Part shown: piece after piece, positions 1 through 64,000 of the stretch
How the letters are laid out: the number at the start of each line of letters is the position of its first letter
Numbering within the stretch: position 1 is the first letter of the stretch
Assembly (NCBI GenBank): GCA_016213435.1
Contig: JACRAL010000028.1
Location: 2,196 to 66,195, forward strand
Direction: 5' to 3'
Source of the DNA: Bacteroidota bacterium
Lineage (GTDB): Bacteria; Bacteroidota; Bacteroidia; Palsa-948
DNA length: 64,000 bases
Made by a program: the position numbers and the translations under genes
Notes under the pieces: generated by a model
What the model was told of the DNA's origin: nothing
The model's input: only the letters and a program-made list of their open reading frames with translations
Database searches by the model: none

Positions 1-1
1 G

Positions 2-304
2 CTGGGAATTATTGGCGAGGAAGATACCACCGACATCAACACGATTAAGCCGGTTCTGAAACTTGTTTTAAAAGGCGGGCAGGTGGAAGTGCAATGGACA
101 AAAAACATTGCCGATGGAATTAAAATTGAAGTAGACCGCAGCGATAACCAGGGCTGGCGTTTTCTGGCAGTGGATACCGAACCGCATTACACCGATACGC
201 TTGTTCCGGCTGCTGCCGCCAACTGGAAGTACAGGGCAATGTATCTTCAGCACGATTCGCCCGTTGGCTTGATGAGCGATGTGGTGAGCATCAGCGTTGG
301 ATAA
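2..304 (+). CDS. Hypothetical protein, C-terminal fragment (5' end outside window)
   Basis: Open frame runs from base 2 with no stop until 304; the listed ORF 83..304 is its in-window Met-start part. No recognisable motif. Confidence 0.4.
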   Translation: MGIIGEEDTTDINTIKPVLKLVLKGGQVEVQWTKNIADGIKIEVDRSDNQGWRFLAVDTEPHYTDTLVPAAAANWKYRAMYLQHDSPVGLMSDVVSISVG

Positions 305-554
305 AGTCGTAAAGTTTGTTTTTCCTATCCCCGCAGCAAGCTGTCGGGGTATTACGGAAAAACATCGGCCCGCTACGCTTGCCGACCACAATACGACTGA
401 ACAACAAATACAAACAGCCACCCCGCAGTAAACTGCGAGGTATTTTATGAATAAAAGCCGGACGGATAATCCCTTTCTGAAAATTCAGGAGGGGATTTTT
501 GTTTTTATAATTTCCCGCCATCTTTTTTTTGTAAATTCGTGTAAATAATATTTT

Positions 555-1649
555 ATGATTACCAGAGAGAAAGTCCTTGAAGCCCTTCGCAATGTGGATG
601 ATCCCGATCTACACAAGGACATCGTTACGCTTGGCATGGTGCAGGATATTGTAATTGAGGGAAAAAATGTTTCCTTTAAAGTTGTGCTTACAACGCCAGC
701 CTGTCCCATGAAAGATATGATCCAGCGCGCCTGCATGAATGCAATTATTCATTTTGTGGATAAAGATGCGAAACCGAATGTGATCATGACTTCCAATACC
801 ACTACACACAGAATAGATGATTATGTGCTTCTTCCCAATGTGAAAAATGTAATTGCGGTTGCTTCAGGAAAAGGCGGAGTGGGGAAATCTACCATCGCTG
901 CTAATCTTGCAGCAGGTCTTGCAAAGCTCGGAGCAAAAGTAGGTTTGATTGATGCGGATATTTATGGTCCATCGCAGACAATAATGTTTGATGTTCAGGA
1001 TCAAAAAATAAGGACAGCAGGTAATGACGAGAACAGTAAAATGATTCCTGCAGAAAGTTATGGCGTGAAAATACTTTCTATCGGATTTTTTGCTGCAAAG
1101 GATCAAGCAATTCCTTGGCGTGGACCCATGGCATCGCGTGCACTCATTCAATTATTTTCTGATGCCGATTGGGGTGAACTGGATTATATGGTCGTGGATC
1201 TTCCTCCCGGTACCGGAGATATTCATCTTTCATTTGTACAGCAGATTCCGGTTACGGGTGCGGTGATTGTAAGCACTCCTCAATTGGTGGCACTTGCCGA
1301 TGCACGCAAAGCGGTGGGCATGTTCCGAATGGATAAAATTAATGTTCCGGTGCTTGGCATAGTAGAGAACATGGCGTACTTCACTCCGGCAGAACTTCCA
1401 AACAATAAATATTTCATCTTTGGAAAAGAAGGAGCAAAAGATCTCGCAGCAGAAATCGGAGTGCCGCTTCTCGGACAAATTCCAATTGTACAAAGCATAC
1501 GCGAATCGGGCGATGCAGGAAGACCTGCAGTATTGCAGGAAAATACTCCTCAGGCAATTGCTTTGATGGAAATGGTAAATAAGGTTGTTCAACAGGTTGC
1601 TATTACGAATGCACAGAAACAGAAAAAACAGAAAGTGATAGAGGTATAG
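555..1649 (+). CDS. apbC: Mrp/ApbC-family Fe-S cluster carrier ATPase (N-terminal DUF59 + P-loop NTPase)
   Basis: Deviant Walker A 'GKGGVGKST' is present. The N-terminal MIP18/DUF59-like region and 364-aa length are typical of Mrp/NBP35. Confidence 0.9.
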   Translation: MITREKVLEALRNVDDPDLHKDIVTLGMVQDIVIEGKNVSFKVVLTTPACPMKDMIQRACMNAIIHFVDKDAKPNVIMTSNTTTHRIDDYVLLPNVKNVIAVASGKGGVGKSTIAANLAAGLAKLGAKVGLIDADIYGPSQTIMFDVQDQKIRTAGNDENSKMIPAESYGVKILSIGFFAAKDQAIPWRGPMASRALIQLFSDADWGELDYMVVDLPPGTGDIHLSFVQQIPVTGAVIVSTPQLVALADARKAVGMFRMDKINVPVLGIVENMAYFTPAELPNNKYFIFGKEGAKDLAAEIGVPLLGQIPIVQSIRESGDAGRPAVLQENTPQAIALMEMVNKVVQQVAITNAQKQKKQKVIEV

Positions 1650-1716
1650 GGTATATGTGGAGAAAATTTTCCCTTATACCTTATTTCCTTATACCTTTAT
1701 ACCATTCTTTTAAACA

Positions 1717-1959
1717 ATGACAAACTCAGTAACCATATCTAAAATCGAAGCCGCCCTTGAACAGGTTCGTCCTTTTCTGAAAGCAGATGGAGGAGATGTG
1801 TCTTTTGTGGATATTACGGATGACAACATCGTGAGGATACAATTGCATGGAGCTTGTAGAGGGTGTTCCATCAGCCACATCACCATGAAAGCCGGAATTG
1901 AAGAGGCTATTCGGAATGCTGTTCCTGAAATTAAAACTGTTGAAGCAGTAACTTTATAA
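1717..1959 (+). CDS. NifU-like Fe-S cluster assembly protein (NifU C-terminal domain)
   Basis: 80 aa with a 'CRGC' motif and NifU-C/Nfu-type fold pattern; lies immediately downstream of apbC. Confidence 0.8.
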   Translation: MTNSVTISKIEAALEQVRPFLKADGGDVSFVDITDDNIVRIQLHGACRGCSISHITMKAGIEEAIRNAVPEIKTVEAVTL

Positions 1960-2000
1960 TAATTTATAATTTCAATCTCAAACTTTCAATAATTGTAACT

Positions 2001-2441
2001 ATGAAAAAAAGTTTTATTCTTATTCTTTCAATTATTTTTATGTATTCCTGCAAAAGCGGCAGCGATGCAAATAAGAAAGAAACAGCGGACTCCGTTTCGG
2101 TGAAAAAATCGGATATGCCGATGAATATGGAAGAAAAGGAAATGAAAGAAATGGCTGAAAAGCAGAAGAATGAAAAGCCCAAAGAAAGTCCCTATAAGAA
2201 TTCTAAGATCGATGTAACCACATCTAAAAATAAAGATGGAAGCTGGGGATACAGCATTGCTATTGACGGTCGTACCTATATTGTTCAGCCGAATATACCT
2301 CCTCTTCCCGGAACCAGAGGGTTCAATACAACCGATGAAGCAAAAAAAACAGGAGAATTTGTTGCTTACAAAATCAGAAACAACATCATGCCTCCGAGTT
2401 TGACGGTGGAGGAGTTGGATAGTTTGGGAACATTGAAATAA
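2001..2441 (+). CDS. Hypothetical lipoprotein
   Basis: Signal peptide with lipobox 'MYSC', then a K/E-rich low-complexity region. Confidence 0.55.
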   Translation: MKKSFILILSIIFMYSCKSGSDANKKETADSVSVKKSDMPMNMEEKEMKEMAEKQKNEKPKESPYKNSKIDVTTSKNKDGSWGYSIAIDGRTYIVQPNIPPLPGTRGFNTTDEAKKTGEFVAYKIRNNIMPPSLTVEELDSLGTLK

Positions 2442-2457
2442 GAGCCCCAGCCCTACC

Positions 2458-3255
2458 CTACAGGGAGGGAGATGACATGATTAAATTTGTCAATTCCACA
2501 AAATTATTTACGTTAAGTTGTTCAGCACGTTTGGTAAGGAGTTCAGAATTTAATCCTTGAACTTTAAACATTGAACCCAATGAATTTCTGAGTGTTTTTC
2601 TTCTTTGATTAAATCCTGCTTTCACCACTTTGAAAAATAATTGCTCATCGCAGTCTAATCTCTTGACTTCGTTTCTGTTTAACCTAATAACTGCAGATTT
2701 AACATGGGGCGGTGGATTAAATACTTGAGGATTTACGGTAAACAAATATTCTATTTTATAATATGCCTGCATTAATACACTGAGGATCCCGTACGTTTTA
2801 TTGCCTGGAGGTGAAGCAATGCGTTCTGCAACTTCTTTCTGAAACATCCCGATTACTTCAGGAATTTGATTTCTGTATTCAAGAACTTTAAAAAGGATTT
2901 GAGTGGAAATGTTATAAGGGAAATTTCCGATGATGGCAAATGGCAAATGACAGATGGCAGATGGCAGTAAAGCCAGTGTAAAATCCAGAAAATCTTTTTC
3001 GATAATTCTTCCTTCTAATTCAGGAAAACTCTTTTTCAGAAAGGCAATGGATTCTCGGTCGATCTCTACAACATGCGTTTCAAAATACTCTTTTTTCAAG
3101 AGGTATTTTGTAAGTACGCCTGTACCCGGACCTACTTCAATTACAGTTTTATATTTTTCTTTTTCAGAAAGTGATCTTACAATCTTTTTTGCAATATTCT
3201 CATCTTTGAGAAAATGTTGGCCGAGGTGTTTTTTAGGAGTAACGGAATGTGACAT
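2458..3255 (-). CDS. rsmA: 16S rRNA (adenine1518-N6/adenine1519-N6)-dimethyltransferase
   Basis: 'LGQHFL' and 'EVGPGTGVLT' SAM-binding motifs characteristic of KsgA/RsmA; 265 aa. Confidence 0.9.
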   Translation of the reverse strand: MSHSVTPKKHLGQHFLKDENIAKKIVRSLSEKEKYKTVIEVGPGTGVLTKYLLKKEYFETHVVEIDRESIAFLKKSFPELEGRIIEKDFLDFTLALLPSAICHLPFAIIGNFPYNISTQILFKVLEYRNQIPEVIGMFQKEVAERIASPPGNKTYGILSVLMQAYYKIEYLFTVNPQVFNPPPHVKSAVIRLNRNEVKRLDCDEQLFFKVVKAGFNQRRKTLRNSLGSMFKVQGLNSELLTKRAEQLNVNNFVELTNLIMSSPSL

Positions 3256-3551
3256 CAGATAATTTCAAGTACGGTTCGGAAAGCTGCAAATTTATCTTTG
3301 AACTTTTCTTTGTGCTCTTGTTGAAGTTTAGGCGCAAATTCCTTTTGATATGTGTTTAAGTCATCCATCTTTCTGAATGTATATTGTATAGCATAGGTGG
3401 TTTCCAATTCTTCCGTAATAAGTTTACATATTCTGTTATCTACAAAAAATCCGGTTTGCATTACATCCGGAATATGAACTTCCTTCATCCATTTCATCCA
3501 TTCCGCGTGAATAGATTCTTCAATGGTAACAGTTATAGTATAGATATACAT
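3255..3551 (-). CDS. DUF4286-family protein
   Basis: 98 aa with a conserved Bacteroidota small-protein pattern 'YTITV..EE...EW..WM.EVHIP'; overlaps the rsmA start. Confidence 0.55.
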   Translation of the reverse strand: MYIYTITVTIEESIHAEWMKWMKEVHIPDVMQTGFFVDNRICKLITEELETTYAIQYTFRKMDDLNTYQKEFAPKLQQEHKEKFKDKFAAFRTVLEII

Positions 3552-3697
3552 AGAAGCCCCTCTTTATCTCCCCGAAGGGGAGAAACTAAAAAGCCAAAAT
3601 ACAAAATAAAAAAGCGTTGCCTTGCATTTGGATATTATTTTCATTTTAGATATTGAATTTTCTCCTTCCCTTCGGGAAGGGTGGGATGGGCTTTATT

Positions 3698-4177
3698 TCA
3701 GTATCCCATCAGCAGACAGATTGCATAGGCACAAATACCTTCTTCTCTTCCAACAAAGCCCAGATGTTCCGTGGTAGTGGCTTTGATAGAAATATTTTTA
3801 AGTGGAATATGTAAGGTCTCAGCCAGAATATGTTTCATTTCCGGAATGTAGGGAGCGATTTTGGGAGATTCAAGTGTTACGGTACAATCCACATTGCCAA
3901 TTTCATACCCTTGTTTCTTAAGCATTTCTGCAACTTTCTTTAAGAGTTTTTTACTGTCTATCCCTTTAAATTCCTCCGATGTATTTGGGAAATGTGTGCC
4001 AATGTCACCAAGATTTGCTGCGCCAAGAAATGCATCGCACATAGCGTGAATTAATGTATCAGCATCAGAATGACCTTCGGCCCCTTTTGTATGAGGAATT
4101 TTTATTCCACCAAGCCAAAAATCCTGTCCTTCTTTCAGTGGGTGAACATCATAACCGAACCCAACACGTATCTTCAT
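3698..4177 (-). CDS. ispF: 2-C-methyl-D-erythritol 2,4-cyclodiphosphate synthase
   Basis: 'GYDVHPL', 'GHSDADTLIHA' and 'GDIGTHFP' motifs; 159 aa. Confidence 0.9.
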   Translation of the reverse strand: MKIRVGFGYDVHPLKEGQDFWLGGIKIPHTKGAEGHSDADTLIHAMCDAFLGAANLGDIGTHFPNTSEEFKGIDSKKLLKKVAEMLKKQGYEIGNVDCTVTLESPKIAPYIPEMKHILAETLHIPLKNISIKATTTEHLGFVGREEGICAYAICLLMGY

Positions 4178-4192
4178 ACAGAAAATAAAAAG

Positions 4193-5443
4193 TTATTTTT
4201 TTTCATCTATACTGCTGGATCCACTATCTGTGAATGCGTCAAAGTCAAAAAGGAGAGTGAAACGAAGAGTATTTTGCAAAGGATTTCGCACATGTGTTGG
4301 AACAAGATAGGCAAAGTCCAGCGTAAAAACAGTATACCTCACGCCAAGGCCGAAAGTGAGGTACTTCCTCCCTCCTTTTGTATTTGCTTCGTTGAAATAA
4401 CCTGCACGCAGACAAAATTGTTTGGCGTACCAGTATTCCATTCCTCCTCCAATATTTATTTCGCGCATTTCTTCTGAAAATTTTCCAGGTGCATCAGAAA
4501 ATGAGCCGAGCATCCCGCTAACTACCCCCCGATGTGGGTCTTTTCCTTTATCAATGAGTTGGTTCCCTTGAGAATCTTTTATTGGATGTCCTGCAGAATC
4601 AGTAAGATATTTTGGAAGTGTTGGAACAAGAAGTTTATTAAAGTCCAGAGTAAGGTTTAGTTCATTGTATTCATCCAATTGCATATTGAGAGAGGTGCCC
4701 AATCTTAAATTGATAGGAATAAAATCTCTTTCACCGGTGGTGCTGTAAGAAATTTTTGATCCCATATTTGAAATGTTCATCCCTACGCGAACAATGGATT
4801 TTTTTCCGCTGATTTCTGTTTCACTACTTTGATAAAACCCGGAAATATCTGCTCCTACTGCTTGCCCGGAATGAGTAGGAGAACCTTCAACGGTAATATT
4901 GCTTGTGAGGTTTGAATGGATATAACGGATAGCACCTCCGCCTGAAAAATGATCTCCGAGTTTTTTCGCGTAACCAAGATCAAAAGCAAATTCGTTGGGA
5001 CGGAATTGACCAATCGTATTTCCAATAACATCAGTGAAAGTAATATCTCCAAGAGAAAAGTACCGGAGTGATGCTGCTATGGTTCCTGATTTTTTTAATT
5101 TGTAATAACCGGATAAATAGGCAAGATTGATATCGGGTACCAATGCACGTAACCATGGAGTATAGGACATGGATACACCTGTTTGTTTTTGAACAAATGC
5201 ATATTTAGAAGGATTCCAATGCATGGAATTCGCATCGGGAGAAGTGGCAACACCTGCATCACCCATGGCACCTGCACGCGAATCCGGAGAGATAAGCAGG
5301 AATGGCACCGAAGTGGTAATTGTATTTAGCTCATTATTTACATCTTGTCCGATTATAGTGGACTTGTTTTGTGCAAATGTAAAATCATAAAAGGAAACCT
5401 CTGAAAAAATCAGGATGGCAATTACTATTTTTTTAGCAGTCAT
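4193..5443 (-). CDS. FadL/OmpP1-like outer-membrane beta-barrel protein, possibly PorV/LptO family (T9SS)
   Basis: Signal peptide present. The FadL-type N-terminal hatch motif '..SRAGAMGDAGVATSPDANSMHWNPS' is present. The protein is 416 aa with an aromatic C-terminus typical of outer-membrane beta-barrels. Confidence 0.5.
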   Translation of the reverse strand: MTAKKIVIAILIFSEVSFYDFTFAQNKSTIIGQDVNNELNTITTSVPFLLISPDSRAGAMGDAGVATSPDANSMHWNPSKYAFVQKQTGVSMSYTPWLRALVPDINLAYLSGYYKLKKSGTIAASLRYFSLGDITFTDVIGNTIGQFRPNEFAFDLGYAKKLGDHFSGGGAIRYIHSNLTSNITVEGSPTHSGQAVGADISGFYQSSETEISGKKSIVRVGMNISNMGSKISYSTTGERDFIPINLRLGTSLNMQLDEYNELNLTLDFNKLLVPTLPKYLTDSAGHPIKDSQGNQLIDKGKDPHRGVVSGMLGSFSDAPGKFSEEMREINIGGGMEYWYAKQFCLRAGYFNEANTKGGRKYLTFGLGVRYTVFTLDFAYLVPTHVRNPLQNTLRFTLLFDFDAFTDSGSSSIDEKK

Positions 5444-5641
5444 GTTATATGCTATTTTTAAATTATAGCGAGAAGAACGTCAAAGATATATTATTATTGT
5501 TTCAAGTGGATGTGTTTTTTCTTAGAGTTTCTTGTAACACTTTTTTTCAGTTTTATTGACTAAAAGGTTTGAATTTTAGCGTATTTAGCATGAACCACCA
5601 AATAGAAACATGAGCAATTACTAAAAAGGAGATAAAAAAAA

Positions 5642-7117
5642 TCAAATCAGCCGAATAATAAAATCAGGAAAAATGCCCAATAGAAGAGCAAGCAGGATGG
5701 TGAGGATGAGAACAATTCTCAAGTCCCATCCAACCTCTGCGAAAGAGAGGAGTTCTCCCTTTTCTTCGACAGCTGTGGGTTGCGCCTGTAGGTCAGTTAG
5801 GGAGGGACTATACATTTTAATTATAATCCTGAAATAATAATACACCCCGATGAGTGAGCCAAGCACAGCAATCAGTACGAGCCAAACGTAACCACTTTGC
5901 AGCGCAGAGGTAAAAATGTAATATTTTCCAAAGAATCCGGCAAGCGGAGGAATTCCTGCGAGAGACAGCATGGAGATGGTCATGGCAAAGGATAGAAATT
6001 TATTTTGTTTTGCCAATCCGCTGAGTGTTTCAAAAGTAACAGTTGCTGGCTGTTGGTTGCGGGTAGCTTGATGATTCTCGATAATTGATAAAACGGTGAA
6101 TGCTCCAATCGTTGCAACTGAATAAGCAGCGGCATAGAACAGCACCGAACCCAAAGAATGATCGTTCATTGCAAGGATGGCAAGGAGCATGTATCCTGCA
6201 TGAGAAATACTGGAGTAAGCTAGCATTCGCTTAACACTTGTTTGATAAACGGCAGTGATGTTGCCAAGAAGGATTGTGAGAGCGGCAAGAACCCAGATAG
6301 TGTTCATCCACACGCTACCCATTCCTGAAAAACAAGTGAAGAATAGGCGGAGGAAAGCAGCGAAAGCAGCCGTCTTTACGATAGTTGCCATGAAAGCAGT
6401 TACAGGAGTAGGAGCACCAGTATAAACGTCAGGTGCCCAGAAATGAAATGGTACAGCTGAAATTTTGAAGCATAAACCAATCAGCATCATCAGTATACCT
6501 GCATACAATAATGGTTCTGCACCGGAAACTTTCCAGGTAGGAACCGTTGCTGAAGATGAAATAAAATAGCTGAGAGTTTTCAGGTCAAAAGTTCCGGTTG
6601 CACCATAGATGAGCGCAATTCCGAAGAGCAAAAATCCTGTAGCAAATGCACCCATCAGGAAATATTTCAACGAGGCTTCATTGGAAGAGAGAGAATCTTT
6701 TCTGCTTCCAGCAAGCACATACATCGGGATCGAAAGGATCTCAATGCCAAGGAAAAGCATCACCATGTTGGAATAAGATACCATGATCATTCCTCCGCAA
6801 AGGGCGAAGAGAACCAAAGCGTAATGATCGGTCTTGCTGGACCCGATAGCTATCGGGTCGCTGTCGAGAAAATTCTGCGACATCATAAACCAGAGAAAAG
6901 CAGTTGCGCAAAGCACAATAGTGAACAGAATGGCGAAATTATCGAACGTCATCATGTAATTGTAATAATGAATGTTCGTGTTCCAGTCTTTTACAGAAGA
7001 AGCAATCGCACCAAGCAATCCGATAAGTACGATTGGCAGCAAGAATTTTTTAAAGCGAAACATTTCCGCCAGCATTGCGATCACACCAAGAGCAGTGAGT
7101 ATGTACAGTGTCTTCAT
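5642..7117 (-). CDS. nuoN: NADH-quinone oxidoreductase subunit N
   Basis: 491-aa polytopic antiporter-like subunit; last gene of the nuo cluster. Confidence 0.9.
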   Translation of the reverse strand: MKTLYILTALGVIAMLAEMFRFKKFLLPIVLIGLLGAIASSVKDWNTNIHYYNYMMTFDNFAILFTIVLCATAFLWFMMSQNFLDSDPIAIGSSKTDHYALVLFALCGGMIMVSYSNMVMLFLGIEILSIPMYVLAGSRKDSLSSNEASLKYFLMGAFATGFLLFGIALIYGATGTFDLKTLSYFISSSATVPTWKVSGAEPLLYAGILMMLIGLCFKISAVPFHFWAPDVYTGAPTPVTAFMATIVKTAAFAAFLRLFFTCFSGMGSVWMNTIWVLAALTILLGNITAVYQTSVKRMLAYSSISHAGYMLLAILAMNDHSLGSVLFYAAAYSVATIGAFTVLSIIENHQATRNQQPATVTFETLSGLAKQNKFLSFAMTISMLSLAGIPPLAGFFGKYYIFTSALQSGYVWLVLIAVLGSLIGVYYYFRIIIKMYSPSLTDLQAQPTAVEEKGELLSFAEVGWDLRIVLILTILLALLLGIFPDFIIRLI

Positions 7118-8607
7118 AATATTACAGCCGGATGAATCAGTTCAACAATATGTTTTATTGCCGGTTCCGCAATGTCTAAAATTGGTTTCGGATAAACTCC
7201 CATTACTATTATCAATAACACGATTGGAACGAACACCGCTTTTTCATTAAAGTTTAAATCTGTAAAAGTTGAAGTAAGCGTATTTGTTTCTCCCAGCATA
7301 ATTTTCTGATAACTGCGAAGCATATACACTGCGCCAAGGATCACCGTAAGTCCGGCAAATCCTGCCATGTATGCATTGTATTGGTAAACTCCGTTTATGA
7401 GTAAGAATTCCCCGATGAAACCATTTGTGAGTGGAAGTGCAATGCTTCCAAGAAGAACAATCATGAACATGGTAGCAAAATATGGAATCACGTTTCGTAT
7501 TCCTCCGAATTTTGAAAGTTCTTGTGTTTGGGTGCGATTGAAAAGAATATCCACTACGAAGAATAATCCCACCACGTTAATTCCGTGTGCGAGCATCTGA
7601 ATCATTCCGCCTTGCAGTCCTTGTACTGTTAGAGAAAATATTCCTGCTGAAATTAATCCCACGTGAGCGATGGATGAATAAGCAATCAATCGTTTGAAAT
7701 CTTTTTGCATGATGGCAATGATCGATGCATAAAGAATACTTATGATAGAAAGAATCATTGCGGCATGTCCCCATTGCTGAACTCCGAGTGGAGCCATTGG
7801 CAATAGCCAGCGAATGAGCCCATAAGTTCCCATCTTCAGCATGATTCCAGAAAGAAGCATGGTGCCTTGTGTTGGTGCATTAGTATATGTATCCGGCTGC
7901 CATGTGTGAAATGGAAACACAGGCATCTTGATTGCAAATGCGATGAAAAGCGTCCAGAATATCCAGGTTTGTTCTGGAGAAGAAAGAGAAGATCCTGCAG
8001 AATATAATGCTTGAATATCGAAGGAGTGAGTTCCAGAAGTGTGAAGATAAAGATAGATAAGCCCAACCAGCATCAGCAAACTTCCAAAGAGTGTGTAAAC
8101 AAAAAACTTAAACGTGATGCGCGCGCGGTTTTCCCCGCCCCACAATAAACAAATGAACCAGATCGGAATCAGTGCGAGTTCCCAGAAGATGTAAAATAAA
8201 AATCCATCCATTGCTGTGAACACGCCCACCAACGCCATTTGCATAAAAAGAATGAGCGAATAAAAATACTTTGGATTCTTAATATCTCTGCTGAAGGAAG
8301 AAAGAATGATAAGGGGGACTAAAACAGTTGTAAGAAGCACAAGCAGGATACTGATACCATCCATCGCTACTTTGAAATGGATGCCGAGAGTTTGTATCCA
8401 AGCGAGGTTGACCATCATCTGAGGTTCTGCGTTGATTTTAAATTCAGATAAAGCGTAAATGGAAAGTATAAGCTCAATTAAGGAAAAAGCCAAAGCAAAT
8501 TTCTTCGCTTGTTCTGATTTTAAAAATAAAATCAACAAAGCAGCAACTAAAGGAAATCCTATGAGTATTGCAGTATTCATATTTTTTTTAGTTCGTCTTG
8601 CGAACAA
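7114..8607 (-). CDS. nuoM: NADH-quinone oxidoreductase subunit M
   Basis: 497-aa antiporter-like subunit with a 4-nt overlap with nuoN. Confidence 0.9.
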   Translation of the reverse strand: MFARRTKKNMNTAILIGFPLVAALLILFLKSEQAKKFALAFSLIELILSIYALSEFKINAEPQMMVNLAWIQTLGIHFKVAMDGISILLVLLTTVLVPLIILSSFSRDIKNPKYFYSLILFMQMALVGVFTAMDGFLFYIFWELALIPIWFICLLWGGENRARITFKFFVYTLFGSLLMLVGLIYLYLHTSGTHSFDIQALYSAGSSLSSPEQTWIFWTLFIAFAIKMPVFPFHTWQPDTYTNAPTQGTMLLSGIMLKMGTYGLIRWLLPMAPLGVQQWGHAAMILSIISILYASIIAIMQKDFKRLIAYSSIAHVGLISAGIFSLTVQGLQGGMIQMLAHGINVVGLFFVVDILFNRTQTQELSKFGGIRNVIPYFATMFMIVLLGSIALPLTNGFIGEFLLINGVYQYNAYMAGFAGLTVILGAVYMLRSYQKIMLGETNTLTSTFTDLNFNEKAVFVPIVLLIIVMGVYPKPILDIAEPAIKHIVELIHPAVIL

Positions 8608-8617
8608 CGTAAAGCAA

Positions 8618-10528
8618 TTATATCAGTTTAAAAAACAAAATCAAAATTATACTAACAACCATCGCAAAAATGTAAAACCCAATATGTCCTGTTTGTAATA
8701 ATCGCGCCTGTCCGCTCATCCATGTTACGCTTTCACCTGCAAAGTTTACAACACGGTCAATTGCCTTCAGTTCAATGATCTTGTGTAGTTTTTCAGATAA
8801 CCAGTTCAAAGGTTTAGTGAAAACTGCTTCGTAAATTTCATCGGCATAATATTTATGGTAGATCGTTTTTTGAACTGGGTTTACTGCAACTCCTTCTGCA
8901 ACAGGAAGATTTTCTTTCTTCACATAAAAGAACCATGCTGCACCGATTGAAGTTCCCGCTGCAAGAACGGCAACCACCATTAATATGATTTCTTTGGAGT
9001 GCGACATTTCTTTTGGAAGCATTTTGTAATCGGAAGCAGAAAATACAGGCGATAAAAATTCGTGCAACCAATGTGTGCCACCAAATACTTCAGGAATTCC
9101 GATGCATCCACCAATTGCAGAAAGTAGACCAAGAATAATAAGAGGAATGGTCATCGTGCTTGGGGATTCATGCAGGTGGTGTTCTTGTTTTTCTGTTCCT
9201 CTAAATTTTCCGAAGAAAGTGAGGAAAAGTAAACGGAACATATAAAATGCAGTGATCACAGAACCAAGCACTCCCATCAGCCAGAAGAAATTATTATATG
9301 TATATGCATGTCCTAGTATCTCATCTTTAGAGAAAAATCCTGAGCATGGAGGAATTCCGGATATTGCAATGGTTGCAATGAAGAAAGTTAGATAAGTTTT
9401 AGGTAAATATTTTTTCAGCCCGCCCATCTTGCGAATGTCTTGCTCTCCGCTCATTGCGTGAATTACGCTTCCTGCTCCTAGGAATAATAATGCTTTGAAA
9501 AATGCGTGAGTCGTTACATGAAATACAGCTCCTGTGTAGGCGCCAACACCCAATCCCAAAAACATATATCCGAGCTGACTCACGGTAGAGTAGGCGAGGA
9601 CTTTTTTAATGTCGTTCTGAAATAATCCGATCGTAGCAGCGAAGATGGCGGTGAACAAACCAACACCGGCTACAATATCCATAGAGATTGGAGCGAGTGT
9701 GTAAAGAATATTTGAACGCGCGATCATGTAAATACCTGCTGTTACCATTGTTGCCGCGTGGATAAGTGCGGAAACAGGAGTTGGACCGGCCATTGCATCC
9801 GGCAGCCACGTATATAAAGGAATCTGTGCGCTCTTTCCTGTGGCACCTACGAAAAGTAAAAGTGTGATGGCAATTATTACGGGCTGACTGGCTGGAAATG
9901 AATTTGCAACGTCAAATACTTCTTTGTATCGAACGCTTCCAAAAGTTATGTAAATAAGAATGATGCCAAGTAAGAATCCAAGATCACCAATGCGATTCAT
10001 GATGAATGCTTTGTTCGCAGCTTTGTTGTAATCGTTGTTCTTGAACCAGAAACCGATGAGCAGGTAAGAACAGAGACCAACGCCTTCCCACCCTACAAAC
10101 ATGGTGAGGTAGCTGTCGCCCAGCACAAGCAGCAACATGAAGAAAATAAATAAGTTCAGGTAAGCGAAGAATCGGTCGAACGCTGGATCATCATGCATGT
10201 ATCCGACAGAATACACATGAATTAAAAAACCAATGCCAGTTATGATAAGAAGAAACCAGCATGAAAGCGGATCAATTAAAAAATCAAATGGAGCATTAAA
10301 ATTTCCGGCAGAGATCCAGTCGAAAAGATGAATGGTGATTGCAACTCCTGACTTTTCACCGCCACCAATTAATCCTGAAAATGCATAAACAGAAAGTACA
10401 AGCGAAGCAAATACGGTACCGCAGCCAATAATGCCAACTAATCCTTTTGAAATTTTCTTGCCAAACAAACCTATGACAAGGAATCCCAAAAGAGGGAAAA
10501 CAGGAATTAGTGTAAAAATCGAGTTCAT
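8618..10528 (-). CDS. nuoL: NADH-quinone oxidoreductase subunit L
   Basis: 636-aa antiporter-like subunit with a long C-terminal extension typical of NuoL. Confidence 0.9.
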   Translation of the reverse strand: MNSIFTLIPVFPLLGFLVIGLFGKKISKGLVGIIGCGTVFASLVLSVYAFSGLIGGGEKSGVAITIHLFDWISAGNFNAPFDFLIDPLSCWFLLIITGIGFLIHVYSVGYMHDDPAFDRFFAYLNLFIFFMLLLVLGDSYLTMFVGWEGVGLCSYLLIGFWFKNNDYNKAANKAFIMNRIGDLGFLLGIILIYITFGSVRYKEVFDVANSFPASQPVIIAITLLLFVGATGKSAQIPLYTWLPDAMAGPTPVSALIHAATMVTAGIYMIARSNILYTLAPISMDIVAGVGLFTAIFAATIGLFQNDIKKVLAYSTVSQLGYMFLGLGVGAYTGAVFHVTTHAFFKALLFLGAGSVIHAMSGEQDIRKMGGLKKYLPKTYLTFFIATIAISGIPPCSGFFSKDEILGHAYTYNNFFWLMGVLGSVITAFYMFRLLFLTFFGKFRGTEKQEHHLHESPSTMTIPLIILGLLSAIGGCIGIPEVFGGTHWLHEFLSPVFSASDYKMLPKEMSHSKEIILMVVAVLAAGTSIGAAWFFYVKKENLPVAEGVAVNPVQKTIYHKYYADEIYEAVFTKPLNWLSEKLHKIIELKAIDRVVNFAGESVTWMSGQARLLQTGHIGFYIFAMVVSIILILFFKLI

Positions 10529-10603
10529 ATATTTTTTGTTGTCATTCCGAACGTAGTGAGGAATCTCTTTGTGAGATTGCTTCGCTTCGCTCGCAATGAC
10601 GAA

Positions 10604-10921
10604 TCAACCTTTCAATTTATTCAACACATCAATATCCGTAGAACCAGTATTTCTATAGATCATTACCAATATTGCTAATCCAACCGCAACTTCCGCAGCG
10701 GCAACTACCATCACGAAGAATACGAATACTTGTCCTGCGGGATCATTCCAATAGGATGAAAATGCCACAAGCAAAAGATTCACCGCATTCAGCATCAACT
10801 CTACCGACATGAAAATGACAATTGCATTTCTGCGGAACAATACTCCCAACACCCCAATGCAAAACAATACCGTGCTTAACAGAATGTAATTGGCAATTGG
10901 TATGCTTTGTATTGTACTCAT
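10604..10921 (-). CDS. nuoK: NADH-quinone oxidoreductase subunit K
   Basis: 105-aa membrane protein with three transmembrane helices; overlaps nuoJ by 4 nt. Confidence 0.85.
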
Positions 10922-11415
10922 TTGATATCACGTTTTCCCAACATTACTGCCCCGACCATAGCCGCAAGAAAAAGCAATGAAGCTGTTTCAAAAGGCAATA
11001 AGAATTGAGTGAATAATACTTGTCCAAGATTTTTTACAAGACCCATATCTGCGTTGGTGGTTGCTGGCGCAGGCAAGGTTTCCGCTCCTTTCATGGCTGC
11101 AACTAATACCACAAGCAAAAGGCCTGCTGAAATAGCAGCGGCAAATTTTACAAGGTTGCTTTTATGAGGTTCGGTTTCCTTGTTAAGATTCAAGAGCATA
11201 ATGACAAACAGGAACAAAACCATGATGGCTCCTGCATAAACCATAATCTGTACAATAAAAAGGAACTGGGCGTTCAGCAAAAGATAATGACCTGCCAGTG
11301 CGAAAAATGTAATGATCAAATATAAAACACTGTGAACCGGATTTTTTTCCAAAATCACCATAAGTCCGCAAAGTATTGCGAGGAAAGCGAGGAAGTAGAA
11401 TAAGTACATTGTCAT
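10918..11415 (-). CDS. nuoJ: NADH-quinone oxidoreductase subunit J
   Basis: 165-aa membrane subunit in conserved nuo order. Confidence 0.85.
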
Positions 11416-11418
11416 ATA

Positions 11419-11454
11419 AAGCCCCTCCTAAATCCTCCCCGTTAGGGAGGACTT
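11419..11454 (-). promoter_or_regulatory. 36-bp GC-rich element: 5'-UTR hairpin + AGGAGGGG (SD-like) immediately upstream of nuoJ start
   Basis: mRNA sense reads AAGUCCUCCCUAACGGGGAGGAUUUAGGAGGGGCUUUAUAUG. An identical copy lies at 12126-12161 before nuoI. Confidence 0.6.
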
Positions 11455-11502
11455 AATACCATTTTTATTATTTATTATTTTCTTTTTCATTTTGCAGTTG
11501 TG

Positions 11503-11539
11503 CCCCGCTTTCTCCTCCCCAGTGGGGAGGTCGGGGCTC
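11503..11539 (-). repeat. Nested GC-rich hairpin immediately 3' of nuoI stop (GAGCCCCGACCUCCCCACUGGGGAGGAGAAAGCGGGGCAC)
   Basis: Two nested inverted repeats (GCCCCG/CGGGGC and CCTCCCC/GGGGAGG); an intra-operon stem-loop. Confidence 0.5.
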
Positions 11540-11540
11540 T

Positions 11541-12122
11541 TTATTTTAATCTGTTATGTTGCAACTCTTTACGCTTTTTAAACTCCAATACTTCTTTTGT
11601 TTGTCTTTGTGAAATATCAACGCGTTTGCTTGCTTCCATGGGTTCTACTAAAAGATCTTTTCCGTAAACAAAACGTTGACGCAAAGAATCTGAAGGAACA
11701 AGCCGGTCAGTAAGAAAGATTGATTCTTTCGGACAGGCATCTTCGCAATCACCGCAAAAAATACAGCGCAGCATATTTATTTCATAGGTAGAAGCATATT
11801 TTTCTTCGCGGTATAATTTTTCTTCTCCCGGTTTTCTTTCAGCAGCTACCATTGTAATGGCTTCAGCAGGACAAGCAACGGCACATAATCCGCAGGCAGT
11901 GCAACGCTCGGCACCATTCTCATCGCGCTTCAGCACGTGCATTCCCCTGTACACAGGAGCAAATGGGCGTTTTACTTCGGGATACTGAAACGTTACTTTC
12001 TTTTTAAAGAAGTGGCCCAGCGTGATTATCATTCCGCCAAAAATTGCAGGCAGATAAATCCTTTCCATAAAGGTCATTCCCTTGTTGCTGACTACTTTAC
12101 TTCTATTTGTTAATGATTGCAT
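11541..12122 (-). CDS. nuoI: NADH-quinone oxidoreductase subunit I (2x[4Fe-4S] ferredoxin)
   Basis: Two CxxCxxCxxxCP motifs ('CTACGLCAVACP', 'CIFCGDCEDACP'). Confidence 0.9.
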   Translation of the reverse strand: MQSLTNRSKVVSNKGMTFMERIYLPAIFGGMIITLGHFFKKKVTFQYPEVKRPFAPVYRGMHVLKRDENGAERCTACGLCAVACPAEAITMVAAERKPGEEKLYREEKYASTYEINMLRCIFCGDCEDACPKESIFLTDRLVPSDSLRQRFVYGKDLLVEPMEASKRVDISQRQTKEVLEFKKRKELQHNRLK

Positions 12123-12125
12123 ATA

Positions 12126-12161
12126 AGCCCCTCCTAAATCCTCCCCGTTAGGGAGGACTTG
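12126..12161 (-). promoter_or_regulatory. Second identical copy of the 36-bp hairpin + SD-like element upstream of nuoI
   Basis: 36/36 identity with 11419-11454; ends 3 nt before the nuoI AUG. Confidence 0.6.
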
Positions 12162-12192
12162 AAATCATTTTAATTATTTATTGTTCTCCCTT

Positions 12193-13221
12193 TCATATTT
12201 TCCCGGTGATCCACATCACAATTCCGGTTATTGCAATATTCAATATCGCCAAAGGTATTAACCCTTTCCATCCTAAATTCATTAGTTGGTCATAGCGGAA
12301 ACGAGGCAATGTCCATCGCACCCACATAAATACAAAGATGAAGAAACATATTTTACAAAAGAGAAAAAATGTTCCAAGCAATGCAAGCATATTCGGATCG
12401 TGAACGAATCTGCCGAGGAACGGCATGTTGTATCCGCCAAAATAAAGTGTAGCAAGTATGGCAGAGGAAATAAACATATTGGTGTATTCGGCAAAAAGAT
12501 AAAAGCCAAGTTTCATAGAAGAATATTCGGTGTGATAACCTCCGATCAATTCGCTTTCGCATTCCGGAAGATCAAAAGGAGCGCGATTGGTTTCAGCAAA
12601 TGCGCAGATGATAAAAATTAAAAATCCAAGCGGTTGATACAAAATATTCCAGTGCCAGCCATGCTGCTGTGCTGCGATCTCACCAATGCTCAGCGTTCCG
12701 GTTGTCATGATGAGCGCGATGATGCTCAGTCCCATTCCGATTTCATAGGAGATCATTTGCGAAGAAGCGCGCAAAGCACCAAGCAATGCAAACTTATTAT
12801 TGGAAGCCCAGCCTCCGATCATGATTCCGTAAACTCCAACCGAAGTTATTCCGAGCAGATAAAGTATTCCGATGTTAACATCAGCCACCTGTAAAGAATA
12901 CTGATGCCCGAGAATTGTAAGTGAAGTTCCCCAGGGAATTATAGCGCCCGTCATTAAAGAAGTGAACATGGCAACGGAGGGCCCGAGGATAAAAAGAAAT
13001 TTATTGGAAACATCCGGGATCATTTCCTCTTTCATGAACATCTTTACGCCATCAGCAACCGGCTGAAGGATTCCGAAAGGACCCGCTCTGTTGGGACCAA
13101 GTCGGTCTTGTATAAATCCGGCAATCTTTCTTTCGGCATAGGTAGAATACATTGCAGCGACAAGCGTAATGCAAAAGACAATGACAACAAGAATTGCTTT
13201 ATATATAATGTATTCGATCAT
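12193..13221 (-). CDS. nuoH: NADH-quinone oxidoreductase subunit H
   Basis: 342-aa polytopic membrane subunit with NuoH/ND1 conservation. Confidence 0.9.
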   Translation of the reverse strand: MIEYIIYKAILVVIVFCITLVAAMYSTYAERKIAGFIQDRLGPNRAGPFGILQPVADGVKMFMKEEMIPDVSNKFLFILGPSVAMFTSLMTGAIIPWGTSLTILGHQYSLQVADVNIGILYLLGITSVGVYGIMIGGWASNNKFALLGALRASSQMISYEIGMGLSIIALIMTTGTLSIGEIAAQQHGWHWNILYQPLGFLIFIICAFAETNRAPFDLPECESELIGGYHTEYSSMKLGFYLFAEYTNMFISSAILATLYFGGYNMPFLGRFVHDPNMLALLGTFFLFCKICFFIFVFMWVRWTLPRFRYDQLMNLGWKGLIPLAILNIAITGIVMWITGKI

Positions 13222-13246
13222 TTTCTTCTGTCCAATTATACAACAA

Positions 13247-14266
13247 CTACTGATTATTCGGATTCATCACACCTTGTCCGAGTGCAAATTTACTTTCTTT
13301 CAGATGTTTCTGATGCTTTTCTATATCTGATCTTAAATTTTCCAATGCTTTTTCTGTTTCGTAATGATTTGCCGAGATCACAGAATGATGATCAACATGC
13401 GAAGGCGTTTCTAAAACCCAATCACTTGTTTTCTTGTGGTCGAATCTACAAGAGTTGCATATCCAGTCTTCCACTTCTCCGTATTTATCTTTTCTCGCTG
13501 TAACGCGAAGAACTTCTTCCCCCTTATACCATAAACGAACTTTTCCGGAGCACTTATCGCAGGTGCGATGTGCATCTACAGGTTTTGTAAACCACACACG
13601 GCTTTTGAACCGGAAAGTTTTATCGGTGAGTGCACCAACAGGGCAAACATCGATCATGTTTCCGCTCATGTCTTTGTCAACAACATTCTCAATATAAGTT
13701 GAAATTTCAGCTACATCTCCTCGGTTGATCACGCCATGATTTCTGCAGGAACAAAGCTGATCGGCAACTTTCACACAGCGGTAGCATAAAATGCAGCGCG
13801 TCATGTGAAGTTTAATTTTATCTCCGATGTCTATTTTTTCAAATTCCCTGCGCTTGAATTCATAGCGCGTTTTCATTTTTCCGTGCTCGTAGCCCAGATC
13901 CTGAAGATGACATTCTCCCGCCTGGTCACATATCGGGCAATCGAGCGGATGATTGATCAAAAGAAACTCAGTAATACCGGCTCTTGCTTCCACCACTTCA
14001 GGTGAAGTGATGTTTTCAACCTCCATTCCATCCATGACTGTTTGGCGGCAGGATGGAACTAATTTCGGCATAGGGCGCGGATCTTTTTCAGAACCTTTTG
14101 ACACTTTCACCAAACATGTTCTGCAATAGCCGCCACTCGTTTTTAACTTGGAATAATAGCACATCGCAGGCGGAACAATATCTCCACCGATCATACGTGC
14201 GGCATTTAGGATCGTTGTTCCTTCAGGAACTTCAATTGATTTGCCGTCTATGGTAACTTTAGGCAT
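13247..14266 (-). CDS. nuoG: NADH-quinone oxidoreductase subunit G, short form (2Fe-2S + 4Fe-4S N-terminal domains only)
   Basis: N-terminal 2Fe-2S ferredoxin fold, followed by 'CPICDQAGEC' and 'CILCYRC' clusters. The 339-aa length lacks the molybdopterin-like domain. Confidence 0.85.
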   Translation of the reverse strand: MPKVTIDGKSIEVPEGTTILNAARMIGGDIVPPAMCYYSKLKTSGGYCRTCLVKVSKGSEKDPRPMPKLVPSCRQTVMDGMEVENITSPEVVEARAGITEFLLINHPLDCPICDQAGECHLQDLGYEHGKMKTRYEFKRREFEKIDIGDKIKLHMTRCILCYRCVKVADQLCSCRNHGVINRGDVAEISTYIENVVDKDMSGNMIDVCPVGALTDKTFRFKSRVWFTKPVDAHRTCDKCSGKVRLWYKGEEVLRVTARKDKYGEVEDWICNSCRFDHKKTSDWVLETPSHVDHHSVISANHYETEKALENLRSDIEKHQKHLKESKFALGQGVMNPNNQ

Positions 14267-14270
14267 ATTG

Positions 14271-14933
14271 CTAATTAATCTTTCCTTCTACAATTAATCC
14301 TTTTATTCCATCATTAAACTTCTTTTTGTTTCCATAAGAAGGATGAGGAACTTTATGGCAATTTATTTTTAATTGTTTCAGAATATCTTCTGCTGCGTTC
14401 CCAACAGCAACTACATTTTTAATCTTATAAAGTTCAAGTAATTTAGTTAAATATTTTTTCCCTATTTCAATCTCTGACTGTGTTGGCTTTCTGTTTTTTT
14501 TAGTATTTGGATCAAATGGATTGTAAGGGAATGCATTCCAAAGTAAAGGGCAAAAATTTAAATTAATAAGTGTATTCCAAACCATAGTCGCAGTTTTTTC
14601 TTTTTGAAGATTCTCGTTCAGTTTTACTGTTTTTCCATTCATTTCTATTTCTTTAGGAAACCCAAACAAATCAAATGAATTTATTTTTGACATAATGTTT
14701 TCACTTGTAAAAGGGATACCTGTAATTGCACATCCATCTTTTCCTGGTGCTTCTCCTACAAATAAAGTTTTTGGTTTTTTTTCTTTCATTTGGGTCAAAT
14801 AAACTAACAAATTCATTCTTGTAGTGAAGTACTGAGGAAAATTATCGTCTTCATGATAAAAATTAAAAACCTTTGACTTATCAACTTTCTGTTTTGATAA
14901 TTGGTCAATGAATTTTTCTATATTTTCTGCCAT
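14271..14933 (-). CDS. Uracil-DNA glycosylase superfamily protein (family 4/5-like motifs, no Fe-S cysteines), inserted between nuoF and nuoG
   Basis: Motif A 'GEAPG' ('VGEAPGKDGCAITGIPF') and motif B 'HPSYGN' near the C-terminus match the UDG-superfamily fold. It is tightly packed between nuoF (end overlaps) and nuoG (4-nt gap). Confidence 0.6.
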   Translation of the reverse strand: MAENIEKFIDQLSKQKVDKSKVFNFYHEDDNFPQYFTTRMNLLVYLTQMKEKKPKTLFVGEAPGKDGCAITGIPFTSENIMSKINSFDLFGFPKEIEMNGKTVKLNENLQKEKTATMVWNTLINLNFCPLLWNAFPYNPFDPNTKKNRKPTQSEIEIGKKYLTKLLELYKIKNVVAVGNAAEDILKQLKINCHKVPHPSYGNKKKFNDGIKGLIVEGKIN

Positions 14934-16273
14934 TATGCTTCCTGCAATTTATTTATCCTATAATAATGCTTCACATCCGTCATGTATTTCCCTTTCTTCA
15001 CATATTCTTCAAACTCGCTTCTGAAATGGCGGATGGCTGCAGCCACAGGCCACGCAGCAGCTTCGCCCAGCGGACAAATTGTTTTGCCTTCAATTTTTCC
15101 TTGTATATCCCAGAGCAGATCAATGTCAGCCATTGTTGCGCGTCCTTCCAGAAATTTATGGAGAATTTTTTCCATCCATCCTGTTCCTTCGCGGCAGGGA
15201 GAACATTGTCCGCAACTTTCATGATGATAGAAGCGTGTGAAGTTCCAGAGATTTTTTACGATGCTGGTATCTTCGTCCATCACAATGAAACCTCCTGAGC
15301 CAAGCATGGTTCCGGTTTGGAAACCTCCTTCAGAAAGTGATTCGTAAGACATTAATCTTGGTTCGCCTTTAGCAGTTTTTAGGATGAGTTCAGCAGGAAG
15401 GATTGGCACCGAAGAACCTCCTGCCACCACTGCTTTCAGTTTTTTTCCATTACGGATTCCTCCGCAATAATCATCGGAATAAATAAATTCTTCTACCGGT
15501 ACTCCGAGTTCAATTTCGTAAACGCCCGGTTTATTAATATGTCCTGAAGCTGAAATTAATTTTGTTCCGGTTGATTTTCCGATCCCGATCTTGGCATATT
15601 CATCACCGCTGTTATTGACGATCCACGCAACATTGGCAAGAGATTCCACATTATTAACTACAGTGGGGCATCCATATAAGCCTACTACAGCAGGAAACGG
15701 AGGTTTGATTCTTGGATTTCCTCTTTTTCCCTCCAGCGATTCGATCAATCCTGTTTCTTCTCCGCAGATGTATGCGCCTGCTCCGCAGTGAACGTGTAGA
15801 TCCAGATCATATCCGCTTCCTAAAATATTTTTTCCGAGATACCCTGCATCGTATGCTTCCTGAATTGCTTTTTCGAGGATATGAAACACATACATCATTT
15901 CTCCTCTTATATATACGTAGGAAGTATTAGCACCCAAAGCAAAAGAAGAAATGATCATACCTTCTATAAGGATATGTGGTTTCTTCTCCATTAAATAACG
16001 ATCCTTGAAAGTTCCAGGCTCAGATTCATCGGCATTGCAAACAAGGTAGCGCGGAACTCCGGGAGGTTTCGCAATGAAACTCCATTTCATTCCCATCGGG
16101 AATCCTGCACCGCCTCTTCCACGAATGCCCGATTTTTTCACCTCTTCTACAATCTCTTCGGGCTTCATCTTCAGCGCTTTTTCAATAGCGGTATATCCGC
16201 CATGCGCTTTGTAACCGGCAAGTGTGTCGATGCCTGCTTTATCTAAATCGTTTATGAGAATCTGTTTACTCAT
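14933..16273 (-). CDS. nuoF: NADH-quinone oxidoreductase subunit F (NADH-binding, FMN, 4Fe-4S)
   Basis: 'GRGGAGFP' FMN/NADH motif and C-terminal 'CGQCSPCREG' 4Fe-4S motif. Confidence 0.9.
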   Translation of the reverse strand: MSKQILINDLDKAGIDTLAGYKAHGGYTAIEKALKMKPEEIVEEVKKSGIRGRGGAGFPMGMKWSFIAKPPGVPRYLVCNADESEPGTFKDRYLMEKKPHILIEGMIISSFALGANTSYVYIRGEMMYVFHILEKAIQEAYDAGYLGKNILGSGYDLDLHVHCGAGAYICGEETGLIESLEGKRGNPRIKPPFPAVVGLYGCPTVVNNVESLANVAWIVNNSGDEYAKIGIGKSTGTKLISASGHINKPGVYEIELGVPVEEFIYSDDYCGGIRNGKKLKAVVAGGSSVPILPAELILKTAKGEPRLMSYESLSEGGFQTGTMLGSGGFIVMDEDTSIVKNLWNFTRFYHHESCGQCSPCREGTGWMEKILHKFLEGRATMADIDLLWDIQGKIEGKTICPLGEAAAWPVAAAIRHFRSEFEEYVKKGKYMTDVKHYYRINKLQEA

Positions 16274-16316
16274 TTAGCCTATCCTAAATCCTTCCCAAAG
16301 GGAAGCATTTTTATTT

Positions 16317-16913
16317 TTATTGATGAATATCCGTATGATGCTTAATTCTTTCTTTTCTCCAGTGAGAAACATCTTCCCCTTTGTTTTTGTATTCGTCCAG
16401 AATAGTATCGCATTTTTCAAAAGTCAGATTCTCGTGATATTTTTCTCCTATCTGCATCATGGGTGCTGTTCCGCAGGATGCAAGGCACTCCACGGTTTTC
16501 AATGTAAACATCCCGTCAGGAGTTGTTTGTCCTTCTTTGATGCCTAATTTTTTTTCGATGAACTTTACCAGATCTTCAGCGCCCATCAGCCAGCAAGGTC
16601 CGGTTCGGCAAACTTCAATTACACATTTGCCAACAGGCTTTAGGTTGAACATGGAATAGAAAGAAGCTACTTCATAAACTTCAACAGGTTGAATCTTCAG
16701 AAGTGTAGCTACGTAATCCATCACTTCAACACTTAACCATCCGTTGAATTCTGCTTGGGCAATATGAAGAATAGGGAGGATGGCAGACTTCTGCCTTTTG
16801 TCCGGATAACGCTTCATTATCTTCTCTGCGAGAGCAAGAGCATCGTCTGAAAATCTCACATGCTTCTTGCCGGAATATTTTGAAGCGGATGGATCCTGTT
16901 GCATAGGCGACAA
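16317..16913 (-). CDS. nuoE: NADH-quinone oxidoreductase subunit E (24 kDa, thioredoxin-like 2Fe-2S)
   Basis: 'CRTGPCW...CLASCGTAP' Cys pattern of NuoE; first gene of the cluster in this window. Confidence 0.85.
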   Translation of the reverse strand: MSPMQQDPSASKYSGKKHVRFSDDALALAEKIMKRYPDKRQKSAILPILHIAQAEFNGWLSVEVMDYVATLLKIQPVEVYEVASFYSMFNLKPVGKCVIEVCRTGPCWLMGAEDLVKFIEKKLGIKEGQTTPDGMFTLKTVECLASCGTAPMMQIGEKYHENLTFEKCDTILDEYKNKGEDVSHWRKERIKHHTDIHQ

Positions 16914-17126
16914 ATCTATTTATTTATTTTAGATGGAAACATGATTTTTTTCATGGTCATAAATTTGGGGCTACGCTTATACTTTTAACTTTGTCATCCT
17001 TTTTATCTTTATCTGCTGAAATACGAACCAGTACGAATTTGCCAATGAAAATCAAAATATCAATACACATCGGCTGGTATTAGTAGATTAGTATCAATTC
17101 GTAATTTAGTAGAGGTCAGTATTAAC

Positions 17127-17543
17127 ATGAACAAGAACGAAATAAACTCTAGTAAAGCCCCGGAACCGGTCGGTTTATATCCTCATGCGAGGAAAGTGGG
17201 AAATCTGCTCTTTCTTTCTGGTGTTGGCCCCCGTGAAAGAGGAAGCAAAAAAATTCCGGGCGTTGAACTGAACGCCAAAGGCAAGATTGTAACCTATAAT
17301 ATAGAAGAACAATGCCACAGTGTTTTTAAGAATGTGAAATATATTCTGGAGGAAGCGGGCAGCAGCTGGGATAAGATCGTGGATGTAACGGTTTATCTGA
17401 CGAATATGAAAGATGATTTTCCTAAGTATAATAAATTGTGGGCGGAGTATTTTGCAAATAATCCTCCTTGCCGCACCACGCTTGAAATAAATTGTTTGCC
17501 CACTCCCATTGCGATTGAATTGAAAGTGGTTGCTACTATATAA
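17127..17543 (+). CDS. ridA: RidA/YjgF-family reactive-intermediate deaminase
   Basis: 138 aa with the conserved YjgF/chorismate-mutase-like pattern; abuts ileS. Confidence 0.85.
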   Translation: MNKNEINSSKAPEPVGLYPHARKVGNLLFLSGVGPRERGSKKIPGVELNAKGKIVTYNIEEQCHSVFKNVKYILEEAGSSWDKIVDVTVYLTNMKDDFPKYNKLWAEYFANNPPCRTTLEINCLPTPIAIELKVVATI

Positions 17544-20500
17544 ATGAGTAAATACACAGAATATAAAAACCTGAACCTTCCCGAAATAGGAAAGGAAATT
17601 CTTGATCTGTGGGAGAAAAACCACACCTTTGAAAAGAGCGTTACCTCGCGTGAAGGAGCTGAGCCCTTTGTTTTTTATGAAGGACCTCCATCAGCCAACG
17701 GCATGCCCGGCATTCATCACGTGATGGCACGAACCATAAAGGATTTATTCTGCCGTTACCAGACTTTAAAAGGAAAACAGGTAAAACGTAAAGCGGGTTG
17801 GGACACGCACGGGCTTCCGATCGAATTGGCGGTGGAAAAAACCTTAGGCATCACCAAGGAAGACATCGGAAAAAAAATCTCCATTGAAGATTACAACAAG
17901 GCATGCAGGACAGAGGTGATGAAGTATCAGGACAAATGGGAAGAAGTTACCCGTTTGATGGGATATTGGGTGGACATGAAACATCCGTATGTCACTTACG
18001 AAAACAATTACATCGAAAGTGTTTGGTGGCTGCTGAAAAAACTGTACGACAAAAAACTATTATATAAAGGATATACCATTCAGCCGTATTCTCCTGCTGC
18101 GGGAACGGGATTGAGTACGCATGAATTGAACCAACCGGGATGTTACAGGAATGTGAGGGATACGACTGCTGTGGCAATGTTCCGCCTCATCCCCAACCCT
18201 TCTCCGAAGGAGAAGGGAGAAATCCTCTCCTTTGGAGAGGATTTAGGTGAGGCGTATTTTCTTGCGTGGACGACAACTCCTTGGACTCTACCTTCGAATA
18301 CAGCCTTGGCTGTAGGAAAGAACATCAATTATGTTTTGATTGCTACCTTTAATCGTTTTACGTGGAAGAAATGTTTTGTGATTCTCGCGGAGGATTTATT
18401 TGGGAAGTATTTTCAGCGAATTGCAATTATTGGAAATTATACAGAAGAAGAAATTTTCAAAATACAAAACCCGTCTATTGCAGAGGCATTAAACCGCTTA
18501 GACAATCATCCGAAAGAGAAGAGAATTATTAACGGGCACGAATTAATCGGAGTTATTGTCTCAAGATTCACAGGAAAAGATATCGAAGGAATCCACTACG
18601 AACAACTTCTCCCTTTTAAAGCAAATGAAAAAGTGGAGTTGAACGGCAAACTCCTCCCCTTTGGGGAGGCGGGAGGGGCCGTTATTCTTGGAGATTTCGT
18701 TACCACCGAAGACGGAACCGGAATCGTTCACATAGCTCCAAGTTTTGGCGCGGATGACTTTAGAGTTGCGAAACAAAACGGAATTGGTTCGCTTACGCTG
18801 GTTGACAGGCGCGGAAAATTTTTTCCGGAAGTAAGAGATGATGTTTTTCTCTATGGAGACGAGTATGTGAAAGCAGAATATCTCACGGATACAGAAAAGC
18901 AAATTGAATTCCAAAAACAAAAAAAAGTTTTAGAAGCAGCTGGAAAAATTAAAGAACTGAAAGAATATCTAAGCGTTGATGAGCGCATTGTGCTGAAACT
19001 TCAGGAAGAAGGAAAGCTTTTTAAAAAAGAAAAATACGAGCACAGCTATCCTCATTGCTGGCGCACGGACAAACCTATTTTATATTATCCGCTTGACAGT
19101 TGGTTCGTGAAAGTGACTGAGTACAAAGACAGAATGGTAGAACTCAATAAAACCATCAACTGGAAACCGGCACATACAGGTACAGGGCGTTTTGGTGAGT
19201 GGCTGAACAATTTGCAGGATTGGAATTTGTCGCGCTCGCGCTTCTGGGGAATTCCGCTTCCGATCTGGAGAACAGAAGATGGCAAGGAAGAAAAAATTAT
19301 TGGTTCGGTGGATGATTTGAGAAAGGAAGTTAATAAAGCAGTACAGTCTGGTTTTATGAAGGTGTCCCCCTTTGAAGGGAGTGAGGAGGATGTGGATTTA
19401 CACAAACCGTATATCGACAGAGTATTTCTTGTTTCCGATTCAGGGAAAAAAATGACTCGTGAGTCAGATCTGATTGATGTCTGGTTCGATTCAGGCGCAA
19501 TGCCCTATGCTCAATGGCATTATCCGTTCGAAAATAAAGAAATGATTGATTCTCTCCCCTCTCCTGTGGGAGAGGGGTCTGGGGTGAGGCGGACCGGGGC
19601 TGCTTTCCCTGCCGACTTTATTGCAGAAGGAGTTGACCAAACCCGTGGATGGTTTTACACACTTCACGCTATTGCAGCTTTGTGTTTTGATTCGGTCGCT
19701 TATAAAAATGTGCTGAGCAATGGGTTGGTACTTGACAAGAATGGAAACAAGATGAGCAAACGCCTCGGCAATGCCGTTGATCCGTTCTCCACGCTTGAAA
19801 AATATGGTCCCGATGCGGTGCGCTGGTACATGGTCACAAATGCCGATCCTTGGGATAATTTAAAATTTGATTTGGAAGGAGTAGCAGAAAAGCAAAGAAG
19901 TTTTTTCGGAACGCTTTATAATACCTATGCTTTCTTTGCCCTTTATGCGAACATTGACAATTTCTCTTTTAAAGAAAAAGAAATTCCATTAAAAGACAAA
20001 CCCGAAATTGACCGATGGATTTTGTCAGAACTCAATTCGCTGATAAAATCGGTGGATGAAAGTTACAGCAGTTATGAGCCAACAAAAGCAGGCAGAGCGA
20101 TCGAAACTTTTGTGGACGAGCATTTGAGTAATTGGTATGTTCGTTTGTGCAGAAGGAGATTCTGGAAAGGAGAATACACACAGGATAAAATTTCTGCTTA
20201 TCAAACCTTATATCGTTGTCTGGAAGTGGTTGCGCAGCTTTCTTCGCCTATTGCACCTTTCTTCTGCGAGAAATTATTTAAAGACCTGAACGATATAACC
20301 GGAAGACAGAAAGCGGAGAGCGTGCATCTGAGTTTATTTCCAAAGATGGATGAGAGCTCTATTGATAAACCGCTGGAAGAGAGAATGGAAATAGCTCAGA
20401 AAATTTCTTCGATGATTCTTTCTATCCGGAAAAAGGAAAATATCCGTGTTCGTCAGCCACTTACAAAGATTCGAGTTCCGATATTGGATGATTCGTTCAA

Positions 20501-21134
20501 GAAAAAGCTGGAGCTTGTGAAAGATTTGATCCTTTCGGAAGTAAATGTAAAGGAGATTGAATATGTTGGAGAAGACGATGTACAAATCGTGAAAAACCTG
20601 AAGCTGAATTTCAAAACACTAGGTAAGAAATGTGGCAAACACATGAAAGCTGTTCAAGCGCATGCAACCGATCCTATTTATGCAAAACTTATTATCCAAT
20701 CTATTTCAAAAAATGATAGTTACGAAATAAAAATAGAGAACGAAACAATAGAACTTCTTCCTGAAGATGTTGAGATCATTCCGGTTGACATTCCGGGCTG
20801 GAAAGTGGCTAACAGCGGTGCGCTTACGGTCGCACTTGACATCACGCTTACCGAAAAATTAAAGGAGGAAGGAATAGCAAGGGAAATCGTAAATCGCATT
20901 CAGAATCTGCGAAAAGAGAAGAAATTTGAGGTTACAGATAAGATAGAAGTAAGGATAAAAGATCACAAGAAAATAAATTCAGCCATTTTAAATAATTTAG
21001 ATTACATTCGCGCGGAAATTTTGGCAAATACGTTTGAGATCGTCAGCGAGATTAATGGAAACGGCATTGAGATTGAAGTAGATGAAGAGATAAAAACAAT
21101 GGTCGAGATTGACCGCATTAAACAGTTAAACTAA
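17544..21134 (+). CDS. ileS: Isoleucine--tRNA ligase, carrying three in-frame palindromic-element insertions
   Basis: HIGH-type motif 'PSANGMPGIHH', 'WTTTPWTLP', 'WNLSRSRFWG' and KMSKS 'KMSKRLGN'. The 1196-aa length is about 50 aa longer than usual, owing to the GC-rich inserts. Confidence 0.95.
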   Translation: MSKYTEYKNLNLPEIGKEILDLWEKNHTFEKSVTSREGAEPFVFYEGPPSANGMPGIHHVMARTIKDLFCRYQTLKGKQVKRKAGWDTHGLPIELAVEKTLGITKEDIGKKISIEDYNKACRTEVMKYQDKWEEVTRLMGYWVDMKHPYVTYENNYIESVWWLLKKLYDKKLLYKGYTIQPYSPAAGTGLSTHELNQPGCYRNVRDTTAVAMFRLIPNPSPKEKGEILSFGEDLGEAYFLAWTTTPWTLPSNTALAVGKNINYVLIATFNRFTWKKCFVILAEDLFGKYFQRIAIIGNYTEEEIFKIQNPSIAEALNRLDNHPKEKRIINGHELIGVIVSRFTGKDIEGIHYEQLLPFKANEKVELNGKLLPFGEAGGAVILGDFVTTEDGTGIVHIAPSFGADDFRVAKQNGIGSLTLVDRRGKFFPEVRDDVFLYGDEYVKAEYLTDTEKQIEFQKQKKVLEAAGKIKELKEYLSVDERIVLKLQEEGKLFKKEKYEHSYPHCWRTDKPILYYPLDSWFVKVTEYKDRMVELNKTINWKPAHTGTGRFGEWLNNLQDWNLSRSRFWGIPLPIWRTEDGKEEKIIGSVDDLRKEVNKAVQSGFMKVSPFEGSEEDVDLHKPYIDRVFLVSDSGKKMTRESDLIDVWFDSGAMPYAQWHYPFENKEMIDSLPSPVGEGSGVRRTGAAFPADFIAEGVDQTRGWFYTLHAIAALCFDSVAYKNVLSNGLVLDKNGNKMSKRLGNAVDPFSTLEKYGPDAVRWYMVTNADPWDNLKFDLEGVAEKQRSFFGTLYNTYAFFALYANIDNFSFKEKEIPLKDKPEIDRWILSELNSLIKSVDESYSSYEPTKAGRAIETFVDEHLSNWYVRLCRRRFWKGEYTQDKISAYQTLYRCLEVVAQLSSPIAPFFCEKLFKDLNDITGRQKAESVHLSLFPKMDESSIDKPLEERMEIAQKISSMILSIRKKENIRVRQPLTKIRVPILDDSFKKKLELVKDLILSEVNVKEIEYVGEDDVQIVKNLKLNFKTLGKKCGKHMKAVQAHATDPIYAKLIIQSISKNDSYEIKIENETIELLPEDVEIIPVDIPGWKVANSGALTVALDITLTEKLKEEGIAREIVNRIQNLRKEKKFEVTDKIEVRIKDHKKINSAILNNLDYIRAEILANTFEIVSEINGNGIEIEVDEEIKTMVEIDRIKQLN

Positions 21135-21145
21135 TTTTTATCACC

Positions 21146-22042
21146 ATGGCAAAAGCAAAAAAGAAGGCAAAAGCCAAAGCAAAACCGGTTAAAAAGGTTA
21201 AGAAAGCTGCTTCAAAAAAGACAAAGAAAGTAACAGCAAAGAAGGCTGTTAAGAAAAAGGCTGTAAAAAAGAAACCCGTGGCGAAGAAAGCGGCTGCAAA
21301 GAAAAAAAACCTTGCGAAGAAAAAAACTGCAAAAGCGATAAAGAAGAAAGCTGTTAAGAAAGTTGTTGTGAAAAAAGCAACGAAGAAGGCCACTATAAAA
21401 GCAAAGCCTATTTCCAAGAAGGAAGAGAAAAGATTAAAAGCCATTCAGCATGCAATTCCTGTTCTTCCTTTAAAACCAATCCTTGAGGAGAAGCCGGAGA
21501 AAGAAAAAAAGAAAACCAAAGAAGAATTAGCCGAAGAGCGCGAACTGTTGGGAGAAGAAACTTATTCATGGGACAGCGGTACTTTTTCTGACATGAAAAA
21601 TTATGAACCACTTCCTGTATTCAGAAAGCCGGATCCTCCGCAACCAAAATTTAAAGGCAAGCCGGATAAGCGTACTCGTTATTCTGATAAAGAACTGAGT
21701 GAATTCAGAGGGATTATAAATGAGAAAATTGCCGAAGCAGAACGCGATTATGAACTTTTGAAGAACACGCTTGCTCATCGTGGTGAGCATGGCACGGATG
21801 ATACATCCCCCACTTTCAAAGTCTTGGAAGATGGATCGGACGCAATGTCGCGTGAAGAGATTGCTCAGCTTGCATCCCGTCAGGAACGTCATATTCAAAA
21901 TCTTAAGAATGCCCTTATCCGTATTGCAAATAAGACCTATGGAATTTGCCGTGTAACCGGAAAACTCATTCCGAAAGAAAGATTGCGCAGCGTTCCTCAT
22001 GCCACGCTCAGCATAGAAGCTAAACTGACGCAGAACTCTTAA
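21146..22042 (+). CDS. TraR/DksA-family protein with an N-terminal lysine/alanine-rich histone-H1-like tail
   Basis: The N-terminal ~115 aa are AKKA/KKAV repeats. The C-terminus, 'ELSEFRGIINEKIAEAE...YGICRVTGKLIPKERLRSVPHATLSIEAK', matches the DksA/TraR coiled-coil plus zinc-finger-like domain. The gene lies between ileS and lspA, the conserved position of the dksA-like gene. Confidence 0.7.
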   Translation: MAKAKKKAKAKAKPVKKVKKAASKKTKKVTAKKAVKKKAVKKKPVAKKAAAKKKNLAKKKTAKAIKKKAVKKVVVKKATKKATIKAKPISKKEEKRLKAIQHAIPVLPLKPILEEKPEKEKKKTKEELAEERELLGEETYSWDSGTFSDMKNYEPLPVFRKPDPPQPKFKGKPDKRTRYSDKELSEFRGIINEKIAEAERDYELLKNTLAHRGEHGTDDTSPTFKVLEDGSDAMSREEIAQLASRQERHIQNLKNALIRIANKTYGICRVTGKLIPKERLRSVPHATLSIEAKLTQNS

Positions 22043-22122
22043 AAAGTTTACAGTCTATGGTTTACAGTTTACGGTTTAAAACCAACTGTAAACCGTAGAC
22101 AGCAGACAGTAAACCGAATTTT

Positions 22123-22764
22123 GTGAAAAAAGCCGCACTCATCGTTTTTCTCGTTCTTCTGATTGATCAGGTTGTTAAGATATGGATCAAGACGCACATG
22201 ACTTTGGGCGATCAGATACCTGTTATTCAGAACTTATTTTACATACACTTTACTGAAAATTACGGAATGGCTTTCGGGCTGGAACTGGAGGGCAGTTACG
22301 GAAAATTGCTTTTGAGTTTGTTCCGCATCCTTGCGGTGGGCGGAATAGGCTGGTATCTCTACACGCTCGTGAAACAAAAAGCGCACAGCGGTCTCATCTT
22401 CAGCATTTCACTTATTATGGCAGGTGCTATAGGCAATATTCTTGACAGCGCATTTTACGGATTGGTGTTTTCAGAAAGCACCCCGATGGATGTCGCCATG
22501 TTCTTGCCGGCAGAAGGCGGCTATGCGGGTTTCCTGCATGGCGCTGTGGTGGATATGTTTTACTTCAATGTGTATTTTGAACATGTGTTCTGGAGCACAA
22601 CATCATTTCATTTCTCTTTTCCGATCTTTAATATTTCTGATTCTGCAATTACCATTGGGGTAGTTATCATCCTGCTTTTTCAGAAACTATTTTTTAAGAA
22701 GGAGGAACTGGATACCAATAACGGATCAGTTGCGAATGTTACAAATGAAAACGTTGCACCTTAA
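22123..22764 (+). CDS. lspA: Lipoprotein signal peptidase II
   Basis: 'FTENYGMAFG' and 'GNILDS' motifs of signal peptidase II, within a polytopic membrane protein. Confidence 0.85.
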   Translation: MKKAALIVFLVLLIDQVVKIWIKTHMTLGDQIPVIQNLFYIHFTENYGMAFGLELEGSYGKLLLSLFRILAVGGIGWYLYTLVKQKAHSGLIFSISLIMAGAIGNILDSAFYGLVFSESTPMDVAMFLPAEGGYAGFLHGAVVDMFYFNVYFEHVFWSTTSFHFSFPIFNISDSAITIGVVIILLFQKLFFKKEELDTNNGSVANVTNENVAP

Positions 22765-22816
22765 CATCCCCTTTTTCTGATTCGTTATATTCGTAAACAT
22801 TAGTTATTAGTAACCA

Positions 22817-23452
22817 ATGGCGAAGCCAAAGCCAAAATACTACGTAGTCTGGAAAGGAAAAGAGCCGGGTATTTTTGATTCCTGGGATACGTGCAAGAAG
22901 CAAATCCAAAATTTTACAGGGGCACAATACAAATCCTTTAAAACAAAGGAAGCAGCAGAAAGCGCATTTAAATTATCATACAAAGATGCTATCATCTCAC
23001 CCCTCACTCCCCTCTCCACGAGGAGAGGGGAAGAGGGAGAGGTGGTTGGTTATCCCATGCTCGAAAGCATCTCTGTAGATGCCGCTTTTAACGGAAAGGT
23101 AATGGAGTACAAAGGCGTTTACACCAAAACAAAACAAGAACTATTCAAGCTGGGTCCTTTTGAAGATGCAACAAATAATATCGGGGAATTCCTCGCTATC
23201 GTGCATGCCTTGGGTTATCTGAAAAAACAGCACAGCACGGTTCCCGTTTATTCCGACAGTGTTACAGCCATCCACTGGGTGAAAACGCATAAGGCAAACA
23301 CCAAACTAAAAGAAACCCCTGCAAACAAATCTCTTTTCTTTCTTATTGAAAGAGCGGAAAAGTGGTTAAGCCAGAATAAATACCCTAATAAACTCCTCAA
23401 GTGGGAGACAAAAGCATGGGGAGAGAACCCTGCTGACTTTGGCAGGAAGTAA
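22817..23452 (+). CDS. rnhA: Ribonuclease HI with N-terminal RNA/DNA hybrid-binding domain (Cauli_VI-type)
   Basis: N-terminal 'YYVVWKGKEPGIFDSWDTCKKQIQNFTGAQYKSFKTKEAAESAF' hybrid-binding domain, then an RNase H catalytic core (D..E..D..D). A GC-rich palindromic insert lies in the linker. Confidence 0.8.
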   Translation: MAKPKPKYYVVWKGKEPGIFDSWDTCKKQIQNFTGAQYKSFKTKEAAESAFKLSYKDAIISPLTPLSTRRGEEGEVVGYPMLESISVDAAFNGKVMEYKGVYTKTKQELFKLGPFEDATNNIGEFLAIVHALGYLKKQHSTVPVYSDSVTAIHWVKTHKANTKLKETPANKSLFFLIERAEKWLSQNKYPNKLLKWETKAWGENPADFGRK

Positions 23453-23747
23453 TGGAGAATCCTCCAAATTTTAAAGATGAAACACCCGCAGGAGAATGAG
23501 CTGTTAGACCTCTCTCGTTTAGAAAACAACCTCATCATTTTTCTTGTACAAGTAAAATGATTTGCTTTCCTTTTTAAAATATCTCGTTGCCTGCCTGATT
23601 CTTGGCAAGGCTATGTTTCCAAATAGGAGTGAGTTCTCTGACATTTGGCAAGGTATTTTTTTTCTCAGCATGGGCTATTCCTAATAGTGTGTATGGTGAA
23701 ATGAAGAAAAAATAATCCCGAAATAGAATCTTATAATTTTCTGATCA

Positions 23748-23779
23748 AGCCCCGCAATCCTGCGGGGCTTTTCCTTTCC
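23748..23779 (+). terminator. Rho-independent terminator-like hairpin (GCCCCGCA-ATCC-TGCGGGGC + T-tract)
   Basis: Perfect 8-bp GC stem followed by TTTTCCTTT, within a 770-bp ORF-free region. Confidence 0.5.
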
Positions 23780-24218
23780 CAAAAGTAATTAGCACAAGTA
23801 CGCACCGTTGCCCATATTACCCCGATATGTTGCCCCACTATGCGAACATCTACGCGCTCATGGGAAATACCTCATAGTGCACCCCGATCCCCTATATGGG
23901 GCTTGTTTCTAAAACTTATTAACAAGTGGGCTAATAGTGGACTAATTTACAAATAAAAAAGCCGTGAAACGTAGATTTTACCTATGAAACACGACTTTAT
24001 AGTTAGCGGACTTGATGTTTCCTATATCGAACGGTTTATGTCTGATTTACAGAAGGTCATAGAATACCGTAATACGATAGGCGGATAATGCTGTGTGCGC
24101 CTTTTAATGGTTGATATATCATTTTTACAAAGGTATAAAGTTCCTTTTTCTTTCGGTCAATGTTGCACATGGGGGCTATAGATAGGACAAAGGTAGGATT
24201 TCATAGGCAATTCGCCAT

Positions 24219-24590
24219 TTAATTCGTATTTACAGTCACATCATATTCATTCTGCCTGAAACGCTCTTTCACTATTACTGTTATTTTCCCTTTTACCTGT
24301 CCACCTTTCTGTTGGCTGTAACCTTTTGCAAAAATAGTATAAGTGTCCGGATGCAGGTTGTCAAAATATGCTTGCCCGATTGCGTCTGACCCCTGCTGTT
24401 TATCAAATCGAGTTGGTGGAACGGCAGAAGTTGTGTCATTTCCGCGCTCAAGATAGACAGAGGCTTGCTCCACAGAGTACCCATTATATTTTACAGTAAC
24501 TAAAATGCTACCATTGCCTTCTTCTTTTTTACAAGATGCAATAAAAATAATTGATAATAATAAAATCAAAATATGCCTTAGTAGTTTCAT
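24219..24590 (-). CDS. Hypothetical lipoprotein (carboxypeptidase-regulatory-like beta-sandwich?)
   Basis: Signal peptide with 'ASC' lipobox; 123 aa. Confidence 0.5.
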   Translation of the reverse strand: MKLLRHILILLLSIIFIASCKKEEGNGSILVTVKYNGYSVEQASVYLERGNDTTSAVPPTRFDKQQGSDAIGQAYFDNLHPDTYTIFAKGYSQQKGGQVKGKITVIVKERFRQNEYDVTVNTN

Positions 24591-24601
24591 TGTGACTGTT
24601 T

Positions 24602-25390
24602 TTAAATTCTAATAGTCCCGCCAATAAAGATAAAAGGTTTTCTTTCAGGAATAAAATAATAAATACCGCAGTCTATTTGCCAATTTTGCTTTGGCGTAAA
24701 AGTTATACCGGAATCAACAGAATAGTTATGGGTTAGACTGCCTGAGTTATTATACCTGTAAGACACTTCAGCGAATTGTCTTAAATCACCAACTAACTTG
24801 TAGTCAAAACTGACGGTGGAAAATAACTCTGTCTGCTTTAACATCGGATTGACTGAAAAGGAACTTATACCTCCAGTATATCCCACTCCAAATTTTTTCA
24901 TTACCTCCCATTCGGCATTGAGAAGAAGTCCGCCATTTAAAACCCGAAAGGTATCTTGGAAAAAATTTGTGGTTCTAATCAATGGCATAATTGCTAAAGC
25001 AAAATTGCCCGAATCATTTCCTGTAATGTTGTACTTATAACGTAAAGTAAAATCTTCAAAATAACTATGCTTGGGAACAGAACTCATTTCCGAAAATCTG
25101 TTTTTGTAACAGCCTGAAATTAATTCAATATCCATTTTTTTAGTAATTCCAACTTTAACATTAAGAAATCCGATACCAAAAGTAGAAAAGGTTTCTTTTA
25201 ATTGTGTCTCCTTCGTATAATTGATTAAATCAAGTTCAAACATTATATGCTTTTTGTCTACCGTAATGGGCGATTCTGTCTGATGCGGGCGATCAGGACT
25301 TAATTCCCTAAGTTTTTTATTATTTATAGATTGGGCAAACAAAAAAAAAGAATTTGACAATATGAAAACCGAAATAATTATTTTTTGCAT
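24602..25390 (-). CDS. Putative outer-membrane beta-barrel 'transporter' family protein (MetA-pathway-like, PF13557-like)
   Basis: Signal peptide, an N-terminal 'SPDRPHQTESP' motif and an alternating beta-strand pattern. Start chosen at the internal Met (MQKIII...). Confidence 0.45.
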   Translation of the reverse strand: MQKIIISVFILSNSFFLFAQSINNKKLRELSPDRPHQTESPITVDKKHIMFELDLINYTKETQLKETFSTFGIGFLNVKVGITKKMDIELISGCYKNRFSEMSSVPKHSYFEDFTLRYKYNITGNDSGNFALAIMPLIRTTNFFQDTFRVLNGGLLLNAEWEVMKKFGVGYTGGISSFSVNPMLKQTELFSTVSFDYKLVGDLRQFAEVSYRYNNSGSLTHNYSVDSGITFTPKQNWQIDCGIYYFIPERKPFIFIGGTIRI

Positions 25391-25570
25391 GACATATTTT
25401 AGATAATCTGAAGTCCGTTTTTTTGTATGGCAATTCATAAAATATAAGTAACGACTATAAAGATAATCAGTGCATAGATTGCTATTACACCAATTAAAAG
25501 TAAAATAGCGTACTTCTTTATATCATTGTCTCCACGCATTATAAATGCCATTCAAAATTAACTATATTTT

Positions 25571-26995
25571 TTATCTCCATCCGCCTCCCAATGCTTTGTA
25601 TAGGTTTACAGTCGCTATGAGTTTATTTTTACTTGCGTCTATGAGTTCAAGTTGCGTTTCCAATGAATTTTGCTGTGCCAATAAAACTTCCAAATAAGTT
25701 GCCCTTCCTGTTTTATATAATTCCTTAGAACTTTCAACTGAGAGCATCAATACACTACTTTGTTCTTTTTTCAGAGCATTTATTTCCTGAAAATATTTAA
25801 TGTTTGAAAGTCCATTTACTACTTCTGCATATCCATTCAAAATAGTTTCCTGATAATAATACATTGCAGTTAACTGATTTGCTTTTGCAGTATTGAATTG
25901 TGCTTTCAAAGCATTTCTGTTAATCAGTGGTGCAACCAAATTACCTAAAGCTGAATACGCTAATGATGTTGGAGTCATAAACAAAAACTGTGGATTGAAT
26001 GCTTGAAAACCATACCCTGCTGTGATATTCAGATTAGGAAAAAATGCTGCTTTTGCAGATTTTAAATCGAATTTACTTGCTTGAACTTGAAACTCTGCCT
26101 CGCGAATATCAGGTCGGTTTCTTAATAATTGAGAAGGAATGCCCGCAGTAAACTGTTGGGTAATCTCATTAAACAGAACTTCTTTAGTTCGTTGTATTGG
26201 TTGCGGAAACCGACCTAACAGAAAATTAATTCTATTTTCTAACTCTATTATTTGTCTTAATGTTTCCTTCTCTAATGCTTGTGAATTTATCAGCGCTGCC
26301 TTAAACTGTTGAACTGCTATTTCAGTTGTTTTTCCTGTTTCCATTTGAAGTTTTACAACATCCAAAGCATCTTCTTGACCTTGTATCGTTTGCCGAACAA
26401 TTTCTAATTCATTATCCAACCCCAATAACTCATAATAGGAAATAGCCACATCAGCCACCAAATTTGAAATGACAAAATTTCTTCCTTCTATACTTGATAG
26501 GTATTGTGCAATAGCAGATTTACGTTGGTTCCTCAACTTTCCCCAAATGTCAATTTCCCAACTGGCTTGTAAGCCCAAATAATAATCTTGCAGAGGATTG
26601 GGAACAATTTTACCGGGTTCATATTCAGTTGTTGTGTTGCCTGCATAGTCGGGAGTATATTTTGCATATTTATCAACTCCAACGGAACCGTTAATGCCAA
26701 CCATAGGTAGTAGTTGCCCATTAGCGAATTTTATTCCTGAACGGGCAATTTCAATTCGCTGTAAAGCTATTTGTAAATCAATATTGTTTACAAGAGCTGT
26801 GTCTATCAGTTTCACCAAAATCGTATCAGCAAAATATTTTCGCCAATTGATATTCGCTATATTGTTAGAATCATTTTGATTTTGGAAACTTGTCGGGACA
26901 TCTTTTTTTGAAATTGACAAGTTTGTATCAAGTGTTTTGCAACCGCTTACGATTAGCAACAAAAACGCGATGTATATGATATTTCTTTTCCTCAT
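25571..26995 (-). CDS. RND efflux outer-membrane factor lipoprotein (TolC/NodT family)
   Basis: Lipobox 'VSGC' and two OEP repeats; 474 aa. Confidence 0.85.
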   Translation of the reverse strand: MRKRNIIYIAFLLLIVSGCKTLDTNLSISKKDVPTSFQNQNDSNNIANINWRKYFADTILVKLIDTALVNNIDLQIALQRIEIARSGIKFANGQLLPMVGINGSVGVDKYAKYTPDYAGNTTTEYEPGKIVPNPLQDYYLGLQASWEIDIWGKLRNQRKSAIAQYLSSIEGRNFVISNLVADVAISYYELLGLDNELEIVRQTIQGQEDALDVVKLQMETGKTTEIAVQQFKAALINSQALEKETLRQIIELENRINFLLGRFPQPIQRTKEVLFNEITQQFTAGIPSQLLRNRPDIREAEFQVQASKFDLKSAKAAFFPNLNITAGYGFQAFNPQFLFMTPTSLAYSALGNLVAPLINRNALKAQFNTAKANQLTAMYYYQETILNGYAEVVNGLSNIKYFQEINALKKEQSSVLMLSVESSKELYKTGRATYLEVLLAQQNSLETQLELIDASKNKLIATVNLYKALGGGWR

Positions 26996-27007
26996 TGTAA
27001 TTTGTTC

Positions 27008-30000
27008 CTAAATGATTTCTGAAAATGGTTTTTCTTCTTTTCTGTTTCTGCTGAATTTTTCTGCAAGTGTGGCGAACACTACATACAAGCCCGGAATAAT
27101 AATTACTCCAAACACGGTTCCAAATAACATACCGCCTGCTGCTGCTGTTCCGATGGTGCTATTGCCAACTGCACCCGCACCGCTTGCAAACATTAGCGGA
27201 AGTAATCCCGCAATGAAAGCAAATGATGTCATTAAGATTGGGCGCAAACGGACTTTTGCTCCTTCAATGGCGGCTTGTAATGGTGTTTTCCCTTGACTGT
27301 GTCGTTGTGCCGCAAACTCCACGATAAGAATTGCATTTTTACCTAACAATCCAATAAGCATAATCATCGCTATTTGTGCGTAAATATTATTTTCTAAACC
27401 AAATGCACTCAACAATAAAAACGCTCCAAAAATTCCTGTTGGTAATGAAAGTATAACTGGCATTGGCAATAAAAAACTTTCGTATTGTGCCGCTAAAAGT
27501 AAATACACAAACAGCAAACAAATTATGAAAATGATAATTGCTTCGTTGCCACTGTTTGCTTCATCTAATGAAATTCCCAACCAGTCCACATCATAACCTC
27601 TCGGCAATTTTTCTTTTGCTGTTTGCTTAATGATTTTTAAAACTTCTCCACTGCTTACACCTTGTTTTCCTTCACCATTCATTTGAGCACAGAGGTATAA
27701 GTTGTAGCGGTCAATTTGGTCAACTCCATACGATTTTTCAACGGTCATAAAAGCCGACATAGGAACCATTTCGCCTTTGTCATTCTTTACATACAATTTC
27801 AATAAATCTTCGGGTAATGCCCTATATTGTGGCAATGCCTGAACCATTACTTTATACATTTGTCCGAAACGGATAAAATTAGTTGCATAATCGCTTCCTA
27901 AAAGTGTTTGCAAAGAACTCATTGCGTTGTTTACCGTTACACCTTTTTGAGCCGCCTTGTCCATATCAACTCGTAAAGTGTATTGCGGAAAACTTGCATT
28001 GAAAAAACTGTAAGCACTGGCAATTTTCGGGTTCGCTTTTAAGTCACTAATGAATTGTGTTACTACACTTTCCATTTTTTTTTGGTCGCCACTTCCCGTT
28101 TTATCTAATACAACCATTTCAAAACCACTTGCGTTTCCGTAACCGGGAACAGCAGGCGGTGGAAAAAATTCAATATCAGCGTCTTTGATGTATTTGGTTT
28201 TTTCTTCCAAAGTTTTAATCACATCGTCCACAGAAACCTTTCGTTCACTCCACGGTTTTAAATTAATCAGTGCCGTTCCGTAAATTGAACCTGTTCCATC
28301 AGAAAGAATATTTGTTCCTGCAAGTGTTGATACACTTTGTATTCCTTCTAAATTTTGTGCTTCTTTCTGAATAGCGTTTACTACTTCTTTTGTTCGTTCC
28401 AAAGTCGCACCTTGTGGAGTTATTACGCTTGCATAAAAAGTTCCCTGGTCTTCGTTTGGAATAAAACCTGAAGGCAGAATTCTTCCCAAAATCCCTGTGC
28501 CGATTAAGAATAAAAGCAATACACCAAAAGTGATAAATCTGCGATTAAGAATTTTTTCCAACAGCTTTTTATAGCGTTCTTCCAAGCCATTATACCAATT
28601 ATTAAAACCGTCAAGAAGTTTTGAAAACCAATTTTTCTTTTTCGTTACTCCATAATGATTTTTTAAAATAATCGCACACAAAGCAGGTGTTAAAGTGAGT
28701 GCCACAACACCTGACAGCACAATGGCAATAGCCATTGTCAAAGAAAATTGTCGGTAAAAAATGCCCGAAGGACCCGACATAAAAGCAACCGGAATAAATA
28801 CGGCAGACATTACCAAAGTAATAGCGATGATTGCACCGCTGATTTCTTTCATGGCTTGTTCGGTTGCTTTTTTCGCACCAATTTTTGAATGTTCCATTTT
28901 CGCATGAACCGCTTCAACAACCACAATGGCATTGTCCACCACAATTCCAATTGCCAGTACCAATGCAAAAAGTGTAATGAGGTTTAATGAAAATCCTAAA
29001 AACTGCATAAAGAAGAAAGTCCCAATGAGCGAAACAGGAACTGCTATTGCAGGAATTAAAGTGGAACGCCAATCCTGCAAAAAAATAAATACCACAAGCG
29101 CAACCAAAAGAAACGCTTCCAAAAATGTTTTGATTACTTCATGCACCGAAGCATCTAAAAACTGACTTACATCATAACTCAATTCGTAGTCCATTCCCTT
29201 TAGAAAACTTCTTTCTTTTAATTCTTCCATTTTCGCTTTAACGGCTGCAATTACTTCACTTGCATTACTGCCCGGTGATTGTTTGAGCATAATAGCAGCA
29301 CAGGTTTTACCATTGAATTTTGCTTCCACGTCAAAATAGGTTGTGCCAAATTCTACCTCTGCCACATCTTTAATTCGCAAAATTTTTCCTGTGGTTTCCG
29401 ATTTAAGCGGAATGTTTTCGTATTGCTCTTTGGTGTTGAATTTCCCCGTGTATTTTACTGTGTATTGTAATGGCTGTCCCTGACCTTTTCTTTCAGAACT
29501 CTCACCGATTTTTCCGGGTGCTGCTTCCACATTTTGTTCATCTAATGCAGTTAATACATCTTCGGTTGAAATGTTGTAAGTAAGCATCTTGTCGGGCTTC
29601 AACCAAATACGCATAGCGTATTCCTTCACTCCCATAATATCAATAAAACCAACTCCTTTAATTCTTTTCAGTTCTGCAAGAACATTCAGGTCAGTGAAAT
29701 TGTAAAGGAATTTTTCGTCAAGCGTTGTGTCTGAACTGTAAATATTCAGATAGGTGAGCATAGCGTTGTTTACTTTGGTTATTTTAATTCCACTCTTTAC
29801 CAAATCAGGGGGAAGCTGTGGAATTACTTCAGCAACACGATTCTGAACACTCATGGCAGCTACATCGGGATTTGTTCCAACCTCAAAAATTATTTTGATT
29901 AACCCTACACCGTCATTTCCTGCGTCACTAAAAATATATTTTGCACCTGCCACACCGTTGATTGCTTTTTCAAGAGGCACAATGGCTGTTTTCACAACTG

Positions 30001-30166
30001 TTTCGGCATTTCCACCGGGATATTCAACCGTTACATTTACTTCCGGTGGGGTTATACTTGGAAATTGTTCTACAGGCAAACGGAACAATGTTAATATTCC
30101 AAGTAAAAATATTATCAGCGATATTACTATCGCCATAATTGGGCGATGAATTATTTTTCCTGCCAT
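27008..30166 (-). CDS. RND-family multidrug efflux permease (AcrB/HAE1-like)
   Basis: 1052 aa with 12 transmembrane helices and large periplasmic loops in an AcrB-type conservation pattern. Confidence 0.9.
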   Translation of the reverse strand: MAGKIIHRPIMAIVISLIIFLLGILTLFRLPVEQFPSITPPEVNVTVEYPGGNAETVVKTAIVPLEKAINGVAGAKYIFSDAGNDGVGLIKIIFEVGTNPDVAAMSVQNRVAEVIPQLPPDLVKSGIKITKVNNAMLTYLNIYSSDTTLDEKFLYNFTDLNVLAELKRIKGVGFIDIMGVKEYAMRIWLKPDKMLTYNISTEDVLTALDEQNVEAAPGKIGESSERKGQGQPLQYTVKYTGKFNTKEQYENIPLKSETTGKILRIKDVAEVEFGTTYFDVEAKFNGKTCAAIMLKQSPGSNASEVIAAVKAKMEELKERSFLKGMDYELSYDVSQFLDASVHEVIKTFLEAFLLVALVVFIFLQDWRSTLIPAIAVPVSLIGTFFFMQFLGFSLNLITLFALVLAIGIVVDNAIVVVEAVHAKMEHSKIGAKKATEQAMKEISGAIIAITLVMSAVFIPVAFMSGPSGIFYRQFSLTMAIAIVLSGVVALTLTPALCAIILKNHYGVTKKKNWFSKLLDGFNNWYNGLEERYKKLLEKILNRRFITFGVLLLFLIGTGILGRILPSGFIPNEDQGTFYASVITPQGATLERTKEVVNAIQKEAQNLEGIQSVSTLAGTNILSDGTGSIYGTALINLKPWSERKVSVDDVIKTLEEKTKYIKDADIEFFPPPAVPGYGNASGFEMVVLDKTGSGDQKKMESVVTQFISDLKANPKIASAYSFFNASFPQYTLRVDMDKAAQKGVTVNNAMSSLQTLLGSDYATNFIRFGQMYKVMVQALPQYRALPEDLLKLYVKNDKGEMVPMSAFMTVEKSYGVDQIDRYNLYLCAQMNGEGKQGVSSGEVLKIIKQTAKEKLPRGYDVDWLGISLDEANSGNEAIIIFIICLLFVYLLLAAQYESFLLPMPVILSLPTGIFGAFLLLSAFGLENNIYAQIAMIMLIGLLGKNAILIVEFAAQRHSQGKTPLQAAIEGAKVRLRPILMTSFAFIAGLLPLMFASGAGAVGNSTIGTAAAGGMLFGTVFGVIIIPGLYVVFATLAEKFSRNRKEEKPFSEII

Positions 30167-30177
30167 GTTTTCAATGT

Positions 30178-31329
30178 TTAAGGGTTAATAATTTGAGAAA
30201 ACATAATCGTTTCAGGCATTATATTATCGCCATCTTTTACTTTTTGTACGCCCTCATAAATAATCCTTTCATTTGGTGAAAGCCCTGAACTGATAACATA
30301 CAATTGTAGTAAACGAAGTGAAGGGGTAACTTTGCGTTGCTGCACCTTACCCTCTTTATCCACAACAAAAACATAAATATTTTCCTGAACCTCAAAAGTT
30401 GATTTCTGAGGAATAAGCATTGCGTTTTTCAATTCTGTTTTCACCAATATTTTACCACTGCTTCCGTGTTTCAAAACTTGTTCGGGATTCGGAAATTTCG
30501 CTCTGAAAGCAATGTTGCCTGTACTTTTGTCAAATTCGCTTTCGGTAGTTTCAATCAAGCCTTTGTGATTATATAAACTTCCGTTTGCCAATACCAACGA
30601 AACTTCTTTTGATTTTCCTTGCTGTTTTGAAAGAGTATAATCTAAATAATCTTTTTCAGAAACATTGAAGTATGCAAATACTTCTTTGTTATTGGAAATA
30701 ACGGTGAGCAAAGTTCCCTCTTCAACCAAACTGCCTGTTTTGTTTGGAATGCGGTTTATGATGCCGTCAAATGGGGCTTTAATTTCTGTAAAAGAAAGAT
30801 TGAGGATGGCTTGCGCCTCATCTGATTGGGCTTCTTCTACCTTTGCCTTTGCAGCATCCACTTTCGTTTCCAACATATCAAGTTCGGTTTTAGAAACAAT
30901 TTTCTTGTCCAGCAGTTTTTTTGTGTTCTCCAAATCAATTTCCGTTGATTTTAAATCAGCCAAAGCACTTTTCAACCCGGCTTTTGCCTTTAGCAAATCT
31001 TGTTCGTATTGCTTGCTGCTAATTGTGAATAGCGTTTGCCCTTGTTTCACTATTTGCCCTTCGTCCACGTAAATATTTTCTATGAATCCTTTAATACGTG
31101 TTCTTATCTCTACGTTTTGGAGCGCATTTATTTCAGCGACATATTCGTTTTGATAAGTGGTATCCATGATGAGAGGACTAATTACCTGAAACTTTTCAGG
31201 CGTTTCCTTTTTACTATCTGTTGAGCAAGCTGATAGAAATATCATAGCAGAAATGCTCAATTGCAATGCGATTTTCCTCATTGAATTGAAAGAATTTAAA
31301 ATGAAAAATGAATGATGGGCAAAACCCAA
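30178..31329 (-). CDS. RND efflux membrane fusion protein (AcrA/HlyD family)
   Basis: Lipoprotein signal, coiled-coil hairpin and beta-barrel domains; first gene of the MFP-RND-OMF operon. Confidence 0.85.
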   Translation of the reverse strand: MGFAHHSFFILNSFNSMRKIALQLSISAMIFLSACSTDSKKETPEKFQVISPLIMDTTYQNEYVAEINALQNVEIRTRIKGFIENIYVDEGQIVKQGQTLFTISSKQYEQDLLKAKAGLKSALADLKSTEIDLENTKKLLDKKIVSKTELDMLETKVDAAKAKVEEAQSDEAQAILNLSFTEIKAPFDGIINRIPNKTGSLVEEGTLLTVISNNKEVFAYFNVSEKDYLDYTLSKQQGKSKEVSLVLANGSLYNHKGLIETTESEFDKSTGNIAFRAKFPNPEQVLKHGSSGKILVKTELKNAMLIPQKSTFEVQENIYVFVVDKEGKVQQRKVTPSLRLLQLYVISSGLSPNERIIYEGVQKVKDGDNIMPETIMFSQIINP

Positions 31330-31375
31330 GCGCTGTTAAGACCTGTTAGGATCAAAACATGAATTAAAGAAAGAA

Positions 31376-31810
31376 TTAAGCCTTAGGTGGAGGGGGTACT
31401 ACATCGGAGCAAAATTGCCCAATGATTTCTTCATTTTTTATAGTATGCATTAGTTTCTTTTCAACATATGGTGCAACTATAAAAACAGTGGTTGGCTCAT
31501 TGTAAAATGAGAATATTACGTCCATATCAACAGGCGCGCCTTTGTCATCATCATCCTGTTCATCAGACTCCGGAAAAAGATTGTCTATATGAAGTATTTG
31601 TTCACAAATGATTTCGCTAATGCTTTCCATATCATTTACCGATAAATCCTCCGGGATAGAATCTAAATCTGCATCAGGAGGATCTACGCTAATATTGAAT
31701 ACATGAAGCGCAAATAAAAAGCAGAGGATTTTAGAAATAATATGTGTGCGAATAAAATTCATCGGACGTGAAGGTACTATTTTTCTTGAAAAACCTATAA
31801 TCCAATGCAA
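31376..31810 (-). CDS. Hypothetical acidic secreted protein
   Basis: ORF with a signal-peptide-like internal start (MNFIRTHIISKILCFLFALHV) and an acidic body; no homology recognised. Confidence 0.35.
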   Translation of the reverse strand: MHWIIGFSRKIVPSRPMNFIRTHIISKILCFLFALHVFNISVDPPDADLDSIPEDLSVNDMESISEIICEQILHIDNLFPESDEQDDDDKGAPVDMDVIFSFYNEPTTVFIVAPYVEKKLMHTIKNEEIIGQFCSDVVPPPPKA

Positions 31811-31969
31811 AACCCTATAAGGGGTGCGTTTTACCTATGTTTAACTTTTCAACATCTCTAAAAACCTTAAAATCAGCAAGGATTAGGGTGAATTTAAAAT
31901 AATTATGGTAATATATTTGGTCATATTAGAAAAAATGTTTTCCTTTGTCGCGGATAATAAATAATACTT

Positions 31970-33016
31970 ATGACAGCATCCGAAATACAAATTAATCCCA
32001 AAATGGTAGCCCTTGGCCGTGAATCACGCGGTCTCTCTCAAACAGACCTTTCAGGCAGGTTAAATACCACTCAGGGGTTCATCAGCCGAGTTGAAACGGA
32101 TATGAAGTCCATGTCAAAAGACACATTAGAAAGGTTGAGCAAGATTCTGAAATATCCCATTGATTTTTTCTATCAGGAAGGCGAAGCGTTTCTGCCCATG
32201 AGTTTGAACTTTCGCAAGCGCGACCATGTGAACGCAAAAGTATTGATGCCGTTTGAAGCGCAATGCAATTTATACCGCCTCAATATTGAAATGCTTTCAC
32301 AAAAATTAAAATTCCCTGCGCTGAATATTCCTGACTTGGATGTAAAAAAAATTGGCTCGGAAGAACAAGTTGCAAAACAGCTTCGCAAGTTTTGGAAAAT
32401 TCCAAAAGGACAAATTGAAAATTTCACTGAACTTTTAGAAGCAAATGGAATCATCATTATTTCATTTGACTTCGGAACAGAACGAATTGATAGCAGAACA
32501 ATTCTTACAAAGGACAAGCATCCAATTATAGTTGTAAATAAAAATCACCTTGCGGACAGACAGCGTTTCAGTTTGGCGCACGAGCTTGGGCATTTAGTGA
32601 TGCACTCACATACGCTTCCTTCGCATGACAGAGATATTTCACACGAGGCAAATATGTTTGCCGCAGGTTTCCTTTTGCCTGAAAGCGAAGTGAGAAAAGA
32701 TTTTGAGAAAGGAATTACCATTGCTTTGCTTGCTGAACTAAAAAAGAAATGGAAAGTTTCAATGATTGCGCTTTTATACCGCGCATTTGACTTGGGATTT
32801 TTTACTGAGAATCAAAAAAAATATATGCTTGCTCAGTTCAATCAAATGAATATACGCAGGCGCGAGCCGATTGAATTGGATTTTCCGAAAGAGAAACCGC
32901 ATTTGCTCCGCGACCTGATTACAAAATATAAAAACGCTCATAAATTTTCAGCAAAAGAGTTAGCAGCGAGCTTTCATCTCGAACTGGAGGAGTTTATGAG
33001 CAAATATGGAGAGTAA
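31970..33016 (+). CDS. XRE-family HTH regulator fused to ImmA/IrrE-family zinc metallopeptidase
   Basis: N-terminal HTH_XRE ('LSQTDLSGRLNTTQGFISRVE'); a 'HELGHLVMH' HEXXH motif sits in a COG2856-like domain. Confidence 0.8.
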   Translation: MTASEIQINPKMVALGRESRGLSQTDLSGRLNTTQGFISRVETDMKSMSKDTLERLSKILKYPIDFFYQEGEAFLPMSLNFRKRDHVNAKVLMPFEAQCNLYRLNIEMLSQKLKFPALNIPDLDVKKIGSEEQVAKQLRKFWKIPKGQIENFTELLEANGIIIISFDFGTERIDSRTILTKDKHPIIVVNKNHLADRQRFSLAHELGHLVMHSHTLPSHDRDISHEANMFAAGFLLPESEVRKDFEKGITIALLAELKKKWKVSMIALLYRAFDLGFFTENQKKYMLAQFNQMNIRRREPIELDFPKEKPHLLRDLITKYKNAHKFSAKELAASFHLELEEFMSKYGE

Positions 33017-33154
33017 AATATCGTGAAATGATTCCGGGACGATTGAAAATATTTTGCATTGACTGTGGAGAAGCATGGAAAAGCATGGAGAAGCGCGGGG
33101 AGATTCCGGGAAGGATTCTGATTAAAACATTTATTTACCGATAAAACATTTGCT

Positions 33155-33730
33155 ATGAAAAAACAAAAGAAAAATTCCTCAGAAATTTATTTAACACGAG
33201 AGATTATGATGAGGGAAATAATCTCAAAACTACTCGATACAGATTTACTTTCAGGAGAAGTAGAAAACAAGGTACTGAAAGAATACCTGATTTATGGAAA
33301 AACATACAAAGAAATCGCGCCTCTGTTCAAGCTCACGCATTTCAGGGTAAAACAGATAGTGAATAATGCTTTTGCAATAATAAAATCGAGATTATCTCGC
33401 CATGAAAATATTTTTTCCACGCTGAAAAAACAGCAGACTGAAATAGAAGAATTAAAAAGCAGCATTGCTGAAAAAGAGGAAACGGAAAATCAATTCAATT
33501 CTCTGCCGGAAGAAACGCAGAAACTTTTATCAGAAAAAATAGAAACGCTCCCTTTGGATGTGCGAATCATAAATTCCTGTATTAAGAACCATGATATTTT
33601 CTTTTTGCGGGATTTGGTAAAACTGACCAGACGCAAATTTGCCGGGATGCGAAACATAGGAAAGAAATCCATAAATGAAATGGATGAATTCCTAAACTCT
33701 AAAAGATTGACATGGGAAATGAATGTTTAA
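33155..33730 (+). CDS. Hypothetical protein with sigma-70 region-4-like HTH and RNA-polymerase alpha-CTD-like helix-hairpin-helix domain
   Basis: 'LKEYLIYGKTYKEIAPLFKLTHFRVKQIVNNA' resembles sigma region 4. The C-terminal 'LPLDVRIINSCIKNHDIFFLRDLVKLTRRKFAGMRNIGKKSINEMDEFL' matches the RpoA alpha-CTD consensus. Confidence 0.5.
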   Translation: MKKQKKNSSEIYLTREIMMREIISKLLDTDLLSGEVENKVLKEYLIYGKTYKEIAPLFKLTHFRVKQIVNNAFAIIKSRLSRHENIFSTLKKQQTEIEELKSSIAEKEETENQFNSLPEETQKLLSEKIETLPLDVRIINSCIKNHDIFFLRDLVKLTRRKFAGMRNIGKKSINEMDEFLNSKRLTWEMNV

Positions 33731-33780
33731 TCCCAAAACTTATCTATGAAAAAATACAATTTATTTAATATATAATTCAG

Positions 33781-34017
33781 ATGACAACAGTACGAAAACT
33801 TGAGTTGAAGCCGTATTCAGTAACAGACCTTGCTAAGATTTACGGAGTATGCAACCGCACCTTCAAAAAATGGGTGAAAGACATAAAGGAAGTGGGTCCG
33901 AAGAAGGGGCGATATTATTCCATTCCTCAAGTAAAAATTATTTTTGAAAACATGAAAGTCCCTACTCAAATCATTATTGAGACGGGGACACAGAAATCGG
34001 AATTGGATTTAGTTTAA
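33781..34017 (+). CDS. Small HTH-like protein, paralog 1 (DUF4248-like; Xis/MerR-type HTH?)
   Basis: 78 aa with 'LELKPYSVTDLAKIYGVCNRTFKKWVK...GRYYSIPQVKIIFE', shared with two downstream paralogs. Confidence 0.55.
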   Translation: MTTVRKLELKPYSVTDLAKIYGVCNRTFKKWVKDIKEVGPKKGRYYSIPQVKIIFENMKVPTQIIIETGTQKSELDLV

Positions 34018-34065
34018 CATCATCTTCTTCCTGCCCTAATCCGATAGTTTTTATTTTTCTTCTTT

Positions 34066-34092
34066 AAGCAGAGAGGCTTCTCTGCTTTTTTA
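34066..34092 (+). terminator. Rho-independent terminator (AAGCAGAGAGGCTTCTCTGCTTTTTT)
   Basis: 9-bp perfect stem plus T6; downstream of paralog 1. Confidence 0.6.
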
Positions 34093-34305
34093 TTACCCGA
34101 ATTTTTCTTCAAAAAAATTTCTTGCCGTAAAACCGGACAAGAACGGAAATTGTTTTGCACGAAGTGGAATAATTCGGCACGAACGGACACAAACTTACAT
34201 AAACCTACATAAACGGAAACTGCCCGGAATCCGACACGCGACCTTTACAAAAAATCAGGGAGAAATCCCTAATGCAAAGGGAAACTAATCATAAAATAAA
34301 TTAAA

Positions 34306-35076
34306 ATGGAAAACACAAATCAACACAGGGCTGAAAAACAGAACATGATTCTGAGACCCTGCACAGTAAAAGAACTCTCGGCATTTTACCGGGTTTCAAA
34401 AACCACAATTAGAAAATGGCTTGAACGCTACAAGGAAGAAATTGGTGAGCGCACCGGACATTTCTATATGATTGAACAAGTAAAAATCATTTTTGAAAAA
34501 TTCGGTGTTCCGTCAGGAAAACAAATAGTATTTCCAAAACCCGAAACTTTTACCGATGAAGTTTCTGAATTTACAGAGGCAGCATGGGATTTTGCTTGCG
34601 CGTTATTATGGAAAGACAAAATCTTCTGCACGGAAGAAATTGCACTAAGCAAAAATCACCTGCGGGAATTTTTTACCATTCCCAACAAGAGCGGAAATCC
34701 AATCTCTCTGTCCAAACGCCTTTCCGTATTCTGCCAGCGAATCACGCTCACGCGAATGTTCCTTGATTATAAACCTCAGCGTTTCATTCCCTCCCCCGCA
34801 CTTTGGCTTGACCGAAATTACAAATACGGATTTGCCGGAACGCTCAAATGGTTCAAATGGATTAGCGAAGAAAGAAAAGAGAATCCCTATGTGCGCGAAG
34901 AACTCCGTGTGCTTGCCGATTTATACTGCGAGTATATCAAAACAAAATCTGCTGCCGAAGTAATGAATAAGGCAGGAGATTATTTCCTGAAGAAAAATTT
35001 CATGCACCTATTCAGAATTTTTTCCGATTGCATTTCTCATATCGGCAACAAAACTAACTATCAACTCGCTGCATAA
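34306..35076 (+). CDS. HTH-like paralog 2 with ~170-aa C-terminal extension
   Basis: N-terminus 'ILRPCTVKELSAFYRVSKTTIRKWLERYKEEIGERTGHFYMIEQVKIIFEKFGVP' is paralogous to 33781 and 35119. Confidence 0.55.
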   Translation: MENTNQHRAEKQNMILRPCTVKELSAFYRVSKTTIRKWLERYKEEIGERTGHFYMIEQVKIIFEKFGVPSGKQIVFPKPETFTDEVSEFTEAAWDFACALLWKDKIFCTEEIALSKNHLREFFTIPNKSGNPISLSKRLSVFCQRITLTRMFLDYKPQRFIPSPALWLDRNYKYGFAGTLKWFKWISEERKENPYVREELRVLADLYCEYIKTKSAAEVMNKAGDYFLKKNFMHLFRIFSDCISHIGNKTNYQLAA

Positions 35077-35118
35077 AATTAATTTTTCAAATAAAGAAAG
35101 ATAATTCACTATAAATAT

Positions 35119-35373
35119 TTGACTATGAAAAACGAACAAGCAAACGAAAAAAAGTCAACAGTAAGGTTGGAACTTAAACCGTATACACCCTTGCAACTAT
35201 CGAAAATTTACGGAGTGAGCAAAGTAACATTCCTTAAATGGATAAAGGAGCTAAAGCAAGAACTCGGAAAGCGCAACGGACATTATTATTCCATTCCGCA
35301 AGTGAAAATAATCTTTTCAGAATTCCTGTTGCCTTCTTACATCGAAATTGAAACGGACATAATCGTAAAATGA
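35119..35373 (+). CDS. Small HTH-like protein, paralog 3
   Basis: 'LELKPYTPLQLSKIYGVSKVTFLKWIKELKQELGKRNGHYYSIPQVKIIFSEF'. Confidence 0.55.
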   Translation: MTMKNEQANEKKSTVRLELKPYTPLQLSKIYGVSKVTFLKWIKELKQELGKRNGHYYSIPQVKIIFSEFLLPSYIEIETDIIVK

Positions 35374-35476
35374 TTTACACAATCGTAAAGAGTTTGGCAA
35401 AATCGTTTAGGGTCGTTTAAAATCGTAAACCCCTCCGAAAATACAGTCAGACCTTTGTAAAAAATCCGGAAGGAAT

Positions 35477-35671
35477 ATGCAACAAGATACACATACATCA
35501 AACAGCACTTCTTCGGTGGTTCTCACCGGAGCCATCCTGTTCGCAAACCTTGACGCTTCAGGGCTTGCAGAATACGCGGTGAAAGCCGCCATCGGTGGAG
35601 CGATATGGCTTGTGTTCAAAATCACGAGCGATTATGTAAGCGAAAGAATTAAAAACAAAAAAGAGAAATGA
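35477..35671 (+). CDS. Small membrane protein
   Basis: 64 aa with one hydrophobic helix; overlaps the next ORF by 4 nt. Confidence 0.35.
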   Translation: MQQDTHTSNSTSSVVLTGAILFANLDASGLAEYAVKAAIGGAIWLVFKITSDYVSERIKNKKEK

Positions 35672-36147
35672 GCCTAAAAAAAATACTTGTCGGTTCTGCC
35701 ATTGGCGGAGGAATAATCGCAGGGGTTACATATTTCTTTCGATTAAAAAGAACGAGCGTGGAGCTTGAATCTTATGCGAAGGTGAACATTTTCAAACTTG
35801 ATTTAAGCGGATTGGTTTTGCAGGTGGACGTGCAACTGAAAAATCCAACTCGCACAAAATTCAAAATAAAGTTCCCCTTCATCAAACTCATTTATAAAGA
35901 TGCGACCATCGGAAGCTCTCAGGTTGTGGACAAGGACATCACGATTCCCGCCTACGGAGAAGCAGTCGCAGAAAAAATAATGATAACGATTCCACCGCGA
36001 AATATTTTTTCGGTGAGCGCAGGGCTGATAAAATCCCTTTTGGCAGGTGAACAAGTGAAGCTGAATTCAAAAACAATCTCAACGATTGATTTGGGCTGGA
36101 AAAAACTCCCCTACGAAAAAACAGAAGAAGTAACCCTGAAAAACTAA
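35668..36147 (+). CDS. TM-anchored LEA_2/WHy-like (Hin1-type) beta-sandwich protein
   Basis: N-terminal transmembrane helix, then a 'VDVQLKNPTRTKFKIKFPFIKLIYKDATIGSSQV...IPAYGE' pattern typical of LEA14/WHy domains. Confidence 0.4.
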   Translation: MSLKKILVGSAIGGGIIAGVTYFFRLKRTSVELESYAKVNIFKLDLSGLVLQVDVQLKNPTRTKFKIKFPFIKLIYKDATIGSSQVVDKDITIPAYGEAVAEKIMITIPPRNIFSVSAGLIKSLLAGEQVKLNSKTISTIDLGWKKLPYEKTEEVTLKN

Positions 36148-37655
36148 TGGAAGCATTAAAACATAGAAAAATAAAAAGCGGAGCGCAGTACGAACACCTG
36201 TTTCCTTCAGCGAACCTGAAAGACGAAACTGTTAAGAAGGGCGCTTCTGTTTACGATACGGTGAAGTTCATTCCAAAAGTAGTAAGGGAAACTCTGCCGC
36301 AGACCGAAGGAATTTCAAAAATGCTTCGCGGAAATACCTTGAGCGAAACCTGCAAGAATATTTGGGATTTTGTTTACCATCATATCAACTACAACAAAGA
36401 CGAAGATGGAACAGAGCAAATCCGTTCACCTGCCCGGACGTGGCATGACCGTTCGCGTGGAGTGGACTGCGATTGCTACACGGTATTCATCAGCAGCATT
36501 CTTTCAAATCTGAAAATACCGCACACGCTTCGCATAGCAAAATACCGGAAAGATTATTTCCAGCACATCTATCCGATAGTCCACAAAACCAACGGCAAGT
36601 ACATCACGATTGATTGCGTGGTGGACTATTTCAACTACGAAGAACCATATACAGAAATAAAAGACAAAACAATGGATTTACAATACCTAAGCGGAATAGA
36701 AAATTCCGAATCAGAATTCGGAAACTCCGAAGATGAATCTCTCGGAAAAAAGAAAGGCAAAGGAAAGTTGAAAGACCTTCTGAAGAAAGGACTTCACATC
36801 GCCAACCGCGCGAATCCTGCCACGCTTCTTCTTCGCAACGGGCTTCTCGCCTCCATGAAGCTCAATATTATGAAAGTCGGGCAACGGCTGAAGTATGCTT
36901 ACATGAGCGATGAGCAGGCAAAGCAGAAGGGAGTTGATACGGCAAAATTCCAACACCTGAAAACAATCAAAGACAAACTCGAAAAGATTTTTTACGGAGC
37001 GGGAGGAAAACCTGAAAACCTGAAGAAAGCAATTCTAACAGGAAAGGGAAATAAAAAAGGCAAGCACGATGTAGACGGGCTTGGAGATTTTGAATATGAC
37101 ACGAATCTCGGAGACATGAACGAAGCAACTCCGCTTCCTCAACTGCTAGGAGATGAAATGTATCGTTCTGAAAATGCAGAAACGCTCGGTGCGCTCGGAG
37201 AACCAGTAACGGCAGCATCCATCACGGCAGCCACAGGCGCGATTGCGAGCATCGCGGCTCTTTTGAAAAAGATTGGAAATATTTTTCCGAAGAATGATAA
37301 AGAAGACGAAAGTGCAAAAGATTTTCAAACTACGGATAAGGACACAGACCCAAATAATGTTCAAAAGGAAATCGAGCAAAACAAAGATGAAATAGTAAAG
37401 ATGGACGCATCCACAAAAAAAGTGGACACATCAACCGATGATTCATCGGGAAGCGGAGATGATTCCACCAAGCAGGGATTTTGGGACAAGAATAAAAAAT
37501 GGATAAAGCCAACTGCAATCGGAGTAACAGGTTTGGGCTTGCTTTATCTCGGCTATCGCGCAATCACAGGACACAAAGAAGAAAACCATCCAAAGCAGTT
37601 ATCAGGAACGAAAAATAAAAAGCATCCCAAAAAAGAACCTGTGGCTTTGATGTAA
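36147..37655 (+). CDS. Transglutaminase-like cysteine-protease-domain protein with long disordered K/D/G-rich region and C-terminal TM helix
   Basis: TGase-core triad pattern: 'RSRGVDCDCYTVF' (Cys), 'YFQHIYPIV' (His), 'YITIDCV' (Asp). The central 250 aa are low-complexity, and there is a C-terminal hydrophobic helix. Confidence 0.55.
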   Translation: MEALKHRKIKSGAQYEHLFPSANLKDETVKKGASVYDTVKFIPKVVRETLPQTEGISKMLRGNTLSETCKNIWDFVYHHINYNKDEDGTEQIRSPARTWHDRSRGVDCDCYTVFISSILSNLKIPHTLRIAKYRKDYFQHIYPIVHKTNGKYITIDCVVDYFNYEEPYTEIKDKTMDLQYLSGIENSESEFGNSEDESLGKKKGKGKLKDLLKKGLHIANRANPATLLLRNGLLASMKLNIMKVGQRLKYAYMSDEQAKQKGVDTAKFQHLKTIKDKLEKIFYGAGGKPENLKKAILTGKGNKKGKHDVDGLGDFEYDTNLGDMNEATPLPQLLGDEMYRSENAETLGALGEPVTAASITAATGAIASIAALLKKIGNIFPKNDKEDESAKDFQTTDKDTDPNNVQKEIEQNKDEIVKMDASTKKVDTSTDDSSGSGDDSTKQGFWDKNKKWIKPTAIGVTGLGLLYLGYRAITGHKEENHPKQLSGTKNKKHPKKEPVALM

Positions 37656-37695
37656 AAAGAAAAAACAATTCACTAACAATTAAAAACAAAAAACA

Positions 37696-38331
37696 ATGAG
37701 CAAAAATTCTTACGAAAGAGCCGCACAGAAAAAATCCCTGCTTGGTGAAATCACCAAAGACCTGGAGACAAAAGGGGATTTGAAAAATACTGCGATAGAG
37801 ACATTGAAAGATGTCGTGATAGGAGTAGTCGCAGGAGGCGTAGCCGGTTCCGCCATCGGGCGCGCTTCACTTCTGATTGGAGCGGCAGTAACAGGTCTTG
37901 GACATTATTACAAAAGCCGTCTCGCTTCCATTTTCGGAGTGGGCATGATGGCAGCGAACGGTTTTCAGCAAACCGACACGCAGATGAAAGGAACTCCGAA
38001 AGACGGATTGGAAGGCGCACTCGAAGGAGCTAAAGAGCGCGTGATGAATTTCAAAGACACTTTCGGTCAGAAACTTTTCCTCGACAAAGTTTTGAAAAGC
38101 AAAGAGCAAAAGAAAGAGGAAGAATCCACCAAAGGAGTTGGCGATGTTCAGTATTTCACTTATCCCGAAAACAAAGAACTCGGAGAAGGCAAGGAACAAC
38201 TTGACCTCACCGCGCTTGACAAACTGGAAAAGCAAGTTGCCGAAAGCGGAGCATCTTTTTCACAGAAAGGAACAGGAAATCTTCCCGCGAACGAAATGGG
38301 AGAGATTGACCCAAGCGAACAAAATTTTTAA
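37696..38331 (+). CDS. Hypothetical protein with glycine-zipper TM segment
   Basis: 'VVIGVVAGGVAGSAIGRASLLIGAAVTGLG' and an acidic C-terminus. Confidence 0.4.
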   Translation: MSKNSYERAAQKKSLLGEITKDLETKGDLKNTAIETLKDVVIGVVAGGVAGSAIGRASLLIGAAVTGLGHYYKSRLASIFGVGMMAANGFQQTDTQMKGTPKDGLEGALEGAKERVMNFKDTFGQKLFLDKVLKSKEQKKEEESTKGVGDVQYFTYPENKELGEGKEQLDLTALDKLEKQVAESGASFSQKGTGNLPANEMGEIDPSEQNF

Positions 38332-38378
38332 AACGAAAATCAAAAACAATTATCACTAACAATTAAAACCCAAAAACC

Positions 38379-39107
38379 ATGTTCGGAGATTTAAATGCAA
38401 CAGAAGAGTACAACAACGCGGGAGCGTTGCTTGGACTGGACGGAGACAACGAGGAACTCGTAGGCGATGTGCTTGGAGTTCTCAAACAAATGAACCCATT
38501 AAAAAGGTGGCGCACGATGAACCGTCTCACCGCGCCCGCGCCTGCAAGCAAAGGAAGCCGAGCTGAAATGGAAAAACATTTCCACGAACTTCCCAAGCAC
38601 ATTCAGGAAGGGTTGAAAAAAGGAGAACTGCGCTTGGCGGACACCGTGATTTATTCCATCAAGCCCGCAAATTCCAAAACCATCAAGCTGTTTGAAACGC
38701 AGGATGTGAGGGAAATCGGATTGAGGAATATTTCCAACGCCAAACTTCCAAAGAACCAAGCTCTGCTTGTGAGCGGAATTATTTTGCTCGCAGGAGTTTC
38801 AGAAAACCAAACTCCCGATGCGGTGATGGCAACTGCTTTTGCAGGAATTGAAACTGTTCCCGCTTTCAGCACAGGAGAGTTTGATTTGAAAGCGAACAAA
38901 AAGCAAATAGTTCCTGAAACAAGCAACAATGTTTTCAAAACCGCTGGCTTCACAATGGTTCCGGCAGGGTATTACAAACTCGCCAACCCTCGCCTCATCC
39001 ACGATGACATCCTGATTGAGCTGACCATTTCGCTCGGCACGATGCAGGGCGTGAACCCCAACGCGCAGATCTGGGCAGGGCTTCACGGAACCATCACCAC
39101 TCCGTAA
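38379..39107 (+). CDS. Hypothetical protein (candidate virion/structural)
   Basis: 242-aa ORF in a co-directional block; no motif recognised. Confidence 0.4.
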   Translation: MFGDLNATEEYNNAGALLGLDGDNEELVGDVLGVLKQMNPLKRWRTMNRLTAPAPASKGSRAEMEKHFHELPKHIQEGLKKGELRLADTVIYSIKPANSKTIKLFETQDVREIGLRNISNAKLPKNQALLVSGIILLAGVSENQTPDAVMATAFAGIETVPAFSTGEFDLKANKKQIVPETSNNVFKTAGFTMVPAGYYKLANPRLIHDDILIELTISLGTMQGVNPNAQIWAGLHGTITTP

Positions 39108-39218
39108 AGCGGTGAATTGGCAAAAAGCAGGTGGCAGAGCGTGCAAATGTAAAATGCAGCCTGCCTCTGCTACGCCAATTTTTTTAAAACGAATGACAAA
39201 CGATTAACAACAAACGCG

Positions 39219-39605
39219 ATGATAAAAACAGAATACAAACGATTTGACCTCAAGGTAACGCAGGCGAATAAAACCGTCTCGCAATCTTTTGAGCTTGACA
39301 AAAATTTTGTCGCGGTGAAAGGAATGATGCTCACTTCTGACAGGCGCGATTTGCTTTTCTTTCGCGGGTCTCAGCGAATTGAAATCAACAAGGACGAATT
39401 ATTTCCATCTGAATACCTGAGTGAAATGCTGATGTCAGGAATAAATGTTCCGATAAACGAGCGGTATCACAATTTAGGAAGCGTTGACACAGGAAATAAA
39501 ATCGTGAAGATGGAATTCACAGACAGCGATGCCTTCGGAACTGCTTTCGCACCCTACACAGTTTACCTCTTTTTAAAATGCGATAAAAAAGATTCAAATG
39601 ATTAA
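39219..39605 (+). CDS. Hypothetical protein
   Basis: 128 aa; overlaps the next gene by 8 nt. Confidence 0.4.
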   Translation: MIKTEYKRFDLKVTQANKTVSQSFELDKNFVAVKGMMLTSDRRDLLFFRGSQRIEINKDELFPSEYLSEMLMSGINVPINERYHNLGSVDTGNKIVKMEFTDSDAFGTAFAPYTVYLFLKCDKKDSND

Positions 39606-40224
39606 GCGAAGAATCATAGCGACAAAAATCAGCATCACCAAACAGGGAGAAATAAAATTCTTTCAGGTGAAAGTTCCATTCGATGCGAAAGTCATTATCG
39701 GGATTGAAACAGCCATGCGCCTGAAAACATTTCGGGTTTTTCCAAGCCAACCGATTTTAGTTCCATTTGATAATCCCTACGGAAATATTGTTGCCTTCAA
39801 CGGAACAGGAAATCCAACTGGTCAGGCAATAAATGGTTCCGGGATTTTTCCGATAAATAATTTTTCACCCTCTCCGATTGATTCACCGATTGGCGCAACA
39901 AGAAATTCTCTTGTCGGTGAATTGAAATTGCAAAGCAGCGATGATTCAAATATTTTTTACGCAACGAATATTTCAGACCCGTCCGTGAAAGAAGGATTGG
40001 ACAAAGTTCCTTCGGTGAATTTCATGATTGAAAATGTGTGGACGCACGGCTACAAACGCCAATTAGAGGAAGTTCTTGTGGATGCAAACACAACGGTTAT
40101 CGCTGGGCTATACAAAGACAGGCTCGGAGAAATGCTGAAGGCGGATGTTTCCTACGATGTCTTCCTATATATATGGTACAAGTTTGAAAAACCCATTGAC
40201 AATGACAATCAACCTTGCTCTTGA
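39598..40224 (+). CDS. Hypothetical protein
   Basis: 208 aa, with a beta-rich G/P/N-rich middle region. Confidence 0.4.
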   Translation: MIKRRIIATKISITKQGEIKFFQVKVPFDAKVIIGIETAMRLKTFRVFPSQPILVPFDNPYGNIVAFNGTGNPTGQAINGSGIFPINNFSPSPIDSPIGATRNSLVGELKLQSSDDSNIFYATNISDPSVKEGLDKVPSVNFMIENVWTHGYKRQLEEVLVDANTTVIAGLYKDRLGEMLKADVSYDVFLYIWYKFEKPIDNDNQPCS

Positions 40225-40522
40225 ATACATCCCGCGAAGAATGGAAGAACTGGGTTTCGGAAACGATTACTACCTGCGCTTCCGGCACTTTGTTCTGCAA
40301 CCCTCAGAACAGTTGGATGTCCCCGCATTCAACCAGTTCTTCATCCTCGTGGAAGAAGCGCAGGACGTGAGCGTGAAATCAGAATTCGGAATTTTTGATT
40401 TGAGTTTGAAGAACGCGAATGAAATGTTATACGAACATCAGGGGCAAATCACATTACAAAACTACGCTTCGGCAGTAAATCATATCCGGTTTATTCAGGT
40501 AATCCCGAAGCATAAAATTTAA
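40202..40522 (+). CDS. Hypothetical protein
   Basis: Internal ATG at 40202 chosen to minimise overlap with the previous gene. Confidence 0.35.
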   Translation: MTINLALEYIPRRMEELGFGNDYYLRFRHFVLQPSEQLDVPAFNQFFILVEEAQDVSVKSEFGIFDLSLKNANEMLYEHQGQITLQNYASAVNHIRFIQVIPKHKI

Positions 40523-40527
40523 AAACA

Positions 40528-40779
40528 ATGAAAACAGAAGAACAAAGTAACGAGAGATTCTTTTTGGAAAAGATGATTTCTGAAAATATAAAGAACCACC
40601 GCATAGAGTGGGAATTGGAGCAAGCAAAAAGTGAATTGACACAAAGCCGGTCTCAACTCTCCGATGCGGAAGAATACATCAGTAAGCTCGAATCGCTGCT
40701 GAAAGAGAAGAAAGAGAAAATAGAAAAACTGGAAGCACACGCAATCGCGCTTCAGTTTATACAGCTCTTGTGGCAGTAA
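40528..40779 (+). CDS. Small coiled-coil protein
   Basis: 83 aa with heptad-rich E/K/L sequence. Confidence 0.4.
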   Translation: MKTEEQSNERFFLEKMISENIKNHRIEWELEQAKSELTQSRSQLSDAEEYISKLESLLKEKKEKIEKLEAHAIALQFIQLLWQ

Positions 40780-40827
40780 ATCACATACGATTAATAAACG
40801 TTATTCCAAAGCATAAAACGAAATAAA

Positions 40828-41631
40828 ATGGAAGAAAAACAAAAGGAAAATCCGATTTCTAAAAAATATTCTCCTTTCAATCTCGAACAGTTTAAAAACT
40901 GGTTGAAGGATATGAAAGAAAAAGGAGAGACAAAATACATTGAAGTTTATGTGGACGATTTCAAAGTCGTCTCCAAAACGGATAACCCCGACCACTTCGA
41001 CAGCCACGAACAGTTTGTAGATGATGAGACGGAAAAAATAAGGGTGCTTGTTTACAACACGGAAAAATCCAACCGCTCCAAGCAGCACATTTTTAAATTG
41101 AAAGATTCTTCCCAGTCGTTGAACGGGATTGAAGTGGAAAAGAAAATTGAAGACGGAATAAACAAGGGACTGAAAGCAATGGAGGAAAAACTTCTCTGCG
41201 ACCAAGTGAAGAAGGAACTTGAGGACACAAAATTCAAGTTAAAGGAATCGGAAGAATGGAATGAAAAGCTCGAAGGTGTCATTGAGGAAACGAAAAAGAA
41301 ACTGGAGGATGCAAAAGGAATGTCCGATTTCACAGGGATTATCAAAGACCTGGCACTCCCTCATATTCTCGGAAAAAAATCGGAAGAAAAATCTTCCCTC
41401 TCAGGAAACGAAAAGCCAAAGGAGGAAGCGAGCTTCAAAATGAAATCCTCTGAAGAAAGCGGCTTATCGGAAGATGACAAATTCTATTTGGATTTCGGAG
41501 GCAAAATGAAAGCCGCTTTTTCAAAAGAAGAATTTGACATGGTGTTCGACATCATTGGGGAATTCGTGAAAGATAAAACCAACATCAAACCCGTAACGGA
41601 ATTATTAAACATTAACCAAATAAAAAAATAA
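40828..41631 (+). CDS. Acidic coiled-coil protein
   Basis: 267 aa, E/K-rich (scaffold-like). Confidence 0.45.
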   Translation: MEEKQKENPISKKYSPFNLEQFKNWLKDMKEKGETKYIEVYVDDFKVVSKTDNPDHFDSHEQFVDDETEKIRVLVYNTEKSNRSKQHIFKLKDSSQSLNGIEVEKKIEDGINKGLKAMEEKLLCDQVKKELEDTKFKLKESEEWNEKLEGVIEETKKKLEDAKGMSDFTGIIKDLALPHILGKKSEEKSSLSGNEKPKEEASFKMKSSEESGLSEDDKFYLDFGGKMKAAFSKEEFDMVFDIIGEFVKDKTNIKPVTELLNINQIKK

Positions 41632-41635
41632 CAAA

Positions 41636-42001
41636 ATGGAAAAACTGAATTATCAAATTTCATTCTACGCAGAAGATGAAATCGAAGCGTACGAACGGCT
41701 TAAAAAATTCCTGCTTCGCAATTTCCCTCCTTATTACAGGGTAAAACTTCTGGAACCGGAAGAAGTCATCGAAACGGAGATTGACAAAATGTTTGAGGAA
41801 TTATACGGAGGACTGAATAAACAAAAACCCAAAGAAACGGAAGTTCCAAAAGAAACTGAAAAGGAAAAGTTTCTGAAAGGTTTAATGGAATTTGAAACGG
41901 TCATTCAAATCATCGGAAAATGCCTGAGCGATGAAACCGCCCTTGACCGAATCGCAAAGATGTTCGGAATAAATGTTAAACCTGAAACAACAAAACCCTG
42001 A
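41636..42001 (+). CDS. Hypothetical protein
   Basis: 121 aa; its stop overlaps the next start (ATGA). Confidence 0.4.
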   Translation: MEKLNYQISFYAEDEIEAYERLKKFLLRNFPPYYRVKLLEPEEVIETEIDKMFEELYGGLNKQKPKETEVPKETEKEKFLKGLMEFETVIQIIGKCLSDETALDRIAKMFGINVKPETTKP

Positions 42002-42183
42002 TGAAAAAATTCAACTGTGATTTTTCCGTACCTGCAAACACGCAGGCGGAAGCCGAAATGAAGATGGACGCGCTGACCATACTTGCCACCTTCCTTACTG
42101 CGGATGAGCTGAAAAAACTGGCGCACGTTGTAAAAAATGACCCGATAAAAACATCATTGGCAAAATCCTATCTCGGAGTATAA
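42001..42183 (+). CDS. Hypothetical small protein
   Basis: 60 aa, translationally coupled with neighbours. Confidence 0.3.
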   Translation: MKKFNCDFSVPANTQAEAEMKMDALTILATFLTADELKKLAHVVKNDPIKTSLAKSYLGV

Positions 42184-42184
42184 A

Positions 42185-42880
42185 ATGAAAACGCTTGGCA
42201 ATAAGGAAAAGGAAGATTTCACTCTGAAGGAAAAGCTCCTTTATGCAGGCGGGACAGTTGTCGTAACGCTGGGGACATTCTTTCTCGGAAGAAAAATAAT
42301 TCGCGGTGCTGTTTCAAACAGCGAGGAGAAAAGGACTTTCGATGAGAATTCCCCAGCGACTTACGCCAAGAGAATCAAAATGGCTTTTGATAATGATGGA
42401 TGGTTCGGAACGAACACGCCTGAACTGAGAAAAATTCTGATTGAGATTCCGAGCAAGAAAGCGATGACACAGGTTTCCAATTCCTATCAGAAACTTTATC
42501 ACTCTCCTCTTTACAAGGACATGGCAGATGAACTTCAAAGCACGGAGTACAATGAGATGCTTGCGATTGTAAATGCCAAGCCCGACAGGATTGAAAAAAG
42601 AAAAAAAGGAAATGCTCCGAACAAACCTACTGCAACGCAATATGAGGATTGGGCAAAGCGGATGAAGGCGGCATTTGATAAATCCTACGGACCATTCCCC
42701 GGTACAGATGAAGATGCAGTCAAAGCGGTGTTTACCGAGATGCCAACGCAAGACGCATTTGTTGAAACAGCAAAAGCATATTTCAAACTATACAACAGCA
42801 ATATGCTTGACGACTTAAAGAGCGAAATGGACGACTGGCAGGACTACATGAAAATAATAACATCGAAACCTCAGAAATAA
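42185..42880 (+). CDS. Membrane-anchored protein with two annexin-like repeats (bacterial annexin)
   Basis: N-terminal transmembrane helix. Two ~70-aa repeats follow: 'YAKRIKMAFDNDGWFGTNTPELRKILIEIPSKKAMTQVSNSYQKLY...' and 'WAKRMKAAFDKSYGPFPGTDEDAVKAVFTEMPTQDAFVETAKAYFKLYNSNMLDDLKSEM'. Both match the annexin repeat consensus, including 'GTDE'. Confidence 0.55.
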   Translation: MKTLGNKEKEDFTLKEKLLYAGGTVVVTLGTFFLGRKIIRGAVSNSEEKRTFDENSPATYAKRIKMAFDNDGWFGTNTPELRKILIEIPSKKAMTQVSNSYQKLYHSPLYKDMADELQSTEYNEMLAIVNAKPDRIEKRKKGNAPNKPTATQYEDWAKRMKAAFDKSYGPFPGTDEDAVKAVFTEMPTQDAFVETAKAYFKLYNSNMLDDLKSEMDDWQDYMKIITSKPQK

Positions 42881-42881
42881 A

Positions 42882-43775
42882 ATGGAAAAGGAAAAACCAA
42901 ACAAGAAGAAAAAATTCCTTCTCATAGGATTAGGAGTTGCGGCAACGGGATTACTCAGCTATTTCGGTTGGGAATATTATCAGAAGAAGAAAAAAGAAAA
43001 AGAAGGTAATGCTGATGATTCATCATCCGACACCGATACTCAGCCAGTCATTCCGCAGAAAAGCACATTCGCACCGAAATTTTTTACGCAACCGCAAACA
43101 CGGAACGATGATTTTCCATTGAAGAAAGGAAGCAAGGGAGCAAAAGTGAAATCAGTACAGGATGCTCTTATTGCAAAAAATGGAAAAGGAATTCTTCCGC
43201 GTTACGGAGCCGATGGAGATTTCGGAAGCGAAATGGTTACCGCTCTGAAGAAACTCAACCTGCCCGACACCATTGATGAAACTACTTACAATGTAATCGT
43301 GCAGTCATCCTCATCTTCTTTTGATGCAGGCGCACTTGCCAAAGCTCTCTACAAAGATGCCGTGAACAAAAACATCAATGGAGTTATCAATTCCCTGAAG
43401 AAGATGAGTACGAAAGACGATTACACCGCAGTCAGCAACGAATTCAAAAAACTCAGCCTGCGCGGAGTAAGCCAAACGCTTGTGAACGGATTGCTCGGCA
43501 GTTTCCCGGACGAAAATCAGAAACAGCAAATCCGTTTGGAGTTTTCACGGATGGGTTTGAAGTACGATGGAAAAAAATGGTCGCTTTCAGGATTGGATGG
43601 ATTCAAAGTAATCACTACTGAGGCTACAACCGTTTGGAGAACTCCGAATGAAGGCGCGAAAGTTCCCGCGAAAATGATTTTAGGAACTGAAATAGCTACG
43701 AGTAAAGGATTCACCCTTTTTGAAAACAACGGAAGAAAATTCATAGTCAAAACATCAACGATAAAATATTTATAA
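42882..43775 (+). CDS. Membrane-anchored peptidoglycan-binding (PG_binding_1) domain protein
   Basis: N-terminal transmembrane helix. 'LKKGSKGAKVKSVQDALIAKNGKGILPRYGADGDFGSEMVTALKKLNLPDT' fits the PG_binding_1 consensus. The C-terminus has a weak annexin-like repeat. Confidence 0.55.
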   Translation: MEKEKPNKKKKFLLIGLGVAATGLLSYFGWEYYQKKKKEKEGNADDSSSDTDTQPVIPQKSTFAPKFFTQPQTRNDDFPLKKGSKGAKVKSVQDALIAKNGKGILPRYGADGDFGSEMVTALKKLNLPDTIDETTYNVIVQSSSSSFDAGALAKALYKDAVNKNINGVINSLKKMSTKDDYTAVSNEFKKLSLRGVSQTLVNGLLGSFPDENQKQQIRLEFSRMGLKYDGKKWSLSGLDGFKVITTEATTVWRTPNEGAKVPAKMILGTEIATSKGFTLFENNGRKFIVKTSTIKYL

Positions 43776-43788
43776 AAAACAAAACACA

Positions 43789-44226
43789 ATGAGAATAATA
43801 AATTTCATCGTGGTGCATTGCACCGCCACACCGCCAACGGCAACAGTTGAGGCGATAAAAAAATACTGGAAGGAAGTAAAAAAATGGGGCGACACGCCCG
43901 GCTATCACTACTTGATTCACCGTGATGGAGAAATCGAGCAACTGCTTGACGAAAGCAGAATGAGCTACGGAGCATACGGACACAATCCCGAATGCGTACA
44001 TATTTCTTACATCGGGGGAATTGACAAAGACGGAAAACCGATTGACAACCGGACTTCCGCGCAGAAACATTCCATGTTCGATAAGCTCATGGAGCTTTCT
44101 GAAAAATATCCGCAGGCAAAAATTCTCGGACACAGGGATTTTCCAAATGTGGCGAAAGCGTGTCCGAGTTTTGATGTGAGAGAATGGCTACGCAATTACG
44201 AACCCGATTTAAAAGGCGCAGCATGA
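43789..44226 (+). CDS. N-acetylmuramoyl-L-alanine amidase (Amidase_2 / PGRP / T7-lysozyme family)
   Basis: 'IVVHCTATPP', 'GYHYLIHRDGEIEQL', 'HISYIGG' and 'CPSFD'; 145 aa, like phage endolysins. Confidence 0.85.
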   Translation: MRIINFIVVHCTATPPTATVEAIKKYWKEVKKWGDTPGYHYLIHRDGEIEQLLDESRMSYGAYGHNPECVHISYIGGIDKDGKPIDNRTSAQKHSMFDKLMELSEKYPQAKILGHRDFPNVAKACPSFDVREWLRNYEPDLKGAA

Positions 44227-44891
44227 TTTTTCCGAGAGTAAAATCCATACTTCGCAGAAACGGTTATGTGTTGCACACGCGCCCTTACGAACTGAACATC
44301 GTGGGAGTTCGCACACGAAGCACAATTCCTAATCGCTTTGATGATGAGATACACGTTTTCTACAAATCAAAACCAACGAAATGGGAGTATCACATTTTTA
44401 AGGCGACAACGGACCCCGGGACATTTTGGTTGGAGAATCCGATGCAACCACAGGGGACAGCCATACTTGCACAAGGGCAATATGTAAATGCCTACCAAAT
44501 CGGAATGCACTTGGGAAAATACAAAGCCCTCGTGCAAGTGGCTCCCGTTGCTATCATGCGCGACTATAACCGCAATGCGAAGTTGGATTTTCTCAACGGA
44601 AAAAAAGAAGAAGGAATTTACGGAATCAACATTCACAGGGCAATGGCACAGGGGAAAACAAAATACATAGACAAGTTTTCCGCAGGATGCCAGGTCTTTC
44701 AAAGCGCAGAGGACTTTGAACATTTTATGGAGATGTGTGATAAGCATAGCAAGTTGTACGGAAACCGATTCACTTACACCTTGCTTGACTTTCGCGCCCT
44801 GCGGAGAGAATCCATCAAAAGAATTGTAATCGGAACATTAACTCTCGGTTTGGGATTAATCGGATATATCAACTACGACACCAATGAATGA
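44223..44891 (+). CDS. Hypothetical protein (possible second cell-wall-active domain)
   Basis: Start overlaps the amidase stop (ATGA); a conserved Cys in 'FSAGCQVF'; no confident family. Confidence 0.4.
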   Translation: MIFPRVKSILRRNGYVLHTRPYELNIVGVRTRSTIPNRFDDEIHVFYKSKPTKWEYHIFKATTDPGTFWLENPMQPQGTAILAQGQYVNAYQIGMHLGKYKALVQVAPVAIMRDYNRNAKLDFLNGKKEEGIYGINIHRAMAQGKTKYIDKFSAGCQVFQSAEDFEHFMEMCDKHSKLYGNRFTYTLLDFRALRRESIKRIVIGTLTLGLGLIGYINYDTNE

Positions 44892-45126
44892 TTTCATAAA
44901 ACAATTAATGAAGGACAAAGAGGGAAATTATTCTCTCAGGGAAGCAGTAACACTTGTGTTTGTCGCGGCTACGCTCGTGAGTTGGCTCGCACAGCAATTT
45001 TTCTCAGTAGCAGTTCCCGAATATATGTTTTACTCTTTCGTCAGCATCATCGGTGCAGGTTGCTTCGGTTATTCCATCGAGAAGAAAACAAAAACATTTA
45101 CTAACGAAAAAAACGAAAACCCATGA
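44884..45126 (+). CDS. Holin-like small membrane protein (2 TM)
   Basis: 80 aa with two hydrophobic helices and a charged C-terminus; follows the amidase. Confidence 0.4.
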   Translation: MNDFIKQLMKDKEGNYSLREAVTLVFVAATLVSWLAQQFFSVAVPEYMFYSFVSIIGAGCFGYSIEKKTKTFTNEKNENP

Positions 45127-45809
45127 TTGACTTTTTAACAGAAACCAAAATCAAAATCCTGAACAAGCGTACTGTAATCATTACATTCATGTTCGGTTTT
45201 TTTTCCGCGCTTTCTTCCTTGCTCCTTTATCATTCGATAGAGGGCTTTAAAAGCGAATTGAAAGAATCCAAGATTGTAATAAAGGAAATGACCGCTCAGG
45301 TAAGTTCCATTGAAAGCAATTATCAATCACAGCTTCAATACTGGATTCGGAAAAACAATTACCTGCAAGAGCAGATTCAGAAAACTGATTTTGCTTTGAC
45401 AGAATCAAAGCAAAAAGAAAAATCCTTGCAGGGAAAAATTCTGGGATTGATTTCAGAAAGCAAAACCCTGACCGATACTTCTGAAATAATTTCCAACTGC
45501 GGTTCGATAAAAGAAAAAACAGAACAATTTATTTCAGAAACTAATTCGAGAGATAGTTTATGTGATACGGAAATTACCGAATTGAAAATTGTAATTCAGA
45601 ACAAGGATTCTGCTATGGCAGTATGTCAAAACAGTTTCTCCATACTGAAACAAGTTACGGATTCATCCCTCACGTTTCAAAACAAACTAACGGATGAACT
45701 GAAACTTGCCGATAAGAAAATAAGGCGGGGAAATATCAAATCAAAATTTCTAACCGCAGGCATAATGATTCTATCCGGGGTAACAACCACTCTATTATTG
45801 AAAAAATGA
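45123..45809 (+). CDS. Spanin-like coiled-coil membrane protein
   Basis: N- and C-terminal transmembrane helices flank a ~160-aa coiled coil; sits within the lysis-like cassette. Confidence 0.4.
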   Translation: MIDFLTETKIKILNKRTVIITFMFGFFSALSSLLLYHSIEGFKSELKESKIVIKEMTAQVSSIESNYQSQLQYWIRKNNYLQEQIQKTDFALTESKQKEKSLQGKILGLISESKTLTDTSEIISNCGSIKEKTEQFISETNSRDSLCDTEITELKIVIQNKDSAMAVCQNSFSILKQVTDSSLTFQNKLTDELKLADKKIRRGNIKSKFLTAGIMILSGVTTTLLLKK

Positions 45810-46018
45810 AAGCACCCATGAAAGAAAAGGTGATTGTATCGTCTCTCACCTTGATAACATCGCTTACAGGATATTTCTACGCCAAGAGTGCAGAGAAAGA
45901 TGTTGTGCCTTACATGATGGTAAGCGGCTTTCTCGGTGCAATTCTCGGTGAAGCAATCGCTCACACCTTTTTCTCAGACGACAACGATAAAAATAACAAA
46001 CCTAAAAAACCAAAGTAA
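45806..46018 (+). CDS. Small membrane protein (2 TM)
   Basis: 70 aa with a basic C-terminus. Confidence 0.35.
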   Translation: MKAPMKEKVIVSSLTLITSLTGYFYAKSAEKDVVPYMMVSGFLGAILGEAIAHTFFSDDNDKNNKPKKPK

Positions 46019-46020
46019 CA

Positions 46021-46571
46021 TGACAGCATTTGCAACACAAATCCTAAACAACGGAGCCTCGCTGAAAATTATTTCAGCCGATGGAACTCGTAATATTTTG
46101 AAAAATCAAATCCATGAAGTGAGCGTAATCAACGACACGGTAATTAAAATTGATATTGGTCAGGGAGCGTTGAACAATATCTTCATCAATTTTCCCGAAG
46201 TCAGCAATCCTCAAACGCCAACTCCTGATGCACTCGTGGATGCAATCAACATAATGCTTCAAAATACTATTGTAATTCCTCCCGGCATTTCCACCGAGCT
46301 GAACCAACAAAAGGAAATTACGGACTTGGACAGCATAAAATCTTCCTTGCTGTTTCAGGCTCCGCAGATTTCCGATGAAACGAATCCGAAAACTATTTAT
46401 AAAGGATTCGCAGTTCCCGGCTCAAGAACTTCTGATGCAGTTTGGGCGATTCAGAAAATCACAAACAACAGGGGAATCTACACTTACCTGTGGGCGGGTG
46501 GAAATCAAAACTTTGACAAGGTTTGGGACAACCGAGCAACATTAATTTATCCGCCAAGTGCTAATGCGTAA
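46021..46571 (+). CDS. Hypothetical protein
   Basis: ATG at 46021 within the listed ORF 45936..46571; ends by overlapping the giant gene start. Confidence 0.4.
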
Positions 46572-49500
46572 GCATAAACCATATCAGGTAAAACCCGAAA
46601 TGATTTTCACGCTTGGGTATTTGCAGCAAGGCGAGATACCCGAAGTGAAACTGCGATTGAACAGGTCTTCCCGAAAAAAACTTTTCGGGAAGATTGGTTC
46701 ATCGAAAGATGTAGCAGATTTCATCCGTAAGATTTATAAACGCGGTGAAATTGAATTGCAGGAACAATTTATCGTGCTGTATCTCGACAGGGGAAATAAT
46801 ATTATTGGATTTTACAGGCATACCACAGGTGCGATAAGCGGAACGATTGCCGATGTGAGAATTATTCTTGCGGCTGCTTTGAAAAGCGCAAGCACTTCCA
46901 TTATTATAGCTCACAATCATCCAAGCGGAAACCTTCAACCAAGCCAAGCAGACATTGACCTCACAAAAAAGATAAAGGAAAGTGCGAACACAATGGATAT
47001 TTCCCTGCTTGACCATGTGATTGTAACAAAGGATGGTTATTATTCCTTCGGAGATGAAGGATTGGTTGGCTTGGAAGAAAATGAAATCGGTTTTGTAAAC
47101 AGCAAGCTCAAGCCGGATATCAATAAAGTGATTCAAGGCGATGTTCTCGAAACCCTAAAAGATTTTCCCGATGAGAGCGTGGACTGTGTTATCACTTCAC
47201 CTCCGTACTGGCAACTGCGCGACTATGGATGGAAAGGGCAATGGGGCTTGGAAAAAACTTTTGACAAGTACCTTGAGAATCTTTGGAAACTCATGGATGA
47301 AATCAGGCGCGTACTTAAACCGAAAGGAACTGTTTGGATTAATCTTGGCGACACTTACGGAACACAGTCGGGAACGGGCCGGGGAACGCAGTACATCAGC
47401 AAAAGCACAAAGCACCATGTAGAAAACGGAGCAACTCTCATCAAAGGAAAAGCTCCGCATAAATCACAATTATTAATTCCGCATCGCTTCGCTATCGGGT
47501 GTATGGAACGCGGATGGATTGTACGCAATGATATTATTTGGGCGAAGAAAAATTCAATGCCTGAAAGCGTGAAAGACCGTTTTGCAAAAAAGCATGAGTA
47601 CGTTTTCTTGATGGTAAAAGAAAAGGATTATTATTTCGATTTGGACAGCGTGAGAGAACCGCATAAGGCAGAATCAGTCGAGAGAACAAAGCGCGGATGG
47701 AACGGACACAGGGAAAAAGGAAGTTCGTATGAAAACATGGATGAAAAAAAGATGTGCCACCCTGACGGAAAGAATCCCGGAGACATTTCTGATTTTTGGA
47801 AAATTCAAAACAAAGGCGGACACGATAAACACTATGCAAAATACAGTTCCGACTTACTCACCAAGCCGATTCTTGCAGGTTGTCCCAAAGGCGGAATTGT
47901 ACTGGACCCGTTCTGCGGGACTGCAAGCACAGGCGTAAGGGCGATTGAACTCGGAAGAAAATTCATCGGCATTGAAGGGAAGAAAGAATACTGCCACATA
48001 GCCGAAAAGAATCTGAAAAATATTTCCCTGAACGGATTGGGATTACTCAGCACTATTCCCAAGTGGCAGTTCGTTGAAAAAGTTGAAAAGGATTTGGAGA
48101 AAAAAATTTCCTACAACAAACGCTCTATTGAAAAACTTGCAGCAACCTTCGGAATCCACGATAAAACTTTGGTGAAGGAACTTACAGAACTTGCTATTGT
48201 ACGCAGGGCAAGATCCCTCGCGCACAGTCAGGAAAGCGAAAAGGAAAAATTTGATTCCATTGTTGAGCTATACAACAGCCAGGTCAATCTTTCCCACCGC
48301 ACAAGCCAAAGTATTTTATTGCAACAATATTCTACGCCCGCGCCAATCACATTCCTCGCAGGAATATTTGTTGGCGCGGACAAAGGCGTTTCTGTTTTTG
48401 AACCAAGCGCAGGAAATGGATTATTGACGATTGCAGGAACAGAGCAGAATATTATTGTAAATGAAATTGATTCTGTACGCAGGGAAAATCTGCACACGCA
48501 GGGGTACAAAATGGTTTTGAACCGCGATGCGACAAAACCATTTCCTGAGTTTTATCAAAAGATGAGCGCAGTTATTACCAATCCCCCTTTCGGTACGCTT
48601 GATACCGAAGTGATGTACGATAACTTTCCGATTAAAACGCTCGACCACCTGATGGCTCTGCGTGCGCTCGATACGATGAGGGACAACGGAAAGGCATCCA
48701 TCATAATCGGTGGGCACACGCAATGGGATGAGAAAGGCAGAATACAGGCAGGAAAGAACCGAATCTTTTTCAATTATCTGTATAGCCGCTATAACGTAAT
48801 TGACGTAATCAATATTGACGGCAGTTTATATTCACGGCAGGGAACATCCTTCGATGTGAGATTGATTTTGATTGACGGCAGAAAAAAAAATCCGCAGGGA
48901 GCCGCGCCTGTAAAAAATTCCGAACTATCTAATACTGTAAAAACATTTGATGCTTTATACGAAAGGGTGAACGATGCAATTAGCGCAAGCGGGCTTTCGG
49001 AAATCAAAAGATTCAATTCTCTGAAAGAAAAATATCCCGATGTGGTTTTGCTTTTAAATACAGGAAGTTTTTACGAAACATTCGGGGAAGATGCTGTTGC
49101 AACCTCAAAAATTATCGGAACTGTTTTATCGCATCGCAACGGTATTCCCGTAACGGGCTTCCCGCTTGTTTCCCTCGACAGTTATTTATCAAAACTCGTG
49201 AGAAGCGGAAACAAAGTAGCGATTGCCGATGAATTACAAAATCCAAAATCAATGAAACAAAATATTTCTTCTTTAGAACGCGAAGCATTGGCTTTGCAAA
49301 GACAACTTTTAGGCGAGGAACTTGGCTCGCCCTACATTCCCGCTTCCGAATCCTGCGTTGTGCTGAATACGCAAGTTCCCGATTCGATGAGCTTTGAAAC
49401 GCAGAAAGCACTCGAACAAATCCGTGAAGAAGTTGGCGGAGACATTGATGCGTTTGTACGGCATAGATTAAATTTTCGTAGTAAGATGGAACTCTGCAAG

Positions 49501-56517: not shown

Positions 56518-58446
56518 CTATTTAGGCAAGGATGAATTTTGTTGTGCCGAATTCAAAGCGGCTCTTGCTTTCTGAAGGTTGCCTGCAATATTTTTGTTGT
56601 TCGGATTCAACTGAAGTGCTTTCTCATAGTACGAAACAGCAGTTTTATAGTCCCCAAGGTTATGATTGATCGCCCCAAGATTCCCAAGCGCATCCGGATT
56701 ATTTGCATCATATTGGATTGCCTGCAGAAAATATTTTTTAGCCGACTCATAATCTTTGCGTTCAAAATAGATCACTCCGAGGTTATTTGCAGCAGAGGTA
56801 TAATCAGGCGAAACTTTTAGAGTCTGCTCGTAAACCTTCTCAGCGTTTTCCCTGTCTCCCATTCCATAATAGCAAACACCGGCATTGTAAAGTGCTTCCG
56901 TATTGTCAGGTAAAATCTCAATTGCTTTTTTATAATATGCAATTGCTTTTTGAAAAAGAGCAGATCGTTTGTTGGGAACCGGTTCTTTTTCCGCGAGTTC
57001 TCGATAGGAAGAACCGAGCGCACTTTCCGCCCTTGAACTTTTAGGAGTTGCTTCAACTCCTGATGCAAAAAGCGAGAAATTATCTTTCCAGTCTTTGTTG
57101 CGGTTAAATGTTTTGAAGGAGAACAACGCAAGGACAACAAACAAAATGATGCCCCGACCCTGAAGGGAGAAGAAGGAACTGCGATTGCTCCCTTTAGGGT
57201 TGGGGCAAATCACTACTGCAACAGCAATACAAAACGCCAATGACGGAGTGAACAAAAACCGTTCTCCCAGCGTTGCACCGATCATGATGAAGATGTTTGA
57301 TACCACCGACATCGTAACAAAAAAAAACAAAATGCAGTAAGCATAAACAGCCATTGCTGATTGCTGATTTCTGGTCTCTGGTTTTCTGAGCAATTGGACT
57401 AAAAAATGTAAAGAATAAATTCCAAGTACGGCAAACACACACAATATGAGAATAACTTTAATATCCGAGAAAGAAACAATCGGTATTTGATTGAAAGAAT
57501 AATCCCACGAAAGGGGATGAGGAAAAAATAAAAGCAGAATATATTTTCCAAGAATTAAAAGCGCAGTGGCTATCCTGTCTGAACCGTTTGTAGCTGCAGC
57601 CAGTGCGTTGTTCACCACTTTCATTTTCTCAGCAAAAGTTACGGTCTCAAGCACCGAACTTCGTATAACCATATAAACTCCGAATGCAGCAGCAAAAGAG
57701 ATCATGCCGAGTCCGATTTTTTTCAAAGGAACACTTCGAAAAAAAAATATCGTCAGCGGGATAATCGCAAGAAATGTTACCGCCATTTCTTTGCAAAGAA
57801 GAGAGAGAAAGAAGAACAGAACGCTCAAAAAGAAATATTTTTTAAAACCCGTATCAATATGTTTAAGGATGAAAAGAAGTACGAACTCAAAAAAAATAAA
57901 GTTCAATATGTCGTCTCTGCCTTTTATGTTTGCCACTGCTTCGGTGTGAATGGGATGAGCAGCAAAAAGCAAGGTGATGACCAGAGGAATGACCTCACCC
58001 CCAACCCCTCTCCCAAAGGAGAGGGGAGAAGATTTCTCGTTAAACAATTGTTTCATCAAACGAAAAAGTAAAACACACGACAATGCAAATAACAAAACAT
58101 TTATAAAATGCCCCGTATGCGGATTATTTTCAAAAAAATGTTTTTCGATTGCAAAAATGACAGACACCACAGGGCGGTAGGACTGATCATTATGCCCCGT
58201 GAAACCGTAAATAAAACTATGATGGAGAATACTTGGTATGCCGCTCAATCCCGCCTGAACATCTTTGTTCTTCAAATACACCACATCGTCATCCAGCACA
58301 TAGCCGTGGTTCAGCGTGTTTGCGTAAAGCAAAAATGCAAAAGCAAAAACAATAAATGAAAGTAAACGGTCTTTTGTGGAAAGAGAAGGCTTGTTTGCAG
58401 GTCGGGATTTAAAATCCCGACCAACTGACTTCTTTTTTTTGTTCAT
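56518..58446 (-). CDS. Multi-pass membrane protein with C-terminal TPR repeats (TMTC/PMT_2-like glycosyltransferase-type architecture)
   Basis: ~11 transmembrane helices, then at least four TPR motifs ('ALYNAGVCYYGMGD', 'AANNLGVIYFERKDY', 'ALGNLGAINHNLGDY'). The CDS contains two in-frame GC-rich palindromic inserts. Confidence 0.7.
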   Translation of the reverse strand: MNKKKKSVGRDFKSRPANKPSLSTKDRLLSFIVFAFAFLLYANTLNHGYVLDDDVVYLKNKDVQAGLSGIPSILHHSFIYGFTGHNDQSYRPVVSVIFAIEKHFFENNPHTGHFINVLLFALSCVLLFRLMKQLFNEKSSPLSFGRGVGGEVIPLVITLLFAAHPIHTEAVANIKGRDDILNFIFFEFVLLFILKHIDTGFKKYFFLSVLFFFLSLLCKEMAVTFLAIIPLTIFFFRSVPLKKIGLGMISFAAAFGVYMVIRSSVLETVTFAEKMKVVNNALAAATNGSDRIATALLILGKYILLLFFPHPLSWDYSFNQIPIVSFSDIKVILILCVFAVLGIYSLHFLVQLLRKPETRNQQSAMAVYAYCILFFFVTMSVVSNIFIMIGATLGERFLFTPSLAFCIAVAVVICPNPKGSNRSSFFSLQGRGIILFVVLALFSFKTFNRNKDWKDNFSLFASGVEATPKSSRAESALGSSYRELAEKEPVPNKRSALFQKAIAYYKKAIEILPDNTEALYNAGVCYYGMGDRENAEKVYEQTLKVSPDYTSAANNLGVIYFERKDYESAKKYFLQAIQYDANNPDALGNLGAINHNLGDYKTAVSYYEKALQLNPNNKNIAGNLQKARAALNSAQQNSSLPK

Positions 58447-58679
58447 TCAGCCAAGACAGTGATCTTGTTTTTTAAAACTTCTACCACTCCGCCTTTGATG
58501 GGGAAAGAATGACTTTGTTTTTGTTCGTCAACCACTTTTACACTTCCTTTTTTGAGAGAGGAAATAAGCGGAGCGTGATTTTTCAAAACCCCGAATGAAC
58601 CGGCTGAGCCGGGAAGTTTTACAGATTTAACTTCTCCGCTGAAAAGTTTTTTGTCGGGAGTGATTATTTCAAGAAGCAT
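58443..58679 (-). CDS. atpC: F0F1 ATP synthase epsilon subunit (short form)
   Basis: 'LLEIITPDKKLFSGEVKSVKLPGSAGSFGVLKNHAPLISSLKKGSV' matches the AtpC N-terminal beta-sandwich; internal Met start chosen. Confidence 0.7.
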   Translation of the reverse strand: MLLEIITPDKKLFSGEVKSVKLPGSAGSFGVLKNHAPLISSLKKGSVKVVDEQKQSHSFPIKGGVVEVLKNKITVLAE

Positions 58680-58802
58680 ATATCTAAGATTTAATAACAA
58701 TGAGTTAAAGCAGTTGTCGCAAAAGTATGAAAAAGTTTTTCCCCAGCCCTAAAGGGAGCAATACAACTTATATTCTCCCTTTAGGGTCGAGGCGGCTGTT
58801 GG

Positions 58803-59363
58803 TTATTTATCCTTCCATTTAATATTACATCCGATACTTGGTTTTTGCTCCGCAGGAACCGATTTCCCGCTGAGAAGAAGATCAAGTGCTGCGCGAATGT
58901 CTTTTCCAGTAACAGGAATTTCATTGGAAGGGCGCGAATCATCCAGCTGTCCGCGGTATGCAAGTTTGAGATCCTTGTCATAAATAAAAAAGTCAGGCGT
59001 ACAGGCGGCATCATAGGCACGTGCGACTTCCTGCGATTCATCGTAGAGATAGGGAAAAGTGTAACCTAGTTCTTTTGCGGTCTGTTTCATTTTCTCCGGG
59101 GAATCTTCAGGGTGATTTACCACATCGTTTGAACTGATGGCAATGAATGAAACTCCTTGCGGAATGAAATCATCCGCCAGCCGGACCAATTCTTTGTTCG
59201 CATGTTTCACGAATGGGCAGTGATTACAAATAAACATTATCAATGTTGCTTTGTCCGATTTCAGATCGTTGAGAGAAAGTGTTTTTCCGGAAACTGTATC
59301 GGGCAAAGAAAAGTCAAAAGCATTGCTTCCCAGCGGAATCATGACGGAAGGAGTTAAAGCCAT
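58803..59363 (-). CDS. Thioredoxin-fold (redoxin/TlpA-like) protein
   Basis: 'CNHCP' CxxC motif in a thioredoxin-like context; 186 aa. Confidence 0.7.
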   Translation of the reverse strand: MALTPSVMIPLGSNAFDFSLPDTVSGKTLSLNDLKSDKATLIMFICNHCPFVKHANKELVRLADDFIPQGVSFIAISSNDVVNHPEDSPEKMKQTAKELGYTFPYLYDESQEVARAYDAACTPDFFIYDKDLKLAYRGQLDDSRPSNEIPVTGKDIRAALDLLLSGKSVPAEQKPSIGCNIKWKDK

Positions 59364-59375
59364 TTTCTTGTGTAT

Positions 59376-60161
59376 TTAAAGCGAGAGAGTTCTCCCTCCA
59401 TCCACCGGAAGATTTACTCCATTTATATAAGAAGCGGCAGGTGAGGCGAGGAAAGCAGCAGCAGCAGCAATTTCAGAAGCATCGGCAAATCTACCGACAG
59501 GAATTTCTTTCAGCCATTCTTGTCCTTCTTCCTTAATGGAGATTCCCAATTTCTTTGCTTTTGCATCGAGCAAGGAATTTAATCGTTCGGTGTTGGTTGC
59601 GCCCGGAAGAATATTATTTACGGTAATTCCATACTGCCCTAATTCTCCTGCTAAAGTTTTTGACCAGTTTGCAACCGCAGCGCGAATGGTATTCGATACA
59701 CCCAATCCTTTTATCGGCTGTTTCACCGAAGTGGAAATAACATTGATGATGCGCCCGTATTTTTCTTTTTTCATTCCGCCAACTACTGCCTGAACCAAAA
59801 TGTGATTGCAGAGCAAATGATTTGAAAATGCCTGCGTGAATTCTTCGGTCTTTGCGTCAATAATTGGTCCACCTGCCGGTCCCCCGGTATTGTTGATCAG
59901 TATGTGAATGGAATTTTTATTTGCGTATTCCTCCACTCTCTTTTTCAATTCATCGGGCTTGGTGAAATCAACCACAATATAATTGTGCTTCTGTCCTTTC
60001 GAAGAATCGAGTTCGCCAGAAACATTTTTCAACTTACTTTCATCTCTCGCAACAAGTGTAACATTCGCGCCAAGCAAAGCAAGTTCAACAGCAATGGCTT
60101 TGCCGATTCCTTGCGTACTACCACAGACAAAGGTGTTTTTATGTTTCAGGTCTAAATTCAT
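59376..60161 (-). CDS. SDR-family oxidoreductase (FabG-like)
   Basis: 'GSTQGIGKAIA' Rossmann motif and a YxxxK-type active-site region; 261 aa. Confidence 0.85.
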   Translation of the reverse strand: MNLDLKHKNTFVCGSTQGIGKAIAVELALLGANVTLVARDESKLKNVSGELDSSKGQKHNYIVVDFTKPDELKKRVEEYANKNSIHILINNTGGPAGGPIIDAKTEEFTQAFSNHLLCNHILVQAVVGGMKKEKYGRIINVISTSVKQPIKGLGVSNTIRAAVANWSKTLAGELGQYGITVNNILPGATNTERLNSLLDAKAKKLGISIKEEGQEWLKEIPVGRFADASEIAAAAAFLASPAASYINGVNLPVDGGRTLSL

Positions 60162-60239
60162 TTCCTACTAAACTACTAATCAGCACTAATATACTAATTT
60201 CATTATTTTGAAGAGAGGTCATTGCCGACTGCCAATTTC

Positions 60240-60680
60240 CTACTTGTTGTTTGTGATTACAATCTTTTCAATCTTATCACCCGCAACAATTTTATCGATC
60301 ACCTCCAATCCATCCGTAACTTTTCCAAAACAAGTATGAACACGATCCAGGTGTGAAGTATTATTTCTGCTGTGACAAACAAAAAATTGTGAACCTCCCG
60401 TGTTTTTTCCTGCGTGAGCCATACTCAGCACACCACGATCGTGATATTGATTGTCGCCCGATGTTTCGCAATCAATTTTATATCCCGGTCCTCCTGTGCC
60501 GGTTCCATTCGGACAGCCGCCTTGAATTACGAAATCAGGAATCACCCTATGAAAAGTAAGCCCGTCATAATATCGTTTTTCGCTTAACTTAATAAAGTTT
60601 GCTACGGTGTTTGGCGCGTCTTTTTCGTAGAAGTCAACCTTCATTACGCCTTTTGCTGTGTGTATCTCTGCTTTTTTCAT
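60240..60680 (-). CDS. Peptidyl-prolyl cis-trans isomerase, cyclophilin type
   Basis: '[13 protein letters not shown]', 'GTGGPGY', 'LSMAHAG'; 146 aa. Confidence 0.9.
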
Positions 60681-60738
60681 ATTAAAGTTTTTACAAAAGT
60701 AAAATAATTACAGAGTAATCTTAGTTTACCTTTGTAAT

Positions 60739-61572
60739 ATGATCAATCTCGGAGTTTATAACTCATTGGCAGTCTTAAGGAGCGCAGAGCAAGGTTTTTA
60801 TCTTGGCGATGATTCGGGAGAATCCGTGTTGCTCCCCAACCGCTACATTCCCGCAGGTGCGCAGATAGGAGATACGCTCACTGTTTTTATCTACAACGAT
60901 TCCGAAGACCGGATAATTGCCACTACGCTCACGCCAAAAATTACACTGAACAAATTCGCCTGTCTCGATGTAGTGAGCGTTACGAGTCACGGAGCATTTT
61001 TAGATTGGGGATTGGCAAAAGATATTTTTGTTCCTTTCAACGAACAATCAAAAAAACTGGAAGCGGGAAATCATCCGATCGTTTTTCTCTACCTCGATAA
61101 AGTCACGAACCGATTAGCGGCATCGGCAAAAATCAATAAGTTTCTCAACAACGAAACCATTGAAGTAAAAGAAAAAGACGAAGTGGAATTATTGATTGCG
61201 GAGATAACGGATATCGGCATCAATGTGATCATCAACGACTGCTACAAAGGAATACTTTATCAGAATGAAATTTTCCGGAAGCTGCAATATGGCGAACGCG
61301 TGAAAGGTTATATTAAAAAAATAAGAACAGACAATAAAATAGATGTGAGCTTGGAAAAATTAGGATATGATAAAGTGCAATCGCACGAAGAAAAAATAAT
61401 CAGCAAACTGAAAGAGGGTAACGGATTTCTGAAACTGAACGATTACAGCTCTCCTGAAGAAATCACCGAGGTGTTGGAAATGAGCAAGAAAACTTTTAAA
61501 AAAGCGATCGGTTCTCTTTTCAAACAGAGAAAAATTCGAATTGAAGAGAAAGGAATTTATCTGAATAAGTAA
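60739..61572 (+). CDS. CvfB/YitL-family S1-domain RNA-binding protein
   Basis: Three S1-like segments plus a C-terminal winged-helix ('KKTFKKAIGSLFKQRKIRIEEKGIYL'). Confidence 0.75.
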   Translation: MINLGVYNSLAVLRSAEQGFYLGDDSGESVLLPNRYIPAGAQIGDTLTVFIYNDSEDRIIATTLTPKITLNKFACLDVVSVTSHGAFLDWGLAKDIFVPFNEQSKKLEAGNHPIVFLYLDKVTNRLAASAKINKFLNNETIEVKEKDEVELLIAEITDIGINVIINDCYKGILYQNEIFRKLQYGERVKGYIKKIRTDNKIDVSLEKLGYDKVQSHEEKIISKLKEGNGFLKLNDYSSPEEITEVLEMSKKTFKKAIGSLFKQRKIRIEEKGIYLNK

Positions 61573-61621
61573 CAATTAAGTTCTTTCCAAATCAATTTCT
61601 GCTCTCTATCTTTTTCTATAT

Positions 61622-62755
61622 TTGCCGACTAAAAAAATCTTTATGTCAACAAAAAAATCCGGTATCATCACTCCACAGTCAATGGACTTTTTAAAAAACT
61701 ACATCAATCTTCCTTCCCCCACCGGATTCGAGTGCCGTTTGCCTCATGGTGAAAAAACAGGTCAGCAGTTATGGCTGGAATACATCAAGCAGTACTCCGA
61801 TGATTTTTTTGTAGATACCTATGGCACAGCGGTAGGGATCATCAATCCGAAGGAAGAATATAAAATTGTGATCGAAGCGCACGCAGACGAAATTTCCTGG
61901 TACGTTCATTACATTACAAAAGAAGGATTCATTTATCTCAGGCGCAATGGCGGAAGCGACCATCAGATCGCTCCTTCCAAACGCGTGAATATTCACACCG
62001 ATAAAGGAATTGTAAAGGCAGTGTTCGGCTGGCCTGCTATTCATACACGCGAGGCAGGAAAAGAAGAAACGCCTTCTATGAAAAACCTTTTTCTCGATTG
62101 CGGGTGCAAGTCGGACAAAGAACTTGAAAAACTTGGAGTACATGTGGGTTGCGTGGTTACCTATGAAGACGAGTTCATGGTGCTGAACAATAATTTTTAT
62201 GTTGGACGCGCGCTCGATAACCGCATGGGAGGATTCGTGATCGCGCAGGTGGCGAGATTGATAAAAGAAAAGAAAATAAAACTTCCTTTCGGATTGTATA
62301 TTGTAAATTCTGTGCAGGAAGAAGTCGGATTGAATGGAGCAAGGATGATCGCGAGCAACATCAAACCTGCCTGTGCCATCGTTACCGATGTTACCCACGA
62401 TTCTCAAACTCCGATGATGAACAAAATACAAAGCGGAGACATTGCCTGCGGAAAAGGTCCTGCGCTCACCTACGGTCCTGCAGTTCACAACATACTTCTT
62501 GATCAGATCATTCATACTGCAAACAAGAATAAAATTCCTTTCCAGCGCGAAGTGGCATCACGTTCAACCGGAACAGATACCGATGCGTTTGCATATTCAG
62601 GAAGCGGCATTGCTTCTGCGTTAATATCTCTTCCACTGCGCTACATGCACACCACGGTTGAATCGGTTCACCGCGATGATGTGGAGAGTGTAATCAAACT
62701 CATTTATGAAACATTGCGGAGCATCAAGAAAAATCAGAAGTTTAACTACTTGTAA
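61622..62755 (+). CDS. M42-family aminopeptidase/endoglucanase (FrvX/CelM-like)
   Basis: 'EAHADEI' and 'GRALDNRMG' metal-ligand regions of peptidase M42; 377 aa. Confidence 0.8.
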   Translation: MPTKKIFMSTKKSGIITPQSMDFLKNYINLPSPTGFECRLPHGEKTGQQLWLEYIKQYSDDFFVDTYGTAVGIINPKEEYKIVIEAHADEISWYVHYITKEGFIYLRRNGGSDHQIAPSKRVNIHTDKGIVKAVFGWPAIHTREAGKEETPSMKNLFLDCGCKSDKELEKLGVHVGCVVTYEDEFMVLNNNFYVGRALDNRMGGFVIAQVARLIKEKKIKLPFGLYIVNSVQEEVGLNGARMIASNIKPACAIVTDVTHDSQTPMMNKIQSGDIACGKGPALTYGPAVHNILLDQIIHTANKNKIPFQREVASRSTGTDTDAFAYSGSGIASALISLPLRYMHTTVESVHRDDVESVIKLIYETLRSIKKNQKFNYL

Positions 62756-62825
62756 ATCGGACAGACATCGGAATTAACAGCAACACATATTTCCTTAATC
62801 ATTACTTATTGCCTGCTGATAATTT

Positions 62826-63725
62826 ATGCCTATTTTTGCCATAGAAAATTTCTTAATCATCATGCCGAAAAAACTTCCTTTTCTCATCATATTTTCATTG
62901 ATCATATTCCTGGTTTTCTCCTGTGGAAATGGGAAAAACAACAAAGATGTTACTACAACCCATGGAACATCTTCTGCCTCAACTAACGACACAAGAAAAA
63001 TTGATGGTCTGACTCAATCAAAATACAACAAACTCATAAGCAATATTCCTATTCCGTTTGATATCCTCCGCACTCATGCAGAAGTTCCTTTGATTTATAA
63101 TGCAAGTGTGCTTAATCCAACTTCCAATCTTCCGTTCTATTCTTCTAATTTGTCAAAAGCACTGAACCTTGGAATTTACGGAGGCGATCTTGCATACAGC
63201 ATCACCTACGAAAAATTTGACGACATGGGAAGTTATCTGAAGTGCGCAAAAAAACTTGCTGACGATCTGGGAATTCCCCTTGCCTTCGACCAACATGCAC
63301 TTTCTACTTATAAAGAATTCGGAACAAACAAAGACAGTTTGGAGAGAATTATTTTTTCGTCTTACAGCGAAGTGGATAAAACATTAAAGTCGAACGAACG
63401 CATCGGACTTGCCTCTCTTGTTGTTTCAGGGGGCTGGTTAGAAGGATTGTACACTACGTTAAAAACATTCGAAAGCACTCCCCAAAAAGATAAGTCAAAA
63501 ACGCTGCGCAATAAAATAGTGGAGCAAAAAACTCATCTTTATATGATCCTGAATTTGCTCGGACAATTTAAAGACGATCAAACATACTCTCCCATCTTAG
63601 AGGAATTCAGCAGCATCAAAGCCATTTACGATGGGCTTTCCGTTAAGTCCGAAATTAATGAAACTGCAATTTCCGCCCTCACTAAAAAGGTGGAAGAAGT
63701 GCGCGGCAAGATCGTTGCGCGATGA
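62826..63725 (+). CDS. Hypothetical lipoprotein
   Basis: Signal peptide with 'FSC' lipobox; 299 aa. Confidence 0.5.
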   Translation: MPIFAIENFLIIMPKKLPFLIIFSLIIFLVFSCGNGKNNKDVTTTHGTSSASTNDTRKIDGLTQSKYNKLISNIPIPFDILRTHAEVPLIYNASVLNPTSNLPFYSSNLSKALNLGIYGGDLAYSITYEKFDDMGSYLKCAKKLADDLGIPLAFDQHALSTYKEFGTNKDSLERIIFSSYSEVDKTLKSNERIGLASLVVSGGWLEGLYTTLKTFESTPQKDKSKTLRNKIVEQKTHLYMILNLLGQFKDDQTYSPILEEFSSIKAIYDGLSVKSEINETAISALTKKVEEVRGKIVAR

Positions 63726-63956
63726 TTTTTTATACCTCTGAAAACTTTCCGGATTAGAAAAACAAAACAATTTTCTTTCTTTATGTGTTTCTTGCTGAAA
63801 CTCATCCTGAGGTATACGCTGCACTTCATTTCAACCTCAATGTCCGGGTAAATTCTTTTTCTCTACTTTTGTCCGCAAGAGTAAAGAGCAGAAAGTAGAA
63901 TAAGAAAATCCTCCTACTTGCAGCTTTCTGCTTATTCTTACTTCTTGATACATAGT

Positions 63957-64000
63957 ATGGCAGCCGATCTTTTTCAAGCACCCGATTATTTTAACGTGGA
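63957..64000 (+). CDS. Start of an ORF continuing beyond window (MAADLFQAPDYFNV...)
   Basis: ATG with an open frame to the window end, preceded by a hairpin at 63850-63905. Confidence 0.25.
   Translation, partial: MAADLFQAPDYFNV

Follow-up and report, generated by a model that had tools for sequence, protein, structure and literature searches.

A TM/BoxC-like palindromic repeat in place of the native RNase HI linker in a Bacteroidota genome

The window, as the whole stretch of DNA analysed here (64,000 nucleotides of a Bacteroidota contig) will be called, contains an RNase HI gene whose two domains are joined by a segment encoded by a short palindrome. The features at this locus are the following:

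22817..23452, plus strand: RNase HI gene (rnhA), 211 aa, with a hybrid-binding domain, an element-encoded linker and an RNase H domain (Pfam, homologues, AlphaFold)
22994..23045, plus strand: TM/BoxC-like palindromic element in place of the native RNase HI linker (sequence, DNA alignment, fold, AlphaFold)
22996..23032, minus strand: purine-motif triplex unit TTCCCCTCTC ctcgtg GAGAGGGGAG t GAGGGGTGAG (ITxF-like scan, 10/10 allowed triads)
23009..23042, plus strand: second triplex unit CCCCTCTCC acga GGAGAGGGG aag AGGGAGAGG (ITxF-like scan, 8/9 triads, exact stem)

In the open reading frame at 22817-23452, Pfam recognizes Cauli_VI (PF01693) at residues 7-49 and RNase_H (PF00075) at residues 103-173. 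Thus, the element lies exactly between the hybrid-binding and the catalytic domains, as the initial annotation had stated. The catalytic positions D88, E124, D147 and D207 are invariant in the RNase HI alignment, for which 120 homologues were listed of 8000 found. Both domains are modelled by AlphaFold with high confidence, and pLDDT falls below 50 for residues 60-78 only. Judging from the sequence and the model, the gene otherwise looks functional.

The palindrome was present as first described, at 22995-23045, with an exact stem, and alignment sets the non-homologous segment at 22994-23045. This segment spans 52 nt and has a GC content of 63%, against 40% for the window. Its stem, CCCCTCTCC (23009-23017) and GGAGAGGGG (23022-23030), pairs without error around the loop ACGA, and folding of the segment as single-stranded DNA yields -20.1 kcal/mol (z = -4.05, ViennaRNA). 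The peptide read from the element is ISPLTPLSTRRGEEGEV, which corresponds to residues 60-76/77. The two triplex units, on the minus and plus strands, have one hairpin in common and, consequently, a third-strand block is located on each side of the element (the "palindromic TM" form); the outer block of the minus-strand unit appears on the plus strand as CTCACCCC, at 22996-23003. In this architecture, a 9-bp pyrimidine/purine hairpin is followed by a purine block that mirrors the stem and could pair with it as a third strand. This third, mirror-repeat block had not figured in the initial description. A pyrimidine-type RNA triplex in the rnhA mRNA was also considered and rejected, as the 5′ block TCTCACCCC has two mismatches with respect to the required CCTCTCCCC. 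With Rfam, tRNA was the sole match in the whole window at the gathering threshold, and the rnhA element at E <= 10 retrieved only generic miRNA-type hairpins far below threshold; thus, the element is not a described RNA family.

Comparison with orthologues indicates how the element came to be accommodated. When the DNA is aligned with three orthologous loci, homology is lost across 22994-23045, where the orthologues have a native linker of 49 nt opposite the 52 nt of the element, a net change of +3 nt, or one codon. Orthologue lengths are 209-211 aa, and the distance between the anchors on either side of the linker is 41 aa in 83 of the 115 listed homologues that have both anchors and 42 aa in the RNase HI of the window. 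The element has displaced the native linker and nearly kept its length, and we regard this as almost certain: the event, described at first as an in-frame insertion, is indeed in frame, but it is a replacement and not a net insertion. Conservation of the linker peptide in orthologues had been proposed as an argument against an acquired element; the alignment shows the peptide in 0 of the 119 other homologues listed, so that it is lineage-specific. The closest of the homologues listed (P0002) is 90% identical outside the linker and carries the native linker FIGKDVCESELTSEQIAKIGK.

The rnhA copy is not alone in the window. The remaining units are as follows:

3557-3584 (minus strand), 3663-3690 (plus strand) and 16278-16307 (minus strand): further intergenic units (ITxF-like scan)
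11422..11451, minus strand: unit of a different triplex subfamily, TCCTCCCT aac GGGGAGGA ttt AGGAGGGG, lying between genes of the nuo cluster
18183..18254, no strand assigned: two variant triplex units in inverted orientation within ileS, 72 nt together (alignment, scan)
18185-18218 (minus strand) and 18222-18252 (plus strand): further scan motifs, the ileS variant pair (ITxF-like scan)
19551..19592, plus strand: in-frame element in ileS, TCTCTCCCCTCTCC tgtg GGAGAGGGG tct GGGGTGAGG CGG, 42 nt (alignment, scan)
57993..58027, minus strand: family member within the gene of a TMTC-like/TPR membrane protein (56518-58446, also on the minus strand) (scan, alignment)

The window has three matches to the pattern CCCCTCTCC N2-8 GGAGAGGGG, at 19556, 23009 and 58005, and 100 dinucleotide shuffles have none. 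In all three copies CTCACCCC is found 3-5 nt from the stem, which bears out the proposed kinship between them. A fourth site, in ileS at 18183-18254, contains a double hairpin of a variant subfamily. In total, 14 triplex motifs were recovered from the window by the ITxF-like scan (mean of 1.4 in 30 Markov shuffles), with 10/10 allowed triads at 22996-23032 and 9/9 or 9/10 at 19555-19589 and 57993-58027. The 42-nt ileS element is a clean net insertion of 14 codons that encodes SLPSPVGEGSGVRR, and no target-site duplication is seen at its flanks (...atgattgat / element / accggggct...). A relative (L006) has the same ileS element in the same DNA orientation and at nearly the same site, offset so that it is read in another frame. 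The variant pair (minus-strand blocks CCCTTCTCC/GGAGAAGGG/GGGATGAGG, plus-strand blocks TCCTCTCC/GGAGAGGA/AGGTGAGG) takes the place of a variable ileS loop of 51-57 nt between AMF and YFLAWTTTPW, a net gain of 15 to 21 nt. The TMTC-like copy adds a net 11 codons, SPLSFGRGVGGEV, in a loop that joins predicted membrane segments, and the intergenic unit at 11422-11451 has an identical twin at 12128-12157. Altogether, the window has about 10 units: 5 are in frame inside genes (rnhA, two sites in ileS, and the TMTC-like gene) and five others are intergenic. The net length change is a multiple of three at all 4 intragenic sites, host sequence was replaced and not inserted into at 2 of these 4, and single repeat units are free of stop codons in 5 of the 6 reading frames. 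The label of essential housekeeping gene, given initially to the hosts of these elements, fits ileS and not rnhA, since RNase HI is dispensable in E. coli.

The family is not peculiar to the Bacteroidota. BoxC/PIT/TM repeats had already been described, in E. coli as well as in cyanobacteria (Bachellier et al. 1990s; Hoyne, Maher et al. 2000; Holder et al. 2015, PMC4666352), and the rnhA element very probably belongs to this BoxC/TM family. BoxC/PIT/TMECO units and the window repeats share a 9-nt C-rich stem, a loop of 3-6 nt, a 9-nt G-rich stem, a loop of about 3 nt and a 9-nt G-rich mirror block; their loops vary while their stems are conserved, and they occur as single units or inverted pairs. 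Their sequences are nearly the same, with CCCTCTCC, TGTGGGAGAGGG and GGGGTGAGG in common, and in both cases copy number differs sharply between related genomes, and target-site duplications and a known transposase are missing. In effect, the window repeats show the three blocks in order (pyrimidine stem, loop of 3-6, purine stem, short loop, second purine block), and the third block mirrors the purine stem through the allowed triads G.G:C, A.A:T and T.A:T with at most one mismatch. Of the 384 perfect 9-bp pyrimidine/purine hairpins across all loci, 171 reach 9/9 mirror triads, where the background mode is 4; most of the 171, though, were chosen by the search pattern itself, and about 30 variant copies were not. 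The three blocks vary jointly among variant copies; for instance, GGAGAAGGG occurs with GGGATGAGG and AGGGGAGGG with GGGTGGGGA. A 26-base pattern matches at least 120 stretches in many phyla, with a chance estimate well under one, near-identical 35-nt sequences occur across phyla, and TM density is strongly different between related genomes.

By contrast, the strict TMECO consensus, CCCTCNCCC N3-6 GGGNGAGGG N3 GGGNGAGGG, has no match in the window, whereas the control E. coli locus matches. The same pattern shifted by one base does match at 19556, 22995 (spanning 22995-23030 of the rnhA element) and 57993. Thus, the window copies, with their register one base off (CCCCTCTCC/GGAGAGGGG/GGGGTGAGG), belong to the broader G/C-rich TM class as a sister subfamily and are not strict TMECO; published E. 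coli TMECO no. 1 reads CCCTCTCCCTGTGGGAGAGGGCCGGGGTGAGGGC, compared with CCCCTCTCCTGTGGGAGAGGGGTCTGGGGTGAGG for a window copy. For TMECO, folding of the single strand into a triplex has been confirmed by CD/NMR. Unlike E. coli TMECO, they reside in a Bacteroidota host of 40% GC. Location differs as well: all 23 TMECO copies of E. coli K-12 are intergenic (Holder et al. 2015, PMC4666352), whereas half of the window units are intragenic and in frame. Literature searches by stem sequences returned only eukaryotic G-quadruplex/triplex papers, and nothing specific came up on palindromic elements in frame in genes of Bacteroidetes. Although the family itself was already known, its genomic context, namely in-frame intragenic units and the bracketing of DUF559 described below, appears to be new.

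In related genomes, some of these repeats are found next to a gene. An ORF with a DUF559 domain (a Vsr-like PD-(D/E)XK nuclease) is present in 9 of the 120 pattern-selected genome loci listed, and each is flanked by triplex units, the nearest at 5-78 nt and those on the far side at up to about 150 nt. These units are mostly paired in inverted orientation, with their third blocks on the outside; in 2 of 10 units this block faces inward, which counts against the explanation favoured below. Pfam places DUF559 in frame within LeuRS (at two different sites), MetRS, chorismate synthase (AroC) and RNase HI, and likewise within a GATase and a Type ISP enzyme. Only DUF559, the related MTES_1575 and host domains were detected by Pfam in the TM-DUF559-TM units, with no Hint/intein splicing or LAGLIDADG, HNH or GIY-YIG domain. 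The solved structure nearest to the DUF559 segment is 3HRL, an "endonuclease-like protein", and a word-index protein search with this segment gave 33 hits, mostly free-standing proteins of 120-160 aa, a result that says little on how frequent in-frame nesting is. In E. coli K-12, TMECO no. 9 is 168 nt from ycjD, a DUF559 gene, and a TM-like hairpin lies across the ycjD stop codon. A link between DUF559 and TM is not mentioned in Holder et al. 2015 or in the literature searched. Viral contigs from IMG/VR, meant as an independent replicate of this association, contained no DUF559 in 120 TM-bearing loci (1.04 Mb), even at E = 10, and more than 90% of TM copies are solo. Thus, the association is one-way: this DUF559 subfamily is flanked by TMs while most TMs are solo, and spread without DUF559 is conceivable.

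The RNase HI linker is itself a recurrent site. Two further homologues (P0051 and P0056) have TM-DUF559-TM at the linker position occupied by the window element, and another lineage, from an unrelated sample (P0010), has a decayed homologue of the linker replacement of the window. The rnhA copy was initially counted as an independent case, and it is so relative to ileS; the decayed homologue limits this claim within rnhA. The P0010, P0051 and P0056 lineages each have close relatives that keep the native linker. A single ancestral replacement for the window and these three was rejected on the basis of a neighbour-joining tree (about 190 residues, linker left out; not robust in detail) that places each beside relatives with the native linker, a placement that implies at least three gains, or allele transfers, at this linker. 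The DUF559 units in the P0051 linker belong to the stem subfamily TCCTTCCC, unlike the window copy, and are consequently not its direct parent, which is a point against a DUF559-derived origin.

Taken as a whole, the explanation that we consider probable is that of a solo, two-sided TM repeat, tolerated in the linker and possibly derived from a DUF559 element. It is likely that the rnhA element is a passive, tolerated passenger, and we infer that it is selfish or neutral DNA without an adaptive role. Most likely, the copy is a tolerated solo remnant, or a MITE-like copy, of a DUF559-bearing element. In the related genomes, the inverted repeat pairs would be the termini of a small unit whose ORF encodes DUF559, a unit that appears in frame in housekeeping genes and in the same RNase HI linker of two other lineages. 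Such a unit may have landed in rnhA. Its two hairpins are direct repeats of each other, and recombination between them could then have removed the ORF; the product would have precisely the order seen in rnhA, a hairpin with an outer block on either side. Alternatively, a solo copy may have been mobilised in trans. Either way, a DUF559-dependent origin of this copy, with its presumed mobilisation, is put forward tentatively, at slightly less than an even chance. The element may have persisted because five of its six frames are open and would yield a Pro/Ser/Gly/Glu/Arg-rich peptide acting as a flexible tether, and because linker length, seemingly constrained, was kept. Several observations count against this explanation. 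There are no DUF559 genes in the 64-kb window, and the nearly equal lengths of the replaced and replacing segments need either two events plus selection or a one-step mechanism. In addition, neither double-stranded DNA nor living cells yielded a stable triplex in the study of Holder et al. (PMC4666352), which also found no link of TM to mobile elements.

A rival explanation is spread without any dedicated enzyme, where a triplex or hairpin would stall replication, template switching or gene conversion would overwrite a similar length of sequence, and DUF559 would be a passenger or neighbour. TM sites have been tied to local indels and rearrangements (Holder et al., PMC4666352), polymerases are blocked by triplex repeats in vitro (Maher's group), and replacement at 2 of the 4 intragenic window sites, the absence of target-site duplications and the strong differences in TM density between related genomes fit such a process, as do the preponderance of solo copies and the absence of DUF559 from all 120 viral-contig loci. 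Nevertheless, it does not account for the two-sided bracketing of DUF559 ORFs in a preferred inverted orientation, for near-identical 35-nt sequences across phyla, or for the presence of the same TM-DUF559-TM unit at one point of the linker in two RNase HI lineages that are not sisters, and we find it rather unlikely. Less probable still is exaptation, that is, selection in this lineage of the mRNA hairpin or of the Pro/Gly-rich peptide for a translational pause, mRNA stability or altered linker flexibility. Linker length kept to within one residue, a hairpin that is intact in the window and decayed in P0010, and an apparently functional RNase HI gene would agree with this, but the repeat is also found in unrelated genes, in three frames and both orientations, and in intergenic spacers; promoter or terminator activity was not found for PIT elements in earlier work, and P0010, with its decayed copy, evidently does without the hairpin.

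A conventional REP/RAYT element or a transposase-derived MITE could also be suspected in a short, GC-rich, multi-copy palindrome with variable loops, and the ratio of many solo copies to few autonomous, protein-coding parents may be similar to that of these short, abundant, non-autonomous palindromes. However, the ends of the element are CTCACCCC and GGGGTGAG, with no GTAG or CGTC tag, and the terminal inverted repeats with target duplication of a MITE are also missing, as the clean ileS insertion illustrates. Among the 25 listed of 66 Pfam families in window ORFs there is a resolvase but no RAYT or IS-type transposase, and the mirror third block with its three-way covariation is foreign to both classes, which makes this origin very improbable. 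Finally, an error of assembly or binning might be feared: the sequence comes from a metagenome-assembled genome, and misassemblies, chimeric joins among them, classically arise at repeats. Against this stand the intact reading frame and the collinearity of both flanks with three orthologous loci; moreover, a Logan assembly of SRR12113407, probably from the same reads, equals window 20993-33452 with 1 mismatch in 12,460 nt, and the same junction has a decayed homologue in an unrelated sample (P0010). An artefact is, therefore, hardly credible.

The tolerated solo TM repeat favoured here resembles other known systems in part. Rickettsia palindromic elements (RPEs), as far as they are summarized in PMC10969869 after Ogata et al. 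(2000/2002), are palindromes of about 100-150 bp found in frame in unrelated, often housekeeping, protein genes, and in that account their peptides are expected at permissive surface positions. As with RPEs, the window repeats are in frame in protein genes and are predicted to provide an extra peptide segment. They are set apart from RPEs by length and description: the window elements measure 35-52 nt (72 nt for the pair) and have a triplex-type third block. Moreover, RPEs are restricted to Rickettsia and are net insertions, whereas the window repeats occur across phyla and replace host sequence at 2 of 4 sites.

The likeness to homing endonuclease genes and inteins concerns the TM-DUF559-TM units, where a nuclease ORF is in frame in aminoacyl-tRNA synthetases and RNase HI and, as for homing elements, the same site is reused in non-sister lineages. 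Unlike inteins, these units have no Hint splicing domain, so that the nuclease domain would not be removed from the host protein, and, unlike homing genes, the rnhA copy of the window has no ORF. To our knowledge, DUF559 (Vsr-like) is not an established homing family.

The origin and function of BoxC/PIT/TM repeats, abundant in E. coli, cyanobacteria and many other phyla, have been a puzzle since the 1990s. The present locus indicates that TM repeats can sit inside the reading frames of core enzymes as a predicted peptide, as RPEs do in Rickettsia, and that they are able to overwrite a linker, beyond merely adding to one. The finding that inverted TM pairs bracket DUF559 ORFs makes E. coli K-12, with its ycjD neighbourhood, a test system. 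For annotation, recurrent "PSPxGEGxGVR / PLSxxRGxGGEV" peptides in database proteins would be read as repeat-derived, and overlong aminoacyl-tRNA synthetases with DUF559 as element insertions and not as new architectures. In a wider reading, which we offer with reserve and at somewhat under even chances, a selfish element spread across the bacteria would underlie BoxC/PIT/TM repeats, which would be its termini and its MITE-like solo remnants; its sole gene would be DUF559, and it would insert in frame into permissive loops and linkers of housekeeping genes, or overwrite them, the rnhA linker of the window being a decayed footprint. If this is true, the host would make a nuclease, or a Pro/Gly-rich peptide encoded by the repeat, within its own protein, and the element would be an intein-less counterpart of homing elements.

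The sequence at positions 22995-23045 of the window, tctcacccctcactcccctctccacgaggagaggggaagagggagaggtgg, makes up nearly all of a 52-nt palindrome (22994-23045, the rnhA element) and contains an exact 9-bp stem, CCCCTCTCC/GGAGAGGGG, closed by a loop of 4 nt. Its G+C content is 63%, versus 40% for the window, and its predicted fold as single-stranded DNA reaches -20.1 kcal/mol (z = -4.05). The stem pattern CCCCTCTCC N2-8 GGAGAGGGG occurs at 19556, 23009 and 58005 and is absent from 100 dinucleotide-preserving shuffles. In all three copies, CTCACCCC lies 3-5 nt off the stem, and the ileS copy has the opposite orientation to the other two. Thus, the stem and the relatedness to copies near 19551 and 57991, both claimed in the initial annotation, are borne out.

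The element lies within an ORF (22817-23452) in which Pfam recognizes two domains, one for hybrid binding (PF01693, residues 7-49) and one of the RNase H family (PF00075). Between these domains it is read in frame, as had also been proposed, with the predicted translation ISPLTPLSTRRGEEGEV. In a Logan assembly of run SRR12113407, 12,460 nt around this site are identical save for one mismatch. The closest protein among the matches listed carries the label 'MAG: ribonuclease H family protein [Bacteroidetes bacterium]'. The gene looks intact because D88, E124, D147 and D207 are invariant in the RNase HI alignment; these positions are compatible with the DEDD catalytic set of RNase H. In an AlphaFold model built on the alignment, both domains are confident and pLDDT falls below 50 exactly at residues 60-78; the peptide encoded by the element is thus predicted to be disordered.

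Although the initial annotation was right about this location and reading frame, its interpretation as an insertion does not hold, as the native linker between the two domains has been replaced. The top homologues have 209-211 aa, the same length as the window protein, in which AIISPLTPLSTRRGEEGEVVGY aligns at equal length against the conserved native linker FIGKDxFESELxxEQLAKIGK. Both anchors, YKSF and SxxVDAA, were located in 115 of the listed homologues, and in 83 of these they are 41 aa apart; in the window protein the spacing is 42 aa. When the DNA was compared with three orthologous loci syntenic with the window (ileS, dksA-like, lspA, rnhA), homology extended to 22993 and resumed at 23046, with 52 nt in between in the window versus 49 nt in the orthologues. 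P0002, the nearest homologue listed, has the native linker and shares 90% identity with the window protein over the rest of the sequence, and the element peptide is found in none of the 119 other homologues listed, so that it is lineage-specific. In effect, the rnhA element is an in-frame replacement that preserves linker length.

Rfam has no family for the element. In E. coli, the BoxC repeat was renamed potential intrastrand triplex (PIT) element and later 'TMECO' (Holder et al. 2015, PMC4666352). It consists of CCCTCNCCC N3-6 GGGNGAGGG N3 GGGNGAGGG, that is, a hairpin and, after it, a purine block in mirror image of the purine stem. In duplex DNA, a triplex was not detectable (PMC4666352). 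The G-rich strand of the window copies follows this plan, with the sequence CCCCTCTCC N4 GGAGAGGGG N3 GGGGTGAGG. Its third block mirrors the stem except for one A changed to T, which would give G.G:C, A.A:T and T.A:T triads throughout. In our own triplex scan, modelled on the finder of Holder et al., the three main copies have 10/10, 9/10 and 9/10 triads, and the window holds 14 triplex motifs versus 1.4 in shuffles. Apart from a one-base shift, the sequence of the ileS copy, CCCCTCTCCTGTGGGAGAGGGGTCTGGGGTGAGG, is nearly that of TMECO no. 1, CCCTCTCCCTGTGGGAGAGGGCCGGGGTGAGGGC; because of this register shift, the strict TMECO pattern matches none of the window copies, whereas a pattern shifted by one base does. 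The three blocks also covary in variants (GGAGAAGGG with GGGATGAGG, AGGGGAGGG with GGGTGGGGA, GGGAAGGA with AGGATGGG). Since duplex pairing cannot maintain a mirror repeat, these joint changes argue for constraint on the three-block relation itself. In the rnhA copy, a single hairpin is flanked by two third blocks, CTCACCCC to its left and AGGGAGAGG to its right, and this two-sided, palindromic form is also present in several other genomes. The rnhA element therefore belongs to the BoxC/TM class.

When one genome per species was scanned for CTCACCCC N2-6 CCCCTCTCC N3-5 GGAGAGGGG (26 fixed bases), at least 120 stretches matched, where we estimate well under one by chance. The hosts include Bacteroidota, Gamma-, Beta- and Alphaproteobacteria, Chloroflexota, Planctomycetota, Acidobacteriota, Cyanobacteria, Gemmatimonadota, Nitrospirota, Myxococcota and Patescibacteria, among others. 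The repeats have sharp boundaries and unrelated flanks. The pattern is frequent in viral and proviral contigs too (at least 120 in IMG/VR); two of these, L136 and L237, share 340 nt of A/T-rich, different sequence between two units. In a Bacteroidales MAG (L010:60-250), at least three copies of a 78-nt repeat unit lie head to tail with identical spacers, as a tandem array that is not CRISPR-like.

Further triplex units of the window
19551-19592: ileS copy, between YPFENKEMID and FPADF; clean net gain of 42 nt without target-site duplication
18183-18254: ileS double hairpin of variant sequence, between AMF and YFLAWTTTPW; the 72-nt pair takes the place of a variable loop of 51-57 nt (net +15 to +21 nt)
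57993-58027: copy in a loop of a TMTC-like membrane protein gene; net +33 nt versus orthologues
3557-3584, 3663-3690, 11422-11451, 12128-12157, 16278-16307: intergenic units of other stem subfamilies, in short spacers, mostly in the nuo cluster
11502-11535: further intergenic unit of this group

In the window, five units lie inside genes, at four sites, versus five intergenic ones. By contrast, the 23 copies of E. coli K-12 are always intergenic (Holder et al., PMC4666352), while about half of the copies in other low-GC genomes of the pattern scan fall within long ORFs. Net length changes at the intragenic sites of the window are all multiples of three, and a single unit has no stop codons in five of the six frames. 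Nearly at the ileS site 19551-19592, a related genome has this repeat as well (L006:3713-3750; PPLSGGRGVGGEV), with its DNA orientation unchanged but offset and in another frame. Closer relatives lack it, which suggests that one permissive site was hit repeatedly. Among homologues of the TMTC-like protein, one has a degenerate version at the position of the window copy, and another has two repeat-like peptides elsewhere. The units at 11422-11451 and 12128-12157 are identical copies 706 nt apart. Related genomes differ strongly in density: the window has about 10 G/C-rich units in 64 kb, and three relatives have 0, 1 and 1 over about 20 kb apiece. The repeat class of the element is known, but its context here, in frame and in place of a linker in Bacteroidota, is undescribed.

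The third block of the intergenic units, AGGAGGGG, is Shine-Dalgarno-like. Small PDDEXK_3 and 23S_rRNA_IVP ORFs lie between nuo genes in L006:311-727 and in the ENA contig of P0035; they may be other small selfish ORFs that use the same nuo spacers as the triplex units. A DksA/TraR-type zinc-finger protein (21146-22042; 269-303 aa in relatives, a conserved length) has a histone-H1-like, Lys/Ala-rich N-terminal extension of about 100 residues, and a long imperfect palindrome of GTTTACAG/GTTTACGG units (22046-22114) lies in the spacer between its gene and lspA. About 300 nt downstream of rnhA there is a GC-rich hairpin, AGCCCCGC aatcct GCGGGGCT (23748-23769), which is not a triplex unit; L002 has a similar one, AGCCCTGC agagat GCAGGGCT, upstream of ileS. 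A tRNA gene (56353-56440, minus strand) is found between the TMTC-like gene, whose 3′ end is at 56518, and an ORF that ends at 56512. The largest ORF of the window (46558-52944) encodes 2128 aa, and none of the Pfam families listed for the window could be assigned to it.

The same RNase HI linker is replaced in frame in two further homologues, P0051 and P0056 (335 aa), by a 149-aa segment. This segment is DUF559 (PF04480), a Vsr-like domain of the PD-(D/E)XK nuclease superfamily. In both P0051 (L130:3001-4008) and P0056 it is flanked by inverted triplex units of a stem subfamily other than that of the window copy: CCCATCCC ag TTCCTTCCC aaa GGGAAGGGG ... TCCTTCCC ttt GGGAAGGA ttt AGGATGGG. P0051 and P0056 belong to non-sister lineages. 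When the linker is left out, P0002 is the sister of the window protein, P0035 that of P0051 and P0067 that of P0056, and each of these sisters has a native linker. Replaced alleles all end in V-G-[Y/S/F]-P, where the native counterpart is K-I-G-K-P. As a replaced linker cannot revert to native, the replaced allele must have been gained, or transferred between lineages, several times. P0010 has a decayed yet alignable copy of the window element, with the right junction GrTGGTTGGTTmTCCCAT in common. Thus, the element recurs at this linker, in a distribution of alleles that is suggestive of homing. In the catalytic-domain loop, other G-rich paired units are present in two more homologues: P0025 (L129:1259-1960) has an in-frame 22-aa paired element after LKKQ, closely similar to an intergenic inverted repeat of the window (58745-58790; CCCTAAAGGGAG ... 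CTCCCTTTAGGG), and P0044 has a different, G-only paired unit in the same place.

DUF559 was found in 9 of the 120 listed genome loci, which had been chosen by the repeat alone. Wherever sequence is available, each DUF559 ORF is bracketed by triplex units, the nearest 5-78 nt from its core and the far-side one up to about 150 nt away; the third block points outward in most cases and inward in 2 of 10. By Pfam, DUF559 is nested in frame in LeuRS (two genomes, at two different sites), MetRS, chorismate synthase, a Type ISP restriction enzyme and a PurQ-like amidotransferase (L054:5725-7998, L018:5682-8000, L011:1777-4515, L096:2-871, L046:2007-5570, L028:3815-5407). It lies between the anticodon-binding and tRNA-binding domains in the MetRS, from a betaproteobacterium, and at the C-terminus of the amidotransferase. 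The nuclease motif DF...E-x-DG..H is kept in all nested domains.

E. coli K-12 is an independent case. Its TMECO no. 9 (1,351,204-1,351,239) is separated by 168 nt from ycjD, a gene whose annotated product is a DUF559 protein, and a repeat-like hairpin spans the ycjD stop codon, so that the protein ends in ...PPVTLSL. Between the two lies a duplicated fragment of the ycjD 3′ end, gaatattctccagcaccgtctcc (L132:11204-11430; K-12 1,351,204-1,351,430). With 23 sites in 4.6 Mb, such proximity has an estimated chance of about 0.002, which rises to about 0.02 when the calculation is confined to intergenic DNA. Holder et al. found no link of TMECO to mobile elements (PMC4666352), and in the literature searched no paper ties DUF559 or ycjD to BoxC/TM repeats, which does not by itself prove the association unpublished.

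There is no DUF559 in the 64-kb window or in the 120 repeat-bearing viral contigs listed (L133-L252), and its close relatives are mostly free-standing small proteins. Solo repeats thus vastly outnumber ORF-bearing units, just as MITEs outnumber their parents. The rnhA copy is probably a tolerated selfish passenger. It may have arrived as a DUF559-associated unit that later lost its ORF when the two hairpins recombined; alternatively, a solo copy may have been mobilized in trans. Selection on linker length may account for the near-equal size of the replaced and replacing segments. Following the rnhA element has in this way provided a testable candidate for the origin of the BoxC/TM class.

Follow-up and report, generated by a model that had tools for sequence, protein, structure and literature searches.

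In the ImmR/ImmA system of ICEBs1 and the IrrE/DdrO system of Deinococcus, an M78 protease cleaves a helix-turn-helix (HTH) repressor. The alpha-subunit C-terminal domain (alpha-CTD) of RNA polymerase and region 4 of the sigma factors, in turn, sit next to each other on promoter DNA and have hardly been described other than as components of the polymerase, and promoter recognition in the Bacteroidota differs from the E. coli model. The locus described here, found in a 64,000-nucleotide stretch of DNA from a Bacteroidota bacterium (the window), resembles the two M78 systems in that an M78 gene with a HELGH motif adjoins the gene of an HTH regulator where a mobile element begins or ends. It differs from them in that protease and XRE HTH form a single fusion protein and in that the neighbouring regulator is not an XRE repressor but a protein with a sigma region-4-type HTH and an alpha-CTD-like domain. 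This protein consists of two promoter-reading parts of RNA polymerase joined through a conserved coiled coil of ~35 residues, and the excision and joining of both readers in one small protein points to an unstudied class of regulator. At present, the analysis upgrades the annotation of a protein whose identical NCBI entry reads 'MAG: hypothetical protein HY840_02750 [Bacteroidetes bacterium]' and supplies a testable hypothesis rather than an established mechanism.

The integrated element and its gene order

The gene lies in an element of ~25 kb that is integrated between chromosomal RND efflux genes and a tRNA-Ser gene (Table 1), in agreement with the first-pass annotation, which had placed it on an island. 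The large serine recombinase gene forms the right end and overlaps tRNA-Ser and its flank in antisense with its last ~70 codons; no direct repeat of 12 nt or longer that would mark both ends was found. The lysis-type cassette is identified by Amidase_2 (59.7 bits), a PHROG amidase family (4.5e-48) and endolysin families, whereas Pfam, PHROGs and NCBIfam gave no match in the element to families of capsid, terminase, portal or type IV secretion proteins. From its sequence, the element looks temperate, the label of a virus-like temperate element being founded on the lysis cassette, an ATPase, the switch and the integrase only.

Table 1. Coordinates of the features discussed in the text, as positions in the window.
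Feature	Position	Strand	Basis or content
XRE-HTH and M78 metallopeptidase (ImmA/IrrE-like), first gene of the element	31970..33016	+	Pfam HTH_3, Peptidase_M78
Intergenic region upstream of the sigma-4/alpha-CTD gene	33017..33154	+	Direct repeats GATTCCGGGA x2; GGAGAAGCATGGA / AAAGCATGGAGAAGC; core AATATTTTGCATTGAC
Gene with sigma-region-4-like HTH, coiled coil and alpha-CTD-like domain	33155..33730	+	Pfam, ORF
Sigma region-4-type HTH, ~aa 8-80	33176..33394	+	Sigma70_r4 below cutoff, family profile, Foldseek 1ku7_A
Coiled-coil linker, ~aa 80-116	33392..33502	+	Model helix, hydrophobic periodicity
Alpha-CTD-like double helix-hairpin-helix, aa 119-191	33509..33727	+	PF03118, Foldseek
78-aa HTH protein, first of three paralogous small HTH modules	33781..34017	+	Weak HTH_17/HTH_28 matches
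Terminator-like hairpin and T-run	34066..34087	+	9-bp stem; consensus match only
Putative regulatory intergenic region	34100..34305	+	Core GGAAATTGTTTTGCAC, GAACGGA x3, ACATAAAC x2, -7-like box GACCTTTAC
Two further genes for paralogous HTH modules, 256 aa and 84 aa	34306..35373	+	Paralogy
Putative regulatory intergenic region before conserved downstream operon	35340..35476	+	AATCGTAAA / AATCGTTTA x4-5, -7-like box GACCTTTG
Lysis-type cassette: endolysin-like, Amidase_2, phrog_3000/endolysin-like	42882..44891	+	Pfam, PHROG
Large serine recombinase, right end of the element	54788..56512	+	Resolvase 90.1 bits, Recombinase 47.7 bits
tRNA-Ser(GGA), right junction	56350..56441	-	ARAGORN; Rfam tRNA 53 bits

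The sigma-4/alpha-CTD gene is the second of the element and follows the XRE-M78 gene, the translation of which matches HTH_3 (36.6 bits) and Peptidase_M78 (80.6 bits) and contains the HELGH motif. It is followed by the gene for a 78-aa HTH protein, with which it is probably co-transcribed and whose HTH module is paralogous to those encoded at 34306-35076 and 35119-35373 (repeat families D1 and D2). The terminator-like hairpin downstream would end an early unit made up of these three genes (XRE-M78, sigma-4/alpha-CTD, 78-aa HTH). A Rosetta-stone link between the small HTH neighbours and the N-terminal HTH_17 module of the long-form relatives described below was considered and rejected, the two having no similarity (BLASTP E = 23).

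The pairing with an XRE-M78 gene is conserved within the subfamily to which the protein belongs. An XRE-M78 gene lies directly upstream of the homologue, on the same strand, in five related loci (L002, L006, L007, L008 and L089); it is present as a cut ORF in L003 and is separated from the homologue by three genes in L001. This strict adjacency to an M78 peptidase gene argues for an immunity repressor in the role of ImmR, which would be the substrate of the neighbouring protease, silence the element and be cleaved on induction, for example in the linker before the alpha-CTD. Such a repressor would fit the predicted dimeric HTH architecture (see below), and the L089 pair persists beside chromosomal genes. 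Fast divergence is also typical of immunity determinants, and between the window and L006 the sigma-4/alpha-CTD protein is the fastest-diverging syntenic product, with 39% identity as compared with 75% for XRE-M78 and 63-80% for the downstream genes. The protease gene, however, already has an XRE HTH of its own, the usual repressor type of such modules, and the two genes are co-directional with the whole element, unlike typical divergent repressor/lytic layouts. Furthermore, most members of the wider family lack an M78 neighbour, and a cleavage site cannot be inferred. An immunity repressor is consequently regarded as possible but unlikely.

The C-terminal domain is a copy of a Bacteroidota-type alpha-CTD

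The resemblance of the C-terminal domain of the 191-residue protein (ATG start) to the alpha-CTD is far above chance. The PF03118 profile (RNA_pol_A_CTD) matches residues 120-181 over profile positions 6-66 of 67, with 45.6 bits (cutoff 23.8) and a significant E-value of 5.7e-12, and is also matched by 62 of the 64 family members. In the PDB, 46 distinct RpoA sequences match the protein at E <= 10, the best being 8dkc_A (3.9e-7). An AlphaFold (AF2) monomer model, calculated with 64 homologues as input (pLDDT 89.1), shows a compact double helix-hairpin-helix fold with pLDDT >90 across residues 119-182. The top structural match of this model in Foldseek is the E. coli alpha-CTD in 3n97_B (TM 0.83, rmsd 1.3 Å over 69 residues), and a TM of 0.91 is obtained with 8y5t_A2. 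The assignment of this part of the protein to the alpha-CTD by the first-pass annotation, which had quoted the peptide LPLDVRIINSCIKNHDIFFLRDLVKLTRRKFAGMRNIGKKSINEMDEFL (residues 132-180), is thus borne out by both the profile match above cutoff and the close superposition, and the result that would have refuted it, the lack of a significant match to the alpha-CTD profile, did not occur.

The C-terminal domain is a copy of the alpha-CTD of Bacteroidota-type RpoA, with which it shares the fold (TM 0.83-0.91), the DNA-contact residues and the signature R-N-x-G-K-K-S with the ending ...G-M-D/N-V, 8dkc_A being itself an RpoA that bears R-N-x-G-K-K-S. In E. coli RpoA, the residues in contact with the minor groove are R265, N268, N294, G296, K298 and S299. 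Together with K297, these positions correspond to R137, N140, N167, G169, K171, S172 and K170, respectively, of the present protein. The DNA-contact columns are the best conserved of all in the 64 family members, as in those of G296 (64/64), R265 (63/64), N294 (54/64) and N268 (46/64). The equivalents of K297, K298 and S299 are kept in only ~60% of the members, so that not every alpha-CTD module of the family may bind DNA. A genome scan with the pattern RN[CIF]GKKS returned 78 loci, nearly all of which are genuine rpoA genes; an Arg at the position of E. coli P293, which had been considered as a signature of the family, was rejected on this basis as a trait of Bacteroidota RpoA.

The domain is set apart from RpoA by its context, since it lacks the RpoA N-terminal assembly domain (no RNA_pol_L or RNA_pol_A_bac match in Pfam) and is fused behind an HTH and a coiled coil, as well as by the replacement of L314 by W in 60 of the 64 family members. 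A further difference concerns the '261 determinant' (D259 and E261), which contacts sigma region 4 and is acidic in 51 of 51 Bacteroidota-type RpoA CTDs. The corresponding residues here are T131 and P133, neither of which is acidic; of the 64 family members, 39 have an acidic residue at position 259 and 11 have D at position 261, where P, G or N are more frequent. Nor is the '287' patch for activator contacts conserved. The copy has kept the DNA-contact residues of RpoA and lost the acidic residues that contact sigma region 4.

These differences bear on the function suggested by the first-pass annotation, in which a mobile-element protein mimicking the alpha-CTD would bind UP elements or compete with the host alpha-CTD and redirect transcription. 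Binding to UP-like, A/T-rich DNA is compatible with the retained contact residues; mimicry and competition are without specific support. In a takeover of this kind, the alpha-CTD copy would compete for UP elements or activators, and/or the region-4 copy would occupy the beta-flap or the -33/-35 region, with the result that host transcription is diverted. Although the two domains stem from portions of RNA polymerase lying side by side on promoter DNA (the arrangement of the top match, 3n97), they are separated here by the coiled coil rather than adjacent, and although the DNA-contact residues are retained, the residues for contacts with sigma region 4 and with activators are not. Location in a mobile element that also encodes lysis functions would suit a takeover, and the fast divergence of the protein could also reflect an arms race, but global shut-off is unexpected in an element that looks temperate in view of its XRE-M78 switch and integrase. 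Moreover, a sequence-specific HTH of its own combined with a coiled coil is the layout of an ordinary dimeric regulator, and long-form relatives occur alone, as single genes amid housekeeping genes, from which it follows that the architecture is not limited to takeover contexts. Takeover by mimicry is therefore considered improbable; should the protein touch RNA polymerase after all, a new takeover mechanism would be at hand.

An N-terminal domain assigned to sigma region 4 through its family

The N-terminal domain comprises helices at residues 8-28, 35-45 and 51-57 and a recognition helix that starts at residue 62. The protein alone matches Sigma70_r4 over residues 37-74 with 20.6 bits (E = 3.1e-4), which, being under the Pfam cutoff of 24.1, is only suggestive. 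At the level of the family, by contrast, the assignment is supported: 13 of 64 members match Sigma70_r4 individually at E <= 1e-3 (best 6e-10), the long-form relatives score 25.6-50.9 bits, above the curated cutoff, and a profile of 38 N-terminal domains retrieves sigma region 4 first from the PDB (6pfj, 2.3e-6; SigA, 7ckq_F, 3.1e-6), with weaker matches to GerE (1.2e-4) and KorA (5e-4). The region 4 of 6pfj belongs to a WhiG/FliA-type sigma factor. In Pfam, the protein has no match to GerE, the LuxR-type HTH (PF00196; family 1/64), and reaches only E = 0.11 with KORA (PF16509; family 2/64), while Foldseek superimposes the HTH on 1ku7_A with a TM of 0.63. On the basis of these profiles, the domain is assigned to a divergent sigma region 4, and the resemblance to sigma70 region 4 noted in the first-pass annotation holds for the family, if below the Pfam cutoff for this protein on its own.

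In common with region 4 of sigma-70 (PF04545), the domain is a four-helix HTH with the region 4.2 pattern L-T-x-x-R-x-K-Q-I. The signature K-[TS]-F-x-E-[IL]...L-T-x-x-R-x-K-Q-I-F is kept in the family (conserved residues K49, [TS]50, F51, E53, L60, T61, R64, K66 and Q67), with variable residues at positions 62, 63 and 65. In E. coli sigma-70, R584 and E585 make base contacts at -35; their equivalents here are H and F, at positions that vary in the family.

That the protein enters RNA polymerase as a true alternative sigma factor or as a substitute alpha subunit might be suspected from the JGI name of one relative (P0079, 'RNA polymerase sigma factor (sigma-70 family)') and from weak matches to ECF and FliA sigma models in NCBIfam, but the latter span only the last ~60 model positions. 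Region 2 (Sigma70_r2) is absent from the protein, even at E <= 10 in Pfam, and from all relatives, and the residues N-terminal of the coiled coil number only ~80. The protein has none of sigma regions 1-3 and cannot, for this reason, be a sigma factor; in a further departure from sigma-70 factors, its recognition helix continues into the coiled coil. As regards an alpha subunit, the N-terminal domain of RpoA is missing, and the NCBIfam rpoA equivalog models align at their C-terminal end only, from about position 190 on, with 45-49 bits against cutoffs of 228-523. This alternative is already contradicted by the domain content and has next to no probability.

The coiled coil and the proposed function

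In the AF2 model, the recognition helix and the linker form one helix (residues 62-116, pLDDT >90). The hydrophobic periodicity of the 64 members peaks at 3.5 residues, with a power of 26.5 as compared with 10.0 at a period of 3.6 and ~1 elsewhere. The model and this periodicity suggest dimerisation by means of the coiled coil.

The reading that we favour, at somewhat better than even probability, is that of a dimeric, element-borne transcription regulator with two DNA-binding modules, which is most likely not a polymerase hijacker. The dimer would form through the coiled coil, and the HTH would read an element-specific sequence in the major groove, a proposal made because the specificity positions 62, 63 and 65 vary between elements, as do the intergenic repeats. 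The alpha-CTD module would add minor-groove binding at A/T-rich DNA and thereby either raise the affinity or bridge to a second DNA segment, a role suggested by the coiled coil, which keeps this module at a distance from the HTH. Being encoded in the early unit, the protein would set the downstream operons (conserved unknown genes and the lysis cassette) under the XRE-M78 switch, and we lean towards an activator of these operons rather than a repressor. A region-4 fold can also bind the beta-flap of RNA polymerase, however, and an alpha-CTD fold can bind regulators, so that a direct action on RNA polymerase is conceivable. If the alpha-CTD module is a portable reader of the A/T minor groove, the family represents a natural case of a domain put to new use, which the design of synthetic regulators could borrow, and it offers a handle on the switching-on of poorly understood integrated elements.

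An extension of this regulator model, which we consider speculative and rather unlikely, would make the sigma-4/alpha-CTD proteins a distinct class of transcription factor. Acting in trans, the dimer would read a '-35/-33-like box plus A/T tract' and either pre-mark the promoters of the element for the host polymerase or occlude them, as a specificity switch under the M78 protease that is widespread in mobile elements of the Bacteroidota.

Distribution and previous annotation of the family

Exhaustive searching recovered the combination of sigma region 4 and alpha-CTD in at least 109 clusters at 50% identity, mostly from the Bacteroidota, where they are found on plasmids, a phage-like contig, integrated elements and chromosomes. 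The start MKK is common to the present protein and its homologues at 57-74% identity. A RefSeq relative, WP_124785686.1, is annotated as 'DNA-directed RNA polymerase subunit alpha C-terminal domain-containing protein' and is encoded on the conjugative plasmid NZ_CP034172.1 of Chryseobacterium taklimakanense. It likewise combines Sigma70_r4 (30.0 bits) with RNA_pol_A_CTD (56.3 bits) and aligns to residues 40-187, but is a 294-aa long form with an N-terminal extension, 29% identity and no M78 neighbour. The occurrence of relatives on a conjugative plasmid, a phage-like contig and chromosomes is as expected for a general regulator architecture.

Phage proteins annotated as 'RNA polymerase, alpha subunit, C-terminal' (among them A0A6J5M7I6 and A0A2P1JY10, the latter from Rhodococcus phage Finch) also represent an alpha-CTD on a mobile element, although they match through a single domain only. 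With the size of the family and with alpha-CTD proteins already annotated in phages and on a plasmid, the arrangement is less unusual than the first-pass annotation had supposed, the plasmid and phage relatives being known by annotation only. A search with alignment A4 gave no match in the species-representative genomes or in the IMG/VR viral contigs. No description or functional study of the sigma-4/alpha-CTD architecture was found in the full-text literature; an earlier description is possible, and work by Iyer and Aravind from 2012 may discuss alpha-CTD domains outside RpoA.

Candidate sites in the intergenic regions

The intergenic repeats of the element are candidate sites for the regulator, although the three other HTH proteins and the XRE domain could own them instead. 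Searches with degenerate motifs were not specific, with 26 matches to the GATTCCGGGA motif versus 8.9 expected, scattered across the whole window, and 7 matches to a 27-nt repeat (34240-34266 and 35450-35476) versus 2.25 expected, five of the seven having three mismatches. The 27-nt repeat had been considered as an 'A-tract plus box' site, a candidate that was rejected, as the related loci favour ordinary -7-type boxes (CCTTTG). The promoter-like boxes of the element resemble the ordinary -7 boxes of the Bacteroidota, and the element thus has no obvious need for a new promoter specificity, a further point against takeover by mimicry.

The region directly upstream of the sigma-4/alpha-CTD gene is conserved in L001, L002 and L003. 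In the next intergenic region, the core GGAAATTGTTTTGCAC recurs in L004, L006 and L008, with flanking short repeats that are element-specific. The repeats of the third region also differ between elements, L006 carrying ACGATGC three times and L008 carrying CCCGAAYT three times at the equivalent place. Fast divergence of the protein, together with differing intergenic repeats in the same elements, is the pattern expected of a DNA-binding protein that determines specificity.

Domain composition of the protein

The 191-aa product of the ORF that the first-pass annotation had placed at 33155-33730, a position borne out here, is recorded as 'hypothetical' in NCBI. Its C-terminus is a genuine RNA polymerase α-CTD: PF03118 matches it with 45.6 bits (E = 5.7e-12, profile positions 6-66 of 67) against a curated Pfam cutoff of 23.8 bits, and the peptide originally quoted as α-CTD-like corresponds to residues 132-180. 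NCBIfam rpoA models match the protein only through their C-terminal ends, and 46 distinct solved RpoA sequences match it at E ≤ 10, most strongly 8dkc_A (3.9e-7).

The proposed sigma region 4 is no more than suggestive for this protein taken singly (Sigma70_r4, 20.6 bits, E = 3.1e-4, just below the 24.1-bit cutoff), and it is the family that upholds it, as a divergent form. A word-indexed search yielded eight relatives only; an exhaustive HMMER search with the alignment of these eight returned 2027 proteins at E ≤ 1e-3, of which 138 reach E ≤ 1e-10. Separate profiles, one per domain, sorted 158 retrieved proteins into classes that include short sigma-4 + α-CTD proteins of 177-235 aa (72), a long form of 270-330 aa (29), sigma-4 with several α-CTDs (8), multi-α-CTD proteins without an HTH (26) and short α-CTD-only proteins (12). 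Among 64 aligned short members, RNA_pol_A_CTD matches 62 and Sigma70_r4 matches 13 singly (best 6e-10). Among solved proteins, a profile of 38 N-terminal domains finds region 4 of the sigma factors 6pfj (2.3e-6) and SigA (3.1e-6), with GerE (1.2e-4) and KorA (5e-4) behind. Sigma70_r4 is also among the matches of nine of ten longer relatives scanned, passing its cutoff in seven (25.6-50.9 bits), and an additional HTH_17 module is present in eight of these ten relatives. Sigma region 2 is absent from all 64 short members and from the ten longer ones. These profile matches identify the N-terminal domain as a divergent form of sigma region 4, and the protein, which lacks region 2, is no sigma factor; that it could be a true sigma or alpha subunit is highly improbable, being excluded by its domain content.

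Within the family, the region 4.2 pattern K49, [TS]50, F51, E53, L60, T61, R64, K66, Q67, I68 is conserved and positions 62, 63 and 65 vary. From our own alignment we take positions 62 and 63 to be the equivalents of E. coli sigma-70 R584 and E585, which contact -35 bases; variation at the three positions is expected if different elements read different sequences.

Predicted structure and retained surfaces

An initial AlphaFold model built from 7 sequences was mediocre (pLDDT 70) and matched sigma-A region 4 (1ku7_A, TM 0.63); the model from 64 sequences reached pLDDT 89.1 and pTM 0.60. It comprises helices 8-28, 35-45 and 51-57, a single continuous helix at 62-116 and a compact domain at 119-182, which can be superposed on the E. 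coli α-CTD (3n97_B, TM 0.83; 8y5t_A2, TM 0.91, rmsd 1.3 Å). Across the family, hydrophobicity at residues 80-116 repeats every 3.5 residues (power 26.5 versus 10.0 for a period of 3.6 and about 1 for other periods), as is characteristic of a coiled coil some five heptads long, and for this reason the protein likely dimerises.

E. coli RpoA contacts DNA through R265, N268, N294, G296, K298 and S299, sigma region 4 through D259 and E261, and CAP around V287. The 64 family domains were compared with 51 recovered Bacteroidota-type RpoA CTDs, in which the DNA-contacting residues, K297 included, are invariant. All are kept in the present protein, and in the family they occur as R265 in 63, G296 in 64, N294 in 54, N268 in 46, K297 in 40, K298 in 38 and S299 in 38 (T in a further 14) of the 64. 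The sigma-4 contacts, acidic in 51/51 RpoA at both positions, are T at 259 and P at 261 in the present protein; the family is acidic at 259 in 39/64 and has D at 261 in 11/64, otherwise mostly P, G or N, and the 287 patch is not conserved in the 64 domains. The simplest reading of these residues is that the module would be kept for DNA binding rather than for imitating alpha's protein contacts. Since the R-N-x-G-K-K-S signature of Bacteroidota RpoA is common to the family, the family is suggested to descend from a copied 3' end of a Bacteroidota rpoA gene.

The earlier proposal that the protein acts directly on RNA polymerase, taking it over by α-CTD mimicry, is weakened by the lost sigma-4 contacts, the coiled-coil spacer between the two domains, the probably temperate character of the element, the presence of relatives in chromosomes and the ordinary appearance of the element's -7 promoter boxes; we regard it as improbable. 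The reading best borne out by the evidence, and one we consider moderately probable, is that the element encodes this protein as a transcription regulator that dimerises and carries DNA-binding modules of two kinds; the dimer would act within an early regulatory unit alongside the switch formed by XRE-M78, a fusion of an XRE HTH with an M78 metallopeptidase.

The integrated element

The gene is one of a run of co-directional genes spanning about 25 kb, with chromosomal RND efflux genes to the left of the run and tRNA-Ser(GGA) and a TPR protein gene to its right. XRE-M78 and the putative regulator gene are followed by three genes with small HTH modules, about ten genes without a family match, a lysis-type cassette, a 2128-aa protein, an ATPase and a large serine recombinase.

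Features of the element and of related loci (window positions unless a locus is named)
Feature	Position	Strand	Remark
RND efflux genes	25571-31329		chromosomal, left of element
XRE-M78 gene	31970-33016	+	
Related core copy	33046-33063		
Putative regulator gene	33155-33730	+	ATG start
Small HTH modules	33781-34017; 34306-35076; 35119-35373		second: N-terminal ~75 aa
Terminator-like hairpin	34066-34087		consensus match
Core copies	34143-34160; L004 ~2392; L006 ~12110; L008 ~12712		
Conserved genes	35477-42001	+	64, 159, 502, 211, 242, 128, 208, 125, 267, 121 aa
Coding-like gaps	40523-40827; 42002-42184; 44892-45122; 45810-45935		between ORFs of at least 100 aa
Lysis-type cassette	42882-44891		follows genes without family match
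2128-aa ORF	46558-52944	+	RadC-like JAB, N6/N4 DNA methylase, MutS domain I, AAA_34/ResIII helicase, Strawberry-notch C-terminal
Large serine recombinase	54788-56512	+	
tRNA-Ser(GGA)	56350-56441	-	right of element
Inserted genes	L001 1995-3701		three genes
Cluster left of XRE-M78	L006 1556-8764		contig of GCA_974442725.1

The complete, genuine tRNA gene is read through, in the opposite sense, by the recombinase ORF, whose final ~70 codons are antisense tRNA and flank; the right junction therefore probably lies inside the 3' end of this ORF, at about 56.30-56.35 kb, with the stop codon supplied by host DNA. No direct repeat of at least 12 nt joins the left and right ends, genes for capsid, terminase or conjugation functions could not be recognised in the ~25 kb, and the subfamily of nearer, XRE-M78-paired relatives was not found in IMG/VR. 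We hold with moderate confidence that the element is integrated, probably virus-like and temperate. The conserved genes at 35477-42001, which have no family in Pfam, PHROG or NCBIfam, may be its unrecognised structural genes; the block is syntenic in loci L006 and L007 up to the 125-aa gene (51-89% identity). The four gaps resemble coding sequence (at 40528, for instance, ATGAAAACAGAAGAACAAAG) and probably hold small genes. The very large, multi-domain product of the 2128-aa ORF is of a kind found on conjugative and other mobile elements.

The hairpin, a putative terminator, suggests an early unit of XRE-M78, the present protein and a 78-aa HTH protein. The three small HTH modules follow one another as paralogues (61-72% DNA identity), and the same multiplicity recurs in L004, L006 and L008.

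Conservation of context and intergenic repeats

XRE-M78 lies directly upstream of the homologue, on the same strand, in L002, L006, L007, L008 and L089; it is a cut ORF in L003, and in L001 three genes intervene, one of them encoding another M78 peptidase, which lacks the XRE domain. The pairing persists in homologues with as little as about 37-40% identity to the present protein. That the protein is an ImmR-like substrate of the M78 protease is, in our judgement, unlikely, though a shade less so than polymerase mimicry. The M78 partner is missing beside more distant family members: on a conjugative Chryseobacterium plasmid, on an uncultured 'Bacteriophage sp.' contig, amid small mobile-element-like genes and, for one long form, alone among ileS, uvrB and ruvA.

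L004 and L006 keep the downstream genes in synteny. When the window is compared with L006, identity is 39% for the present protein, 75% for XRE-M78 and 63-80% for the downstream genes. A core, GGAA(A)TTGTTTTG, is common to the regulatory intergenic regions, and the short repeats around it differ from element to element: AATCGTAAA (four to five copies) and GAACGGA (three) in the window, ACGATGC (three) in L006, CCCGAAYT (three) in L008 and CATCGGAAA (four) in L001. In its fuller form, GGAA(A)TTGTTTTG(C)AC, the core recurs in divergent elements and could serve either as a promoter box or as the operator to which the well-conserved XRE-M78 protein binds. The divergence of the protein together with the element-specific repeats fits a fast-evolving, sequence-specific regulator; the candidate repeats may belong to it or to neighbouring HTH proteins.

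Directly left of XRE-M78, L006 carries genes for DUF4007, PAPS-reductase-like, GmrSD_N and protein kinase proteins, a cluster that looks like defence-system cargo; the equivalent place holds transposases in L002 and an MmeI-type methylase fragment in L089.

Existing annotation and other α-CTD architectures

The sigma-4 + α-CTD combination is visible in precomputed Pfam matches; RefSeq names the Chryseobacterium plasmid member a 'DNA-directed RNA polymerase subunit alpha C-terminal domain-containing protein', JGI names one relative 'sigma-70 family', and α-CTD domains are also annotated in phage proteins. In the full texts searched, no account of the architecture, functional or comparative, was found. 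This is an uncharacterised family of presumed regulators made from known domains. Other, unexpected α-CTD architectures were seen in the proteins P0010 (1031 aa), P0016 (570 aa) and P0073 (652 aa) and at loci L055, L066, L070, L078 and L088; they include secreted-looking proteins with as many as 11 α-CTD repeats in tandem, stand-alone 90-aa α-CTD proteins in Treponema and, in Paceibacterota, a protein of 484 aa that combines an HTH with an α-CTD.

Follow-up and report, generated by a model that had tools for sequence, protein, structure and literature searches.

The window analysed here, a 64,000-nt stretch of the Bacteroidota contig JACRAL010000028.1, carries an integrated element (Table 1) between an RND efflux operon on the left and TPR/AhpC/SDR genes on the right, both of the host. 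The ends given for the element are approximate. Elements of this kind measure 11–25 kb, with a compact relative at ~11 kb; of the ~24.6 kb of the island here, 6.4 kb are taken up by a methylase-helicase gene. About 20 core genes (g03–g22) are collinear in 51–60 of 60 loci, and a small divergent HTH gene was found in related elements. The recombinase, the regulatory switch, the host flanks and the multiple copies (2–3 in several genomes) mark it as a temperate mobile element. Within the core lies g15, whose product is 100% identical to the NCBI entry 'hypothetical protein HY840_02830 [Bacteroidetes bacterium]'. The slot of g15 was constant in all 60 annexin-seeded loci and in three of three informative loci seeded with g07, and divergent elements keep it with a single repeat and a different hydrolase type. 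It is thus a core gene with a fixed place in a mobile element that is widespread in Bacteroidota, undescribed and probably virus-like.

Table 1. Features of the element and of g15, in window coordinates.
Feature	Position	Strand	Basis
Integrated element	31970..56512	+	Pfam, host flanks, collinear core
HTH/ImmA-IrrE regulator (HTH + Peptidase_M78)	31970-33016		Pfam
g07, most strongly conserved core protein	38379..39107	+	60/60 loci, median 66% identity
g14, 60-aa gene directly upstream of g15, 1-nt gap	42001..42183	+	tblastn
g15, membrane-anchored two-repeat annexin gene	42185..42880	+	ORF, 231 aa
g15 hydrophobic anchor, residues ~17-35 (KLLYAGGTVVVTLGTFFLG), then RKIIR	42233..42289	+	hydropathy scan
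Annexin repeat 1, residues 55-131	42347..42577	+	AF2 model, Pfam, conservation
Repeat 1 AB loop, G72-W-F-G-T76	42398-42412
Repeat 1 acidic cap, E116	42530-42532
Basic linker between repeats, residues 132-149, net charge +5	42578..42631	+	charge count
Annexin repeat 2, residues 150-229	42632..42871	+	AF2 model, alignment, conservation
PFPGTDED motif, residues 170-177	42692-42715
Repeat 2 AB loop, P172-G-T-D-E176	42698-42712
Repeat 2 acidic cap, E214, within LDDLKSE	42824-42826
g16, TM-anchored PG_binding_1-like protein directly downstream of g15, 1-nt gap	42882..43775	+	profile search
g17, N-acetylmuramoyl-L-alanine amidase (Amidase_2), without anchor	43789..44226	+	PF01510 E=4.9e-16; phrog_822 amidase E=4.5e-48
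g18, second probable cell-wall enzyme, C-terminal hydrophobic tail	44184..44891	+	phrog_3000 E=2e-35; endolysin phrog_33083 E=1e-16
g19, g20, g21, small membrane proteins	44884..46018	+	hydropathy; weak PHROG match
Variable RadC-methylase-helicase giant gene	46558-52944		Pfam
g24, RecA/KaiC-like ATPase protein	52984-54459		Pfam
Large serine recombinase (Resolvase + Recombinase)	54788-56512		Pfam

The protein encoded by g15 is a genuine annexin composed of a single-pass anchor, a helical stalk and two homologous five-helix repeats. The original prediction had called, from the sequence, annexin repeats following a membrane anchor, and had named a PF00191 scan and an AlphaFold fold comparison as its checks; Pfam, PDB profile and AlphaFold/Foldseek results all bore this out. 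The Pfam scan matched PF00191 (Annexin) in two stretches at 26.1 bits (E=9.3e-6), which clears the gathering cut-off of 25 bits by a margin of 1.1 bits that is marginal for a single sequence; the best stretch covers residues 75–118, inside repeat 1. Among the closest 120 relatives, about half carry a precomputed PF00191 annotation. Annexins accounted for 21 of 21 matches in a single-sequence PDB search, for 43 of 43 (best 3.3e-9) when a family profile built from 35 sequences was used, and for 50 of the 50 matches listed (probability 1.00) in the Foldseek PDB search with the AF2 model. Model confidence was pLDDT 80 overall and mostly >90 within the repeats, and the relative orientation of the two repeats was not confidently modelled (pTM 0.43). 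The Foldseek TM-scores were low (~0.3), as the N-terminal helix of 50 residues and the flexible linker explain. These scores, the narrow Pfam margin and the absence of the first Gly of G-x-G-T from both repeats are what a helical repeat protein mimicking the annexin signature would also give. Such a false positive is extremely unlikely, since three independent searches yielded annexins alone, the E-value sharpened to 3e-9 with the family profile, each repeat has five correctly spaced helices, G-T, D-E and the acidic caps line up with annexins down to an identical DDLKSE (residues 209–214), and relatives carry fully canonical annexin motifs.

The two repeats, predicted at ~70 aa, proved to be ~75 aa each, with helices at residues 57–72, 78–87, 91–105, 109–116 and 119–130 in repeat 1 and 150–164, 176–185, 189–203, 207–214 and 218–226 in repeat 2 of the AF2 model. 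They align with each other with an hhalign probability of 99.3% (E=2.4e-20). The linker between them has low pLDDT (<50 in segment 139–143), varies in length and is poorly conserved across the family. The repeat fold is common to annexins A4, A5, A3 and A12 (PDB 2zoc, 1avr, 1axn, 1aei), and repeat 2 aligns with AnxA4 repeat 1 over GTDEDAI...LIDDLKSEL; identity to eukaryotic annexins is 15–23%. Whereas canonical eukaryotic annexins are four-repeat discs that are soluble and recruited by Ca2+, g15 has two repeats only and is permanently tethered by its anchor. A third, degenerate repeat had been suspected at 43311–43560 in the C-terminus of g16 and was not supported: g16 has no Pfam match even at E<=10, and its isolated middle domain aligned with repeats 1 and 2 at hhalign probabilities of 13% and 0.2%, compared with 9.8% for an unrelated PG-binding domain as negative control and the repeat 1–repeat 2 comparison as positive control. 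When the g16 and g15 families were compared, the TM helices alone aligned (probability 1.5–5.5%).

The anchor is only moderately hydrophobic (KD 1.38; family median 1.71) and forms part of one continuous long helix, residues 14–52, in the AF2 model; its G30 is invariant in the family. A helical stalk of about 17–20 residues leads from the bilayer to the annexin domain. More K+R residues lie C-terminal of the anchor in 86% of 84 family members, and the annexin domain is therefore predicted, on this crude charge count, to face the cytoplasm.

Type II Ca2+ sites of annexins combine a (K)-G-x-G-T loop, which links helices A and B, with an acidic residue ~38–40 positions downstream. Both g15 repeats keep the G-T of this loop, with W73 and F171 in place of the canonical first Gly, and an acidic cap 41 residues past the Gly, the register of eukaryotic annexins once a one-residue insertion relative to AnxA3/A4 is allowed. 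The 'GTDE' loop noticed in repeat 2 by the original prediction lies within PFPGTDED. Among 285 family members, G75, T76, E/D116 and W73 of repeat 1 are conserved in 98%, 93%, 94% and 81%, and G173, T174, D175 and E/D214 of repeat 2 in 86%, 93%, 99% and 94%; position 171 is hydrophobic in ~94%. This pattern indicates that the putative Ca2+/membrane face is under purifying selection. Short single-repeat relatives have canonical A-G-W-G-T-N-E or G-V-G-T-D-E-D loops. The repeat 2 site is not indispensable, because G-[TS] is kept there in just 46 of 81 members of <45% identity and is lost, for example, in locus L092. One functional Ca2+ site suffices for the effect of a eukaryotic annexin in E. coli (PMC10569963).

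The gene is packed into a long operon, in which the 1-nt gaps on both sides of g15 are followed by overlapping start and stop codons through g22. The upstream partner g14 was found by tblastn in 53 of 60 loci and in every divergent element examined. The cell-wall-active neighbours that had been predicted were recognized in g16, g17 and g18. Profile matches of g16 to 4nso, 4xxt and the endolysin 7rum extend across FPLKKGSKG...GADGDFGSET, and its PHROG matches are PG-binding regions of endolysins; it has a helical middle domain, a beta-rich C-terminus and, in 88%, a charge bias of N-in/C-out, opposite to that of g15. Related elements swap the g17 amidase for an SLT protein (locus L085) or a DUF5675 protein (locus L090). 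In g18 the invariant residues are H151 and S166-A-G-C169, and no sequence relative was found in the PDB. The small membrane proteins g19–g21 are kept in 55–60 of 60 loci. The predicted holin corresponds to g19 (44884–45126), a plausible candidate in size and hydropathy (80 aa, two hydrophobic segments) that has no family match. The 228-aa g20 consists of TM, coiled coil and TM and weakly matches an Rz-like spanin (phrog_89, E=0.12), and g21 is a 70-aa membrane protein.

We propose, with a probability of roughly 50%, that g15 is a cis-acting Ca2+/phospholipid-binding membrane organiser in the envelope module of the element. Together with the acidic residue that lies 41 positions further on, each of the loops G-W-x-G-T and P-G-T-D-E would bind Ca2+, which would bridge the repeats to anionic phospholipid head groups, and the aromatic or hydrophobic loop residues W73/F74 and F171 may dip into the bilayer. 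As the stalk is short (~17 residues), the domain should act in cis, on the cytoplasmic face of its own anchoring membrane. There it could cluster lipids, or bend or stabilise a patch of the cytoplasmic membrane for an envelope step, possibly the building or lining of a lipid-containing particle or the preparation of the membrane for controlled exit. Free cytoplasmic Ca2+ is low in bacteria, and a function in the cytoplasm that depends on Ca2+ is a poor fit with this. The predicted binding of Ca2+ and lipid is an extrapolation from eukaryotic annexins because no bacterial annexin has been biochemically characterised (PMC10569963); a eukaryotic annexin in the E. coli cytoplasm alters envelope behaviour under cell-wall stress in a manner dependent on its Ca2+ sites (PMC10569963).

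Eukaryotic annexins patch wounded membranes, and g15 could instead be an accessory of a lysis cassette, acting as a spanin-like fusogen of inner and outer membrane or as a Ca2+-sensing holin brake or trigger that delays lysis in the manner of membrane repair. As in lysis cassettes of Gram-negative phages, an Amidase_2 enzyme, a two-TM holin-like protein and a TM/coiled-coil protein follow in one overlapping gene string, and the PG-binding, hydrolase-like, holin-like and spanin-like neighbours are translationally coupled to g15; in the element, a family model identifies the endolysin-type amidase g17 only, holin (g19, g21) and spanin (g20) being assigned by size and hydropathy. We know of no phage lysis cassette that contains an annexin. 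In vitro, annexins make bilayers aggregate and fuse (PMC10569963, citing earlier work), and Ca2+ influx upon holin firing would activate a cytoplasmic annexin. This role nevertheless appears rather unlikely: the stalk falls far short of spanning the periplasm and, like the cytoplasmic orientation assigned by charge bias, does not fit phage spanins, g20 is the better spanin candidate, and the hydrolase type is swapped while the annexin stays constant. Membership of a lysis cassette is also not clear-cut because g15 is always paired with g14 and g16, at the junction of unannotated, possibly structural genes and the hydrolases.

The original prediction had further suggested superinfection exclusion, by which g15 would protect the host and keep the DNA of related elements out. 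Prophages encode many Sie proteins that are small and anchored in the membrane, as g15 would be, and conflict between elements exists where genomes hold several copies. Sie genes are typically variable and accessory and have their own promoters. In contrast, g15 is an invariant, translationally coupled core gene, present at the same position in every copy examined, distant lineages included, and the co-resident copies themselves speak against effective exclusion. PADLOC gave g15 no significant defence-family match, only a partial match of 16 bits (E=0.0024) with no stretch passing alone, and exclusion is thus very unlikely as its role.

The element had been called phage-like, and the claim held in part. 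Integration, multiple copies, an ImmA-type regulator, the recombinase, lysis-like genes and the many small membrane proteins agree with it; the support is only partial because no terminase, portal or tail was recognised. Searches of g04–g12 and g22 against Pfam, PHROG and NCBIfam found no capsid, terminase, portal or tail family, and the element has no relative among 50,697 GenBank phages. Given the sizes of the island with its methylase-helicase gene and of the compact relative, there is no room for tailed-phage genes. The sole P-loop protein of the conserved set is g24 (490–800 aa, RecA/RadA/KaiC-like domain), which looks more like a replication or recombination protein; an FtsK/HerA-type packaging ATPase was not recognised in the element, and no circular free-genome contig of it was found. 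The sole structural hint comes from g07, whose model shows an N-terminal arm and an eight-strand jelly-roll-like beta-sandwich (AF2 pLDDT 62 overall, ~80 in the core). Its top Foldseek matches are viral jelly-roll capsid proteins, all weak (E 1e-3 to 3e-2, TM-scores 0.25–0.5), TNF/C1q-like proteins were also among its matches, and PDB, Pfam, PHROGs and NCBIfam gave no sequence match. IMG/VR calls two element copies proviruses; an IMG/VR contig with the element is mostly host DNA. This element is probably virus-like: temperate, without a tail and organised around the jelly-roll protein.

An integrative element that is not a virus and moves otherwise, for instance in membrane vesicles, with the annexin driving vesicle budding or membrane contact, would suit the missing virion families, the lack of GenBank phage relatives, the numerous membrane proteins and the RadC/methylase/helicase cargo of anti-restriction type, typical of elements that enter cells as DNA. 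It is improbable, given that searches of the element turned up no relaxase, coupling protein or type IV secretion gene either, that the g07 model suggests capsid-like proteins and that two copies are called proviruses. A bolder form of the viral reading, which we put forward tentatively and consider less likely than the membrane-organiser role itself, is a new lineage of temperate, non-tailed, lipid-containing Bacteroidota viruses with a small jelly-roll capsid, in which g15 would be the first annexin encoded by a virus and, as a tethered protein that binds Ca2+ and lipid, would shape or line a viral membrane derived from the host cytoplasmic membrane. Carriage on such elements would explain the long-noted patchy distribution of bacterial annexins and give annexin genes a means of transfer. 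We know of no internal-membrane virus of the PRD1/PM2 type with an annexin gene. With PRD1, PM2 and their relatives (Varidnaviria; PMC6356626, PMC5894146) the element has in common small membrane proteins, adjoining cell-wall hydrolases, a compact genome, a core protein (here modelled as jelly-roll-like) and temperate integrated copies; it differs from them in lacking any sequence similarity and a recognised double jelly-roll capsid protein or FtsK/HerA-type packaging ATPase. It is also unlike the known Bacteroidetes members FLiP, phiCjT23 and Cellulophaga phi48:2-like, viruses whose ssDNA genomes of 6–17 kb encode proteins for rolling-circle replication (PMC9719478, PMC5894146).

Bacterial annexins themselves were already known, and the g15 family adds a variant of them. 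The 2014 survey by Kodavali et al. reported 34 bacterial annexins of 1–5 domains in 17 species, no viral annexins and genomic neighbourhoods that gave 'no general clue' (PMC3894181); such proteins amounted to a few dozen scattered sequences without genetics or an informative gene neighbourhood, with their patchy distribution and relation to eukaryotic annexins left open (PMC3894181, PMC10569963). The Bacteroidetes proteins of that survey resemble g15 in host range, in remote but significant similarity to eukaryotic annexins, in having one or two domains rather than four, in a domain start ~50–70 residues in and in a GxGTD-like loop with Trp or a hydrophobic residue; some have predicted transmembrane regions, and none has an experimental function (PMC3894181). 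Short single-domain examples are those of Cytophaga hutchinsonii (69–138), Spirosoma linguale (51–116), Fibrisoma limi (52–122) and Capnocytophaga gingivalis (50–130) (PMC3894181). None of the surveyed proteins was among the g15 family matches listed, and the g15 family differs from them in its >1,000 members and its fixed position in a mobile element.

At 90% identity the family falls into 1,029 clusters, and at 50% identity ~100 clusters reach E<=1e-30; the relatives (>1,000) are nearly all from Bacteroidota. No larger family of bacterial annexins has been seen so far, and none had been linked to a mobile element before. The predicted rarity of bacterial annexins applies across bacteria, with 142 confirmed matches among 185,579 GTDB species genomes, and not to the family itself, which is large. 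The family gives bacterial annexins a concrete biological setting, a recurrent element in which they are paired with a PG-binding membrane protein and hydrolases, and raises the prospect that annexin genes are spread among bacteria by mobile elements. The finding also points to a widespread Bacteroidota element that is hardly represented in standard phage collections and whose ~20 core genes nearly all lack annotation. Cultured carriers make the function of the annexin testable: Nemorincola caseinilytica JCM 32105 has the annexin gene, and Dinghuibacter silviterrae has the g07 protein, which is also encoded on an assembled contig carrying the whole element.

The 231-aa product of the annexin gene g15 was 100% identical to "hypothetical protein HY840_02830 [Bacteroidetes bacterium]" of a 73-kb MAG contig in NCBI. 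The annexin profile PF00191 matched it in two stretches (E=9.3e-6), with a marginal score of 26.1 bits against a gathering score of 25. All 21 matches of a single-sequence PDB search were annexins, as were all 43 of a search with the family profile (35 members, 53-87% identical; best 3.3e-9). The AlphaFold2 model built from the same alignment (mean pLDDT 80) consisted of a single long helix (residues 14-52) and two five-helix blocks (57-130 and 150-226) with a linker of low confidence between them. When the model was compared with the PDB by Foldseek, the 50 matches listed were all annexins or annexin-A2 fusion constructs with probability 1.00; the long N-terminal helix and the flexible linker account for the low TM-scores (~0.3). 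The two repeats were homologous to each other (99.3% probability, E=2.4e-20). The ORF lies on the + strand. The original prediction that it encodes a membrane-anchored annexin-repeat protein was borne out by profile and fold, and the annexin assignment is solid. The protein differs from eukaryotic annexins, as it lacks their four-repeat core and carries two repeats with a variant predicted Ca2+ loop.

A third, degenerate repeat had also been proposed in g16, the downstream PG-binding membrane protein, and found no sequence-level support. The Pfam scan of g16 gave no match even at E<=10, and profile-profile comparison with the annexin family aligned the TM helices alone (1.5%). The isolated middle domain scored 13% and 0.2% against the two annexin repeats, compared with 9.8% for the negative and 99.3% for the positive control. 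The PG_binding_1-like domain of g16 gave profile matches to 4nso, 4xxt and the endolysin 7rum.

The calcium-site motif of g15 reads G72-W-F-G-T76 with E116 in repeat 1 and P172-G-T-D-E176 with E214 in repeat 2, where E214 lies within LDDLKSE, a string identical in annexin A4/A5. Among 285 distinct full-length family members, the loop Gly was conserved in 98% (G75, repeat 1) and 86% (G173, repeat 2), the loop Thr in 93% for both repeats (T76 and T174), the Asp following the repeat-2 loop (D175) in 99%, and an acidic cap (E or D) in 94% at both position 116 and position 214, indicating strong selection on the membrane/Ca2+ face. In members below 45% identity the repeat-2 site was often lost, with G-[TS] kept in 46 of 81. 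In g15, W73 and F171 stand where the textbook G-x-G-T has its first Gly, and the cap lies 41 residues past the loop Gly, one residue further away than in AnxA3/A4. Judged by sequence, the predicted Ca2+ site is a variant of the canonical annexin site.

Features of the island and of related element copies.
Feature	Coordinates	Strand	Description
Regulator	31970		HTH/Peptidase_M78 (ImmA/IrrE-type); island left end
Polymerase-like gene	33155-33730	+	RNA polymerase alpha C-terminal-domain-like region, weak sigma-70 region 4 match; regulatory part
42-nt motif	33904-33945, 34453-34494, 35275-35316		three copies, regulatory region
g05	36147-37655	+	500-600 aa in relatives
29-nt leader	37670-37698, 38353-38381		TCACTAACAATTAAAA...ATG, ahead of g06 and g07
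g07	38379-39107	+	best-conserved element gene
62-nt repeat	40471-40532, 40772-40833		ends at g11 and g12 start codons
g15	42185..42880	+	annexin, 231 aa
g16	42882..43775		basic N-terminus, TM helix, low-complexity linker, PG_binding_1-like domain, helical middle domain, beta-rich C-terminus
Hydrolase, window	43789-44226		Amidase_2
g18	44184-44891	+	PHROG 3000 (unknown function) match
Fusion gene	46558-52944	+	2,128 aa; RadC-like JAB, N6/N4 DNA methylase, MutS domain I, Strawberry-notch-type helicase (AAA_34 + Helicase_C_4)
Serine recombinase	54788-56512	+	large; island right end
tRNA-Ser(GGA)	56350-56441	-	well-formed; within last ~54 codons of recombinase ORF
Hydrolase, copy L085	11473-12003		SLT transglycosylase
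Hydrolase, copy L090	11401-11808		DUF5675
Copy L089	696-1664		PF03118 protein, position equivalent to polymerase-like gene

The island is flanked by host genes, with an RND efflux operon on the left and TPR, AhpC and SDR genes on the right. In 60 full-length loci from other genomes, all found via the annexin gene, g03-g22 and g24 were present, collinear and co-oriented in 51-60; two genes were variable, the methylase-helicase giant (the fusion gene of the table), present in 25/60, and the serine recombinase, in 5/60. Since these loci were annexin-seeded, the check was repeated from g07, and all three informative loci had an annexin at this position of the core. In more distant elements the position is likewise kept, there by a one-repeat annexin. 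The neighbours of the annexin gene were always the same, a 60-aa gene and the gene for the PG-binding membrane protein, and this trio stayed fixed while the type of the downstream hydrolase was swapped. Gaps around g15 in the window are 1 nt on both sides, and gene overlaps continue through g22. The annexin gene belongs to the core of the element, not to its cargo.

In the AlphaFold2 model the stretch between the bilayer and the annexin domain is only ~17 residues long, so the protein would act in cis, on its own membrane. The domain would lie on the cytoplasmic side, because K+R are in excess after the anchor in 86% of family members and the charge bias is reversed in the g16 family, as a PG-binding function requires. 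There, the loops would bind anionic lipids through Ca2+ bridges, and W73/F74 and F171 would insert into the bilayer. Together with the tether, the conserved loops and caps, core status and operon coupling, this favours a cis-acting membrane organiser for the envelope step of the element, which would form or line a particle membrane or ready the membrane for exit. Expression of bovine annexin A4 in the cytoplasm of E. coli offers a supporting precedent: it changes how the envelope behaves under beta-lactam stress, an effect that depends on the Ca2+ sites of the protein and needs only one of them to be functional (PMC10569963). The role may instead be specific to lysis, as suggested by the operon coupling with envelope-acting genes, but the short stalk disfavours a spanin-like bridge. 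Superinfection exclusion, put forward in the original prediction, is unlikely for a gene that is invariant and embedded in an operon, in an element with co-resident copies in some genomes, and the PADLOC scan was negative.

The "phage-like" description of the island stood in part: the island is a mobile element of temperate type, equipped with lysis-type genes and a probable jelly-roll protein, but its unannotated core genes had no Pfam, PHROG or NCBIfam match, and tblastn of the annexin and g07 against 50,697 GenBank phages gave no match. The "holin" label for a neighbouring gene was likewise supported in part only. The annexin had no tblastn match in 72,556 plasmids, and the element showed neither a relaxase nor type IV secretion genes. 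The g07 protein has 1,568 relatives, all unannotated, and was modelled as a disordered N-terminal arm with an eight-strand jelly-roll sandwich (pLDDT ~80 in the core, 62 overall). Its nearest structures were mostly viral jelly-roll capsid proteins (EhV-201, BMV/CCMV, SGIV, PBCV-1, SPV1, PLRV), with weak matches (E 1e-3 to 3e-2, TM-scores 0.25-0.5) that also included some TNF/C1q-like proteins; the model makes g07 a capsid protein candidate for a group of viruses not yet described.

The whole element was found on two IMG/VR contigs, IMGVR_UViG_3300049216_000492 (copies L094 and L096) and IMGVR_UViG_3300043466_004445 (L095), reached only through g07 (annexin identity 47-51%). A pattern-based annexin-profile scan of viral contigs had no match although these two carry the annexin, so no match in pattern-seeded scans should not be taken as absence. 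The readable portion of the larger contig outside the element was host-like DNA, and no circular contigs of the element were found. The element is plausibly a non-tailed, membrane-containing virus, unlike the non-tailed viruses of Bacteroidetes known so far, which are small ssDNA viruses built differently (PMC9719478, PMC5894146); it may also be a non-viral transfer element, for example a vesicle-based one.

The annexin family comprised 1,029 clusters (90% identity) at E<=1e-3, all of about 225-240 aa. When 1.84 billion representatives were searched exhaustively with a profile, 97 clusters (50% identity) at E<=1e-30 were returned, and also a 130-170-aa sub-family with the anchor and one repeat only, whose loops are canonical (A-G-W-G-T-N-E or G-V-G-T-D-E-D). 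With one genome per GTDB species, 142 matches were confirmed, nearly all in Bacteroidota (Chitinophagaceae, Sphingobacteriales, Flavobacteriaceae and others), including one cultured carrier, Nemorincola caseinilytica JCM 32105; some genomes had two or three copies. The presumed rarity of bacterial annexins thus applies to this family across bacteria, yet it is common and mobile inside one phylum. Element copies on short contigs whose bins carry the names Doudnabacteria, Micrarchaeota and Microcystis aeruginosa (L029, L047 and protein P0186) are most likely mis-binned Bacteroidota DNA, not a wider host range.

Kodavali et al. (2014) catalogued 34 bacterial annexins from 17 species, most of them Bacteroidetes. 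The number of domains ranged from one to five, and some of the proteins had TM segments; no viral annexin was found and gene neighbourhoods gave no general clue (PMC3894181). No bacterial annexin had been characterised by 2023 (PMC10569963), and no phage-, prophage- or element-associated annexin was found in the literature. We classify g15 as a bacterial annexin and place it in a new sub-family that is tethered and element-borne, to which some of the 2014 proteins may belong. The family size and the fixed place in a mobile element are unexpected for the annexin field and make bacterial annexin function approachable by experiment; the proposed mechanism and the viral nature of the element are both inferences.

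Several other features of the island were recorded. The left edge (31300-31970) yielded neither a partial copy of the right-edge tRNA-Ser nor a flanking direct repeat. Tblastn for the polymerase-like protein gave 0/60 full loci. The fusion gene looks like anti-restriction cargo; copies without it have separate methylases in its place. The 42-nt, 62-nt and 29-nt repeats are possible operators or translation/transcription signals. The g05 protein shows a D-C-D-C...H...D pattern that is invariant and, in its N-terminal domain, a faint match of transglutaminase type (DUF553); low-complexity and hydrophobic segments follow. Possible identities are a cysteine protease or a protein of transglutaminase fold, associated with the membrane. 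The g18 product also matches the C-terminal part of an endolysin PHROG, has invariant H151 and S166-A-G-C169, and ends in a hydrophobic tail; it is a possible peptidoglycan peptidase, tethered to the membrane and of a type not yet described.

Follow-up and report, generated by a model that had tools for sequence, protein, structure and literature searches.

Hairpin repeat units within and between genes of a Bacteroidota bacterium, and their association with a DUF559 nuclease gene

Closest described systems

REP sequences and their REPIN dimers are short (20–40 bp), GC-rich imperfect palindromes that occur in many dispersed copies, many of them just downstream of genes, and that pair as inverted dimers to give a longer hairpin. 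A GTAG or CGTC tetranucleotide at one end of the palindrome defines the two REP super-families. In the REP/RAYT systems called REPtrons, a small enzyme gene, encoding a Y1 HUH transposase, has inverted copies of its own repeat on either side. Intragenic, translated REPs have been reported as well, tRNA synthetase genes included (PMC3733652). Rickettsia palindromic elements (RPEs) are in-frame palindromic repeats in probably working genes that also have intergenic copies (PMC3733652). RPEs are not known outside Rickettsia, mostly measure 100–150 bp, and are not known to have an associated enzyme.

Among nucleases, a classification of PD-(D/E)XK proteins grouped VSR, DUF559 and DUF2726 with a group I intron homing endonuclease (PMC3424549), and DUF559 has been referred to the EDxHD homing endonuclease family (PMC9403480). 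Vsr-like/EDxHD homing genes are found in introns, inteins and split-intein loci (PMC3239194, PMC2677866). The ShiLan insertion, a hidden HNH endonuclease in a phage DNA methylase, shows that a protein gene can carry a homing-type insertion without a detectable splicing domain and without a stop in the host frame, the insert being predicted to loop out (PMC11855218). Finally, whalefall-1 (RF01762), a proposed non-coding RNA whose function is not known, was described solely from whale-fall metagenomes, and its authors rated it as a likely RNA (PMC2864571).

The units described here come from a 64-kb stretch of DNA from a Bacteroidota bacterium (the window). They are of two types, A and B, which share one design, a C-rich tail and a short hairpin, and they occur singly or as inverted pairs with the tails outward. 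Apart from the kind of enzyme and the tag, they resemble REPs and REPINs in the features listed above, including a small enzyme gene lying between inverted copies of its repeat, with the enzyme type seemingly tied to the repeat type; REPIN-like inverted dimers were observed at 57151–57206, 58741–58795 and 18183–18257, and as B pairs in loci L358 and L359. However, they lack the GTAG or CGTC tag, the bracketed gene encodes a PF04480 (DUF559) Vsr-like PD-(D/E)xK nuclease instead of a Y1 HUH transposase, one core spans at least eight phyla rather than being species-specific, and the whole enzyme cassette can be in frame in essential genes. The RPE-like combination of in-frame insertion in otherwise intact genes (the TPR gene, IleRS and RNase HI) with intergenic copies of the same family is seen here, but the present units are 30–57 bp long, phylum-spanning and linked to DUF559.

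DUF559 shares its fold group with homing endonucleases such as I-Bth0305I, and likewise sits sporadically at a fixed site beside a highly conserved motif of an essential gene. Unlike those homing genes, it has no intron or intein, the insert is read through, dispersed hairpin repeats serve as brackets, and the repeats also exist without the gene. When solved structures were searched with phmmer at E ≤ 1, DUF559 matched the uncharacterised 3HRL and not I-Bth0305I. The ShiLan HNH is out of frame, with no flanking repeats described, whereas DUF559 is in the host frame with flanks from a repeat family. The whalefall-1 likeness lies in the first hairpin, CUCUCC-UUGG-GGAGAG, and the 3' tail GGGUGAGG(A/U)C; the match falls below threshold (22.8 versus 37 bits), and only 5 nt stand where the motif has its 24-nt second hairpin. 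It is possible that whalefall-1 is itself a variant of this repeat family. We found no description of hairpin-flanked DUF559 cassettes in the literature searched (DUF559, COG2852, 3HRL, Vsr-like, in-frame homing), and literal unit sequence strings returned nothing relevant there.

Hairpin units in the TPR gene and elsewhere in the window

The analysis centred on a gene for a TPR membrane protein and on the redoxin–atpC spacer, which contain the following features:

56518..58446, minus strand: host gene, TPR membrane protein, a 642-aa open frame
57151..57206: A-type inverted pair, tails outward, in frame in the TPR gene, encoding CPNPKGSNRSSFFSLQGRG (aa 414–432)
57991..58031: B-type lone unit, in frame in the TPR gene, encoding SSPLSFGRGVGGEV (aa 136–152)
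58397..58425: third in-frame hairpin, in the N-terminal tail of the TPR protein, GGTCGGGATTTTAAATCCCGACC, coding for VGRDFKSRP
58741..58795: A-type inverted pair, intergenic, CCCCAGCCCTAAAGGGAG, 16-nt spacer, CTCCCTTTAGGGTCGAGG

A reading made from the sequence alone had proposed two in-frame palindromic elements inside the minus-strand CDS, and this held: the frame is open, and both of the peptides it gave, CPNPKGSNRSSFFSLQGRG and SSPLSFGRGVGGEVIPL, were found in their places in the translation. With the hairpin at 58397..58425, the gene has three such elements. Pfam domain lists of homologues describe a PMT_2/TMTC_DUF1736-like N-terminal part and C-terminal TPR repeats, and the atpC–TPR gene neighborhood is kept in relatives. 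In the AF2 model of the protein (mean pLDDT 83), both peptide inserts are predicted to be low-confidence loops between membrane helices. The 57151 insert is modelled as a coil between helices 399–413 and 428–452, where confidence is locally low, and the 57991 insert as a coil (135–151) between helices. The 58397..58425 hairpin belongs to another sequence family than the A and B units, and how it should be classed is uncertain. No other copies of it were found in viral contigs or in 278 fetched loci, the VGRDFKSRP peptide is also present in orthologues P0010 and P0017, and the N-terminal tail types of the protein have a mosaic distribution over the gene tree.

The 57151 element has the layout GCCCCGA followed by CCCT GAA GGGAG, a 17-nt spacer, and CTCCC TTT AGGG followed by TTGGGGC. 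It is predicted to fold into a hairpin with a 20-bp stem, at -42 kcal/mol on the plus strand (z = -7.7) and -31.5 on the minus strand (z = -5.3). The G at 57162, the sole departure of this copy from the arm consensus, changes a would-be in-frame TAG to CAG on the coding strand while retaining G–U pairing on the plus strand. The intergenic element at 58741..58795 lies 8 nt past the stop codon of an AhpC/redoxin gene and lies upstream of atpC; its fold energies are -27.1 and -31.8 kcal/mol (z = -4.0 and -5.4). At the redoxin–atpC junction of relatives, this position is occupied by a homoserine dehydrogenase gene, which tblastn did not find anywhere in the window.

The two long hairpins can be aligned in both orientations, with 32 invariant columns that fall nearly all in the arms (GCCCCRACCCTAAAGGGAG), while the 15–17-nt loops are unrelated. 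The earlier claim that the intergenic element is nearly the same as the coding copy thus held for the arms only. The 12-mer CCCTAAAGGGAG, allowing at most one mismatch, occurs five times in the window against 0.10 expected, and none of 100 shuffles contained as many. Relaxed Rfam searches also matched miRNA models to the long hairpin; these matches were judged meaningless. At gathering thresholds, Rfam detected only a tRNA-Ser in the whole window.

On its coding strand the 57991 element reads TCT CCCCTCTCC TTTG GGAGAGGGG TT GGGGGTGAGG, that is, a hairpin and then a G-rich tail. Taken by energy alone, this hairpin is unexceptional (z about -1.5). Its sequence, however, is repeated in the window at 19551–19592 (92% identical) and 23004–23045, and the pattern CCTCTCC-N4-GGAGAGG has three matches where 0.02 would be expected. 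Position by position, 132 copies gave the B consensus aCT-CCCCTCTCC-N4-GGAGAGGGG-TY-GGGGGTGAGG-c, with random sequence beyond.

Besides the two long hairpins and the short B unit, at least 11 additional units built to this design, intergenic as well as in frame, are present in the window, bringing the total to at least 14:

2444..2471: A-like lone unit, intergenic, between convergent ORFs, GCCCCAGCCCTACCCTACAGGGAGGGAG
3554..3693: B-like inverted pair, intergenic, about 80 nt apart, tails outward, AAGCCCCTCTTTA-TCTCCCC GAA GGGGAGA ... CCTTCCC TTC GGGAAGG-GTGGGATGGGCTT
11421..11537: two B-like units in the spacer of two consecutive minus-strand ORFs of a probable nuo-type operon (11421–11452, tail then hairpin; 11512–11537, hairpin then tail)
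12127..12158: B-like unit directly upstream of an ORF start
16277..16310: B-like lone unit, intergenic, GCCTATCCTAAA-TCCTTCCC AAA GGGAAGCA
18183..18257: B-type inverted pair, tails outward, in frame in IleRS (17544..21134, plus strand), encoding RLIPNPSPKEKGEILSFGEDLGEAY
18650..18680: B-like lone unit, in frame in IleRS, CTCCTCCCC TTT GGGGAGG CGGGAGGGGC, encoding LLPFGEAGGA
19551..19592: B-type lone unit, in frame in IleRS (site I3), encoding SLPSPVGEGSGVRR
23004..23045: B-type lone unit, in frame in the RNase HI linker (22817..23452, plus strand), encoding PLTPLSTRRGEEGEVV

IleRS thus has four units in frame, one pair among them, and RNase HI has one. The unit at 12127..12158 and its AT-rich flank form a 75-nt repeat that is also present at 11419–11493 (88% identity). 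The units are found in either orientation with respect to genes, and also within essential coding regions; several lie directly after stop codons or directly before start codons, and the in-frame B copies read here use only two frames, both stop-free.

Orthologous sites, in-frame cassettes and the DUF559 gene

None of the 29 aligned orthologues of the TPR protein has the 57151 peptide. At the same codon position, five of the 29, scattered over the gene tree, have another unit or pair built to this design: the A pair of the window is replaced, for example, by a B pair in P0013 and P0009 and by a lone B unit in P0003. At the 57991 site, the same B unit is present, with different loops, in L003/P0001 and L004/P0003. 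Identity between the three orthologous copies of this element is 33–35 of 42 nt, as against 48–54% at third codon positions gene-wide. Stem conservation so far above that of synonymous sites is in keeping with recurrent insertion, conversion or sequence constraint more than with plain ancestry.

These results bear on the suggestion, made in the sequence-only reading, that coding and intergenic copies of one sub-family support mobility, and that orthologues sharing the two peptides would count against it. The suggestion held and was extended by more copies, by presence and absence at individual sites, and by a wide distribution. The orthologue comparison was as anticipated for the 57151 peptide, whereas the refuting observation was made in part for the 57991 peptide, which P0001 and P0003 share; this element is not unique to the genome. 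It had also missed that the two unit types share one architecture and that a nuclease gene is associated with them.

Three states were seen at IleRS site I3, which lies in the context ...HYPFENKEMI[D/E] | G.AFPADFIAEG: empty in the closest relative (L156), a lone unit in the window (a net gain of 42 nt), and a full in-frame cassette in L157 and L158; no bare pair was seen at this site. The comparison of the empty site (L156) with the filled ones (window, L157, L158) revealed neither a target-site duplication nor convincing microhomology. The 18650..18680 unit is common to L158/P0167, P0126, P0154 and P0177 and is absent from L156 and L157; the RNase HI orthologue in L156 has an unrelated linker in place of the 23004..23045 unit.

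The cassettes have the layout tail–hairpin, DUF559 gene, hairpin–tail, where the gene encodes a Vsr-like PD-(D/E)xK endonuclease of about 125 aa. PF04480 was present in nine of the best 120 IleRS clusters. In these fusions the reading frame is continuous, and the precomputed Pfam lists name only IleRS domains and PF04480/PF18741, with no intron or intein. Further in-frame cassettes were found in four loci at one LeuRS site, before (V/I)(F/Y)TTRPDT, within a methylase-like ORF of 1325 aa, and as a fusion to a tryptophan-synthase-alpha-like ORF. The in-frame DUF559 copies retain the conserved nuclease residues; DUF559 has a conserved E-x-D-G-x-x-H motif. The pattern resembles homing, with sporadic occupancy of one fixed site (IleRS I3; LeuRS) and empty alleles in relatives.

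Searches beyond the window showed the arm and core sequences in hundreds of unrelated contigs. The B core scan returned more than 119 genome stretches and the A arm scan more than 120 metagenome stretches. The 29-base B core was found exactly in genomes of at least eight phyla and in viral contigs, and its cultured carriers include Prevotella jejuni DSM 26989, P. veroralis DSM 19559 and Pinibacter aurantiacus. A strict paired A-type pattern matched one viral contig only; the single-arm pattern was far more informative. Lone units, or half elements, are the commonest form, and lone units and pairs together far outnumber cassettes. Horizontal spread or a strongly constrained recognition sequence could each account for a near-identical core across phyla.

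All-against-all ORF clustering of the B-core loci identified PF04480 (E 1e-31 to 1e-36) as the one recurrent family other than housekeeping genes. About 8% of the fetched loci have DUF559 next to or between units. Among B-core genome loci, it was present in 11 of 119, within 300 nt of a unit in 10 of the 11 (P = 1.3e-5 versus random placement), and bracketed by inverted units with tails outward in seven. Nine of the 120 A-arm metagenome loci had DUF559 beside or between the arms, eight of them within 300 nt (P = 0.002). The surroundings of A-type units were variable, including arrays, direct orientation and units inside other stems, whereas the B type formed a clean inverted bracket. When DUF559 sequences were clustered by average linkage on pairwise identities, one A-associated cluster separated from two B-associated clusters. 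A third hairpin family, with terminal inverted repeats of 40–58 nt, surrounds DUF559 in five of 53 viral loci, where control pairings score at most 12; 46 of the 53 viral homologues have no clear flanking repeats. Judged by ORF clustering alone, across 239 loci, DUF559 was the only recurrent small ORF next to units. A second ORF cluster near B units comprised ABC-transporter ATPases and was put down to chance; the larger clusters near A units were histidine kinases, MurC, ABC ATPases and sigma factors.

A profile search for DUF559 gave at least 7971 clusters at E ≤ 1e-10. The best 120 matches were all free-standing proteins of 123–151 aa, with no in-frame hosts among them, and many clusters were on contigs of 0.5–1 kb or on many contigs, as repeats behave in assembly. 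There is no DUF559 gene in the 64-kb window, and no free-standing one in about 60 kb of non-redundant DNA from the close relatives L001, L003, L004 and L156. Because of this, the link between DUF559 and the copies in the window rests on membership of the same sequence families.

Explanations for the units

These data establish that the units share one architecture, that copies lie both in the window and elsewhere, and that sites vary in occupancy between relatives and are reused. They also establish the tight and repeated adjacency to DUF559, the existence of in-frame cassettes, and a correspondence of DUF559 clade with unit type. A mobilising role for DUF559, and spread through break repair, are inferred; the data do not demonstrate nuclease activity or current mobility. 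Somewhat more likely than not, the three elements of the TPR gene region, two inverted pairs and a lone unit, are non-autonomous relics of a selfish repeat family driven by DUF559. The building block of the family has a C-rich tail and then a short GC hairpin, and the autonomous form would be the DUF559 cassette bracketed by such units. DUF559 would nick or cut DNA at or near cognate units or at empty sites, and host repair, using a filled template, would then copy units or entire cassettes, much as in homing. Copies within genes would survive only in tolerant surface or inter-helix loops and in a stop-free frame, where the C-rich and G-rich arms would be translated as Pro/Ser/Leu-rich and Gly/Glu/Arg-rich linkers. 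Such a selection filter is suggested because only stop-free frames are used, the variant at 57162 removes a TAG, and the inserts lie in low-confidence loops. Integration at unrelated sites is not accounted for by a PD-(D/E)xK nuclease acting on its own. Moreover, adjacency to DUF559 would be equally expected if a homing gene invaded pre-existing pairs spread by something else.

The strongest rival, and a possible one, is that the units are REP/REPIN-like and spread by unseen machinery, such as a RAYT-type Y1 transposase elsewhere in the genome, with DUF559 a separate homing gene that recognises the palindromic pair as two half-sites and inserts in the middle, making it a parasite on the repeat and not what drives it. 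The units have the look of REPs, being short GC-rich imperfect palindromes, many of them after stop codons or between operon genes, and forming inverted dimers; REPs and intragenic REPs fit that description (PMC3733652). Within B-core brackets DUF559 always lies between two inverted units, as expected of a dimeric nuclease that recognises a palindromic pair and disrupts its own site by insertion. Pairs without DUF559 are also present at many places, including 57151–57206 and 18183–18257, and lone units and pairs outnumber cassettes. Against this, neither tag is found at the unit ends (B consensus; A arm GCCCCRACCCTAAAGGGAG), no other recurrent small ORF family lies beside units in the 239 loci, REPs of the RAYT type differ between species while here one 29-base core is identical in at least eight phyla, and no bare pair is among the states observed at IleRS I3.

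It is unlikely that the units are functional motifs under selection, such as a small RNA, an RNA-stability or terminator hairpin or a protein-binding DNA site, whose presence in genes is incidental. In favour of this view, the best, sub-threshold Rfam match of the B unit is whalefall-1, whose first hairpin and 3' GGGUGAGG tail it shares; in the three orthologous copies the loops vary, but stem conservation greatly exceeds that of synonymous sites; copies lie right after stops or right before starts; and the 57151 arm variant keeps G–U pairing on the plus strand. However, the whalefall-1 score is well under the gathering cutoff and the second hairpin is missing. A terminator-like consensus scan of 56.4–59.4 kb gave six hits against 3.6 ± 1.7 expected, which is not an enrichment, and the terminator reading was rejected. 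Nor does function readily fit copies on both strands relative to genes, in essential coding regions and variably present between close relatives, or a nuclease gene bracketed by units, and it leaves unexplained why different unit types occupy one loop across lineages. A derivation of the pairs as MITEs from a DDE insertion sequence is very unlikely: the pairs do have MITE-like terminal inverted repeats around a short non-coding centre, and in-frame MITE insertions are known in other bacteria (review PMC10969869), but the clean empty/filled comparison at IleRS I3 lacks a target-site duplication, the only gene between the same inverted repeats is DUF559 and not a DDE transposase, and lone half elements are the commonest form.

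The DUF559-driven reading can be put more boldly, as an undescribed, phylum-spanning class of selfish DNA in which DUF559, bracketed by its cognate repeats, spreads by break and repair, leaves many lone units and pairs behind, and uniquely persists in essential genes (IleRS, LeuRS and others) without splicing, the whole cassette being translated as a tolerated loop or domain. We would not wager on this version in either direction. Whichever account of the near-identical 29-base core is right, horizontal spread or constraint, it can be tested in cultured carriers. The units give rise to false small ORFs and to unusual Pro/Gly-rich inserts in proteins, and they probably interrupt metagenome assemblies; conserved markers, aminoacyl-tRNA synthetases among them, are better annotated and aligned once the units are recognised. 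If the DUF559-driven reading is true, it would explain the ubiquitous 'PLS..GEG.GVR'-type peptides in predicted proteomes, give DUF559/COG2852, a large family without a function, a role and a testable substrate, and add to introns and inteins a third route of residence in essential genes, that of plain in-frame read-through.

Hairpin elements of the window and their common design

The minus-strand reading frame 56518..58446, which encodes a TPR membrane protein, ran for 642 codons without a stop and encoded both palindromic peptides that the sequence-only reading had placed there, at 57151–57206 and 57991–58031; this claim held. Structure prediction gave strong long hairpins. The 57151–57206 element was near-perfect (stem ~20 bp, loop ~17 nt), folding at −42 kcal/mol on the plus strand (z = −7.7) and −31.5 kcal/mol on the minus strand (z = −5.3), and the intergenic element at 58741–58795, between an AhpC/redoxin gene and atpC, gave −27.1 and −31.8 kcal/mol (z = −4.0 and −5.4). 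The folding energy of the 57991–58031 hairpin was unremarkable (z about −1.5). The 57151 and 58741 copies had been called nearly the same, which held only in part: aligned in both orientations, they shared 32 invariant columns, nearly all within the arms (GCCCCRACCCTAAAGGGAG), and their loops were unrelated. A 12-mer of this arm, with ≤1 mismatch, had 5 occurrences in the window (0.10 expected), a count reached by 0 of 100 shuffles. The 57991–58031 sequence was found again at 19551–19592 (92% identical) and 23004–23045, and CCTCTCC-N4-GGAGAGG matched 3 times in the window against 0.02 expected. The palindromic inserts and their intergenic sibling are confirmed as real, and their proposed mobility was supported by the follow-up.

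When all GC-rich hairpins of the window (~40% GC) were read for a common design, they shared a building block in which a short hairpin (YCCTCYCC, 3–5-nt loop, GGRGAGGR) comes after a C-rich tail (GCCYCNCC..AA). A single unit of this design makes up the 57991 element (B-type). Each of the A-type elements, 57151 and 58741, comprises two minimal units, GCCCCRA + CCCT-AAA-GGG(AG), inverted with tails outward around a 15–17-nt spacer. Further copies are listed below.

Additional hairpin units in the window
18183–18257: pair of B units, laid out as the A-type pairs, in frame in isoleucyl-tRNA synthetase (IleRS)
18650–18680: unit in frame in IleRS
19551–19592: unit in frame in IleRS
23004–23045: unit in frame in the RNase HI linker
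2444–2471: intergenic unit
3554–3693: intergenic unit pair
11421–11537: two intergenic units
12127–12158: intergenic unit
16277–16310: intergenic unit

This reading of GC-rich hairpins revealed no units between 23,045 and 57,151, and at least 14 in the core DNA flanking that stretch, a pattern that might reflect the recent arrival of an island at 31970–56512. The island resembles an integrated mobile element adjoining tRNA-Ser (56350–56441, minus strand). It carries a large serine recombinase ORF that extends across the tRNA (54788..56512), a 2128-aa RadC / N6_N4 methylase / MutS_I / SNF2-like helicase protein (46558..52944) and an IrrE-HTH pair (31970..33016). Elsewhere, a 75-nt repeat comprising a B-like unit and an AT-rich stretch (11419–11493 and 12125–12199, 88% identical) lies immediately upstream of the start codon in each of two adjacent minus-strand ORFs of an apparent nuo-type operon.

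The coding strand of the 57151 element reads C TCC CTT YAG GGT through its second arm, where the family consensus T would give TAG and the window's C gives CAG (Gln). This is the sole arm position at which the copy deviates from the consensus. It could be a sign of selection, perhaps from standing variation, since the same C variant is common across the wider family. The B unit, in its hairpin-then-G-tail orientation, has a TGA in one of three frames; the in-frame copies examined used only the two TGA-free frames, giving 'SPLS..GRGVGGEV' and 'LPSP.GEGSGVRR'.

The insertion sites in relatives

The closest relatives of the TPR protein were 76–79% identical and came from uncultured Bacteroidota (compared proteins carry P-numbers, compared DNA loci L-numbers). 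Most of 29 aligned orthologues read PFLLNRFGKNIL.G..G at the site of the window's 19-residue A-type peptide, which was present in 0 of the 29. The site is polymorphic: five orthologues had other hairpin-derived peptides at this position, and the DNA of three of them contained, at the identical codon position, a B-type pair (P0013, P0009) or a lone B-type unit (P0003). Carriers were scattered across a neighbour-joining tree, with empty alleles in between. At the second site (57991), the window's B unit was also present in P0001 and P0003, in the same frame with different loops. Absence of the peptides from orthologues, a check proposed by the sequence-only reading, was thus borne out for the first peptide only. 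In P0002, the window's nearest relative, the second site held unrelated AT-rich sequence. The 42-nt element was 33–35/42 identical in all three pairwise comparisons, with differences mostly in the loop and at the edges; third codon positions across the gene were only 48–54% identical. Repeated insertion, conversion templated by other copies and a constraint acting on the DNA would each fit this pattern. The N-terminal tail and one further loop of the protein were also mosaics of hairpin-like segments. Both inserts are predicted to occupy connecting loops, because an AlphaFold model (mean pLDDT 83) assigned residues 135–151 and 414–427 to coil that links membrane helices, where model confidence was locally low.

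Several other features were observed at these loci. The N-terminal tail of the TPR gene contains a third in-frame hairpin (58397–58425; GGTCGGGATTTTAAATCCCGACC, encoding VGRDFKSRP), of which no further copies were found in viral contigs or in 278 compared loci. Orthologue tails fell into three interchangeable types with a mosaic distribution across the gene tree, and one type (SPRPSPKERGKK) is a B-like hairpin. An AT-rich repeat, AAATTGAAAATTGAAAAT, translated as 'KLKIEN' or 'FSILNFQFS' depending on the strand, was carried by L001 (TPR site 2), L156 (IleRS site I1) and proteins P0002, P0005, P0008, P0012, P0017, P0020, P0021, P0122, P0185 and P0191. As it fills loops that bear GC-rich units in the window, it may be a second in-frame insertion family at the same permissive sites. 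In four relatives (L001 8488–9768, L003, L004, L358) a homoserine dehydrogenase gene, absent throughout the window, separates the redoxin gene from atpC; the intergenic A-type hairpin lies exactly at this junction (58700–58803), possibly marking an element-associated deletion or rearrangement.

Distribution of the repeats and association with DUF559

The B unit was searched for as an exact pattern with 29 specified bases, CCCCTCTCC-N4-GGAGAGGGG-T-N-GGGGGTGAGG. It occurred in 30 stretches of viral contigs and more than 119 stretches of species-representative genomes. By record titles, these included Bacteroidota (Prevotella, Chitinophagaceae, Spirosomataceae, Flavobacteriia and others), Cyanobacteria, Chloroflexota, Planctomycetota, Alpha- and Betaproteobacteria, Fibrobacterota, Acidobacteriota, Actinomycetota and Ignavibacteriales, with local GC from 30 to 72%. 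In 132 copies, conservation stopped sharply 3 bases before and 1 base after the core, and the loop was free. The best Rfam match, whalefall-1, a published candidate non-coding RNA of unknown function (PMC2864571), was sub-threshold (22.8 bits, gathering score 37); the B unit has its first hairpin and 3' tail but not its second hairpin.

The A arm occurred in more than 120 metagenome stretches, mostly of 30–45% GC, as arm-spacer-arm hairpins like those of the window, as units in the loops of variable stems, and in tandem arrays. Such stems often varied between copies yet remained complementary (X-TTT-arm-X'; L162, L164, L198, L199, L245 and many others); the unit may insert into hairpin loops or belong to larger composite repeats. 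The arrays had 28-nt units (L160, L183, L207, L241), several adjoining murC, and the 14-unit array of L183 surrounded a DUF559 gene.

ORFs of the B-pattern loci were compared all-against-all and clustered. The most widespread cluster was a ~125-aa protein, PF04480 DUF559 (E 1e-31 to 1e-36), for which the closest solved structure, 3HRL (E 2e-19), is uncharacterised. It was present in 11/119 genome loci, ≤300 nt from a unit in 10 of the 11 (P = 1.3e-5 against random placement), and in 7 loci two inverted units, tails outward, enclosed it. Among A-arm loci, DUF559 was found in 9/120, within 300 nt in 8 of the 9 (P = 0.002), between or beside units and arrays in a less regular layout than for B. 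Average-linkage clustering of pairwise identities placed the A-associated DUF559 proteins in one cluster, apart from two B-associated clusters; the gene both adjoins the repeats and co-varies with them. No other small ORF family recurred beside units in the clustering of A and B loci. In 5 of 53 viral-contig DUF559 loci, a third hairpin family made up 40–58-nt terminal inverted repeats (mismatched control pairings scored ≤12), and nothing convincing flanked the gene in the remaining 46–48. This family (L289, L290, L292, L298, L304) is high in GC and reads CCTCCCCCGC-GAT-GCGGGGGAGG, then TGGCCC-NNN-GGGCC, then GGAGGGGGCG. Many close DUF559 homologues (P0241–P0360) were known only from 0.5–1 kb contigs, or from up to 29 different contigs, as expected if gene and flanks are repeats that break metagenome assemblies.

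Cassettes of the form [tail-hairpin]-DUF559-[hairpin-tail] also lie in frame within essential genes. PF04480 was found within IleRS in 9 of the 120 best IleRS clusters. At IleRS site I3, between ...HYPFENKEMI(D/E) and G.AFPADFIAEG, codon alignment showed three states: empty in L156, the window's closest relative; a lone B unit (net +42 nt) in the window; and the complete in-frame cassette in L157 and L158. Protein sequences of further IleRS clusters indicated the same arrangement. Four LeuRS loci had in-frame cassettes at one site, immediately ahead of the conserved TTRPDT motif, and others occurred inside a methylase-like ORF of 1325 aa and N-terminally in an ORF resembling tryptophan synthase alpha; Prevotella cassettes were free-standing. 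The embedded copies keep the invariant family residues (D-F, E-x-D-G-x-x-H, R, N). In-frame lone units, pairs and nested multiples were also seen in other proteins of unrelated bacteria (L100 and L120, LeuRS; L097, ABC transporter; L137, methylase-like ORF); the encoded peptides include 'LPFPSGEGQGVRR' (LeuRS) and 'LTPNPSPKGEGG' (ABC transporter). Inside the LeuRS of L120, at least 5 units surround a single DUF559.

A possible mechanism and relation to known systems

We propose that the DUF559 cassette is the autonomous form, and that pairs and lone units, including the window's three elements, are its non-autonomous derivatives or satellites. DUF559, a Vsr-type PD-(D/E)xK nuclease, would make nicks or breaks; since such a nuclease alone cannot join DNA, the likeliest route of spread would be repair-mediated, homing-like copying from a filled template. 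Such copying fits the fixed sites adjoining highly conserved IleRS and LeuRS motifs and the series of empty, lone-unit and cassette states at one site. It also fits the common flanks of TPR alleles that carry elements in different clades (A-V/Y-x-I/L precedes the insert and VLALFSF follows it), as expected from co-conversion. Survival in genes would be a filter that passes only stop-free frames in tolerant loops, where the C-rich and G-rich arms would encode flexible Pro/Ser/Leu and Gly/Glu/Arg stretches. The shared design, the spread of copies, the polymorphic sites, the adjacency and co-variation of DUF559 and the in-frame cassettes are direct observations, whereas the role of DUF559 as driver, its cut target and the colonisation of new sites are inferred; these data demonstrate neither enzyme activity nor present-day movement. 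On balance we lean towards the DUF559-driven reading, without strong confidence.

In the main alternative, another enzyme would already have spread the pairs, and DUF559 would be no more than a homing gene invading them. We rate this as less likely, though our data do not exclude it; DUF559 is absent from the window and from ~60 kb of non-redundant DNA of close relatives, and the layout of A units is irregular, both of which limit the DUF559-driven reading. An origin as ordinary MITEs is unlikely, because no target duplication was seen at the one clean empty/filled comparison (IleRS site I3) and no DDE parent was found.

The system closest in logic to DUF559-driven spread is REP/REPIN-RAYT, in which repeats bracket their own enzyme gene, form inverted dimers and are occasionally translated within genes (PMC3733652); however, the present units lack its defining GTAG/CGTC tag, and the enzyme is from a different superfamily. 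Rickettsia palindromic elements likewise reside in frame in working genes, but are not known outside one genus and have no known associated enzyme. Vsr-like/EDxHD homing endonucleases share the fold group (PMC3424549, PMC3239194, PMC2677866, PMC9403480) and fixed-site behaviour of the cassettes, but depend on introns or inteins. The 'ShiLan' insertion is a precedent for splicing-free, stop-free homing insertions, although it lacks repeat flanks and encodes its HNH nuclease out of frame (PMC11855218). We found no report linking DUF559 to flanking hairpin repeats or in-frame cassettes in the literature searched, whose coverage was incomplete, so that a prior description is not excluded. Taken alone, the in-frame palindromes and their intergenic copy add a new member to a kind already known; the wider finding is selfish DNA of an apparently new variety and broad distribution.
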